Source: Lytechinus pictus (Eukaryota). Taken from it: a stretch of 64,000 bases of DNA. The stretch spans positions 22,074,001 to 22,138,000 of the forward strand of contig NC_087245.1 in the NCBI RefSeq assembly GCF_037042905.1, in the 5' to 3' direction. The position numbers were made by a program, and so were the translations under genes. This document shows, in pieces, positions 1 through 64,000 of this stretch (its first letter is position 1; each line of letters starts with the position of its first letter). Below the pieces are notes generated by a model. It was not told where the DNA came from. It worked only from the letters and a program-made list of their open reading frames with translations, and did not search any database.

Positions 1-419
1 ACTGGTCGAACAGTAATTATTTGTAAGTTCATGACCTTGTAATTGTTTAGCCTTATCTTTATTTTACCATAATGATGTCAGTGGTATATCTAGAGAGGCT
101 AGAGGTGTGATTGCTGTTCGAGATAGCTAGTTGTGACTTGTGGGTTGATTTTGGTTCCTGTCGGTATGAGCGGAGCGTCGGGCGGTCACGCGGAGAGCGG
201 AACCCCTTGTCTGTCGGCCTGGAATTCATTCGAACCTCCTTCCTAATGCAGCGGCTCTCTGAGCTCTGCTGCATGCTGAGTGCTACTGCTAGACCAAAAG
301 CTTCGGTCTCTGTTATGTTGGTTGTTCCGCTGAACTCCGTTGGCTCCACTCACCAATTACAGAGACCGAAGTTCTAGCTCGATCTGTACAGGGGACTCAA
401 TGGCCATATGTTTATGTAT

Positions 420-1270
420 AAATTATAAAATAAGTTCGGATAAAACAGGGAAGTGAAGTTGCGCGACAGCCGAAGTAAGTGAGTCACTCGTCAGAAGAGA
501 CATCACTGTTCCCCCCCCCCCCTTTTTTTAAGTTTATTTTTCCCCGTTTTGGTGAATTTCAGGCCAAAACAGAATAATAATCTTTATTTTGGAACAGTTC
601 TTTTTATATATTTTTATGAAATAAAGACAAAAATCGATGAGGGGGGATTTTGTATTGTTAACCCCCTAATGCCTGATGCCGATGGCTGCACGATAGCGAG
701 CCGTCTGTGTACGAGGAGAAATTTAAAAAATTTAAAAATGTTAAAAAACTCCTCGAAACAGACGGCTGCCAGCTGTCTAGCTGAGTGCTGTCACTCACGC
801 CGGCATGGCCCATGGCTAGACCAAAAGCTTTGGTTGTTCCGCTGAACTGCGTTGGCTCCACTCACCAATTACAGAGACCAAAGTTCTAACTAACCCAGGG
901 AGCTCCGTCCGGAGCCCAGGATTCGTCCATGTATTAGGCAGAGGGTACTCTCCAAAATGGGGTAGAATGGGGTCGTAATAGCACCCCAAATAAAAGGGGA
1001 AAAAATTAATTATGCACTTACCTCGATTATATGGATGAAGGTCTATCGTGACACAGAATCCTGACATCAAGGCACAAACAGGACCCTCAAAAAAAGGAAA
1101 AGTTCTGTCTCATTTGTTCTCCTTTCAAAATTGAAAACAAAATGGCTGATCGATACCGAGAACGAACGCGACATGGAGGTCTAACTATTCCTTTTTTTGA
1201 GGGTCCAGTTGGTGCCTCGATGTCGGGATTCTGTGTCACGATAGACCTTCATCCATATAATCCAGGTAAG
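420..1270 (+). promoter_or_regulatory. Candidate CpG-rich promoter / 5' non-coding first exon region of the hyccin gene
   Basis: Coding exon 1 has a splice acceptor 5 nt upstream of its ATG, so an upstream UTR exon is needed. This region is CpG-rich and has consensus donors GAA|GTAAGT (475) and CAG|GTAAGT (1266), plus ETS-like GGAAGTG and YY1-like AAAATGGC motifs. Confidence 0.4.
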
Positions 1271-1411
1271 TGTATAATTAATTTTTTCCCCTTTTTATTT
1301 GGAGTGCTATTGGCTTATTGCGACCCCATTCTACCCCATTTTGGAAAGTACCCATATCTGCCTAGTAAGTATACACGAACGAGTCCTGGGCTCCGGCCCC
1401 CGAAGCTCCCT
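896..1411. mobile_element. Fold-back / MITE-like element with ~200-bp inverted arms
   Basis: About 897-1100 is the reverse complement of about 1187-1411 (AGGGAGCT...AGCTCCCT). TAACC lies on both flanks. Confidence 0.75.
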
Positions 1412-2869
1412 AACCTGATCTCTACAGGGACTCAATGGCCAGTAGAGGCACACAGGCAATGTGGGAGACTAGGCCTGACTTGAAACGGATATTTCAATAT
1501 TCAGATACCCGACACTGAAAACCGGACGGCGGACGGGTATCCGAAATTTTACCCTGAAATATAAAAAATATATATCCATTTGCACTTATTTGAGTTATAT
1601 TTAAGATTTTCAGTTATATTTGAGTTTTGAACCTATCCGATGATGGCGAGAGTCAGCATGCGCTAATTAAGATATTTCTGAAAACCACAAAATTACGAGA
1701 AGCTGAATATTTTGGGTTGAATCTGTTTTGCAATCAGATTTGACTAATGTGAGTCAGCGTGAGGCTACGGCTACAAATGTAGATCGTATGACCGTGTAAG
1801 CTATTAGTAAATGACTATTATTTGAGTTATACAAGTCGGGCCTAGTTACGATCCCATTTAAATGATTTAATGGTTGCGAGAGTACATGTATGTGTGTTTA
1901 TTTTTTAGTTCCGATCGAATGAAATAAGATGCAATGAATTTGACCGAGGCGAGTGTAAGTGCGAGTCTACTATTACTAAAAGTCTAAAACCAGACAGGCC
2001 TACATCATTCAGCTCATGCACGTGATGTCCTGTCTGGACGTGTCTGTAGTGAATCGTCCGATATATATTTGGTCACATTACACTCGCTACACCTTCAAAT
2101 TGGAATATTTTCATTTTCATGTCGGGTTTCTCCCCATTCCCCAAATCATAGCCAAGCTTCTCATTTCTCAACTTCTGAAACATAATCACACTTCTAACAA
2201 AGATTCAAGACAAGATTTAATCACAGTAACAGTAACTAATCACTTACATTCATCACCAGTAAGTTTTGCTGCAAAACATGTCGATCCACAACCGACCACA
2301 TTCTCGGCAGGCGCACATCATAAACCTTTCTGGCACGATACCGCCTTTTAAGTATTGTTGTTTACGTGATGATGTATATCAAAATTTATAGTGGATATGC
2401 CATTTAAACTGAAATAAAGGAAAATGTGTGTGTTTTGTAATTTATATATTACATATTAATTCATGAAAGAGATTTTCAATTGACAATTATCATTCTTTCA
2501 TAATTCAATAATTCTACCAGAATAAAATATGAAGTTTTGATCCTGATATAAGTTTCTACGAACAAGTTATCAAAATATAAACATACGTGAACAATTTAAA
2601 ATTTGCAATAACACAAATACAATTGACATCTAGATAATGGACAGTTTCATTCTAATTAATCATTATTAATGACAGTTCAAGAAAGAAAAGGGATGATTCA
2701 TTATTTCGGATTTGATAAATAAATCAAAAGAAACAAAATAAAAAGGCCAATCAACATGTATTTGACGTTTACATGATTTCAAAATTATCTTCATTTTTCG
2801 TTCATATCGAGAGTTGATGTGAGAAAAAAGGACTGAAAATGAATATTTCGTTACGCATTTCAATTTAAA

Positions 2870-3170
2870 TAAATTACAAAAAACAACATGACACACGCAG
2901 CCAACATTCATTCAACGTTTTCATAGTTTCAAAAATAATCATCTTCATTGGTAACCAAAGTTGCTGTGAGAAAAAGTAGAATTCATTTTGCATTTGATGA
3001 ATAAATTACAAGAAACAACATGACACATGCAATCAACATTCATTCGACGTTTTCAACTTTTCATAGTTTCAAAAATAATCATCTTCATTGGTAACCAAAG
3101 TTGCTGTGAGAAAAAGTAGAATTCATTTTGCATTTGATGAATAAATTACAAGAAACAACATGACACACCC
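2870..3170. repeat. Tandem duplication of a ~140-bp unit
   Basis: TTTCATAGTTTCAAAAATAATCATCTTCATTGGTAACC...AAGAAACAACATGACAC occurs at about 2919 and about 3059. Confidence 0.8.
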
Positions 3171-4599
3171 GAGTAACCCGATCAACATTTATTTGACGCT
3201 TAAATGGTTTCAAATTATCTTCATTCTTCACTCGCATTGAAAGTCGAGGTAAGAAAATATACGATGAGTTACGCATTTGAAATCATCGAAACATAAAAAA
3301 GAAAAACGATCTTAAGCGCCACCATAGTAAAATCGCCATCGTTGTCAGAATGGAACTTTACTCCATTCACGGACGGTCATGCTCCAAAACTGATATAAAA
3401 ACGATGGTTTTCGGCGGGAATATATTACTGAAGAAGATTAATTGATATTGGTGATTATATTGGCGACTAAAACTAATAAATTTTGTTGGTGAGTCTTACT
3501 AAATTTAATGAGTTGGGGGGATTTTGCATTGTTAACGGTAAATTGGCAGCTGCACGATTGCGAGACGTCTGTGTACGAATAGAAAATAGCATAATATATT
3601 ACACATTTCCTATCCTTTTCTTTCTTTTGCCATTTTTTTCTTGGTAGTAGAACCTATAGCCTTTCCATTCTACCATTATTTCCCGTTTTTTTCCTCTTTT
3701 CTTTTTTTAATTAAATTCATTTTTGCCATCTCTTAAATCTTTTCCCCTTTCTCACTCATTTATTAGTATTTCGGGTTGATGTTCTCCTTTCCTTCCTTTT
3801 CACTCTTTCCTTGCATTTGACTTTCTTATCTTTATATTCTTTCTTAATTTCTCTTTTACCTTTCCATTTTCCTTTCTTGTTCCCTCTTTTTCTTTTTCCC
3901 TTTCTCTCTTCTCCTTTTCCCCTTTTCCATTTTATTAAAATTTTCTTGGCGAAATCCGTCCGGCCAGGGGGCTGTCCCCTGCCTTGCCTGTTATATCACT
4001 GTTAGTAGTGAAAAACTCATTCCCCATAAATATATATATATTCATCTTGCCCATTGCGCTCGCAACATTTATTTAGCAAGATACATGTACTAATGTGTTG
4101 AGAGTAAGCAAGAAGTGGTGATAGACAACAAAAAAAAAAATGGGGGGATGATATTGATCTTCCTTATTTCATTTAATTTATTTCCAAATAACAGCAAAGT
4201 AAATACATATTTTCATCTCAACATCATTATGGAAAGGATATAATAACTACATAAAAATAAGACAATACATTGGTAAAAAGTAGCAAAATAATTGGTAATG
4301 ATTATCTAACTTAAAAAAAACTGTCATGTGGAGGAAACCTTGAGAAAGCAGAGCTTGTGAAACAGGTTCCCCTTAATAATAAACTTTTATGATTGTGGGC
4401 AGCAATGGGAAGACAAGACAATCATTTTCATGATTACAAAAATTCTCTCGAATGTTCCGTTTTAATTGTAGTTCAAAATCTAAGGAAAAAAAATCTTGCG
4501 ATTTGCGCTCGCTATCATTGATTTAAGCCTTATTACATAATCTAATATTGTTTGTAAGAATAAAACTAAATATACCTAAACTTCAGACTTCAGTATCAA

Positions 4600-5600
4600 A
4601 TTCAAGTACAAGTTTATTTAAACCAATCAAAACAAGAGACATTACACAGTTTAACAAAAAAATAAGAATACATGATAGGTTTGGGACCCCATAGAAGCAG
4701 AGCTTGTGAGAGGGGCCCCTTATATAGAACATTACAGCAAGAATGAGATGAAAAATATATACAATGATAATCGAGAGAGTAAATAAGAAAAATACATACA
4801 AAAATCCACACACACATACACACACACATATGGTTTATCAAGATTCAATTTAAGATATTTTGTAATCTTTCAAATAAATATTTTCTACATGAATTTTTAA
4901 ATATGGGCAGTTAAGGACTGGATCTAAAGCTTTGTGGTAACCAGTAGTGAGTTAAGTTTATTGTAGGTGCCTTGAGCACCCCTAATAGGGTGGATATGTT
5001 TTGCGCATTATAAATGTCTTATTATTATTATCCATTCTTTGCTATAAACTATCACAAAAGAATTCAAAGCAGTATTTGTTCTTGCAAGTGGTTGGTGGAT
5101 AAGATTTTTCTGCCGTGTATTGTACAAATGGACATTCGAGTTAACAACAAATGCATCTTTTAAAAATGAATAGTTTTGAGAGGATTGTGATTTGTACATA
5201 AATATCAAACAATTGAAGGAGACTAAATCATCAAGAGGCAAAATCTTCAATTGCAGAAATAAAGGAATACTTGGACATCTGTAATTCGAATATGTTATGA
5301 GCCTCATAACTTTCTTCTGAAGAATTAGCAGTTTGTTTAAATGGTTCCTATTATATGTATTTCCCCATGCAACATTACAATAATTTAAGTGTGGCATAAT
5401 AATAGCATTGTAAAGAGTTTAGGTGTGCTGAGGTAGAGAGAAACGTAACTTATAAATGACACCAACACTCCTTGATACCTTAGTACAAACATAACTGAGG
5501 TGATTTTTCCATGATAAATGCATCAACTACAACTCCCAGAAACCTTTACATCTTGACTTTGATTGATCTGATGGCCACCGATTGATAAATGGATTAGTAT
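4600..5600 (-). mobile_element. Degenerate 3' fragment of a CR1/L2-group (Crack/Daphne-like) non-LTR retrotransposon, RT C-terminal region
   Basis: ORF 5008..5397 (PHLNYCNVAWGNT...LILQKKVMRLIT...PLFLQLKILPL...HLYNTR). Upstream frameshifted FLGVVVD/HLSWKNH...VSRSVGVIYKLR. AATAAA and a short-repeat tail near 4615. Interrupted by a SINE tail at about 4900-5030. Confidence 0.85.
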
Positions 5601-6245
5601 CTTCAGGGACTCTTTTACCGGGCCCTGCTATTACTCTTCTATATTTTTTTTCTTTCATTTCTGTTGCGATATGAATCCATGTACCCTAATCAATCTAACG
5701 ACCTTTCCCATCACATACATATTTCAAATTTTGTTTTGTCTGGAACTCCTTAGTCTGGTTAACTTCTCAAGATTGAATGGAGTTTAACATTTATACTGAC
5801 TTGTTTTAGTACATTTTTTTATTGTTTTTGTTTATTTTTATCAATTTTCTTTGTGAAATCGAGAACAGTTTATCTACATGTACTGTACATTGTAGTTGTA
5901 CTGTACAAGCATTATAATTCAGCCTTTTTCTGCAAGAAATGTATTATGTATCAATAAAAGACCTGTATTGTGATATCATTTTTTTTAATCAAGACATTTT
6001 TAATGAAACTATTGGCTGACAGAGAGTTTTGATGTCTATACAAAACAGGAATGTTGGAGTACCGTACCATAGGTGTCATTTTAGCAAAAAAATAACAATT
6101 TAGAATTTTTCCTGTCATTTGTGATCATTTAAAAAGTTAACCGTGCAGTGTGGTGGCGAATTACCTATTTTTTCCATTTATGAAGACTTCAAAGTATTTG
6201 TGATAATAATCAATTTCATTTTGCTTTTCTTCCTCAATAGTCCTG

Positions 6246-6308
6246 ATGACACCAGACAAATTAGAGATGGACCAAAAATTGGTGCGAGAGTGGTTGACAG
6301 AATTTAAG
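6246..6308 (+). CDS. FAM126A: Hyccin coding exon 1 (MTPDKLEMDQKLVREWLTEFK)
   Basis: Polypyrimidine tract and AG acceptor ending at 6240, ATG at 6246, donor AAG|GTACAT at 6309. Resembles the hyccin N-terminus (VVEEWLSEFK). Confidence 0.9.
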
Positions 6309-9300
6309 GTACATTGTAGATCATTTTACAATTACTTTTCACAAGAAATATTGACTGAGAATAATGCTTGGTCTACGTGTAGGGGAAGGCGGGGTAAGTT
6401 GAGCATAGGGGCAAGTTGAGCCACCACCCCCAGGCCAATAATGAATGAGTCAGACATTATGGCGGTGTCATGTATTGATGACCCATTACATAACCCTTAA
6501 CCCCACCACATTGTTTTCAACTTTGAAACAAAAAGTACTTTTTTAGAGGGAAAAATACAAATTTCAGCCAAAAAAGTAAAAAAAGGGTGTGAAATAGATA
6601 AGTGTTTTATTACACACACACGTCTTTACATATAAAAAGACATAAGAACAACATTGTCAGTCCAGGTATGGATCTTCATTCTTGTCACAGTCTTTTACAT
6701 GATGGATGCATCAGAAATGTGTGGATGCGAAATTATCGCATTAAGTTCGGACTGGGGTAAGTTGAGCCAGCTAACATGGGGCAAGTTGAACCATGGTAAT
6801 TCTTATGGTAATGTAAATAAAAAAACAATCAAATCTTATAAAGCCATCGATATGCAGGCAGAAAAGAGCAAATTCACATGACAGTTCTTTTACTTTTAGA
6901 GAATGTAAGTATTTATAGAGAATTAGCAAGTGAAAAGACTTTAAATAAAAAATTGACATGCTGGTTCTTCCCGCATACATTTTGTACATGGTTTTTGTGG
7001 CTCAACTTACCCTAGAAGGTGGCACAATTTACCCCACAGATGGGGCAAGTTGTGCCACTTGACATCGTTTTTTCAAAGGTCACAACGACTTTCAGTGTGG
7101 GGGGAGAACGTTGTATATAGGTGAAAAAGATTTCCCAAGGGACTGTACTTATTTCTACAATATTATTAGTTATATCAATTCTATCATGCAAAATGCAAAA
7201 AGTGTCACAACTTACCCCGCCTTCCCCTATGTAGCATTTGAATGCCCTTGTTATTTCATTTATCAGATGCCGTACGTACATGTAAGGCATCTTTATAGTC
7301 AACAACATGAACTGTTGGCATTCATGCAGTTCCTTATATTACTTTATCAAGATGACTTCTAAAATTACATGTATTATGTAAAATGCTAAACAATGAGTTA
7401 AATAATTGTTTGCATGCCATTGGAATATCATTATGATGAAACATCTAAACTTACAAGGCCAAAACATACTAGATGATGAACAATTTTCATTTTCATCAGA
7501 AATAAGCAATGGTTTCTCAATGTCTATTCTATTGTGTTTCAGCCAATTTTATTGTCTCCTGTCTTGAAACAGAAGTATAATGATATTCATTTATTACAAA
7601 AAGGAGCAATTTTCTTGTTCATTCAATATCATAATGCATGTTAAAGAATACATGTGTGAGATTTTGTTTAATTATCCTCTTCTACCTGTAGGCACTACCT
7701 GGTTCTGGGATGCCAGCTTTTGCTCGTCAAATCAGCAGTAATGTGGAACTCCTGAAGGCTCTGTTTCATGTCCTGAATTCAAGCTCGTCAGTGGTAAGTT
7801 CATATAATTTTTAAAGTTCTTCTTTATCTGTAAAATAGCCATTGAGGTCTCATCTAATAATCGTAAAGAAGAAGTCCACCCCAATAGAAAGAGAAATAGG
7901 TAAAATCCAACAAGGAAACCACTGAAGATTACATCTAAATGAGTTGATAAGAAAGTTGTGGCTTTTTTAGAATTTCACTTATGTTTCACATGACAGTTAT
8001 CCACAACACAAATGCGAGTCGATGTTGTCACTCACTCAGTATTTCCTTTATATTGCAGACTTGATAATAAGGAGACTCTCCATCAAAAGACAATAGGTTG
8101 CAAATTTGACAATTCCACATGTTGAAGGAAATCTTATCAAAGTTTGTCCTACCTCTTAATGGGGAGTGAAAAAAAAATATATTAAATACAAAAGAAATAG
8201 TGAATGGGTTACATCATCGGTTCCCGAATTTGTGAACTGACCAGGATGTGCATACTGTGAAATAAGCAAACTTTAAAATTTCATAACTTTCTTTTTTTAC
8301 ATCCTATTTTGATGAAATTTTTCAGACTAGAACCTATATTTCTCTCGTATTAAAGTCAATTTTTATTTGGTTTAGACTTTCCCTTTTAGTCAAGTAAAAT
8401 AAATGTATAGACTTTATTGCCTCTGCCCTATAAAAGGGACCTGAAGATATATGCATTTAAAATGAAATAAAGATGAAAAACAAAGAAGATATATGAAAAA
8501 AAAAAGAGGCAGGCCTAATTTTGATAGAATTAAATACATTGTTGATGAAATTAATACAATATATTTATGTGTATAGTGCATTTTTTGTCATACTTACCTC
8601 TAAATCTAATGATACTAAGGATTTTTATTTGTTGTGTCCATCATAATTGTTTATTTTTAGCATTTCCATGGAAAAAAATTGATACATTATATTTTGATAT
8701 ATATTTTTTGAAAGAATTGTTGCAAATGAAAATAGAAAATCTAATTAACACCTTAAGCTACATGCTTAAACATTATGTAATAATTAATTTGTATTCTTAT
8801 TTAAAACCAGAAGTACATATTACCAGTAATACAAAAAAACGAAATCAAATTAAAATGATGTATGGTATCACATGTATATGTCTAGCATGTGTTTGTAATG
8901 TGCAACACAGGAAGAAAAGGAACACATTTGATTAGAGAGTGAATAAACCATATTGATATCTAGAGGAGGAAAATTAATACAATATATTTATGTGTATAGT
9001 GCATTTTTTGTCATACTTACCTCTAAATCTAATGATACTAAGGATTTTTATTTGTTGTGTCCATCATAATTGTTTATTTTTAGCATTTCCATTGAAAAAA
9101 AATAATACATTATATTTTGATATATAGGAATCTGCAGAAACATCTCTGTGCTAGGGGCCACGGGGCCAGGGCAGTCCAACTGGCAATTAACAAAGTTCGT
9201 TCTCTCCCCAGATCTGAAGTTCTCAAACCAAAAAGTGACAAGGAGACCACCGACAGAATACCGCTTGTGACCACCTTCCATCCCAATCTACCCCCTCTCC

Positions 9301-12300
9301 GCAAAATCCTGTTTGATAACCACCACATTTTACACACTTCTGATCGTCTCCAACAGGCCGTTCCCGATACTCCCCTTCTAGCATACCGACGCCCACCGAA
9401 TCTCAGGGACCTCATTGTTCGTGCTGAAGTGCCCTCCCTCACTAACCATTCTTCTCCCATACAGCATGGCACCTTCAAATGCACCAGCAACAGGTGCATC
9501 ATATGTGAAATACACCTTCACGAGGGCGATACTTTCACCAGCAACTCTACCAGCCTGTCTCACCAAATCAAGGGCAACATCACATGCACTACCACTAATG
9601 TTGTATATCTCATCACTTGCAGAGTTTGTAGGGTACAATACATAGGGGAAACCAAGACCACACTCAAGAAACGATTCTACGGGCACAGATCCACCGTCAA
9701 CACAGCAAAGCTGGACACTCCAGTTGGCCGCCATTTTAACCTCCCCAACCACTCCATCACTGACATGATGCTACAGGGCATCGAATCTTTAGGTACCCGT
9801 CCTGACTCAGTCCGTACTAGCAGGGAGAAGCTCTGGATGAGACGACTTCGCACCACCCAACCTCATGGCCTGAACATCCAAGAGGGGAACGACTGATTTT
9901 TCTTTCCTATCCACTTTCAATTTATATATACATGTAATTTTTCCCCTCAGCTCTTTTGAATAGTTACATTATAGTTTCTTACTCTACTTTCCTCCCATAT
10001 CTCATACAAGCTCAGCTCCAATTTTTCCTTCCTTATTCAGGCGATATAATAATTATTATATATATATATATTTGTTTTTTCTCCACTCACCTCTTTTAGA
10101 TTTACCACATTTGCTTATTTACATGTATACTATGGTTTCTTCATTATAAACCCCCTCTCTTCTATATTTGCTTTTACCTTTTTAGGCAATTTGCTTCCTC
10201 TTTTTCACATATACAGATTTTTTTTTCTTTCCTACTATATAGTCTTATGTTTTTTCCTGTCACACCTAGCGGATTACCATATCAGTTACACCATATGTGT
10301 ATATATTTATATATTTTTTCATATACATTTCTTTTTTGGATATATTTATATACATATCACTTATAGATACATATTTACACTTACCTTCTTCTCTTAGTTT
10401 GTTTAATGCTTTATCATATATACTTATATGTCTTTTGCACATTATCAGTTGTTCCCCATTCTTTTTCTTCTTTTTTCCCCAACTCTTATGCACCAGTTTA
10501 TTAAGCCTTTCTTGTAACCTGTTTGACCCACCTCTCACTAATTCTCTAGTTATTTATCCCTCTATCACTGTTTTGTTCCAGATCCTGTTTGATGTTGCCT
10601 GCCTCATTATCTTAATCCCTCTTGGCCTTACTTACACTAACTTCCCTTTGTGTCTGCCTACTCCTTTTCTTTCATCCCCTTCACTAACCTGATTGGTCTT
10701 CTCTACTCACTAATGCCCCTTTTGTCTCCTTGTTTCTAGTGTTGCTGTAGCTTGTTTGTGGTCTATATTATGGTTGTTCCACTTTATATGTTTGTCATTT
10801 TGCCTCCGACGAAGATTCTGCTAGGATCGAAAGCTTAGGCCCCTTTTTGACTTTATAATATATTTTTTGAAAGAATTGTTGCAAATAAAAATAGAAAATC
10901 TAATTAACACCTTAAGCTACATGCTTAAACATTATGTAATAATTAATTTGTATTCTTATTTAAAACCAGAAGTACATATTACCAGTAATACAAAAAAACA
11001 AAATCAAATAAATGATCCAGGGTATAACATGTCTAGCATGTGTTTGTAATGTACAACACAGGAGGAAAAGGAACACATTTGATTAGAGAGTGAATAAATC
11101 ATATTGATATCTAGAGGAGGAAAATTAATACAATATATTTATGTGTATAGTGCATTTTTTGTCATACTTACCTCTAAATCTAATGATACTAAGGATTTTT
11201 ATTTGTTGTGTCCATCATAATTGTTTATTTTTAGCATTTCCATTGAAAAAATTAATACATTATATTTTTATTATATATTTTTTGAAAGAATTGTTGCAAA
11301 TAAAAATAGAAAATCTAATTAACACCTTAAGCTACATGCTTAAACATTATGTAATGATTAATTTGTATTCTTATTTAAAACCACAAGTACATATTACCAG
11401 TAATACAAAAAAACAAAATCAAATAAATGATCTAGGGTATCACATGTATATGTATAGCATGTGTTTGTAATGTGCAACACAGGAAGAAAAGGAACACATT
11501 TGATTAGAGAGTGAATAAACCATATTGATATCTAGAGGAGGAAAATTAATACAATATATTTATGTGTATAGTGCATTTTTTGTCATACTTACCTCTAAAT
11601 CTAATGATACTAAGGATTTTTATTTGTTGTGTCCATCATAATTGTTTATTTTTAGCATTTCCATTGAAAAAATTAATACATTATATTTTTATTATATATT
11701 TTTTGAAAGAATTGTTGCAAATAAAAATAGAAAATCTAATTAACACCTTAAGCTACATGCTTAAACATTATGTAATAATTAATTTGTATTCTTATTTAAA
11801 ACCAGAAGTACATATTACCAGTAATACAAAAAAACAAAATCAAATAAATGATCCAGGGTATAACATGTATAGCATGTGTTTGTAATGTACAACACAGGAG
11901 GATATGGAACACATTTGATTAGAGAGTGAATAAACCATATTGATATCTAGAGGAGGAAAATTAATACAATATATTTATGTGTATAGTGCATTTTTTGTCA
12001 TACTTACCTCTAAATCTAATGATACTAAGGATTTTTATTTGTTGTGTCCATCATAATTGTTTATTTTTAGCATTTCCATTGAAAAAATTAATACATTATA
12101 TTTTTATTATATATTTTTTGAAAGAATTGTTGCAAATAAAAATAGAAAATCTAATTAACACCTTAAGCTACATGCTTAAACATTATGTCATAATTAATTT
12201 GTATTCTTATTTAAAACCAGAAGTACATATTACCAGTAATACAAAAAAACAAAATCAAATAAATGATCTAGGGTATCACATGTATATGTATAGCATGTGT

Positions 12301-15300
12301 TTGTAATGTGCAACACAGGAAGAAAAGGAACACATTTGATTAGAGAGTGAATAAACCATATTGATATCTAGAGGAGGAAAATTAATACAATATATTTATG
12401 TGTATAGTGCATTTTTTGTCATACTTACCTCTAAATCTAATGATACTAAGGATTTTTATTTGTTGTGTCCATCATAATTGTTTATTTTTAGCATTTCCAT
12501 TGAAAAAATTGATACATTATATTTTGATATATATTTTTTGAAAGAATTGTTGCAAATAAAAATAGAAAATCTAACTAACACCTTAAGCTACATGCTTAAA
12601 CATTATGTAATAATTAATTTGTATTCTTATTTAAAACCAGAAGTACATATTACCAGTAATACAAAAAAACAAAATCAAATAAATGATCCAGGGTATCACA
12701 TGTATATGTATAGCATGTGTTTGTAATGTACAACACAGGAGGAAAAGGAACACATTTGATTAGAGAGAGAATAAACCATATTGATATTTAGAGGAGGAAA
12801 ATCAATAAATCTCTGCAGCGAGAATGGATGGCAAGCTTTTCCAATCTAGTCCACCCAACAACTTACATGTAATGCCCCTTTCACATATCTGTGTGATGTG
12901 GATCGCATCTCTAGATGGTTGAATCTAAAGATTGCAAAATCGCACTTGCTTTATTTCCATGGATATCTGTGTTTATAATGCCCATGTCTGCAAGGCAAAA
13001 CTACTGTACCATTACAAAGAGTGATGATCCTTTTTTTTTTAAATGCTGAATCTAGGCACTGATTGTTTATTTTTGAAAAATAATTTGTAACAGAATGACC
13101 CAATCTAGATCAGGATTCAAAGTCAAACCATATTTTGAACAAATCTAACTGGCATCTGTGCTTTACACATATTTGATGAGAGAATAAGCAGTTCTGCTTG
13201 TGATATATCATACATGTTACATGTACAGTAGTTGGGAATCTTGGAATCAACCAGGGGGGTGTTTCACAAAGATTTAAGTATGACATAGGTCGCACTTAAA
13301 CGTCGACGCGTACATGATATGCAACGCGCAATCTTATTGATCAATGCGCAATAGTGCGCGTCCTCTTGGCATGATCTGACCAATGCTGTCATGCCTTTTA
13401 TACTGCGCGCAACTAGACATTTAAGTGCGACTCTAAGTCATACTTAAATCTTTGTGAAACACCCCCCTGCACAGATAGTGAATGCATCATTATTTTTCTC
13501 TTTCATGATTTTGTGCAGACTTGTCAATATCAAAGTGGGTTGATAAACCTACATGTACATGTACACTGTAAGATGGCAAAAAGTGTTCTATCCAGATTTC
13601 TTGGTCAACACCAAATAGAGTTCACTCCCCCATTTTAACCTAATTTGAAAATGGATACTATTTAAAGTGTATGATCACAAGTTGTTGGCAACTAAAAGCA
13701 ATGTTTCACTGAGTCACATTATACAGTGTACTGCCCTAAAACAAATCTGGCATTCAAGTGACTCATTAAAATATTGATTTATTTGCTTTTTACTTTGAAA
13801 AAAATTCTCCAGTCATTTTAGTTAATCATCAAATGTGTACTATTGTCAAGTTTGCTTTGTTACAAAAATCATTGACATTTTCGTTTGTAAACCCAAAGAA
13901 CATATCACTTGTGTATAATTCATGGAGTGGTATCCCTGGGTACTATACTGTAGGGGTTAGGGGTACTATTGACAGTGATTTACCCATAATTTGCTTCATT
14001 TTCGCCCCATATCAACTTCAACCTTTCATTTGGTGAACTGTTGTCTCCTATTTTGATTACCGTGCCTGACATCCGTGACCATCCATAACCCATAGGGGAC
14101 TCCGACTGGCCAGTGTATAGTTTGTTGCAGAAATCAATTTGGGATGCTAGGATGTCTAGGCGATACATTTGCTGCCTATGCAACAGCTATTGTACATAGC
14201 ATAATGTACTGCATTTTGTTGCCTTTATACTGCATTACTTTCAGTCTGATCAGGCCTTGGATGAAAATCAGTTCTTGTGGAATGTGTTCACACTATTTAC
14301 ACTGGCTACAATATATATTTTGGATGATGTGTCTTTAACACCTGACAGTTTTTGTAACATGTTCTTGATATCTTTTTTTAAAATCAGTTCTAGTGGGCTG
14401 TGTTCACACTATTCACAGTGGGTTCAATACATTTTGGATGATGTCATTCACACCTGACAGTTTTTATAATGTGTTCTTTTTTTGAAAATCAGTTCCAGTG
14501 GTCTGTGTTCGCATTATTCACACTGGCTACAGTATACAATACATTTTGGATGATGTCATTCACACCTGACAGCTGGACTTAATAAGGTGTTCGTACAATT
14601 ATACTGAACATTCACACCAAACTACTAGTAATCCGTGATGTTTTCATAAATATTTTGTTCTAAACAAATGGATGGATTTATTTTCAATGATTGATAAGGA
14701 TCCCTTTAATAATTGGATATTTGTACACAAATTGTGTCAATCATTACCCCTTGAAGCAAAATACAGTCAAATCTCCCTTTATAAGGCCACCCAAGTGAAA
14801 CAGAAAAAGTGACCAAGGTGGCCTATATATATAGGTTCTATAATTCATTTGAGTTGGGAAATAATTTTGGGGTAGCCTCTGAAGACAGGTTTTCACTACA
14901 GGTGGCCACTATATAGACAGGTTTGACTGTAGTTAATTTAATCCTATGAATGATCAATTAGTTATTAGCACTGAAGTGAAGATCACCTTGACAGAAAGTT
15001 CCTTGTAAAAATAGCAGAAAAGAGAAAAAAAAATATTGGTGAAAGTATCAGGAAAATCCATCACAGAAATGAAAAGTTATTAGAACTTTTTTTTTTTTAT
15101 GTCACGTGCAAGCAGCTTCCCCAAGTAAAAAAAAATCAATGAATATGAATAATCTTCTTTTTTTTTCAAAAATAAAATTGTTTTTAATGTACCTTCAGTA
15201 TATTAACAGACAAATCATTTCACTTCCTCTCCTGAAAGTGAAAGAAAAAAAGCGGTCATCCTTGATAAATTGAAATTCATCCATTTGATATTAATACATA

Positions 15301-18300
15301 CAGTGTTTTTATACTACATGTACAATGGGTGTTTGGTCACCATGGTTTTATGTAAATTCACTCTGCATCAAGAGTGTAACATGCATTTCATGCATTCATA
15401 TGTGATGCGGAAAATTAAAATTTCCTACCTCTCCTGACGTACACATACTACATTTATTACAACTCGGAGCCTACCATTCTGTGACAAAATAGGACTCAAT
15501 TTTGATATTTTGGGGATTTATGGACAAGTTACCAGCAGGGCTTTCATATAGTGAATATTCATACACAATTCACAGCAAAGGGTGAAATAAAAAGGACACA
15601 CACAACAATAAGGAATTATAAAACAAAAAGCCGCATATTTGTAAATAAATGAAGTATGAACACACTTTATGATTTTAATAGGATTCTTGTTTAACCCAGG
15701 GACGTGAGAGGGAGATCCAGCCTTCCTTAATGCCTTGAGGAATCTTCCTTTAGATCAATCGTCTTCACACTGGCCCCATCAAATAAAAGATTAAAAAAAT
15801 ACATGCAAATGGTAGGTCCTCTTTAATAAATAACAATAAATTTGGCAGGGATATCCCTGAGTTTGCAGGGATGATTGCAAAAAAAAGAGTAAAACCAAAG
15901 TACTGGATTCTAGAACATATTTTGGTGCGTGGTAATGTACATGGCCTACATAATATGTGTTTCCTTCCCGGGGGCCACTTCCATTGACGAGTCGATACCG
16001 CGCGCGACCATGGGGTCTCGAAAAGCACTGGCGTGTGAAACCCTACCCTTAACAAGTATTGGAGGCAAAACGATACCCTTGGCAAGTATTCTCTGAATTA
16101 AACCCCTAAACAGGTACAGCAATATTTTAATTATACGTTACAGACTTTGGTCGTCGGTTTTACCTAAGTTTACCTACATCATTGGGTTTAGTACAGCCCC
16201 ACCTCCTACACCTCGCGCAAATCGGACTCTAATCACGTAGTGTTGACTGTTGGGGCAAAAAGTACATCCTTTATAAAACATTTCAGTCTTTTTTATACCC
16301 TCACAAATTTGGCCCTAAACACAAAGCTTTCCGAGCGTAATACTTGTAAATACCCTTTTTTCATTATTTTAGTGTTTTGACACCCATATTATGTTGTCGT
16401 ACGTAACATGCCCTATCTTGAAAAAGACATCCTTTTTACGTGTTTTTTGGCCGCACATGGTATCCACTTGTCAATGCAAGTGCCCGCCCCCCTGGGTTTC
16501 CTTTTTAAAGGAATGCAAGAGTCTTATTGCTTGCTCATACATGTGTACATGTACATGTACCTGTATTTCAGGCAGGTGCAAATGCTAGAATAAGTTATCA
16601 GGATTTTTTTGTATGATGGATGGGTATAAATATTCCTGTAGATGAATGATGCAAATCACAAGTCTTCTTTCATTTCAGCGATATCAACCTCAATCTAGCT
16701 TCTTCCTCTGCATTGCCTCTAGGTATTTTCTCTATCTAATATCTTAGTGTTCACATATATCAGTTTACATACAAATATAAGGAAATAATAATAATAATGA
16801 TAGTTATACATATATATAGCGCTTATTACACTTTGTTTCTAAGCGCTTTACATTGTAATTGTTATTACCCCTGTCATCAGATCCTTGCATGCCGCACACA
16901 ATGTATGCACTTTCTCCACTCCGTACCGGGTACCCATTTAACACCTGCGTGGAGAGTGGCAAATTTTTGATTGACGCCTTGCCAAAGGACGCTAGGCCAC
17001 GGTGGGATTCAAACACACGACCCTCTGATTGCAAGGCGAGAGTCAGAACCTCTACCCCATGACGCTTCCACAGTACCCCTTTCACATGAACATGTATGAA
17101 AGACATCACAGATACTTTGATCTGTACAGCAACACCAACCAAATTATTTTTGTCTATTGGAATTTCTCTTGCTCCCTACTGATGTTGCACCATCTGTTTA
17201 AGCTTATGAAGGAAATCAGATAAAGCGAATAGACAGTGGATGGAGGAGGGGAGTATTGTTCTTTTTGCAAGTAAGTTGCTAAAATTCATCTGGCATTTAA
17301 TTAAAATTTAGTTTTCAACTCTAGATCCAATGGCTAGGTTGACAGGTTACCAGTATTCAGGTCTATCAAGACTAGAAGGCATGGCACCTAGCATCGCTTT
17401 TAAATAGGAGCTGAAATGGGTTATTAATCTAGACCCCCGTTTATTCTATAGGCTATTATACCCCTTTCCCATCTACATGTAGAACGTTTAGGATGGCATA
17501 ACTCTAGTGTCCTGCAGAAAATACATGTACATGTATGTACCAAGTATTAAAAGTGGTTGTTCAGGTCCAATTAGGGCTGACTTTAACTCTGGTTGAAAAT
17601 TTGACTGACCCTTTTGCCCAAATCAAAAGTCATGCAAAAATCCAGGTATTGCCAAATTATGTTTTTACCGACCCAAATCTTCACTTCGGTGAGAATCTTT
17701 CACAGGCAATAATCTTGGCAATTTAAAAGACTTGTGTCAGGCAGATTTTGGCTGGCAAACATAATGATCAAGATGTGAAAGGCGAATCATTGCAAAAAAT
17801 GGGATATCCATTAGCTGAAATTGAGCTTCTCACTCTTTATTTATTGCCTTTGGGTAGTAAAATGATTCATCATAGTTTAATATTTAACCATACCATACTT
17901 TTAACCTGGTCTTGAAAATGGGGGATATATTGTAAATTATCACCCGTATCAGACATCTGAGCTGGTCATTTACAAAACCGTATTTCCCTGTATTTTACTA
18001 TTATCAGGAAGGGATAGGTATATTGTTTGTATTTTCCTCGGTCTCAATGCGCGTATTGACTTTGCATGCAGAGACAACGCAAAATATACCTTTGTATTTT
18101 CCCTGGTTTCACATCCGGGCCTTTGCGGATGCGAATGAAGTGATACGCTTCATATTCCGCGCACCAACGATCTGCGTCATAATAAAGACAACGCTGGATC
18201 TGGGCGCTTGCAAGTACGTCATAATGGTAAAGTGCAGAGCCTAGACACTGATATTATCATGACAGAACAGAACTCTATTCTTAAAAGATATCATGATTTT

Positions 18301-21300
18301 TGCTCTAGATATCTGATTTGGATGATAATAAAAATATTGACTGCCCTTCTTTTGGGGAACATCAAATATATTGCCCTTAAGGACGTTCCACAGTTAAAGT
18401 GAAATCCATGTCATTTTCACCAAACTTTGCACATAGATACTTTAGAACCTTAATATTCGAAATATGCAAAAATTAACATAGGTCCATGTGCTTGATTTTT
18501 TGCTATAGAGCTTCAAAGTTCACCCAAATTGATGTTCTTAAAAATTGCGCATTCAAAAGAATTTGGCATTTTTAGACCACCCAAGATTACTACAATGAGT
18601 TTAAACCTCTATTACTCAGTCAAAATACATGAAAAAGTCATCAAATTTCGCAAGAGTGTTAATAATTGTATCGTTAGAATGGAGAATCTATTTATAGTGC
18701 TATTTGTTTGCAATTTTAAGTTTAACAGCACTGCCATTTTCTTAAAAATTGCATAAAAGATAACAAAATCCCAATCTAAAAAATGTGAAATTTCAGTTAC
18801 AAACTACAAACGTACAATAAATGCTGCACTTTATTCAAAATCCATGTCATTTTCACCAAAATTTGCAGAGTTGTAGAAGAAGGTATACCTAAGCGGTACA
18901 AACATTAAAAAATAGGGGTTCATGTGCTTGTTTTTAAACTATCAGCATTTTTATTAGAGCAAATGTGCTTTTTAAAACACCAAAAATGCGCCGAATGCTT
19001 TGTATCTATGTGAAGAAAAAATAAAAACCACTCTACCATTTATTCAAACTCGGGGTAATATTCGTGATTCTTGGCAGCACTGCAGAGTAAAGTATTTTGA
19101 AATTGTAGAGAATGTTTTTTTGAATGGTCCATGGAATAATTCCACTTTATAGCTTCATGAAATAACACATCGGATCTGCAGTTAAAGTGCAGAAGATGAG
19201 AAAAATCAGCTCATACCCGCAGCTAATTAATCACCTGTTCATCCATTGTGACGTCAGCGCGCAGAGTGTAAACTATGCGCAGATCATAATGCGCACAAAC
19301 ATAACTGTGGAACGTCCTTAAAAGACCCATATTGCCCTCGTCTAAAGACTCGGGCCAATATGATTCTTTTGCTGGCAATATATTTGATGTTCCCCTCAAG
19401 ACCAGTCAATATTAAATAATTAGTGCACTTCCTTTCAAAGGATGTAATAAACTATTCCACCATATTCCATTGATTGTAGCCATCCACGAAGTGTATTATA
19501 AAAATGAAAATAGAGAAAGGAAAGAGAGAGGCAATTTGCAATTATTAAATGATTTTTGTGAATACAAGCAAAATTCAGTAAACTAATTTTTACCATTATC
19601 ATTCTTTGCTCACCGGTGTTATGATCTCAATAGTATACCAATTAAAATGCAAACACCATGCACTCAGCCAATGATAGTTTTATTAGCCTTTGAATAGATA
19701 GTACAGCGCGCCACAATGAGTTTAGCAGGCATGATTCCATTAGATTCATCTGACAATAATTCAATATGCTCGTCAGGTGCAGGCTTGGTTCTTTGCCTGC
19801 ACCTTTTCTAAAATCTGTATTGCATACGCAATGTAGGAATGAGTCCAGGAATTCAATGTCAGATTTTTCATGTCTTTCTGTATTTCACTTCAACTCCTTT
19901 CAAATCATTTTTTTTTGGGGGGGGGGGGATTATGAAGACCAAATCATCTTGATAGATAATAGGAATCATCTCATCCCCTTTCCATTATCTCCCTTTCCAC
20001 TTCTTCCCCATCTCAATTTTCTCTCTTTAATTTGTTTCATTTTGTTTCTTTCCATTTTTTTGTCTCTATCAATGGATGTATTAGCTACATCTCTAATCAT
20101 TGTCTCTGAATTTCAGATAGAGATATATGATCTCTCTAAATTTACTGCATCAGGGTTGTTCCTTCCAGCACTGTGCTTCGGTGCTTTTAGCCTTATTGGC
20201 TTTCCAATTTTACCTCAGTGGTGGTTTAAAGGAACCTATCAAAAGATGTCATTTAAAAGCATGGTGCATCCCTCGTTGGAGTTGATGGTGTGAAGTATGG
20301 TCAATAATAGACTTGTATAGGCACTCTATATTCTGTTAAGAATGTTCTTATTACCTCCTTATCCCCCCTCCCCTCCCAATGAAACATTAATAGCTAAATT
20401 AACAAGAGACCCAACCTTTTATTCATGTTTCCTTCTATGTCTAGGACCACTGAATAATTTGATGTTCTCTTGTTTCACTTTTAAATCAATTTCTAAATTA
20501 TATGATAAAATCAAGATCAGGATCAATATTACCGGTAGTTCAAAATTGCTGGTTGCGGTGGGTTCTATTTACTACATTTACTACATTTACGTAGTTCAGA
20601 GGTCCATGTGTACACACTGTACTATGTAAATGTAGTTGGCCTGAAAATCTGCCTGAGATGTAAAAATTGTGACGAGAGGGGGGGGGGGGATAGTTGTATC
20701 TCACAGAAATCCCATCACATTAAATACAAATCACGGTTATACAATGTACTGCATCTCTCTTAAACTCCTTGTCTTGGATTATACATACTTTTAAAGACTA
20801 GTGTTACATTTATAAATGAAACCACTTTCAAATTCAATTCTCTAGTTCCCTTGAAAATATAATGTCTCATGAAATAAATGCACACTTTTTTTTCCCATAG
20901 AGCACTGTAAAGCATGGGGTTGCAGACACCAAATATGCCAGCGGTAATGGTTTCAGAAAATTAACTACCATATCCTCCTTCCTTCATCCTTCCTGAGCCC
21001 TTTCATTCTCTGATGGAGCTGCCCTTCTCCGACCCGGCTCCTGCACTTAGAGATATTAGCATTACAATCCTCAGCCCTCTAGATCTTGTTATATTGGATA
21101 AGAGGAAGGTGAAGCAGGGCTTTCATATTATCCTCCGCTCCTCCACTTCAATTATCCTCTGTCTTCCATTCTCGTTCTGTTTGCATTGTATCAGAGATCT
21201 CTGCATCTTACCTACTGCTCGAGCTGTACCATCTTTTTTTATTACTCAAGTGTGTTTAAGTGTGCCTTACTCAATAGTGGGCATACCAAACTAAAGTTGC

Positions 21301-24300
21301 ACCAGTATATTGCTTCTCAGAAGGGCACAATTCAAAACCACATCATTAATGTTTTAAAATCCTTGAATGTACATGTATTGGCAGATTACAGAAAAGGAGA
21401 ACAAAGTATTAAAAAAAATAATGTGTAAAGAACATGACACATAAACTGTATAGGTGTACTTGTACTTGTAGAAATAATAAGTAAGGAAAAGAGAGAGGGG
21501 GGGGGGTAGAGAGAGGAAGACAGAAGGGAAACATGAGAAAAATATATAGAGTGGAAGATACCAAGAGGTTGGGGGAAGACTGAGAAAAAGCAAGAAATAT
21601 AAAAGAATGAAAGGAAAAGGGAGGAGAGAGAGGGGATGGGGGTAAGAACTTACACATAGAACTATACTATTAAGGGAAAAGGAAAAGGCAATTTTGCCAA
21701 CAATAAATATACAAATAACTTTTCTTCTTTACAGTAGTATGTTTGAATACATGAAATTGTGAAACTGATTATTATAGACTTTCACCTCTTTTTCTATTTC
21801 ACTCATAATCATCCTGCTTACCTCCTATTTTTTTATGTAAAAATCTCAGTTACATGTACGTCCCATATGAAAAAGATATTCATGTATTTCCAATAGAGTT
21901 CTACTTGTTTGTAATTTACATTCATGGAATACTTTAAAACAAGATGACAAATCCGTATGTACATACATATTGACTGCATTATCCTCTAAGCCATTAATAC
22001 AGAGTTATCGTTATTGCTACGACATTTTGATGGATAGAGTACTTTATCGAAATGGCAGGCTGCATGATGAAGCTCATATAAGGAACTGAAAAGAAACATT
22101 AAGAAATTCCTGATGCTCTTTTCAAGATTTTCTCTAATTCACCTCTGATATTTAGTACTTTTGTTCATATGTAAAGAGTAAAATATTCAGCTTATTTGAG
22201 GAAAATTTATATGTACATCACCAATGCAATACTAGATTCTGAGTTGGAAAATGAAAAGAAGAATGGGTAGTCTACTTCAATCCAGAAGTAAAAGGTTGTC
22301 ATCAACTCAGTACATGACTAGATACAAGCCTGTCCACTGTAATAGTAGGGGTGATGTGATGATGGGGGAGGGAGGATGTCACGCCTGTAACCAGCCTACA
22401 TTGTACATTCAATGTACCTTTACCATTACAAAATGATTTTTATACATGGCTACTGCTCTACACTGCTACACAAGTTCATTTTGCCTGCCAAATGATATTG
22501 AAAACCAATATTACAACATTAGTATGAGAAAAATTGGCAATAATATAAGCAAATCACATGTGGCCAGAGACTTAAGAAGAAAGTTGTACGATTTCATCAT
22601 TATGTTTTCCAGTTTATATATCCAAAGTGTACATTATGCACATGATCCTTATTTCATTCCAGTTTTTGTAGGACATTACTTATATTTTTCTGTTAACTTT
22701 ATTTAAGAATTGGTCTGCAGTTAATACTTGTGACAATTTTTTTTTACCTCTGCAATATGTTATGACACTTCAGATTCCATTGACTTAGGAAGAAAATGTT
22801 GCCTAGCTTTGTTGCTGCGCTTATTTCAAATATTTTTTAAAGTTATTTATCTTTTTGTTTCTGTCTGTTTTCTTTCCAGTATCAAGATTCTGTATCAAGT
22901 CAGCTGTATGAGTTTTACCGGTCTGGACACCTAGAATTGAAGCGGTTCTGTATACAGTTTGTCCCCCTTCTAGTATGGCAGTATCTTCGTTCTATCGCAA
23001 TGCAAGAGGTAGGTGTGTTAAATTAGATACAGGTTTTGTTGGTATTTTACAAATTAAATTAGCCTTCAGTGGATCTTCTTGACATCACTAGGTGTATTCA
23101 CTCCTACCTGATCATGAAAATACCCATGATTATAAAACTTGTTCAGACCTCTTGCTGCTTTTAAAGCTACCCTATAATTGATTTTTGCACTTTTTTCTCT
23201 ATTTGTCCAGTACTTATAAGTTAACAAGGAGAGTCTCAAATTCATATGAAAGAATGCATTTTTCTTGCTTCATTTCAATAGTCATAAGTTTTAAGATCAC
23301 CATGCAAATTCCCTTTGACCTTGAAGAAACCCTCTTTGAAGTTCATGTAATTTTGAAAAGTACAAATTTATATACTAATAATTGGTGTTTTCTTTTAGGA
23401 ATATAGCAAGTACTTTGCTTTCACCGTGGCAAAATGCCAGGTATTTTCACTGATCGGGTGGGTGTGAAATTAGCCAATGATGAGGGAAGAAAATTGAGAT
23501 TCAGTTAATGTCTAGTCAGCAAGTTGTAATTTAATTCAGCTCATTAGTCAAGAAATAAATGAAATGAAGATATCCAGAGAGACCAGCTAGATAACTAGTA
23601 TGGCTGAAGATGAGAGACTCTCTTTGTTGTGGTGGTGGTGGTAATTTTGATTGATTTATTTGTTTTGATATATTTCCTGAGAAAAAAAAACAGTCCTATT
23701 CATCTGGCTTTTGAGGGATACTGACTGTAAAAACCTGTTTATCATCCTTCTCCATCCACTCCTACATGATATGTCTCAAAGCTTTTATACAGTATTTCTC
23801 AGTAAAAATAACACATGTCGTCAGGGTTAGATATATATCACAATCATCAAATATACATGTATTTTAACCAATTTGACACTTATTTTTATCATCTACTTGA
23901 TATTTGTTTATATTATCTATTCAAAACAGTCAATGTAAGAACCTTAGATAGAGTAAAATCTCTTCTTTGAATCAAAAGATGTAGGCCTACTGAACCATTT
24001 TAGTATTGTTGATTACAAACAGAAGCCTGTGCAAAAACTGTGAATCTGTATTCGTTTTCTTCAGAAACGTTTTAATGAAAGAAACATTAAAAAAATATAA
24101 CTCCCCCCCCACACACACACACACACACACTCAAGTTATGATTATAATGCTCTCTTTTACATCATTGCAGCCATCAGGAAGCCAATAAATTACAACACTC
24201 AAACAATCCTAAAAATGCTGTGCGAAACCTCCCAGACATTATTCTGAGCTGTTCATGCGACTAGTTTTGAAATATATTTTTAATGCTGCAGGCTGCTGGA

Positions 24301-27099
24301 AGATTGATTCAGAAGAATATATGAATATCATTCCATACCACCTGTTTATAAACAATTTTTTCCAAGTCTGATCTAAGGAAAGAAAAGAGAAGATTCTGTT
24401 TCAATTTAATGAGGATTAGTCCTGCAGTGTATTCCTTGTTGAATATTTCATAGACAGGTCTTGTCAGAGTTCTTATGAGGTTTGGGGATTTGCAACGGAA
24501 GCTCTGTGGTCATTTTACATAGCCACAACATGTATTGATGAGATAGAAAGATGCATTATTGGCCTACTTTATTGTCAGCTGATGCTTGGCTCTTAGAACC
24601 AGTTCAGACCAGAGAAAATTAACTCTCCACAAAAGAATAGTTTGCAACAAATGTTACAACACCCTCTATTATTTTTTTTTTAATAATGTTATAGAATGGT
24701 TTAAATGAAATTGTATTGTTTTATACTCTGATTACAATCAATGACACATCAAAGAACAGATTAGGCAATGTCAAGTGTATGCACTCAATGATTTACTCAA
24801 CTTTTGTAAATTACCTTCTTTCAGAAAAACGGCATGAAGTATTTAAATAGAAAGTACTCCAAAACCTGTGTATCACATGATAATGGATAACAAGCGGGAT
24901 TAAGAATATGCATCTTATACCCCTTTCATAAACCCAATAAAACACAATTATGCGGCTAATAGCAGCATAATTTGGTCGTAAAATCAGAGGAGGACAAGAG
25001 TTATCCGCATTATTCTGATGCTGCTATTATCCGCATAATAGCGGCATCGGGACAAGATTTTGAGTTTATGAACGTATTTCCAAATAATGCGGATAATTGC
25101 CATGGTGCGGTCACAAGGTCACCCTTTTCCAACACAACCGCATCGGAGCGGGCGTGTCCAGTTGTCATGACGATTATCCGCCTTTTTCAGGACGGGCGCT
25201 CGTAAAAATAATGCGGATAATTTTCGGAGTTTGTGAACGCAATTTTTATTGAATTATCCGCATTACTCTTAGGCGGCTAATTGGAGGATAGGTTTTATTG
25301 GGTTTATGAAAGGGGTATTATTCGCATTTGTATTCCCCGAGAGAGAATTATGGAAAGATAAATTTCCACATTTACATGCAGATGTTGGCTTTACCTCTTT
25401 GGTTCTTTACTTTCACCTCTGTGATTGTGAAATTCTGTTGCATGCTGGTATGTTTTATTTTATGAGGTTATAAATTGTTTATTCTTACATGTATATCTAG
25501 AATTTGGCATTTCAAAGAAATTGAAAAGAAATACCCATATATAAAAGGATGTAGGCCTACAGAGTAAAGAAAAAAAAAATGATTTACATGTACATGTATG
25601 CCAACATTTATAATGATCGTAAATTGATGTGAGATATGAATGAAAAATGTTTGAAAGAAGGAAAACAATTTTTTTCAGGAAATTTATGCAGATCTGCATT
25701 CAAACACAAATTATATGAACAGTAGGTGTACATGTACATTGAATAAATCATATTTCTGTACGTACAGTACTCAAAGGACAAAGACATTTATACCAGTACA
25801 GACACAAGTCTTGTTGATCATAGAGATGAAACTGTTGCCAATATACATGTACATGTATTCATTTCCACTTGATAAATCCCTTTACCTAGATTTTACCTTA
25901 TATGGGTCATGGTTATTTCAGGACGATTGATTTTGTATTACAGCAACTTGGATAACTTTTACACTTGACTGGAGTTACCGGTACCGTGCTTTCAACCATG
26001 TTACAACATATTACATGTAAATGCATTCACACCTGTCTGTTTAGGAATAATACAAGTACTTGTAAAATAATAATGAGAACTTGCTCTGGACTCATAAAAC
26101 CCAAATAGTATTTCTTGAAATTATGAAAAATGCACATTTCTTGAAAAGAAAAATTGCACATTTTCTACATGTATGTCTCATGCAACCAAGGAAAATATCC
26201 CTGCAAAATTTCTTGTAACTTTTAGAAATAACGTACTAATTTGCCAGTGACTTCACATCACTTTTGAAGATATCATTAATACTTTGCTTTCACTCAGGAA
26301 AATACCTGGCATTTTTTAATAGATAGGTATGAGAGCACCTTTGTATGTGAAAAGCTTCCTTCAAAAATCAGAGATGCCAAATTACTGACTTTTGCCTGAA
26401 TTCAGGCCCTGAAAACTTCCCATTGCAGGCATTTTCAGGCTTTATAATTTACAGCACATATGGGTCCAGGATTTAAAATGTTCTGCATTCTTTTCAGGCT
26501 CAGTGAGTAAAACTGACTGGTATCCATAGAAGGATAGATGAAGTAGACTGAAATGTACATTGAAATAAAACCTCAATAAGGCCGTCTGCACCATCCCGAG
26601 TTTTCAAATTAGCGCGCTATTTCTGATCCGGCAAATTATCCCGATCAGAAAAATCTTGAGATTGTTTGCAGTGCAGACGCAATTATCGCGCTAGTTCGTA
26701 GGATTAATCTCGAGATTGCAATCCCAAGTCAACTCGGGTTTATTTGCAAAATAGCGCGCTATTTCACGAATTATCCCGCTAATTCGTGGGTGCAGACGCA
26801 CTCGAGATTGGACTCGGGGTAATTTATTCATGACGTCAGTCCATAATGCAATTCACGTTCCACTTCCGCCTTGGTCAAAACATAAACACGTGCGAAAGTC
26901 AACTTTATACATGCGAATACATTATCGCGAATAGCGTTCATCAATTCCCCAATCAGCAACGATGGTGTCCCACCAGTGAAGGATAGTTGGGAGAGACCAG
27001 ACCGATGGGGGAGGCGCTCATTATCGACGATGGTCATAGTAACACTGACAGCAGTGTCGTCTTATTCCTTCGCAAAATGTGAGCAAATAGCATTTCTTT

Positions 27100-27136
<37 letters not shown>

Positions 27137-30100
27137 CGTTGCCTCCTTCTCCGCCATCGGGGCCATCATATCATTACTTCATCACTTCTCCACACGCTGA
27201 GCGCGGCTGAGCTGACAGGATTGTTGCATAACACCGATCGAATTCGGTGAAAGTGCTAGTGAAATCGCGGGAAGTTATTCAAAAGCGCGGGCCGTTGAAA
27301 CTCCAAGATCCGAAAGTGCGCATGCTCTGAATATTGGGCTTGTTGCCTCGCTCGAGCAGGAATCTCTCTTATTGCGATGGTGGAGACGGGGTTTCTTGAA
27401 TCTCGAGATTAATCGCGAAGAGGGCTGATCGGGCTAAAATCTCGAGATTGAGCAAACTCGGGATGGTGCTGCACCGCCTATGGTGTATATCTTGTATTTT
27501 CATACAAGATTAGAAAAAAAAATTACTCTATGATATTGATACCAAAAGACAGTGATTGAAGTTTGATCTCAAACACAATCGTATTCTGAAAGCCAAAATT
27601 TATCTGTAATGAGAAAGAGAGAAATGGGAAGTCTCCTTCTTTACAGGGCCAAACAATTGATTTACTTTCATCAGCTACATGTACATGAAAATAATATCTT
27701 ATCAAAAGCTTTTTACTCAGTCATAGTCTGAACTTTGGTTAAATTGCTTTACACTATCGTGATCTAAAACATGTTCCAGAATATTTTCAAATTTGCAGAT
27801 TTGCAGTATTGAGATGAAATGAAACTATCAAATAATTATGTAGTAGAAACTGTCTTGAAATCTCAATAGTTTTATTGTCTAGAAATAAAGAAAAAGCATG
27901 AATTAGCCAAGTACAATATGTAAGGACAATACAAAGAAAGTGCTTTTGATATTTGTTGTTTTCCCATAGTGTATTAGGGCACAAACAGACAATGTAGAGG
28001 ATATATTGATTTTAGAATTAGGTTCTCAACTGCAACAGATCTATACTTCAAAAAGGGAAATGATCCCTTTTAGTTTGATAGGCATGCAAGAGACTGATAG
28101 AGGTTTTAACAATAGTAAAGTCAAATGATAATTGTGTTTTATTTCAATATTCATGTGCTATGATACTGAATACTAATCACTTCATTATAACAAATCATTA
28201 TTACGACTTCAACATGTATTCTTTGCTCTTTTTTATTTTTTCTCTGCAGACAATTGGAAGAATAGAGAGTTTGCTTCTTGGTATATACAACCTGGTAAGA
28301 ATAGTACAAAAAATAGCTGTCAAGCTGCCAAAATAAATCTGTTTCCTAACCGGATTATTTTCGTAATCACTTCTGAGTATTTATTTCTTTATTCATTTCC
28401 TTTCTCTTTAATGTGTTTTCTTTTCTCTGTCTTTTTTTTTTTTAGTTAAACATTCCCATGTCATAAAAGTATGCCTTAATTCTTTAAATGTCTTCCCCTC
28501 AATTGTATTTATCAGGTCTTTTTATTGAGACTATCTGATCGTGATATTCCTCATTATGGTTGCCTCTTTCATTCAACTATAATGTTCTCTTTTACATACT
28601 TTGATCCATAAATTTGTTTGAAAAAGATTGTTTAATGAAATGCGATCAGCCACACTGTGACCTTTGAATTGCAACATATAGTTCCTTCCCTAGACACTAA
28701 AATGCATAATGTTCAATTTACATGTTATGAACCATTAACATGAGAATGCCTGAGAGCATTTTTATCTCCCTACTTGTGTGGGTTTATCAGACCGAGCAAG
28801 TTGAGTGCGAGGTGCCGGAATCATGTTGTGCGGTAATGGGATACTGCGCTGTTTAATCTTACTGTAACAGCTGACTGATATATCAAAGCAACCATTAAAG
28901 ATGATATTCAATTCCATTTATTGCATATTGTTCCATGCATGTCACATGAAATATTAATGATGCAATGGCAAAGTCAGGTCTGGTGTTGTGGGAATTTTAC
29001 ATGTACTCATTCAGAGAAAATCATAAAATATCCATTAAAATGATCCAAAAATTATACATGTATGTCATGCAAATGAATAGATAATGCATCCATTCTAACA
29101 AATAGAATGAAAAAAAATAAGATGACAGTTTAAAAAATGATAATTTTAAAAGGTTTCAATTTTTGTTACATACCGGTACTTTAAAAATCAGGTTTGAAAT
29201 GTCAGTTGTCATACATCCTGTATAATGCCCTGATATTTAAATAGAGAAAACAATCATGGAGATGAATAACCTTTAAATATCTCCTAATGATTGACCTTTT
29301 CGAGCTTCATGTGTATTAAAGTTAGAATGACATATGTGCATGCTCTAGCATATTACATTTCCATTTTTATTATACATCATTATGCCATCATCCATACATT
29401 TGTCATAATTTATTGCAGATGAGATTAATTTGTCTTCAAGTACCACCAGGGAACTATTTTTGTCCTTTTCCCCATTTCTCCCTACCCTTCCACCTCCCCA
29501 TGGAAAAATAATTCTTTCCATGAATTATTATTGTTTTTAATATTTGAACTAATTTTGAATCTCAGAAATTTCTAAATTCCCCTTCTCTCTTAATCTTCCA
29601 TTTTTTCTTTTCTTTTATAATAATAATGATAATGCAGTTCTTATATAGAGCATTTCAGACCTGAAAGGTCTCTCAATGCACTTTACAGAAATAAAGATTA
29701 TACAACATAAGGAATTACTTAAAATAACACTTAAACAACATCAACATTAATCAGTTACATACATGTATGGCATAAGTATTGGGAATGGTCTATTTGAATC
29801 TCTTTCTGTTCCTCAGTTTTCTGTGCTATTCTTGTGTTGTTGTTGTTGTTGTTTTTTGTAGCTTTTATATGGGTGAAATTGAACTATTGCATGTTTTAAC
29901 AGAGAAAGTTGAAAATGGCCATTACTCTACAAGGTCTCTGGCATTAATGTTGAAGCAGCTGTGCAAAGGAAAACAAAGATAATCATCACTATTTTCCTCT
30001 CAAATGTATTCACCCAGAAAAATAATATAATCATTATTCTTAATTTTGTTGTGATAATGGTTGATTACCAATGAACAGTCACCATATTTTCCCCTTGATA

Positions 30101-33100
30101 TCTACGATTTTCAGTGCTTTGAGATGTACATGTATGGTTGAGATTATGGGAGCGTATGCTTGGATGTATGTTAGAATTGCATAGTCATTTTTAGATTTCA
30201 CTTGTGAAATGATTATCAAGCTGATATATTCAACACATCTCCAGACTCGAATTGTGAATAAAAAGAACGTAATCAAAAGAATCAAGGCTAAGGTCAGAGC
30301 ATAGGCCTACTTGTAAATCTAAATGCCTTTTCCCAATATTAAAGCCTGTTAAAAGCTTGTTTGCAAGATCATTGCCATGCCACTTTTACACTGGGGAAAC
30401 CCCCTCCACACAGCCTATAAGAGCTATTGCCTTACTTCCAATGACAAATTATCAGTCAGTTTAGAGTTGTTGTTTTTTGTGTGACTGAAGTATATGCGAT
30501 GTAAATTTACATGGGTGTACATTGTATATTGGAATATCATGTTAATAACAGAATATTGACCTTTACATTATGTATTGGTGATTCTGAATGAAAAGTTGAA
30601 TTTAGCCACTAATCAGACAGAGCACCTTCCTACAAGTATGTAGTAATGCTTTCATTTGCTTTTAATAAAGACCCTTGAAACACTTTAAATATTTAAAAAT
30701 GGAGGGATTGAAAATGGAGGGATCCATCGATTTGTTTTCCTTTAATACCTATAATAGTTTTTGTATTGATCATATTTTTACATGTGTGTTTCAGGATTTT
30801 AGGATGAACTCTTTCATTTTATCTGATAGTGAATTCAAGCTTAAGATTTACCAAAACTTACAGTAATGCTGTGGTTTGTGCAACTTGACCAGCCTTTCCA
30901 AACACGAACCATGCACTTATATGTTTACTGACAGTTTGACTTCTATAGTCTTCTATCATTTATTCATTCAATGTTGCAATTGTAATTCATCTACATATAG
31001 TATGCTGGTGTCCTATAAAAATACTCAGTGGGTTGTAGCATGCATCTCGCTGTCCTGAGCTAGCTCACGAGACCAGCTAATCTCCAGACACCCTCAAAAT
31101 AGACCATTGGTTCACGGTGTGATCAATACTGATTAATTCCCTTCAACTGCTTGCTTATCAAAACCTACAATCACCGTGAATACTACAGGGGCAATGGTAG
31201 TGCATTTCATTTTAATATCATACATGTACTTGTACAGTATGTTGCTTACTTGTGGCTTAGCATTTTATATTGACTAATGTATAAAAAGGGTTATTGAAGA
31301 GTGATGAATTATGTAAAAAAAATGTATTAAAGATAGAATCACTTCATTTTTACTTCTTTACAAAGTCTTCCTTTCTACTCTGTAATCTTACTCCTCTCAT
31401 CCCTTCCCCTTTATCATTAATTTTTCTTTCCTTTCCTGCATCTTTCATTTCATTATGATTTTCTTTCTTTTGTTATGTATTCTTCCTGTGCTCCTCAATC
31501 ATTGTCCCCCTCTTCCTTTTTCTCCTCTCTCTCCTTTTCATACCCCTCCCTCCCCTCCTCCACCTCCCTCCTTCTCCCCCTCTTCCAACAATAACTCAGA
31601 CTATCGTTTTCAGTCTCTTCAAGTTCACACCTGCATATTAAAGTAATATTGCAAAGCTTTACAGAAGAATGATATCAGAGTGGTAAATTCATTACCCTTT
31701 CTCTCCTCATTATTCCCCAATGTACAGGAGGTTGTAGAAGCTGATGGAACTCCCAGAGCAGAGACATTCACCATTCCAACATTGGCAAGGCCATCAATAT
31801 TCCATGAGGTATATTCCAAAGGCCATGTTTACCCTGGTGTGACCAAACTGTTTGGGAAGGGAGAGGGAAGAAGTATTTTTTTTTAGATTCGTTATTCAGA
31901 TGGTTCAGTAGTTCGAAAATGGAATAAGGTTCATGTAGTTCACTTAGTATTAATTTTGTAAACCTAATTTCATTTTCAAACTATCAAACTTTCCAATTTT
32001 TTTTTCTTTTGATCGGCATAGAATCATAAGAAATGCTGTCACTGAGGACCCTGTAAAAGTGGTGTATATTGTAAATATACATGAATCATATGATTTTAAT
32101 GTTAACACAAAAATAAACGATGCATATACATGTACAATGAATGTGCTAATAAAAAAAACACATGAAATATGATCATTTGGGTATCAATGTTTAAGTCATG
32201 TAGATCCTATTGAGGTTGATACTGCAATGAAGTAAGTGGAGCTAAAGGCTATATGCATTTTTATGGCTTACAAGTTATTTTTTGTTTTAATAAAAAAAGG
32301 CTTGGGACAAGCGTTAGTGACATTTATATAGAGAGGCAGGATGTTATTATTGTTTCCTATGGTTTTCTGTGTTGTTATGATAATCTACCACATTATCAAG
32401 AAACACGAAACTCGAAACACTCCCCTGGAGGGTATAATAATCGTAGAAAAAAATGAACATGTGTTTGACAGTGTAGTAAATATTTGAACGAGTTCCAATC
32501 AAATGTATTAGCTTTTTATATTTTTTTTAGATGTGTTATTTCATATACAAGTTTTTAGTTTAATAGGCAAGCTGTTCTACACCATACAAATACATGATTA
32601 TGTGAGTTGAGGGTTGTTCAAATAAGGTATGTGATCTTTTATTCGAAACTGGATGCATTTTAGTGACCTTTTTATATTATACAAACTAGGTTTTCAAAGA
32701 TATTTAGTTGTGTTTGAGTTATATTTTTTGATGTAATCTGTTGTAAAAATATCTTTCAAATCACAAAATTGAAACAATGAAAATTTACATTTTGTAGCAT
32801 GATTCTATTAAGCATAGCCACATACCTAATTTCTTTAACACCTCAATGCAATGTAAATCCTAATTGTGATTCCAAGGCATCATTATATTTGGCCTACTTC
32901 AGGGCCCCGTCTTACAAAGAGTTACGATTGATCGGATCAATTGTAACTCTATGGAAATCCATCATTGTCATAATTTTTTTCGCCGAAAAACTTGCACAAT
33001 GTCCTCTGTATGCAAAGAGAAGCGCAGTGAATTTTCAAGAAAACAATGAATGCATGAATATACATCGTAGCTAGAAAATATTTTGAACAAACATGCATAA

Positions 33101-36100
33101 TAGATGATGACTTTGCTGGCTGTCCAAAGTTAAGATTGATCGGATCAATTGTAACTCTTTGTAAGACAGGGCCCTGGTCTGGGCATGATGGGCACACCTT
33201 AAATTGACCTTAACTTTCTTGATCGAAATGTGCAGTACAGTGTGCATTGCAGCAGTGGCACGTCTTTGAACAAGGGAGAATGAAAGGTATTCCTTCAACA
33301 CTATGCAATAGTATCCATTTACTGTTTTCCATCTTCAGAAAATTTCAAAATGCTACCTCTGATTAGTCTGCAGGCACAGACCCTTGGGCCCATATTCTGA
33401 AGTCGGGTTTAAAGTTGTCGTTTAAGTATGGACAGCCAATTGTTACATGATACATGTAAATCACTAATGGTAGAGATATCATATTTCAGCTTATTTGACT
33501 CTCAAATCATTCATAATTGTCTAGGAAGTATAAATAGATGATTGTCTTCACCATCGATGAATCAGGAAAGAGCAAAGTAAACATAAGAAACATACAACTT
33601 AAAGAGGAATCCAGCCTTGGCCATTAAATGTTGTGTTGGGAAGGAGAAAAATAAATTAAACAGAATGGTGAAAGTTTGAAAGAAATCGGACAAGCAATAA
33701 GAAAGTTATAGCTGCTTTAAAATTGAGATCACTAATACTATGTAGATTTCAAATTGGCAACTGGGTAAGTAAACTATGACAAGGGGCAAGGGCAACTTTC
33801 CCATAGGCCATGTACTTTATTATCAGGGATTTGTGGTTTTCTCTTAAGTACCCATTCCCCTGGGGCAGTAATCTAAATATAACCCAGGTAGTATATTGTT
33901 TTATGTCCTCATGAAGGAAAAATATAATTTGAAATAAAACTTTTGGGGAAAATGACGTTTTAGCCATAATATGTATTGGAGTACATGGAAGAGTAGTCCT
34001 TGCCTTACATCATATGACATCCCATATGTGGCCAATTTGAAGTCTCCATGGGTGTAGTGATTACCAATATTTACAACTTATAAAAATTCATAACTTTCTT
34101 GTTATTTGTCCAATATTGTTCAAACTTTCACCTATCAACTTGTCTGATTTTTCTTTTTCATATAAAAACAATTTTTTATTTGGGTTGGATTCCCCTTTAA
34201 TAAAAATTTTGATATTTTTGCCTTCCCATAATTTTAGCACAGAGTCAGTTAGGTCTAAGTTAAATCTGACTTCAGAATACAGGCCTTGGTGTTTGCAATT
34301 TGCATACTGCATAATGCAAAGTCTGAAGTGGTGAGACTAGATTCACTATGTATAATGGCTGGCTCTTATTTGATACGGACAGAGTCTTTGGAGTCTAGTC
34401 TTCACTCTAGCCCTGTTATTGGTTGAAGCATCAAATATGAGTCTGTACTTGTAGGCTAACCTCTGATATACATGTACATCTAGAATATATATTAATGGTT
34501 TGGTCATTCTTGTCGAATCTCCCTGCAGCCGATGAGTCCACTGTCGCTGTCTGATAATATTCTTCTCAGTCATCAGAACGATCATACTGTGCTCACCAGA
34601 GGGCCTCTTCCACAGATCAGTACTGTCAACGGTCAGAACAGGTAAAGTAGAATCCTCATCTAATTTAGCCTTAGCCTGTTCCTGGATAATACCATGTCCG
34701 GGCCCTGTCGCAGAAAAGTTACTGTTATGGTTAGGCCTGATTATGGTAACTTTCCCATAATGGTAACTTCCATTGTAACAGTGTCAAAAGGCGATGGTAT
34801 ATACTGGCTGTAGTTGGGTTTTGTAATGTGCAGACTTTTCGTCAGAGCAATTATCACTGTAAAAAACAGGGAATCTTAATACCCTGTAATAGACACAATA
34901 GAGATTCTCATTTAGATTTTCAAAATGTTTATTGTTTCTGTTGTTATATGAGGGTCTAACCATGGTCAGAAAGAAAGCATTTCTCTTGATAGTTTATTCC
35001 AATGTTTCCTTCAAAACATTAGGAATACCTGTTGATAAAACCTGCATATATTTGCTTACTGTTGTACTCTCTGTATTATTATATTTACGATTTGTTTATT
35101 TCATTTTCCTTGTTTTATTTTCAATGACCTTTTCCTATTTCCTCATAAATTAATGGTTTTGCGATAAACAAGCAAGTACTCCCAGCACAATATGAGCACT
35201 TTACAATTTCCTTTACAATTTCCTGTACATGAATTATGTGCAGAAAGGAATGACTATTAACAAAATATTTGTGCCATGCAGGATTAGATGGAAGCAGCTT
35301 GTACCTGGTGCTGAAGATTAGTTCTCATGTTCATCTTGCTCCTTTTTGCAAGGCAATTTCTTTTTATATAGATTTTATTGTATTATTAAATAGAAAAAAA
35401 TTCTCAAGGTTTAGATTGCTTTACTCTTCAAATATGCTACAATTATCATTATTGTACCATTATTTTTTATTCTTAATGAACATGAATATATCACGTCATT
35501 TTGATTGATAATTGCAAGATTTTATTATTGTTCAGTTGTTTAATGATTTGTTTGAAAATTATTATCTGCGGTGTATTTCAATTTTTGTTATTCTACTATC
35601 ATAAAACTTCATAAAGAACAAAGTCATTTATAAAAAGACGTTTGTTTTAATACGAAAGAAAAAAATTATTCAATTGAGGGCAAGAAAGGAGTATTCTAAT
35701 AAAAGATAGTGCTATGGTGGATTAGCCATGGATATGACTATATTGGTTTTACATGAAAATATAAGCTATGGTCAAGGCTATTGTAATGCTTAAGTCTGGA
35801 TCACACCTTTGCATTCTAAACTGCGTATTGCTGTGTTAGCTGGGAAGAGCGATACGCAGCCTAACGCAGTATACTACGCATTAAAATATTTGTTGCAGTC
35901 ACACTTTTGCCTAGAAGCTGGTACAAAGTTGCACACAGCATTAGTGCTGTCGTAAGCCACTCACTGTTGCTTTTTCTTTTGCATTCTTGTTCACATTTTC
36001 TTGATGCCACTTGTCTTTGCTCTTATGAATTTTGGTTGAGTTCTGTTACAAATGTTTAAAAGAAAATGTCAAACGACCATGCTAATATGCAAGGCCTCTG

Positions 36101-39100
36101 CATTAGTCTGCTTATTGACCTTGTATTAGCTTGTTCCATTGCGTTGTGTTGCATTTGACTGCGATTATGTGCGTTCAGGCAATTCGTAGTTGAACGCAAG
36201 CCCGAACACAAGCCCAAAACACAAAAGTGTGAGCCATGCTTTACCCGATTGTTTTGTATTCAAAACTTACATGCTTTCCATTTACCGGTAAGCTTGGTGT
36301 ATATTCACTTTGTCTACTAGCAGATGGTCTGATTCTCAGATCTTCGCAGATCATCATCATAGCTAAACCCTTTTGATCTACTATGAAGTTTGTCCAATTG
36401 CCATTTGGTCTAACTATCACTTGGTCCAATACCATGCACATGCCCTCACTCTCATTTGGTCTAATGCCGAGGTGGTCTAATTACACTTTTTCTACATATA
36501 CTTTTTTTGCACTTGTCAAATGAAAATTTGGTTCATAAACAGTCCATACTTGTGTATGCTACAAGGTGTTGTTTAATAGACCAAGTGGATATTAAACGAA
36601 GTGGGTATTTTAGCATAAATGGAAGTTAAGACAAAATGGTAATTGGACCAAATGGAATAGTTTACGAAATAGTGGACAAACTGGTTTTAAGCAAAATAGT
36701 AATAAATCGTGTGGGAGGAGATAAACCGGAAAGTGGACAAAGCAGGTATAGACCAAATGGCAATTTGCCATCTTGGTCTGCTGGTTTCACAATGAAGCAA
36801 AACCTTATACTTGAATAAATCTTATAACCTTTCTTGTATTCCCGCAGGGGTAGTATCATATGTCATGTACTGGCCCAGTATAACGCTGATATAGGCTTCC
36901 TCTCTTCACTCTCACTTCAGTCCATGTGTGCAGTCTATTCAAGGTAATTATCCTGGTTTTCAGACCATTGGCTTCACTTATTAAAGGGCAAACCCACTTT
37001 TAAGATGGAAAAGGAACACAAAGGGGAGAAATATACTTGTACATAATTTCAATAGTGACAGTGTTACATATACATGTACATACAGCAAGGTCTGATTATA
37101 AAAGTATTGAGTTACAAATTTTGTCAGACACCAGCCACTTTGGTCATGATTGACAAGTAGCTTTTATATTTTAAAGGTATAGTGTATGATTGGTTGATCT
37201 CAGACAAGGGCAATGAATCAATTTTGAAATTATTACATTCATTAAATACCTATATTATTGCTCTATTTTATCACGGAAAAGAAACTTGCATAACTTTTAT
37301 ATTTTCATGATATTGAGGGGTGAAACATATATTATAACAAATATCGGTTAAACGAGATAAGGTTGAACTTTCCTATTGACGCCCTCTCGGGTTAAAAAAT
37401 AAATTGATATTAGAACACCGTTCGAATCATGCATATTCATTACGACCTCATGCATATTGATGAAATACGTCATGGCGCATGCGCAGTATCAAGAAATCAT
37501 CGTATCAACAAAGTGCAGTACTGTGTGTGTAGCTGAGTAGAAAGCAAACATCGAACGGTGCGTGCAAGCTCAATGAGCCGATGCTAGCCGGCTAGCGACA
37601 TGCTTGCGCTCTGCATTAGTTTCAGATATAATCCACTATTAGCGATTGCACACACAGGATACTAGTAGTTTCAGGATTGTATATCGTACGCGTGAAAAGG
37701 GATTCAGACACGTTGAATATCTGACGTGAATGACGAAGCAAAGGATTGCCCAATACGGCTTACTTTTGGAATCTTATGTCATGAATCTGAAAGTATACTC
37801 CAAAACTAAAAGAGATACGAGAATCCCAGAGATGGGCAAGGGCCGAGTTCCGAGTTTGATCTTTCTTCATGTGGATTGTAGCTCTTTTATGCACCTTTTC
37901 CCTTCATGTATAGCTTGGCGTGCTACATACGGGAACTAGAGCGAGGAAAGGGGGAGGGAGGAGAGAGAAGAAAGAAAGAAGTGAATTAGTGGAAGAGAAT
38001 CAGGAGAGCCGTTATAAAGGGATCTGAATACAACCATGGACCTATTCGTAATAGGTCCATGATACAACATACCCTAATTTGATATTTTGGTGGGTTTTTT
38101 TATCTTTCCTGAATGTTTCAGTCAGTTTCAGATTATTTGGCTCCACTCGATCGCAAAGTACAGAGGAGAAATTGAAAAAAAAAGGGAAACCAAAAATATT
38201 TAAAACTCTAAACAGACGGCCACCACCATTCTGTCTACAGCCAAGCATGAAGAAAGGGAAAGGCGAAGAGAAAAACGATTACTTTCAGGGCGGGTTCTAC
38301 GATATAAAACAGGGTTTGTTTAATACGGGGTTAAATATAGGCCTATAGTAAAACCATAGAGCTATTAACATAACGAAGATGAAACCCCAATGCAGGGTTA
38401 AATATAGGCCTATAACCCAATGCAACACTTGACTACTCTTCGTTTGTTTAGATTGAACTCGCGAGGTCAAAAGGTGAGCTGAGAAACCTGTTGATGCGAA
38501 GTACGTACGTATAGTCTATATTGTGTAGACCGTGATAGCATGATTGTGACAACGCATCAAGTTGCAGATTTCTATTATTTCTGTTAAACCGAGTTTTTAC
38601 CTGACTGCTAAGAAAGCACGAATGCCTGTGAGCAAGCAACCAGGGGACCAACGGCTTAAGGTCGAACAAGCAGAGTAAAGGCGTCATGAGTAAAAAAAAA
38701 TGAGGGGGGCAGACATGACGTCAGGGACAAGATTTCTGGGAAAAGTCTCATTTTTTGCATCCACACAAGAAAGCTTGCATCGAGATATGGAAAAATGAGA
38801 AGTTGAGTATTGCGCGGTGCTATGGTCTAGAACCGCTCTACGTATTCAGAGTTGTGATTTCCAGGGCCGACCAGCATACATGTAAGAGTTTTACAACATA
38901 ACTTTAAGGCACGCTGTGGGACAAAGTGAAACAACGTATGTGAGAAAAGACTAAGCAAACCTGTAGAAGCAGCAACGTACAACATGGACTCACGACCAGT
39001 CCATGGGTCGCCGAGTTTTTATGCAGTATGGGGAGGGGGTGGGGGTAGCCTACAATGATAATAATAAAATTTGTAGGGCGCTTTATACTTTATACAATCA

Positions 39101-42100
39101 TGGACCTGTTAGGTCCATGCTATAATCAAACCATCAGCACGACGAGTGGATGGATGACTGAAAGAATGGATGGATAGGCATATATAAATGGATCATCCAA
39201 TTGATGTATTTTCCCAAGAAATGGATGGTCAAAGAGAATTGGATACAAATGATGCAGCAATAGATAGGGGCACCCCATGGGAGATCAACTTGCTACCCCT
39301 TCATAGACAGTAAACAAGTAGAAAGAATTGATAAAAAGATGAAATTTTATAGCAACAAATGAGAGGAAGAAAGGCCTCCGGGAAAGGCCTACATGTATAC
39401 GCATACAGAGTGTGCACGAGCAGTTCAACCGTTGAAAAAATGTGAATGACTGCGACATGAGCAGGACAAAGACATTACTTTCCGGCATTACTTGCATCCG
39501 GGACTTGCATCTTGATTGGCATAACATTTTAGACTTATTTATCAATGGAATTGTAACTCCCATTTCCCTGTTATAACTATAGGAAAAACGAATGATAACT
39601 GTTGTTTTATAGACGTGGAAATTTATGCTTCATATTAGGACCAAAGAGATTCTGGCGTACGTGTCAATATTTCAAAACTCATGCGGGAAAATAATATAAT
39701 CATTTTTTATGATTGAAAAAAAAAGTGCCAAGTTCACACTGTCACGATTTCTTTTTGGTGGCGGTGCTGAGGTAAATTTGACAAAGCAAAAGAAAAACAT
39801 TAAAAAAGGTTCCAATACAAAATGTTGGTAATTTTCCTACATTTATCCAATTCGACACCTATACCAGAATTCCAGGGGGAGCTGCCTACATGGAAAATAA
39901 TGCACGCCGCACCCCATTGTAAAATCTTGGGGGTGCTTTGCACCCCCGGTTCCAAGGGCCATAATTATAATCGCGGAATAATTAATCGTATCAGATCAGT
40001 CGAGGCGATCGTATTGATCGTAGAAATGGTTGGAATGGTTCAACTATGTGGTGATGTGGCTTTTTTTGCAGGATTTTTTTGCATTTATTGGAATAATATA
40101 CAAAACAAATTTACAATGCTTGAGACATGATCATAATACAAGTGACAATCTTATATGTAGTGACTGGAGAAATACAATATATAAAAAAATATATATATAA
40201 TGAGTAAAATGCAGAGGCAAACTATATACAGTAAGCAAATATGTGCTTGAAGCATATAGCAGCCAAAATGAAAATGAAATTTCGAAACGAGTCAAAAATA
40301 AAATTTTTATTTTGGGGCAAGCCCCATCTGGCGACGTTTAATGGGTATACGCTTTTTCTGATCATGGACCCTGATGTACTTAATTTATGATGATGTAATG
40401 CACATGTGCTGCCGATGAAAATATAATATTTTGCCTTTATGGGTGTTTTACAACTCCAGGGGGATCAATGAGAATACAGTAATAGTTCTGAATACGCACT
40501 GAGAGAAGTGAAGGCCGGGGGGGGGGGCACTTCCATTGACGAGTGGATACCATGCGCGACCATGGGGTCTCGAAAAGCACCCAAACACGTATTTTCCATA
40601 TTCTGAAACTGCACCCCTTAACAAGTATTGGCGTCTCAAACCGACCCTTAACAAGTATTGGAAACAAAACGATACTCTTGGCAAGTATTCCCGAAATGAA
40701 CCCCTAAACAAGTACAGCGATATTTTATTGTTATGTCGGGTCCGTCGGTCGTTGGTTTTACCCTTACACATCATTATTTTGGTTTAGTACGGCCCCACCT
40801 TCCACAACTCGCGCAAGTCGGACTCTAAACACGTAGTGTTGGGGCAAAAAGGACATCCTTTATAAAACATTTTAATTTTGTTTCATCATCCCCGAAAATA
40901 TGACCCTAAACACGTAGCTTTCCTAGCAACATATATACCCTTTTTTCAATATTTTTTGTGTTTTTGACAAAAAGACATCCTTTTTACGTGTTTTTTGGGT
41001 CGCGCATGGTATCCACTCGTCAATGTAAGTGCCCCCCCCCCCCCCGGAGTGAAGGCAAAGCGGTCATGGAGCATGCAAGCAAACGAGTAATTATAATTCC
41101 TTGAATAGTCATACCATAATAAAGTTGGAGAGGATAATATTGAAATAAATAGAAAAATAACATTAAAAAATGCGAACATAAGGAATACACACAACCCCCA
41201 ACCCAAGGCTAGGAATTGTGTAAACATCGAAAAATACAGAAAGATGTTAGGAACCATGCTTGAACTATTCATGAAAACAACCATTGGCGTAAATAATAAA
41301 CGTAAAAAATATGAATTAAGGGGCCAGATATATGTGTCGGGCACAAATCATTTTTTATCGGTGATAGATTTTGACATAATATTCAGATATTAGTTCCCCT
41401 TCTCGCTTTCTTTTTGTATTGGCCGTGACAAATTTGGGAATCCATATAGCCCCAATCCTTCCCCATTATTTTGAACGCCACTGATTTCAACTGGATATCG
41501 TCAAAAAATATTGATTGATTGATTTTATTTCGCAAGTCACCATAATATATTTACAGTAGCATTAAAAACAACAGGCTTACACAGGATGACCCACGAAAGC
41601 TCTAAAGCTATTTTCCAGTGGGGAAATAGGCTTTACCTTGTAAATAAATATTACCTTGGAAATAAGCTTTACCTTGTAAATAAATATTTACAAGGTAGTC
41701 AAACTGACAGCAGATGCAGCGTGTAAACACAGTATGAATTTCATTACATGATAATAATAAAATGATAATTACGTAATGTCATGGGTAATGAAACAAGGAT
41801 GGGACGTTTTGTAATTCGCTACGCAGGCTTTTGATAGTAAAGCTGATGAAATACAGGGTTGAAAGTAAAATAATGAGAAAGACTGAAATGAAACGATCTA
41901 TTCAAAATATAAATTCCATGAAAGAGAAGCGATTCAAACAGAGTATTATATTGCGTTTACATTCCCTTTGATTCATATTATTTTGATTCCCTTTCAACAA
42001 TCTACTTCATTCTTTATTTCTTCTCTCTCCTCCATGCCCCCCTTCCCTTTCTTGGGGCGGCGGGGGACGGGGGGGGGGGGGGTATCGGATATGAGAAAGC

Positions 42101-45100
42101 ATGCAGTTTAGGTGTTATGGCACACTCAATTTAGTGGCCTAGTAGGTCCATTGGTAATTGCCAAGTCGTCGACTGCCAAGTGCCAACTTGCACTCACCAC
42201 ATGGTCTGATTTAATTTAGTCCATATCCATTCCGTCCATCAATATTTCGTCGAACAACTATTTGGTCCAGTATCCAATTCATTTTCATTCATTTTGCACA
42301 ATAGCACGTTGTCCAATTAGACCAAATGGTATATGGACTGAATGGCTATTGGATCAACTGGTTACTAGACGATAGTGGATGAACATAATTATGGTAGACT
42401 TTAATGATAGTAGGCGAGTTGGCAATTTGACGATTTGGCATCAGACGAAATGGAAGTAAACTGATCTGATCCATGGACTTATATAGTATCACACCGGTAT
42501 AGATAAAGAGGTACAAAAGTGGAAACGATGCCCGACGGACATGCGCATATCCAGGATTTTGCACCACGAGGGGGTCACTATTTTTGCGCCCCTGTGAACT
42601 TTTCGGAAAATTGCACCCCGACCCGACCACTCAGGCAATAAAAGTGCCTAAATGCATTTTGAATTGTCTTATTCCACAACCACGTGAAAAAGGCAATCGA
42701 AGACCATTTTTTTTAATGTGTCCATGTAAAAAAAGATCAAAGTTGTATCCACTTCTTGAAAAGAATAAATGCGACCAGAAAGCATAGAATTTTTAAGCGT
42801 TTTGGGGTTTCAATTTAGTTCAACTTTTCATCAGAGTGGTAGACCATACTAAAATTATGTGCGGGAGCTGTAATTTCTTAACCGGGGCTAGATCCAGCTT
42901 TCGCCAATAGGGGAGGGGGATATTTTCATCTGTTTTCCGATCAAACATTCTACGCTTTTTGCAACCGTGAACATGATATGTATATGAATTATTTAAACAA
43001 TTATTATTGATACGAGCGCGAAACGTGAGCTGAATTTTTTTTATATTCTGACCTAAAATTTGGGGGAAAAAAATCTATGAGCACTTTTGGCAATCAAGAA
43101 CAGGATGGGTATCTATCAACATTTTATGCGATCACGAAGTGCGAACTAACAATTTTTGAATTCCCAATCCAACACTGGACACCATAAGCACTTTTTATAA
43201 CCATGAACAGGATGGGTATATAGCTAAATAATTAATGCGAGCGCTAAGCGCGAGTTCAAATTTTTTGATATTCTGACCTCGTAAATTTGTGCGAGTGCGA
43301 AGCACGAGCTTAAAAAGTGATTGATATTTTGACCTAAAATGTGGACATTCTAAGCACTTTTGGTAATCATGAACAGGATTGTCATCTAACTAAACATTGA
43401 TGCGTCCGCAAAGAGCGAGATGAAATTTTTTTCATATTCTTACCTAAAATTTGGACATTTGAGTAAGCATTTTCGGTTATCATGAAAAGGATGATCAGTA
43501 ACAAAACAGTTTATGCGAGCGCGAAGCGCGAGCTGAATAAAAATCTATATATTTTGATATAAAGTCAGACATTCTAAGCACTTATCTTACCATGAACAGG
43601 ATCAGGATGAACAGGATGAACAGGATTGGGGAGGGGTGGGAGCCAATCATGTCACTACACATGTATAAAAACAAGTTAGCCTGCGCTTTGTGTTCGCATT
43701 GCCTGTTCGATGGAACATGCATCTATTCATCTATACCAATTCATTTATTGATTTATTCATTCAGTCATGGTTAAACAGGTTCACAAGTTCAGAGTTATTA
43801 GTATATAAAATCATAGTAACAAGTACAATAACAAGGTATAATTTATATCAAAATAGTATGAGACATAAAGAAATATTAACTGATCAATGTAATACAAAAC
43901 ACGGAAACATTGTTGAAGGGCTTATAGTAAAACGAACAAGGGAACTAAATAGGCCTTTACTTATTCAAATTTTTGAGCACCTATTATCCGTCAGTGTGCA
44001 TCTTGTTTAATGATCATATTGCTCAGATCAATTTTCAGGACACAATACACAGTCCGAAAATAATACCTCACGCTCGCATTTTTTATAGGGTTTAGTACTG
44101 TTACGACTATAGATTCCAACAAAAACTAGCTTTGGGCTGCCGATCGATCGGGAAAAATGTGGATGAAAATATTGTTCACCCCGGCCCCGTTATTAGTGAA
44201 AGCTGGATCCGCCCCAGAATATATTGTTTTAAAAAAAAGGCATAGGCCACGCGGTATTTGTCATTTTTTAGTGATAAATACATTGAGGTAGTATATTGAC
44301 AAATAATCACTGGAAGAGAAAGAGCATCTTATAGGCCTATATAACGCACAAAGCAAAATAATGAAAAATGGCGGCCAAGCTAGTTCAATACAAAATGATT
44401 TCCTTTTCCTTTAAAAAAATGTTATATACAACACGTTATAATAATGAACAAATCAAAATACAGAACCTGAAGAAATTGATTGATTGACAATTCAGTGAAT
44501 CGGAATCGAAACAAAAATGCGTATGTAAATATAATTATAAAATAGAAATAAAAAACGGGGAAAAAAATAAGAATAGCCCTTTCACAAGCAACCATAATTC
44601 TCCCTCCCTTCATACCCTGGACAAGTAAAGAAAAAAAATACAGCTAGAGAAACGAAGCAAAGATGAAAAGCAAGGAAAGGGAAGAAAGCCGTCTCTCGGT
44701 ACCTGGTACTCTGCCCAGATATCAGGACCTATTCTCCGCGATTTGAAAAACAACGTGCATAACATCACAATTATTATGATAGTCATTTCAAAAAGTTCCT
44801 TGGTTGTTTCCAAGTTATTTAATTTGCCGTCGAGGGACTGCGCGAATGCACACGCTCCTACAGGATATGAATGAAAAAGTCGCAAATAGACTCCGCCGTT
44901 CAATCCGATACTGTACTGTATAGCCGGTATACAGATCGGCACGTGAGACAAGCGCAGAGGCGATGGATATGAATATTCATGAGCAGGTATTGATGTCATT
45001 TGGTCTCAAGGTGGCGCTCTTCATTTTTTATGTCAATTTCAAAATCTGCATCAAAAGAAAGCTCACTTGGCAAAATTTCTCTTCTTTATATATTTTTTTG

Positions 45101-48100
45101 AGAATAAAAACAGTTCTTTTGGCCAATGCAATACATTTTATGGACTCAGAACTTGTTTATGAGTATTTTGAAAAGCGAAGAGTGAAATCTAAAAGAAAGT
45201 TTTGAAATAAACCAATGTCACAATTTACCTTTAAGTGAGATCAAATCAATCTGAAGAGATTTCATTGGTTTGCAGTTTATGAAAATGTATTGTAACAGCC
45301 GTTAGAATCAATCAGGGTTCCCAGCCCATCAGGGAAATCAGAAAATTATTTTACTTTTTTCCAGTCAGGGAACAATCAGGGAATTTGATTTAAAAGATAC
45401 CTCAAATCGTGGAAAATGCCTCAAATAAGGGAAAAATCAGGAATTTTAAGAAGAAAGTCGAAAGCTTGGTAGTCAGTCAGAGTCTGTTATATTTTGTTGC
45501 ATATTAAAACAACATCCATTGAATGACTGGTTATGGTGGTACTAATTAGTTTTACACTATTGTTTTTATACTAAAAATCCATGCAATTCACTGCAACAAC
45601 TTAGAAAACATGCAAAACTGGGAATGGGTTTAAATAATTATCAGGGAATTTTTAAACTTCATCTGGGAAAAATGAGGGTATTTTGTTTTCTTGAAAAGCT
45701 GGGAACCCTGTCAATAAAGGTAGATCATCAATGAAGATTAAAGTAAATTTTTGGATTTAAAAAGTTTGAAGACCATACCTCTGTTATAAATTTGTTATGG
45801 ATGCATACATGTTGTAGCCAAGGATTTTTGTTTAATGCAAGCTCATTGTAATTGAACAATACATTGTAAGTAATGTTACAATCACTGTGATAAAAGTTGC
45901 ATGTATGGATTGATTCAAAATGTACTGTATGGTAAGCTAACCGGGGGGGGGGGGTTAAGTGTTTTGGCTGTATTTTTCATACTGCATGCACATATACTTA
46001 TAGTACATTCCACTTCTCCAGTATGATGGGCAGATTAATTAAATTTCTGTATAGCTTATATCTTGATAATATACATTACTTGATGTACATTGACACTTTT
46101 CTATTTTCCTGATCTGCAGACTTGCCCTGACTGGGTTTAGTAACAGCATTCCAGGTCATCCACCTTCCTCCTCCACCTCATCATCATCAGGTCAAAGGTC
46201 AAAGAGCACTGACCTTCATCTTAACCTTCACAACCATCCCAGGATACCCCTCACACCCAATATCCTCCTAGAGATGATGACGGGGGTCTATTTTGCGATG
46301 TAAGACTTCTCTCCTTTTTTATATTGCAGTTAAACATGAATTTTTTGTTGTGGTAACAATCACAATATGATTTTGAACAGAATCCAACAAAATGAACTAC
46401 CCAAGTGATTGCATGTATCATAGGATACTATGTACCGAACGATTTTACCTTGCAGTCATTTCCCCTGAAGTCCTCTGCCAGGAAGGGTTAATCAGGGGTC
46501 ATATTCTGAAAGCTCTTTTATCTTTTCTTGTAACTTGTTTGTAATATTCACTGAGCGTGCATGACGGAATTATTTTCCTGGTATCTCATCGCTATTAGCT
46601 CCACATTTTTTAAAAGACTGCTGACAGAACTTTACTGAGACCTTTTCTCTTGTGACCAAAAATGCTAATCAAATTTGTTAAGCAAAATTATTCCCATCAT
46701 GATGTCAGATCTAAATAATATGTAAAGTTAAAAATTGCTCATAAATTTTTCTGTGTACAAAATAAAATATGGAGATAAAAGGTATTATGAAGATTCTCTT
46801 TATCGTTTTTAAATTTTAACTTCCTTGGAAAATACAATGAAAAAATACAAGGGGTAGAGGGCTGTTGTAACTTATTGTTGCAGGTGATATTTCTCGGTCA
46901 AAAGTAGACAAATGAATAGATTTGAGAGCTTTTTGTTGTTTCCCATTTTATTTCAGGTTCAATGGGCATGCTACAGCAGCCACTCAAGCTCTTGAAGACA
47001 TCCACTTCAGGGCAAGCTACGAGCTCTATCCAGAGGTCCTTCTGGTTACCAACGCCATCAAGAACTCCCTTGAGACTAATCCCTCAGGTCGTCCTAGCGA
47101 TGGACCCGTCGGTATCAACATTGCAGTCACTCCAGCATCTCCTGTAGTTAAGAGAGCAGCTATCACAAATGCATCCTTCAAAAATAGGAGAAATAAAGGT
47201 ATGCTGACTTATGACTATATAAAGGTAGTGGGTACTACTCAGCTATGGTCAATTAAAACCTGTTCTATGGTTATGTGATTCTGGTCATTAGATGGTCAGT
47301 TATGGTCATTTATGCGAGGAATATCCAATACGAGGGCAATTTCTTTCAGTTACCCCAAGAAGCTGATCACTTACTGGATAAATATTGCTCCAAGTGAGTT
47401 GATATACAACTTTGAATATAATTACCTATTATTGTTAACACAGTGTAAAATGATGTACGTTAAATATGAAGGGAAATAAATTTTTACATTGGGAGACATA
47501 TCTCTCCAAATAAATTTGTTTGAATAACATTTTGCTGAGGATCAGACAAGCTTAAATGTCTTGTGCCATGTCTAATATCATATCATCTGTTCGATGTAGA
47601 TGTAATGTAATTTTTAGTTCGTATTCTAGATTTTCTGTTACATACATTTTATTGGCACTGTGCATACAGGTTAAATTCAGTCTATGACTGCCAGTCATTA
47701 TTTTGCAATGACCTTGATTTCTAGCAATTTTTGTGCTCCCATTGTTCTCAACCTCCCCCCCAAAAAAAAAAATTTTTTTTTAGTGATGATCTTCTTGTAT
47801 ACCTCTTGAAAACTTAATTGGAAATTGTTGGATTTTAATTGTTCTTTTGTATACCTTCTTCAGCTGATACACCAACTACCACAACCATTACAGTCATGAT
47901 TGAAGGAGTGGAGAAGGGTGACAGGAGACTTCCAAGAAGTGCAGAGAAAATCGTAGTCCGGAAAACAAATTCTGATCATGTAACAGACGATCAACGGTCA
48001 CCACGTAGCCATGGAAACAAGGACTTTCATGAAAACGGCACCAAGCCCGACGAGTCTCATCCGTTGATCAAACAAAGGACCAGTAGAAGCCTTGAGGCTC

Positions 48101-48417
48101 TGGAACTCAAGAACATCTCAAACTTGACTCTTACGACGAATGGCAAGAGCATGGAGAGTTCATCGCACAGTGACACACATTCTGCAAGGACTTCACCATC
48201 GTCCAAGTTCACACCTTACGGTAGGTCACTGTCGAAGGAAAATTTGCATGGATCGGAGGACAACCTGATAAGTGGGGAGGTATCTCCAACAGAGAAGACT
48301 GGACTTATGGATGGTTTACGGGTGAGATACTCTGGAGTAAACGGAGGACAGAATTCTAATAGCAACAGCAGTGGGGCAGGCAGCCGGAATAGCACAAGTT
48401 ATGAGACAACACTATGA
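6246..48417 (+). CDS. FAM126A: Hyccin/FAM126 family protein (PI4KA-TTC7-FAM126 complex subunit), full spliced CDS: join(6246..6308,7692..7793,22880..23008,28250..28294,31728..31808,34529..34641,36848..36943,46120..46299,46957..47198,47864..48417), about 534 aa
   Basis: Manual splicing gives 1605 nt with consistent phases, GT-AG introns and no internal stop. Recognisable hyccin motifs: VREWLTEFK, QLYEFYRSG, IESLLLGIYNL, FTIPTLARPSIFHE, QNR, YNA, RIP..MMTGVYFA, ELYPEVLLVTNAIK. Probably co-orthologous to vertebrate FAM126A and FAM126B. Confidence 0.95.
6382..7227. mobile_element. Non-autonomous DNA transposon (MITE), TA-flanked, Tc1/mariner-pogo-like
   Basis: Perfect TIR GGGGAAGGCGGGGTAAGTTG / CAACTTACCCCGCCTTCCCC, TA on both sides, internal GGGGYAAGTTGAGC repeats. 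Confidence 0.88.
7692..7793 (+). CDS. FAM126A: Hyccin coding exon 2 (ALPGSGMPAFARQISSNVELLKALFHVLNSSSSV)
   Basis: TAG acceptor, GTAAGT donor, 102 nt, phase 0/0, open frame. Confidence 0.88.
7867..8384. mobile_element. Degenerate Kolobok-like non-autonomous element (family also at 59482-60012)
   Basis: Ends resemble TTAA|AGRRSAAGTCCACCCCAA...TTGGKKTRGAYTTKYCCT|TTAA. The internal sequence is related to the 59.5-kb copy, which is oriented with a matching start. Confidence 0.6.
9127..9896 (+). CDS. Penelope-like element ORF C-terminus: RT thumb region, Cys-rich linker and GIY-YIG endonuclease (5'-truncated)
   Basis: RIPLVTTFHPNL, AYRRPPNLRDLIV, KCTSNRCIIC, NVVYLITCRVCRVQYIGET, RFYGH, PVGRHF, REKLW...PHGLN. 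No internal stops. Confidence 0.92.
10802..10840 (+). ncRNA. Minimal type-I hammerhead ribozyme motif at the 3' end of the Penelope-like element (variant core CCGACGA)
   Basis: GCCT-CCGACGA-A-GATTCT(gct)AGGATC-GAAA-GC-TT-AGGC: stem I GCCT/AGGC, 6-bp stem II, palindromic minimal stem III. Confidence 0.75.
13252..13469. mobile_element. MITE with ~35-bp TIRs, PIF/Harbinger-like termini
   Basis: CAGGGGGGTGTTTCACAAAGATTTAAGTATGAC ... GTCATACTTAAATCTTTGTGAAACACCCCCCTG. Confidence 0.85.
14262..14572. repeat. Three tandem ~110-120-bp units
   Basis: AAAATCAGTTC..GTGG..TGTGTTCACACTATT...TTTTGGATGATGT...CACCTGACAG repeated three times. Confidence 0.8.
14764..14929. mobile_element. Short pogo/Tigger-like MITE
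   Basis: TA|CAGTCAAA...TTTGACTG|TA. Confidence 0.75.
15967..16495. mobile_element. MITE with 8-bp TSD (family copy 1)
   Basis: TIR CCGGGGG..CACTTCCATTGACGAGT..ATACC..GCGCG / ..CATGGTATCCACTTGTCAATG.AAGTG. TSD GTTTCCTT on both sides. Confidence 0.85.
16785..17069 (-). mobile_element. tRNA-derived SINE with L2-type tail
   Basis: Minus strand: GGAAGCGTCATGGGGTAGAGG (A box), GTTTGAATCC (B box), core CCACGCAGGTGTTAAATGGGTACC, tail AAAGCGCTTAGA...AAGCGCTATATA followed by (TTA)n. Confidence 0.85.
18381..19317. mobile_element. TTAA-flanked non-autonomous DNA transposon (Kolobok-like), nested inside a palindromic repeat
   Basis: Perfect 16-bp TIR GGACGTTCCACAGTTA with TTAA at 18377-18380 and 19318-19321. 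The host arms GGGGAACATCAAATATATTGCC / GGCAATATATTTGATGTTCCCC flank it. Confidence 0.88.
22880..23008 (+). CDS. FAM126A: Hyccin coding exon 3 (YQDSVSSQLYEFYRSGHLELKRFCIQFVPLLVWQYLRSIAMQE)
   Basis: TTTCCAG acceptor, GTAGGT donor, conserved QLxEFYRSG and QFxPxLxWxYL. Confidence 0.93.
24918..25317. mobile_element. PIF/Harbinger-like MITE
   Basis: Perfect 26-bp TIR TACCCCTTTCATAAACCCAATAAAAC, 3-bp TSD TTA, internal ATTATCCGC repeats. Confidence 0.88.
26580..27478. mobile_element. CpG-rich MITE (Harbinger-like termini)
   Basis: GGCCGTCTGCACCATCCCGAGTTT ... AAACTCGGGATGGTGCTGCACCGCC, with internal CTCGAGATT repeats and a (CT)n tract. Confidence 0.8.
28250..28294 (+). CDS. FAM126A: Hyccin coding exon 4 (TIGRIESLLLGIYNL)
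   Basis: Long polypyrimidine tract, TGCAG acceptor, GTAAGA donor. Matches GCIEALLLGVYNL. Confidence 0.92.
31728..31808 (+). CDS. FAM126A: Hyccin coding exon 5 (EVVEADGTPRAETFTIPTLARPSIFHE)
   Basis: CAG acceptor, GT donor, 81 nt. Matches FTIPSLSKPSVYHE. Confidence 0.93.
32903..33173. mobile_element. Harbinger-like MITE
   Basis: GGCCCCGTCTTACAAAGAGTTAC ... GTAACTCTTTGTAAGACAGGGCC. Confidence 0.8.
33603..34196. mobile_element. TTAA-flanked Kolobok-like element nested within a MITE (host about 33387-34285)
   Basis: TTAA|AGAGGAATCCAGCC ... GGTTGGATTCCCCT|TTAA. Host TIRs GGCCCATATTCTGAAGTC / GACTTCAGAATACAGGCC. Confidence 0.82.
34529..34641 (+). CDS. FAM126A: Hyccin coding exon 6 (PMSPLSLSDNILLSHQNDHTVLTRGPLPQISTVNGQNR)
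   Basis: TGCAG acceptor, AG|GTAAAG donor, phase 0/2, GPxP...QNR motif. Confidence 0.9.
35793..36240. mobile_element. Degenerate MITE
   Basis: AGTCTGGATCACACCTTTG ... CAAAAGTGTGAGCCATGCT imperfect inverted ends. Confidence 0.55.
36848..36943 (+). CDS. FAM126A: Hyccin coding exon 7 (GSIICHVLAQYNADIGFLSSLSLQSMCAVYSR)
   Basis: CGCAG acceptor, AG|GTAATT donor, 96 nt, phase 2/2, YNA...SLQSxC..SR motif. Confidence 0.92.
40515..41047. mobile_element. MITE with 8-bp TSD (family copy 2, homologous to 15967-16495)
   Basis: CCGG(G)nCACTTCCATTGACGAGTGGATACCATGCGCGACC ... GGTCGCGCATGGTATCCACTCGTCAATGTAAGTG(C)nGG. TSD AGTGAAGG. Confidence 0.88.
42882..44217. mobile_element. Non-autonomous DNA element with internal ~110-bp tandem repeats
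   Basis: TIR GGGGCTAGATCCAGCTTTCGCCAATA / TATTAGTGAAAGCTGGATCCGCCCC. Internal GCGAGCGCGAAGCGCGAGC...TTCTGACCTAAAA...CATGAACAGGATG units at about 43010-43600. Confidence 0.75.
45313..45710. mobile_element. MITE with CAGGG termini and 5-bp TSD
   Basis: Perfect 13-bp TIR CAGGGTTCCCAGC, TCAAT directly on both sides, internal TCAGGGAA repeats. Confidence 0.85.
46120..46299 (+). CDS. FAM126A: Hyccin coding exon 8 (LALTGFSNSIPG...HPRIPLTPNILLEMMTGVYFAM)
   Basis: TGCAG acceptor, GTAAGA donor, 180 nt, phase 2/2, RIP...MxTGxYFA motif. Confidence 0.92.
46957..47198 (+). CDS. FAM126A: Hyccin coding exon 9 (FNGHATAATQALEDIHFRASYELYPEVLLVTNAIKNSL...ITNASFKNRRNK)
   Basis: TTTCAG acceptor, G|GTATGC donor. 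Lies inside ORF 46922..47278 and is a strong match to [25 protein letters not shown]. Confidence 0.95.
47864..48417 (+). CDS. FAM126A: Hyccin terminal coding exon (low-complexity Ser-rich C-terminal tail ending SYETTL*)
   Basis: CTTCAG acceptor in phase 1 matches the exon 9 donor. Lies inside ORF 47839..48417 and ends in tandem TGATGA. Confidence 0.88.
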
Positions 48418-50006
48418 TGAAGTACCTTTTATTAGAGTTTGGGAATGAAGAAAATGATTAAATGAACCGACAATCTTTTTTTTTTCTGTAAAACATACAG
48501 ATTTGAATTCTTGTTGGACTGTACTGGAGAGTCATGTGAAGACTTCTTATTAATGCTGTCATTCCAAAGGATAACGCTGAGATTGAAATGGAAAATAAAA
48601 TGTCAACTCATTAGTGTATCTTGAGAGATTCAATCTTGTCGATCATGATTTTAAAGAATGTTTAATATCACAATATAAGTATTGATGTAGATCAACTTAT
48701 TGACAGAAATCTACCCAAAACTGTACAAAACACTAGCATTACTTCAAGTAACTCCATGGATATTGTTTGAAATATTCTTTGTCCACCAATACAATAAAAA
48801 AGTATATCATTCAGATAGAAGAAGGGATGGACCCCTCCTGGTTTAATACATGGTCACATTTCTGCCGGCTTCTGCATGGCCTTAATCCCAGGCATGTGTA
48901 CATTGTCTGTGGGAGAAAACTGTTATCCAGCGGCCTTGTGACTCAAAACTCCCAAACGTGGATCCATCCGACTGACCTGAAGAATGCATTTTATAGTATG
49001 CGACCAGCCACCCCAACACCAATATTAAGTTGCCCAAAATAAATGTTGAAGTTTGGGGTTCACTCAAGCATGAGATGTGCTCACTGTGCAACTTCCAAGC
49101 AGTTCTCATAAGAACTTGTGTAAAAGAAACTCTTGCTATCTTAAGTTCTATTCATTTTGTAAAACTGGAAATTTTGAAAGTATGACAAAAATTATTAACT
49201 CTTTCAGATCAGTTCATTTTTTAACTTTTTCTTCTTGAAGACCAAATTACTATTGTGGCCATTTACAGAGAGCCTTCCCCAGTATATTGTTTGTTATGGG
49301 GGTGGCTGGTCTCATATGTTGTCACTTGACTCTGAAGTAAAGTTTTGATACTATGTACATGTAGGTGTAGGATAAAGACAGGTCAAATCTGTTCATGTGC
49401 GGACAGTCTTTCTATGTATGATCATTTTTTTATTTTATTTAGAAAGTGTTGCAAAGTGAGTGTCATTGGCTCCCTGTTGAGGTTGCTGATGCTACATGTG
49501 TTTGTTTTTAAGTCTGTTTCCATTCGGACCATGAGAATCTAATAACAGTGTGAATAGGTCCTCTGCCATGGCTGATTTACAGCAATGCGTTTTTTTTTAC
49601 CACCGGTGTGAAAAGGTGTGTGATGGCATTTCTGTGCTGTAGGCAGAAGTGAGAACAGACTCTCAACGTCATGTATTTGTTTATGTTAATCATCCCATTG
49701 CTTCCAATAAGATTTATATACACATGTACATAACACTATATACGCTGATTTCCAAAGCAATTATTGTTATCTTTCAATCTTTCTAACCTGCACAGTCTAT
49801 CTGAAGGCAGAGAGACAGGTTGTATGGTGCAGCGATTCCGTCTCAGGGTGTAATAGAAGTAGATATTGATTGACATTCTTCAGAGGAACTCTATATTATG
49901 AACAGTTATCATGCATTTTTAAAGTACAGAGAGTGGAGCTTTTGTTACATGCAGACATATTCATGTACATGCTTTGTTATGCTGCCAGGGCCCTGTTGCA
50001 TAAAAC

Positions 50007-50728
50007 CATGGACCTACTAGAGACGGACACCCACAACTAATTCACAAGCATGTGACCATCATTGTGCTCTGAATAAAATTCTCTTCATATTTTTCTACTT
50101 TCATCCTACCGTGTTCCGCTGTCAATTAGGCCATGAGTTGAAAGAAGCAGTTTGTGATTAGACATTGATATTGCACAAACTGTATGCACAGAAGATGATG
50201 AACCACTTAAATCCTGGAAAATCAATGTACAGTTCTGGTTTACCTTTGGCAATCTTAGTTCTGTGTGTTTTCTTTGGGAAAATGTACATTTATGCATATT
50301 TTATTTTAGAGGCAATATTTTGATTGTCTATCATGTATAATCCCATTTTTCCAATTTTCCTCCTAATAATCAAGAGATAATGGCTCATATCGTGTAGAGA
50401 GCAGTATCTTTTAATGTTTTTTAGGTCATTATGTGCGTGCAGATTATTAATAATAACATATTTTATGTCACAAAATCGTCTGTTTCTTAATATTGCTGCT
50501 TCAAATCTAGAGCATGTTGATTGAAAAGCATTTTCTAATACAGCGCATCAGCCAACAAAAACCAAAACCAGGAAAGATGCCCCTTTGTAAATTATAAGAT
50601 ACGCCTTGGTAGTCGCTATTGTCAAAACACCTGTATGTTCTCATTAAGATGCATATAACACTAGGCGGCAGATCTTGTTCGATCAAAGAAATGAATAGCG
50701 TTGAATGTCCATATCTAATAGGTCTATG
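50007..50728. mobile_element. P-element-like non-autonomous element with 7-bp TSD, nested in a Harbinger-like MITE (about 49988-50797)
   Basis: TIR CATGGACCTACTAGA / TCTAATAGGTCTATG, TSD ATAAAAC / ATAACAC. Host ends GGGCCCTGTTGCATAAAA / TTTTATGCAACAGGCCCC. Confidence 0.7.
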
Positions 50729-52014
50729 ATAACACTTTTACCCCCCAAAAAAAAAAACTTGCGCAAAAAATAGTGATTCTTTTATGCAACAGGCCCCAGG
50801 AAAGTTTTATTTTCAAAATTGTGTTTCACTCTTAAAGCTCTGAATAGGGTATAAATCATTGACTGTGTAGGAGACATGCATGGATGCATATTTCATTAGA
50901 ACAGCCACAAAGATTGGTTAAAATCATGAATGTAGACTGCTTCAATGCCATTTTGTGTAGTATTTTATTATAGAGCTGTGGCTTGGTACATGTATTTGGT
51001 GTTACCAGACATTACAAGGAAATTGAATGAAAGAAGTATCATTTAAATTAAGTTTCATATCACTGCATGTTTCGCTTGACAGTACCTGTGATATAGGTAC
51101 TATGTTTCACATAGACACTATCAATACTTAATTTAGCATTGTTTGTATTTTATGTAGAGTTTATCATGTATTTATGCCATAGTGTGAATGATTTATTGGA
51201 TAATGCTACATTCTGTGACAAATGTTTGTATAAGAAAACTAGTACAAAAGGTCTAGATGTATATTTTCATTTCACATATAATATTGAAAAGCATTGATTT
51301 CTTGGCAGACACCAAATACATGCATGTTGTAGAAAAAAAAAAGAATACAGATGCAAAAAAATCTCTATGGTAGAAATTCACAGCTGGGCTGGAAATTATA
51401 AGTGTAATCTATGAATTTTGAAGACAGATAATATGATTTCAGTACTCTTTTCGGTAAGGGAGGGGGGTGTTAGATGTTGAAGATTTGTACATGATGTCTC
51501 ACATATAATGGATGAACAGGTGATTTTGTAATTCCTAACATTTTTCTAACCTTCAATTAAAATAATTTTGCTGGAACTTTCAGGTTTAATGCAAAATGTG
51601 ATTTAGTAAGAATCATGTCGTATCAGATCGCATAATGTGCGCTGGGCTTGAAATGCATGTATTTTGAAATGCACAAATTATAATTACTTGTTGACTCATC
51701 CTCTGTAAATAAGTTTGGTAGTCCTCCGACCAAGCTAATGATCGATCCCAAGTACTTGACATGTTTTTCGGCGGTTGAATCATCAACTTTGCGATGAAGA
51801 TAGCGACTGAACTTTTGTAGGAAGTCATCTGATGCAGTCACTTGAAATTAAATAGAAAGTTAGGACTAGAGTTTTAATTATATTTCTGTGAAAAGTGTGT
51901 CATTAGAGAAATATTAAATAATTTTCAGAATTCAAGGTCTATAAAAACTATTTACAAACCCAGAAAGAAGAGGATCGAGGGTATTTGTATTCCAGTTCAT
52001 TGTGACTTAGCCGT

Positions 52015-52088
52015 GAACCAGAATAGCCTGGTGGTTGAGTCGCTGCCCGGCAAGCAGTAGATGACAGGTTCAAATCCCACTGGTTCCA
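52015..52088 (+). tRNA. Degenerate tRNA-like sequence (anticodon GGC, Ala-like); pseudogene or SINE head
   Basis: Acceptor-like GAACCAG/CTGGTTC, A box TAGCCTGGTGG, anticodon stem GCTGC/GCAGT with loop CCGGCAA, B box GGTTCAAATCC, T6 directly downstream. The T-stem pairs poorly. Confidence 0.55.
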
Positions 52089-53221
52089 ATTTTTTCTGAC
52101 TTATGATTTTCATTACAGATCGTGCATGCGATCTTAAACAAATAGGAATAATGCCGAAAAAATTGTTCAATAATTATTATTACCTCCTATTAAAGCCCCT
52201 TTATTTACATATAATTATTGTTATGCTAGTTTGCACTCTAAACTTGCCCACCCAAATATTTTTGACATACTGTGTGCATTGCATGCGCCCTCATCAGTTA
52301 CCTACCCGCCAGTGCAAAACAGCATATAATTCACTTCATTCTTGGTTATTGTCAGATACTGCACATACAAAAGTGCAGCATCATACTGTAATGGCAACAG
52401 CATCATAATTGGGATGTCCAAACTTCCAAGATGATTTTCTGTACAACTGGACGATCTCGCCGAGAAACCAATGAATTTCAACAATTTCTCCTTTTGATAC
52501 TTAACACATGACAGGCTGAGAATCCATGATGACTTCTTTCATCCACTTCTCAACTTTGGGGAATTCCCCTTATCAATTTCGGGCCCCCCCCCCCCCCAAT
52601 CTTTCTATGTGTATATTGTACATGTTTGGCTGATGACAGCTTAAACTTTTTTAGTTATTTGGCATTTTAGTATGAGTACTATTATTAAACTAGATTTGAG
52701 TGCAGGCACTTTTTATTTACCCTTAATTTATTACACAATATTTCATTATGTTGATAAATTTATATTATTTTAAATACTGTTTGATTTTACATATGATGAT
52801 ATGAAACATATTCTGTACATTTATTTATAATAATGATCATCCCATAACCTCTATTATTCGCCTTCTCTGTTTGAAAGTTTAAAGTCATATTATATTGTGA
52901 ATACCATTTGTAGGAACAAAGATTTTATTTCCACATACATGTATCTCTATAGATGCATCATTTGAATCTGAAGTACCATTTTTCCACTAATGCTATATTC
53001 ACTACTGCATGATTACTCTAATGAACCCTATGATTTAAATATTATGCACATACATCGTCAGATCAAGGATCCTTTACAAAAGTTACTATTATTGTAACTT
53101 TCCATCTGATGGTGACTTCTGTGGATTTCTTGATTTGATTGGCTATTGAATATTGTTACCACGGTAGTTACTTTTTTCAAGGCAGTTATCAGTACATTAA
53201 ATTTTTTGAACAGGGATCTGG

Positions 53222-53383
53222 TGGGTGTTTCATAAAGCTGTCCGTAAGTTAAGAGCATTTTTAGGAACGACTGGTGATCCTTGTGGTAAATGGTATGTTC
53301 ATTGGCGATGGTTTAGCGCGTAAAAAAGGATCACCAGTCGTTCTTAAAGTCGCTCTTACGAACAGCTTTATTAAACTGCCCCG
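53222..53383. mobile_element. Short Harbinger-like MITE
   Basis: GGGTGTTTCATAAAGCTGTCCGTAAG ... CTTACGAACAGCTTTATTAAACTGCCC. Confidence 0.65.
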
Positions 53384-53681
53384 TTATGATTATGACAGCA
53401 GCAATAATTTGGTAATGAAAGGGAGTTGAAATAGTTTGTGCATTTAACTTAGTTTTCTAATGTTTTGTATGTTTTTTGTTAACCAAAAGTAGCAATTTCT
53501 TTGATGATTGAACTTTTTCTATGTGTAGAATGCACCAGACAGACTTACTTTTAGAAAAATAATATGTAATTCATGATATAACATACCTGTATTACAATTT
53601 ACATCCTTCAGATTTTTTTATCCCATTAATAGACCAGTTCATAGTTAATTCAGGTCAAAAATAATCTTCAATCCATGGATA

Positions 53682-53931
53682 CAAATTACATATAGAAATA
53701 AATCGGATCATCTGCACTTTATACTGGTTTGAAACGGAGAACAGTTTCACGTCCGATCCGAACACTTCTTCAGCTCGTCTGAACTAGCGGGAAATTGTTG
53801 TTGCCACTTGGCGGCGATGCTCAATTGATGTTATTGTCTTCAAACCAGTAAGTCCAGATGATCAAATTTATTTCTACCGGTATTCGTATTTTGTATTTCA
53901 TCCTGGATGAATCACAACATACATCAGTTTA
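53682..53931. mobile_element. Short Penelope-like (Poseidon-type pLTR) insertion with inverted arms and 14-bp TSD
   Basis: TCAATCCATGGATA at 53668-53681 and 53932-53945. The arm TTCAAACCAGTA..GT.CAGATGATC..ATTTATTTCTA is present in both orientations. The 3' end CCTGGATGAATCACAACATACATCAG resembles Poseidon-type PLE ends. Confidence 0.7.
53737..53776 (-). ncRNA. Minimal hammerhead ribozyme motif
   Basis: Minus strand GAG-CTGAAGA-A-GTGTTC(ggatc)GGACGT-GAAA-CTG-TT-CTC: canonical CUGANGA and GAAA boxes, G-U-rich stem II, stem I GAG/CTC. Confidence 0.65.
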
Positions 53932-55600
53932 TCAATCCATGGATATTTCAAAACATGAAGTGCAAAACTTTAACAGAGCAGTCTCTAATAAAGTCACATA
54001 GGTGTCTGATGAATAGCTTTTAATTCCCTTTTGAAAATTGAAATGCCTCTACCTTCATATTAAAGATTGTCCCATTGCAGAAAGAATTGTGTTAAGACGC
54101 AACTCAAAAAATCAAACACAAATCATAAATAAGTGTTTATGATTGGCTCAAAACCAAGTTGCATTTGACTACAACTTTCTGCAACGGGCTTGTGGGGACA
54201 GGCTCATGGTAATATCCAATGTATACATGCTCATTTCAGCTTTGGGCACCAAGAGATTAGCCATTCAACTCGCCAGCTTTTCATAATCAATGAGAATTGA
54301 TGCTCGGAATAAAACTTGCATGAATCATGTGCTGCTATGTTAGGTTATCCTCAAAGAGTTTCAAGTCTGGGTTTTAGATTACGACTTGAAATTACCTTTT
54401 TCCATGTTTCTTTACATGTTCATAATTTGTCTATGAACTGGCTTATAGGCTCACTTGCACTATGTAGGCACAATCTCCACTCCCTGGGGAGTGTTCCAAC
54501 TTGCCAAGTCCATTTGTAAAAAGTTTACTTTCTCATCATTTAGAGTCTTTGTTTGTGGTTACTTTGTGTGGTTGACTTTGCATCATGACATAATTTTCAT
54601 GCATATAAGAACAAATTATCTTCATGTATATTAGAAGTATATGTTACACAAATATATATTTATATTGATTTTTGTACACGTTCCACCGTTTCCATGGAAA
54701 CTACATAAGAATGTTAGATGGTATCTAGTGCAGTGTCGAGATAAAGGGTGTAGATCTTTGTAATGGGGAAAGATGTATGCTGTAGATTTGAATACTGTAT
54801 GTGTGGGAAATGTAGAATTGAAGCTGCATTTCACATGGGTAATAAAGGTATTGAACAGAAAAATATTTTGAGTTGCATTTTTTTTATTTATTAAAAGCCC
54901 CTATTCCATTTCCTCCCTCTGCACACAAATTCATTGGCCCATATTCTGAACTTTGGTTTCATTCAAACTCTGGTCTAAAGTTGTGGTTTAACCATGGACA
55001 GACATTTGTGATGGGTACATGTATCTCCTAACAGAAGAAGATCATTTTGTCAGCTCATTAGGTGCTCATTGCATACATAACTGTTTGGGAAAGATAATGA
55101 AAATTTGTTTTACTAAGTTAAACCAGACTACAGATTAAGGGCCATAGACACCACCAAATATACTTGTCTGGGAGAAGGGGGCTTTTTGATGAATTAAGCT
55201 ATGCAAAAATTTTATGCATGACATTACAAACATGAATTCCTTTGGAAGCGCATAGAGTGATATGCGCTATACAAGAACTGTTTATTATTATTATCATTAT
55301 TATGAACATGTTCTTGTGCTGACTTTTATTCTCAATTTATTTGAGTTGCATCAGCTACAGTTGACAGAGGATCTCTGTATATTTAAATTATTTTTGTTCA
55401 TAAGCATTTTCATGTAAAGTTTTTTAATTGTCAAAATTTTGATTGGACATTTTAGGTCCACTTTGTTAAAATAGAAAATTTGGGGTATATCTTTGAGTAC
55501 AAGAACATGTGGAGGTTGTTTGTAAAGGTATTTGTAACCCGAGCTTCATGGAACAGCCCTTGGCGAGATAGACTTTGTTTCAAATAAAAAAACACATAAT

Positions 55601-58600
55601 AAAGCAAGGTTTCCACTTTGGCGAGTTAACATCGCGAGTTATGGCGAGTTATAGCGAGTTGCCAAAATGAGGTACTCGCGATAACTCGCATAAAGCTCAC
55701 CATGAAACTCGGGATAACTCGCGACAACTCGGCATGGCTCGGCGGAGCTCGTTCAAGCTCGGGACAACTCTCCTTGAAGTCGTGAGCAGTTTCAAAATTT
55801 TTGAACATGTTCAAAAAATTTGCTAACTCGCTGTAACTCGTGCTGAACTCACCTAAACTCGTTATATACTCTCAGTACTCGCAATAACTCGTAAGAAGCT
55901 CGAGATAAACTCGCAATAACTCGTAATAACTCGCCACATCTGAGTATACGCGAGTGCGTTCCGAGTTTTCAAGAGCGAGATACGAGCATTGCGATCGTTT
56001 TACGAGTCAAGTGGAGGTGCCCACGAGATTAGCGTGACTTTAGATCGAGCACCCCGAGTTACAGCGAGTTTCGTATGAGTTTATTCCGAGTGCGTTGCAA
56101 GTGCTCAGAGGCATGCCAGCTGAATGATAAATGTCCAGTGATCTATATTTTCCCCACATATAAACCCCTCAAAACCCCTCCAAAATTTACACATTGCATT
56201 GTGACATCATTTAAAAGGTCATTCAATTTTCTTTAAAATGCTACAATGCTTGTTATGATCATGCCATCACGAAAGAGCAGGATTCAAAAGTGCTGGATGA
56301 AGTCTGAATTGAAAAGCTGCAAAACGAGCAAAAAAGTTTGGAAATCTGAGTTTGGCCATTAATTTCTCCCGACTCCAAATTTTACACAATGCATATTTGA
56401 TATCTTTCAAAAGATCATTTGATTCTCTTTAAAATGATCACATGCTTGTTATGATCATGCCATCAAAAAAGAGCAAAATTGAAAAGTGTTGGATGAAGTC
56501 TGAAGTGAAAAGCTGCAAAACGAGCAGAAATAATCATGAAGGGTATACAGAACATGATTGTTTTGTCTGAGTCAATAAAGATGAAAATCCATTCAAATCA
56601 AACCCCTGCTTTTTCATTTTATAATGTTTTGTTGTGGTTTATGTTTGTTTGTTGTGTGTTTGCTTGTGGAGAGGTCTGTATGATTCCATTTGAATGTTGA
56701 TGTTAAGGTGCATGAAAACAATTGCTGAGAATCTCACTCATCATCATGGAAGAAAAAAAAACAGTGACTTTCAATATTGTGTCATTTTGCAACTTTTGAA
56801 TTTTGATCTTGCCCCACATTCCACATTTCAAGGCACTGCACCTCCATGTGAGCCAAAATCATATCATGGAAAGTATCATTTTAAAGAAAATAAAATGATC
56901 TATTCATTGATATTAATTTAACATTGATATTTACTAAAACCGAGGCGGGATTTTCGATCAAACTCAAAAGAAACCGCTTAAAAAACTCTTTCATCACCAC
57001 GGAAAAAGGAACAGTGACTTTCAATATTGTGTCACTATGCAACTTAATTGTGAATTTTGACCTTGCCCCACATTTCACGGCACTGCACCTCCATGTGAAC
57101 CATAATCATATCATATAGGGTATCATTTTAAAGAAAGTTAAATGATCTATTCATTGATATTAATAACCATTGATATTTACTAAAACCGAGGAGGGAGTTT
57201 TGATTAAAGTCGGATTTCCAAACTTTTTTTGAGGAGTTTATTTTAAAGTGAGAGCACATTTTAACTGACCCACGCAATGTACACGTACTTTTAAAAAGGC
57301 TGTTGCCACTGCATTATAACAACTTTCAAGAAATAAGGAGAGAAATATGCCTCGATCCAAAAGATCCAAGAGTTGTGGCCATTCAGGTAGGGAAACAGCG
57401 AAAGAAGATGACATTCAAACAAGGGTAGAAGAAGTGCAGGAAGAGACAACTGAAACGGAAGAGGAGGTCAATGACGAGCAGAGCCAAGGTAAAAGAACAA
57501 GACATCAAACTAGACAAGGTCCAAGTGGAGCGCCTCTGGCAGTCTAACCTGCATCACGCTATCCAATATAGTAGCAGTGCTGACTTTGAAAACTACTATA
57601 AAATAATTATTCACAAAAACACCATTCATACAATGATACAATACTACGTTCATTGACAATAAATGACATTTGACCTTGATCATGTGACCTAAGACTTGTC
57701 AGTGATACTTGATTACCCCTATATCCACATTTTATAAACTGTATCTAAACTTTGAAAGTTATGACAGCAATAAAGTATTAATCTCCAAAATGGCCAAAGT
57801 TCAATAACCTTAAATGACCTTTGACTTTGGTCATGTGACCTGAAACTGACATGAGATTTTCGGTGTTACTTGACTACTCTAATATCAAAGTTGATGAATC
57901 ATATCCATAAGCTTTCAAAGTTATGATGGTAATTCAACAAAACCCCCAACATGGCCAAAGTTCATTGACCTTAAATGACCTTTTACCTTCGTCATGTGAC
58001 CTGAAACTCGCACAGGATGTTCAGTAATATTTGATTACTCTTATATCCAAGTTTCATGAATCAGATCTATAAACTTTCAAAGTTATGCTGGTAATTCAAC
58101 AGATCACCCGAACATCACTAATGTTCATTGACCTTTGACATTGGACATGTGACCTGAAACTCGCACAGGATGTTTAGTGATACCTGATTACTATTATGTT
58201 CAAGTTTCATGAATCAGATTCATAAACTTTCAAAGTTATAATGTTAATTTAACAAATACCCCAATCGGCCAAAGTCCATTGACCCTAATTGACCTTTGAC
58301 CTTAGCCATGTGACTTGAAACTCAAGCAGGATGTTTATATACTTTAATAACCTTATGTCCACATTTCATGAACTAGGTTCATATATTTTCTAAGTTATGA
58401 TGACATTTCAAAAACTTAACCGTAGGTTAAGATTTTGATGTTGATTCCCTAAACATGGTCTAAGTTCATTGACCATAAATGACCTCTGACCTTAGTCTTG
58501 TGACCTGAAACTCAAGAAAGATGTTTAGTAATGCTTGATAAACCTTATGGTCAAGTTTCATGAACTAGGTCCATATACTTTCTAAGTTATGATGCCATTT

Positions 58601-58982
58601 CAAAAACTTAACCTTCGGTTAAGATTTGGTGTTGACGCCGCCGCCGGCATCCATCTTTGAGTGCCAAAAATGTGCATATCCCGCCCCTTGGTCGTATGAA
58701 ACTCTTATCACTCGTAACAAAATCTTTATAACTCGTTCATAGCTCGCTTTAAGTCGTATAAAGGTCACCGCAACTCGTACTAAGCTCGGCCTGACTCGTT
58801 TCGCGCTCGGTTCACTCGTACAGCGAGCGTAGTGAACTCGATGTTAAGTCTTTTGTCACTGAAGCAAATTCCAGGAAAAAATGTAAATTTCGCGCGAGCT
58901 TGTGCGAGCTAAGGCGAGTTAGAGCTCGCGCAGCTCGCGTATGACTCGCAACTCCAACTCGCCAAAGTGGAAACCTTGCTTT
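55601..58982. mobile_element. 3.4-kb non-autonomous DNA transposon (Harbinger-like) with AACTCG subterminal arrays and nested repeats
   Basis: Perfect 27-bp TIR AAAGCAAGGTTTCCACTTTGGCGAGTT. Dense AACTCG/CGAGTT repeats at about 55620-56100 and 58700-58960. No clean TSD. Confidence 0.85.
57510..58647. repeat. Interspersed element with internal ~155-190-bp tandem units (TGACCTTTGACC..GTCATGTGACCTGAAACT), possibly Helentron-associated (HINE/DINE-like)
   Basis: Unit motif at about 57831, 57991, 58144, 58305 and 58496. Starts CAAGTGGAGCGCCTCTGGCAGTCT and ends GACGCCGCCGCC. Confidence 0.65.
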
Positions 58983-59481
58983 TTAAGATAGGCAATCAGT
59001 TGCATGTTGCGTAGGTTCAATAATCACAAAAATATTGTTCTCTGTGAGGTATTTTTTTTTAGGGTTTAGGGGTGGTTTCTGCGGTGCAACAGGTCTAATA
59101 TTTTCAGGGGGCCAGACATGGCGTAAATGACATGATTTATAAAAGCTGCGAATGAGCAAACAAAAATTTCTACATCTTTATTTACAAAAATCTTATTCTG
59201 TGATAGATTTTGACACATTAATAAAAATATATCAATTCTTTTCCTTCTCTTACTTTCTTCCTTCTTTCTTGGTTATGAAACCTATTATTGGTCATGATAA
59301 CGCATGCCATTCCACCAAATGAAATATTTGGGGGATATATCCCCCCCCCCCCCCGATAGACACCCATGCTCTTAATGTATCTTTGCCACACACAAACTCA
59401 TCTTAAATAACATTTTACTATTCAGTCCTACTACTCTAAACCACACTCGACTCTTGAACCATGATCCATCTTTTAGCTTAA

Positions 59482-60012
59482 AAGACAAGTCCACCCCAAC
59501 AAATGTTGATTTGAATAAACAAGAGAAAAATCAAATAAGCATAACACTGAAAATTTCATCAAAATCAGATGTATAATAATAAATTCATGAAATGTCAAAG
59601 TTTAACTTAATTTCACAAGATAGTTATATTCACATCCTGTTTGGTGTGCAAATGAGGGGTTTGATGACATCACCCACTTACTATTTCTTTTGTATTTCAT
59701 AATATGAAATATTTTAATTTTCTCATTTTCATGAGTAACAAAGTTTTGTTCCTCCCTGAACATGTGAAATTACTGACCATTGTTTTAACATTTCATGGTT
59801 CAGTCAAGTTAGTCAAAAACAAAAGAAATAGTGAATTGACGGACATCATTGACTCTCATCACTGAGTTTTTGCATAATAATTGTTTTGTGATAAATAAGG
59901 TAAACTAAAACGGCATTACTTTTACAGCCAACTTTGATGATATATTCAGCATTATGCTTGTTTGATTTTTCTTTATTGATTCAAATCAACATTTACTGGG
60001 TAGATTTGACCT
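59482..60012. mobile_element. Kolobok-like non-autonomous element (family of 7867-8384)
   Basis: TTAA|AAGACAAGTCCACCCCAAC ... TGGGTAGATTTGACCT|GTAA. Confidence 0.65.
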
Positions 60013-61501
60013 GTAATGATGAACTCTCTACCATGATCAACAAAAAAATCATCTGCATATAATTTTTCAAATCATCCAACCATTTTCAAAATCTCAATCC
60101 CATACATTTTACTTTCTTTCTGTCTTTGCTTAATACTTCATCCTCCTTGAACGAAATCAATATAATCAGATGACAAGTTGGTGACCAAGCCAAACAGCAC
60201 TCCACAAGCTACAACATTGAGAAAGGGGTGTGTCCTGCGGGGGGGATTCCTGCCCCAGATTATGTGCCATCTAAAATGACATGACAGCCAGATAAACACG
60301 ACTACATGGTTTTATGCAGTGGTGTAACGAACCCAAAATTTTGAGGGCCGGGGCAGGCCAGATATGACATATTGAGTCACATTTAAAAAAGATGCGAGCA
60401 AATATATCAACATTTCTAATACAAAACTCCACTTGGGTGATAGATTTTAACAAAATATTCAGAAAATAATATCATATTTCACTCTCTTTTTTTCTTGGTC
60501 AATAATTTTTTTTGGGGGGTGGGGGCCCCACCAAGCCCCCCCCCCCCCTGTATGCCACTGGTTCTGTGAATGGTTATCCAGATATAAACCATTTAAGAAT
60601 CATACAAAATAATTTAGAACCTACAGTGTATGTCATATTCCTTTCATATACTGTTCTACATGTAGGTAACATTCCATAGATATAAAGTCTCATGAAATAC
60701 TGACAAACTGAGTTTTCTCAATTAGGATTTAGCCAAATATTATTTGAGTTGCTTATAAAGAATCATACATTCACTATAATATTCAAATATCCTTAAATCA
60801 TTGTTTCAATAGCATACATGTCATTTATTTCTGTTACTTTCAATAACCTACAAAAGCTCCAAAGTCAACTCACCAGTGGTGCTGAATTACAACTATTTTA
60901 AACAACAGAAGGATACTTAGTCACAGACGTGTTCTTCTGCTCTCAAACTTGAGAACCTTCGATGATACAAAACTAGAGAAATGATGAAGAAATAGATCTG
61001 ATAAATCTGCTGAGGACAACCAATACCCATGAATGGTATGTCCTTCAAGCTGGTAGGGTGTGTCTCCCTCAAGTGCACTTTTCTACATGTTCAGTGGGAG
61101 CAAAATGGTCAAGCTTAATTTGCATATATTTGCACCTGAAAACTCCCAAACACAAAAGCCTCTCTTGGGCTGAATAAAATAAGGCATGCATTCGAATTAG
61201 ACCTGGCCATTAGACTATAGACAAGGCCTCTTTCACAGAAGAAAATCAAACCTCATTCTCCAACACAATCACCTTTCACCATCATTCACCACCAATGGCA
61301 CATACCTCAAGCTCTTGAAATAGCCCTTGTTTGCAAAAAAGAAAAATTATGACAGAATCCTCCCCAACCCCATAAACAAATTACTTGTAAAAAGTGGTAT
61401 TCTACATGTAGGTATCCAGAATTTGAAAGGGAGTTATTAAGGACAGAGGAGGCGATTGACAGATGTACCAAAGGCCAGCCTGGTTGTCATTCACTTTATA
61501 C

Positions 61502-61982
61502 AGGGGCAAATGTCTTCACGCTGACGAAGTTTGTTGTAAAAATAAAAGAAAAAATAATGAAAAATATTGGTGAAGATTTGAGGAAAATTCATTAAAGGTT
61601 AATAAAGTTATTAGAATATAAAGTCTTTTATGGCGTCATATACAAGCAGCTGCCCCATATGTTATGTCCTATAAAATGCATAAATTTCAATTTTTAAAGG
61701 TTGTCTTCTTTCAGGAGCGGATGTAAAATAATTTGTTGATAAACTGAAGGTTTAAAATAGAAACATTTTCATTTTTTTGAGAAAATGACATTTCATTACT
61801 TTTTTTAATTTACGATACGTTGGGAGCTGGTTGCATAGGACGTCACAAATTTTTAAAAAAAATCAAATTCTAATAACTTTTTAAATCTTTGATGGATTTT
61901 CCTCAAATTTTCACCAATATTTTTCATTATTTTTTTCTGATATTTTTACAATAAACTTCTTTTTTTCAGGGTGAACTTCCCC
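61502..61982. mobile_element. Degenerate palindromic TTAA-ended element (partial relative at about 14972-15300)
   Basis: Inverted arms AAAATATTGGTGAAGATTTGAGGAAAAT / ATTTTCCTCAAATTTTCACCAATATTTT. Right end GGGTGAACTTCCCC|TTAA. Confidence 0.6.
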
Positions 61983-64000
61983 TTAATAATCTACCATTCT
62001 TTCTAGTGACTTCCTAAATTGCTTCCCAGTGGCAGATCTAAGATTTCTTAAGGCCCATAAATAAAATGATATTTTTTCCCAAAAATCTGACATGCAACAT
62101 CAAATAAATGAAATATCTTGTATGTTAAATATTTCAATGACCTGCCCCACCCCCCCCCCCCCACTTCCTGGGTTCTATACTGCCATAGCCCGCCTACTGT
62201 GTGGCAAGCACTTTTTTTCCTTTTGTCCTTTTCACAAAATATCCAACATCATTTACCTTCCAAGTTAGCACACTTCAATACCAAGAAAATGGGAATGGGT
62301 GACCTTTGAATTTATTGAACTTTTTTTAAGATGAAGAAATATTCTGAATGTAAGATTTATCTGCAGGAGAGAATATCCCAACATAGTTGAGAAAATTTTA
62401 TTAAATTTGGCTTTTTGCAATTTAAAACAAAATAAATTATTTATCTGGTCATGTAGGTTTGATTAAAATGTTAGTCTACCTATCCATGGCCTCTGATACT
62501 CCCCCCCCCCCCCTTAGCTCTCTCCCAACTTCCCCCCCTCTCTCTCTCCCAACTTTTTCTGCCTGTCTCTATCTTTCCATCTCTCAATATCCTCTCTCTA
62601 TCTTGTTTACTTCTGTCAAATGATATCTTATTGCTGCAATTTTTGCACTTGAGTTTACAATTTCAATACCGGTATCCATAAATAAATTCCAGTTTCAAAA
62701 AGACATGCCTAAAAGACCCAAACAAATAAAATAAAATAGAAAAGTAAAAGAGAATTAAAAAAAAATCACTTTCACAATGGATAGGCACATAAAATTTCAA
62801 TATGATAGTAAATTCTATTTTAATATCACTTCAATAGTATGTTTCAAACACATTTTGAAATTCCCCTTTGCTGATATAAGTTGTGTATACAAGCTGCATG
62901 ACAAGTTGTAACAATTTGTAATGCTCAGATTCATACAGATTAGAAATGTTTTCAGAGACATTTTGAAATCATTCCATGTTGATTGTTCCTGTAGATTCAT
63001 ATTCTGGCCCACGTTCAGCTATGCATGCTTTCAACATTATAAACTTCCAGAGTTATTGCCTATTAGAGGTACATGTATGTCTAGTGAAGACTGGCAAAGA
63101 ATTAAATACATGTCGACATCTCTGAAGCATTGAATATCGTAACGTCCATGGTATTCACCCATTTCATAAAACCCACAAAGGGATACATCTCAAACAGAGT
63201 ATGACAAATCACATGGGTGTACAGATTCTATAATAACTGTCAATAGATTTGACTTCCACGATAAGAAACCACATCTAAATATATGATAGAGATATTAGGT
63301 TGTAATTTTCTGGCGAGTGATATTGATATCAATAACTTGTGGACGATGACTTTGCTCTCATAACACAAGTAGTATTATTTTGTGAAAAAATATGTCTGAA
63401 AATATGACCAGATTCGAAGATAAATGTAATTGGAAGATTTGAGGAGAAACCACAACTATGGTATGTTTGATACATCGTGAGACAACTGGTTATTTCTTCT
63501 ACTCAAACCACATGTAATTTAAATCAACAGAACGCAGCTATGGCTATCAGATTGTAATTTCTGGACTGTACTGTATTGATACCTAGTGCAAAATGACTTG
63601 GCTCTCACAACAGAAATTAAGGTCATTATATGAAATCATAAGAAGTATCGTTGATGATCAATATATTGGGCTGAGAGGATGAACAACATTTTGAAAAGTA
63701 CATATTTCCAATGTGGATGGCTTTCAGAGAAGGATGATAGTTATACAGATTCAAGAATATATCAATGAGGACCTGCTTTGACATCGCTTCAAATAAGAAG
63801 ATCACAGGCAAACAGAGCTCCATTTTTCTGAAATCCTTCTCGATACCCGGCTCGATACATCCCATGCAGCTTGCAAAAAATCACAGTTCAGGCAGATAAA
63901 GACTTTGATGTAGAGTTGATATCGACGATGTCCTTCTCTAAATTAAAAGACAAAAACAAAGCAGCTCTTATCAATGGTGTCCATGGCCATCATCTTTGGA

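Follow-up and report, generated by a model that had tools for sequence, protein, structure and literature searches.

A 27-bp Palindrome in an Intron of Lytechinus pictus, Most Likely the Scar of an Excised Transposon Related to the P Element

Introduction

The two strand cuts made by the transposase of the fruit-fly P element are staggered by 17 nt, a trait treated as peculiar to this enzyme, and the break left in the donor DNA is repaired by recombination or by end joining (PMC7776569). The resulting junctions contain both copies of the target duplication and, between them, stubs of the two element ends, and are generated from 17-nt 3' tails by alternative end joining (PMC2895639). Among the joins that keep the stubs, an overlap of two bases is the commonest (14 and 5 isolates in Table 1 of that paper), blunt joins are rare, and insertions are common (PMC2895639). 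The target duplication measures 8 bp in the case of P and 7 bp in the case of Galileo and 1360 (PMC3698922), and the target consensus of Galileo is GTANTAC (PMC4168063); the word 'footprint' is absent from the available text of these two accounts of Galileo and 1360 (PMC3698922, PMC4168063).

Outside insects, the zebrafish element Pdre, excised by the THAP9 transposase (zfTHAP9), has TIRs of 13 bp and is flanked by 8-bp duplications (PMC10983969). The available text of that paper, its supplementary excision figures aside, contains neither 'overhang' nor 'junction' and gives no cut depth, and the available text of an account of human THAP9 (PMC8230255), again with the supplementary excision figures aside, does not contain 'overhang' and likewise states no cut depth. 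In the literature searched, no inherited P-type end-stub scars outside insects were found, a weak negative given the thin coverage of subscription journals and Repbase, and no P-type stagger other than 17 nt was found within the same incomplete coverage. Nearly precise excision of Tn10, which is independent of the transposase, leaves a palindromic remnant of one fixed size between the target duplications.

The locus described here lies in a stretch of 64,000 nucleotides of the genome of the sea urchin Lytechinus pictus (contig NC_087245.1), referred to below in its entirety as the window. Its 27-bp palindrome is most likely the scar of an excised cut-and-paste transposon related to the fruit-fly P element.

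The Palindrome and Its Empty Site

In the earlier note on this DNA two copies of ATACAAC enclosing 27 bp were described as a perfect 7-bp target site duplication (TSD), a description that proved exact and with which the empty site presented below agrees (Table 1). The arms of the insert, 12 bp each, are perfect and flank a centre of three bases; the hairpin reaches z = -6.65, with none of 200 shuffles being equally stable. Among the 220 short palindromes of the window it is the only one that combines arms of at least 12 bp with a 7-bp direct repeat, and such a combination was produced by none of 12 Markov simulations. Its build is that of a fly-type footprint, consisting of two end stubs only, with both target copies kept. 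ATACAAC matches four of the six fixed positions of the Galileo consensus, and the three target sites of the window family, too few to be used alone, each loosely follow RT...AY. CANRG serves as a label for P-type termini (CA...TG); those of the window family, as well as of the sister family discussed below, start with CATGG or CATAG, a CA...TG type that by itself is not diagnostic of the P superfamily. The observation at 38035-38061 is real and most likely exemplifies, in a naturally occurring variant, what experiments in flies have revealed; as a single stub it is probably neutral intron DNA.

Table 1. Features of the window discussed in the text.
Feature	Position	Strand	Remarks
Left TSD copy, ATACAAC	38028..38034	+	Sole copy left in the empty site of X1, X11, and X12
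27-bp palindrome, most likely a scar: left end stub of 12-13 nt and right end stub of 14-15 nt of a P-like element	38035..38061	.	Absent, together with one repeat, in three of four runs
Right TSD copy, ATACAAC	38062..38068	+	7/7 identical to the left copy
Palindrome of 23 bp sharing the first 7 bases, other family, status uncertain	38983..39005	.	Lacks a duplication in the window
Further scar of 21 bp, older, sharing the termini	39099..39119	.	Flanks 5/7; spanned by X1, X11, and X12 contigs
Non-autonomous element (722 bp) from a sister subfamily, with imperfect TIRs of 23 bp	50007..50728	.	Flanks 6/7
Host gene hyccin (FAM126)	22841..47275	+	Pfam PF09790; exons at about 22.9, 31.7, 46.1, and 46.9 kb

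Four of the 16 public runs listed (X1, X5, X11, and X12) were aligned to positions 37500-39400. In X1, X11, and X12, which come from two studies, a contig joins 38026 directly to 38061 (sides of 38, 83, and 67, respectively), and the 34 letters skipped are the 27-bp insert plus one 7-bp repeat. X5 does not contain this joint, the region being covered there in short pieces only. The existence of an empty site without exactly 34 bp in three of the four runs indicates that 38035-38061 is an insertion with a 7-bp duplication. These three runs share about 60 substitutions relative to the window over 1.9 kb, and therefore represent a related haplotype or species. Of the filled and empty alleles that had been proposed as a check, the empty one was thus recovered, whereas no filled (parent) allele at 38035 occurs among the loose ends listed from the four runs, whose contigs drop rare variants. 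Two other discontinuities, a 148-bp skip in X5 (one contig, side 24) and a 31-bp skip near 38971 in X1, were too weak to be used.

Variants of the stub of 28 bp, with one extra base behind 38046, were also encountered, the base being C on seven contigs of X5 and A on five contigs of X5, one of X11, and two of X12. They sit on short contigs with the flanks out of view, and so are identified by the stub sequence alone. Both 28-bp forms can be read as 15 + 15 - 2 with a CG centre, the window 27-mer being one base shorter. An assembly artefact was rejected as the origin of this class of scars, as the junction recurs in independent data and the flanks pair correctly.

Further Palindromes and the Long Copy in the Window

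The stub at 38035 is one of a multi-copy class, with three palindromes within 1.1 kb and the 28-bp variants on other contigs. Two of the three, with the same terminus, had been missed in the earlier note (38983-39005 and 39099-39119; three sites against 0.01 matches expected), and the chance of three such sites falling within 1,085 bp of the 64-kb window is 0.0009. All three are located in the hyccin intron between the 31.7 and 46.1 kb exons. A relaxed scan of the window for further scars gave two matches against 0-2 in 30 simulations, and the second of them (61770-61787) was dismissed as chance.

In the 21-bp stub at 39099, position 39108 reads A in X1, X11, and X12, in agreement with the family end; together with the spanning of the stub by these runs, this indicates that the scar is inherited and older. 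Position 39053 is T in all four runs, which makes 39050-39056 identical to the right flank of this stub, and two X5 contigs run from 39056 directly into its first bases. The stub and its left duplication may have been parted by a later 42-bp insertion (39050-39098). A 21-mer identical to the 39099 stub, with 7-bp flanks matching at 6/7, is present at L074:728-748, on a contig of 38% GC from another data set. As for the palindrome at 38983-39005, its 15 inner letters are swapped for 46 others in X1, X11, and X12, and the sequence immediately to its right is an imperfect inverted copy of its left arm.

In the 37-45 kb block around the palindromes CpG is not depleted (0.68-1.12 versus 0.2-0.6 nearby), and the cluster at 38035-39119 is possibly an insertion hot spot at unmethylated, perhaps regulatory, DNA. 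The 70 bp at 38594-38663 are a fragment, truncated at both ends, of a repeat with a very high copy number (summed depth of 17,000-70,000 in three runs). Elsewhere in the window, an array of units of about 420 bp at 8455-12822 is broken at 9096-9896 by a Penelope-like piece, which holds a GIY-YIG frame (Pfam E = 4e-4, below the cut-off).

A longer copy of the family had been placed in the earlier note at 50007-50728, with termini shared with the stub and a 7-bp TSD. Its position and shared termini stand, but the TSD is not perfect (ATAAAAC/ATAACAC). The two ends of this copy are alike over 23 bases, of which 19 match. The stub agrees with them in its first 12-13 bases but not beyond, and consequently the two are assigned to sister subfamilies and not, as had been supposed, to the very same family. 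No Pfam match was obtained in the five scanned of the 20 frames of at least 25 aa in the 722-bp element. About 60 bp inside its right end, at about 50657-50671, lies what we take to be a CTCF-like motif.

End bases 2-7 of the 722-bp copy recur at positions 17-22 on both ends (50007-50028 and 50707-50728). This internal repeat, at offset 15, is merely suggestive, with 370 and 164 of 5000 shuffles being as good, and it is absent from the end of a long copy of the sister family (L052). In a complete P element, L170 (see below), the ends have a comparable repeat, at offsets 12 and 18 and spanning a variable TA run. The end repeat, statistically weak as it is, could reflect the strand-to-strand pairing known from the fly structure.

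A Sister Family in Another Host

Metagenome contigs were scanned for two 10-base ends at most 30 bases apart, inserts of up to 50 bp being thereby covered, and at least 120 loci were found. Most of them belong to one family from one other host, here called the sister family, which shares the first 11 end bases with the window family and has 8-bp duplications; the likeness of the ends was built into the search pattern and is in itself no evidence of kinship. Of the 120 rows listed, 20 fell outside the sister-family filter, and the remaining 100 were grouped by flank into 68 sites. Two of these (L011; L028/L042), having no duplication and a different inner sequence, were removed as not belonging to the family, which left 66 sites. 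A stricter filter (94 rows, 67 sites) gave a distribution of the same shape among the matches listed.

Among the matches listed, the inserts at these 66 sites are of 42 bp in 27 cases, 40 bp in ten, 41, 43, and 50 bp in one case each, and shorter in 26, while none measures 44-49 bp; at least 20 length classes are represented. The duplications at the same 66 sites match at 8/8 positions in 49 cases, 7/8 in six, and 6/8 in one, are 7-bp-like in two, unscorable in one, and absent in seven. One of the last, L099, turned out to be a 54-bp compound insert with a perfect duplication, so that six true unlike-flank joins remain among the matches listed. The target consensus, also among the matches listed, is GT....AC: with the 48 perfect duplications read on both strands, position 1 is G, and position 2 is T, in 52 of 96 cases each. 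This agrees with the palindromic target preference (GT...AC type) of the P superfamily.

A long end of the sister family (L052:1643) runs past base 22 into unrelated sequence, from which it follows that 42 bp corresponds to 22 + 22 - 2, with a GC overlap, and 40 bp to 21 + 21 - 2, with a CG overlap; a blunt 21 + 21 join is excluded as the source of 42 bp by base 22 in this end. A 4-base overlap nearer the tip occurs at two sites versus 27 for the 2-base overlap at base 22 (among the matches listed), which argues for fixed cut ends and not for deletion at the best overlap. Judged by these inserts, the sister family has an apparent sharp upper length limit of 42 bp, with arms of about 22 nt, that is, the junction pattern of fly P but not its 17 nt. 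A limit near 2 x 17, as predicted in the earlier note, is therefore not what this family exhibits. The stubs of the window family, of 21, 27, and 28 bp, fit arms of at most 17 nt and a total of about 34 bp, but their number is too small to reveal a limit.

Several single cases complete this picture. The 50-bp scar of L046 (978-1027) contains an 8-base insert repeating neighbouring sequence, and is situated upstream, at a distance of 320 bp, of a THAP exon that belongs to a different element (340-657, minus strand). A third family is represented by one insert of 46 bp (L116), which has a GC centre and corresponds to 24 + 24 - 2. At one sister site the insert is of 40 bp in three contigs and of 42 bp in a fourth, more distant contig, which could also be due to slippage. 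In L090, the right flank of the 42-bp stub (301-342) is the reverse complement of the left one, the fold representing either a sister-chromatid fusion or an assembly fold-back.

Transposase Genes

The Pfam scan comprised 150 reading frames: 21 of the window, and 129 of the 208 frames of at least 100 aa that the retained metagenome loci contain. In L080, the segment 2774-3163 gives a match to PF21787 (E = 4e-31) and one to 6P5A, the structure of the fly transposase (E = 8e-5), and is preceded by two THAP exons (PF05485). A 42-bp palindrome of the sister family lies 137 bp before the ATG of this gene encoding THAP and PF21787, the other end of the element being outside the view. The other side of the palindrome is reached by a LINE-like frame, recognised by eye and giving no Pfam match, and the flanks of the palindrome do not match. 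In the simplest scenario for this arrangement, a copy would have inserted into the end of its own parent, and excision would then have used the outer of the left ends and the inner of the right ends; possibly, two separate sites were joined here, one of which belongs to a P element from a different family. The homologues include a THAP-bearing protein of Lytechinus pictus (P0027, 61% identity), which indicates that this transposase clade exists in sea urchins.

Upon alignment of P transposases to prokaryote genomes, one of the 33 candidates was confirmed. This is a complete, intron-bearing P element of 3,912 bp (L170:8846-12757), beginning with CAGAG and flanked by a 7/8 duplication, with its ATG about 135 bp from the left end; in this relative the identity over the compared piece amounts to 59%. 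The likeness of its ends to those of the stub families is weak, 55-179 of 2000 shuffles being as good. It is located on a 111-kb contig that is filed in a bacterial MAG and looks eukaryotic, and its presence there is probably due to contamination. The same alignment to viral contigs confirmed none of 200 candidates. The two-end pattern had no matches in viral contigs, and the single-end patterns (1 and 48 matches) yielded an opposite end at two of 49 loci, with duplications at 0-2 of 7 positions, and were discarded as chance. A tblastn search of the whole window with 67 P-type proteins gave no match. Of the autonomous THAP-P transposase proposed as a further check, the part that can be affirmed is that a sister palindrome adjoins a THAP-P gene in L080, whereas no transposase with window-family ends was found in the scanned frames, the viral contigs, the prokaryote genomes, or the window.

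Discussion

The 27-bp scar was probably made by a P-superfamily transposase whose excision leaves long 3' tails, followed by end joining. A P-superfamily element would have inserted at ATACAAC with a 7-bp target duplication, as is the case for Galileo and 1360. The transposase would then cut one strand at the edge of the element and the other inside the terminal repeat, each donor end would keep a long 3' single-stranded tail of element sequence, and the two tails would be end-joined, with slight trimming and an overlap of one or two bases, into a 27-bp palindrome between the target copies. We infer the membership of the window family in the P superfamily, the staggered cut itself, and its depth of about 15-16 nt here and about 22 nt in the sister family. 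The reading as a P-type excision footprint, advanced in the earlier note, has held as regards the insertion, the 7-bp duplication, the ends-only content, and the locus being one of many; support for the P mechanism comes from the sister family, with its sharp length limit, 2-base overlaps, and link to a THAP-P gene, but a limit near 2 x 17 nt is not supported. The six unlike-flank joins fit the joining of donor ends and cannot be made by a mobile mini-element.

Three alternatives deserve consideration. It is unlikely that the interior of the element was lost without a transposase or during gap repair, the TIRs pairing as a stem and the loop being lost at a short overlap, in which case, much as with Tn10, the length of the TIR would set that of the remnant. 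In the window the stubs, of 21-28 bp, are far below twice a 22-bp TIR, and in the sister family the 2-base overlap beats the available 4-base one 27 to 2 (among the matches listed), while the six unlike-flank joins and the templated-looking 8-base insert of L046 are signs of break repair. This explanation is kept in play by the reading of the sister TIR from one long end, by the TIR of the 722-bp copy, whose 22-23 bp equal the arm length retained in the sister family, and by the restriction of the scan to remnants of at most 50 bp. Somewhat less likely still, the palindromes would be mobile micro-elements (tiny MITEs) and the shorter forms later deletions of a master copy. Indeed, 27 of the 66 sister sites (among the matches listed) carry a 42-mer of the same length with young, perfect duplications, and, as a counterpoint to donor-end joining, every shorter sister stub among the matches listed is also derivable from this 42-mer by deletion; the duplications of the shorter forms are slightly more decayed (6/32 vs. 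1/24), a difference that is not significant (Fisher p = 0.22). Also in accordance with mobility, an empty site exists and no filled one occurs among the listed loose ends. Micro-elements are, however, difficult to reconcile with at least 20 length classes with varied junctions, with six sites without duplication, and with the site containing both 40 and 42 bp (barring slippage); moreover, 27-42 bp cannot hold the internal transposase-binding sites that fly P needs beyond its TIR (PMC7776569).

It is very improbable that the same kind of scar stems from a transposase outside the P superfamily, such as a hAT-like one or one of an unclassified DDE family with CA...TG ends. Ends of this type and duplications of 7-8 bp also occur outside P, which counts in favour of this explanation, as does the outcome that the transposase of the window family was not found in the data searched. 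Palindromes left by hAT enzymes are, in turn, made of flanking DNA and not of element ends, whereas the palindrome at 38035-38061 is absent from the empty site and matches the ends of a longer element. In addition, L080 ties the sister ends to a P gene, and among characterised cut-and-paste elements the 17-nt stagger is described as distinctive of P (PMC7776569).

To return to excision by a P-superfamily transposase, there is an even chance that a long staggered cut is general to such transposases across animals, with a family-specific depth of about 15-16 nt, 22 nt, and, judging from L116, perhaps 24 nt. Such differences would be taken up by the looped-out, partly disordered transferred strand of the fly structure, and the cut position of an extinct or uncultured family would be preserved to the base in its inherited scars. 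While the type of footprint is already known from fly experiments, what is added here is an empty site for the locus, a distribution of 66 sites (among the matches listed) with an apparent 22-nt arm, and the link to a THAP-P gene. From scars of this kind it may become possible to read, in genomes, the depth at which each family cuts within its termini. Provided that natural scars do preserve the cut, sequence alone would allow a survey of the mechanism throughout the superfamily, the ancestors of human THAP9 included, and a 22-nt stagger, if true, predicts a precise outcome for one in vitro cleavage assay. Germline end joining, too, is documented naturally by these scars, in their 2-base overlaps and templated inserts.

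Among the known systems, Galileo and 1360/Hoppel share the 7-bp duplication with the window locus, and Galileo differs in its long foldback arms, as opposed to the short 22-23-bp TIR of the long copy in the window. Zebrafish Pdre is similar in being a non-insect P-like element with short TIRs, but the excisions by THAP9 in cell assays leave larger flanking deletions according to the available text (PMC10983969). The Tn10 remnant is likewise a palindrome between target duplications, yet it has one size, in contrast to the many sizes below a limit and the repair-type junctions found here. In comparison with P junctions of Drosophila melanogaster, the duplication in the window is of 7 bp instead of 8 bp, the 17-nt tail gives way to an apparent length of about 15-16 nt in the window family (from few data) and of 22 nt in the sister family, and natural inherited scars, known solely as sequences, take the place of induced events. 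Common to both are the two end stubs, the overlaps of 1-4 bases, the small insertions, the rarity of blunt joins, and a hard upper length.
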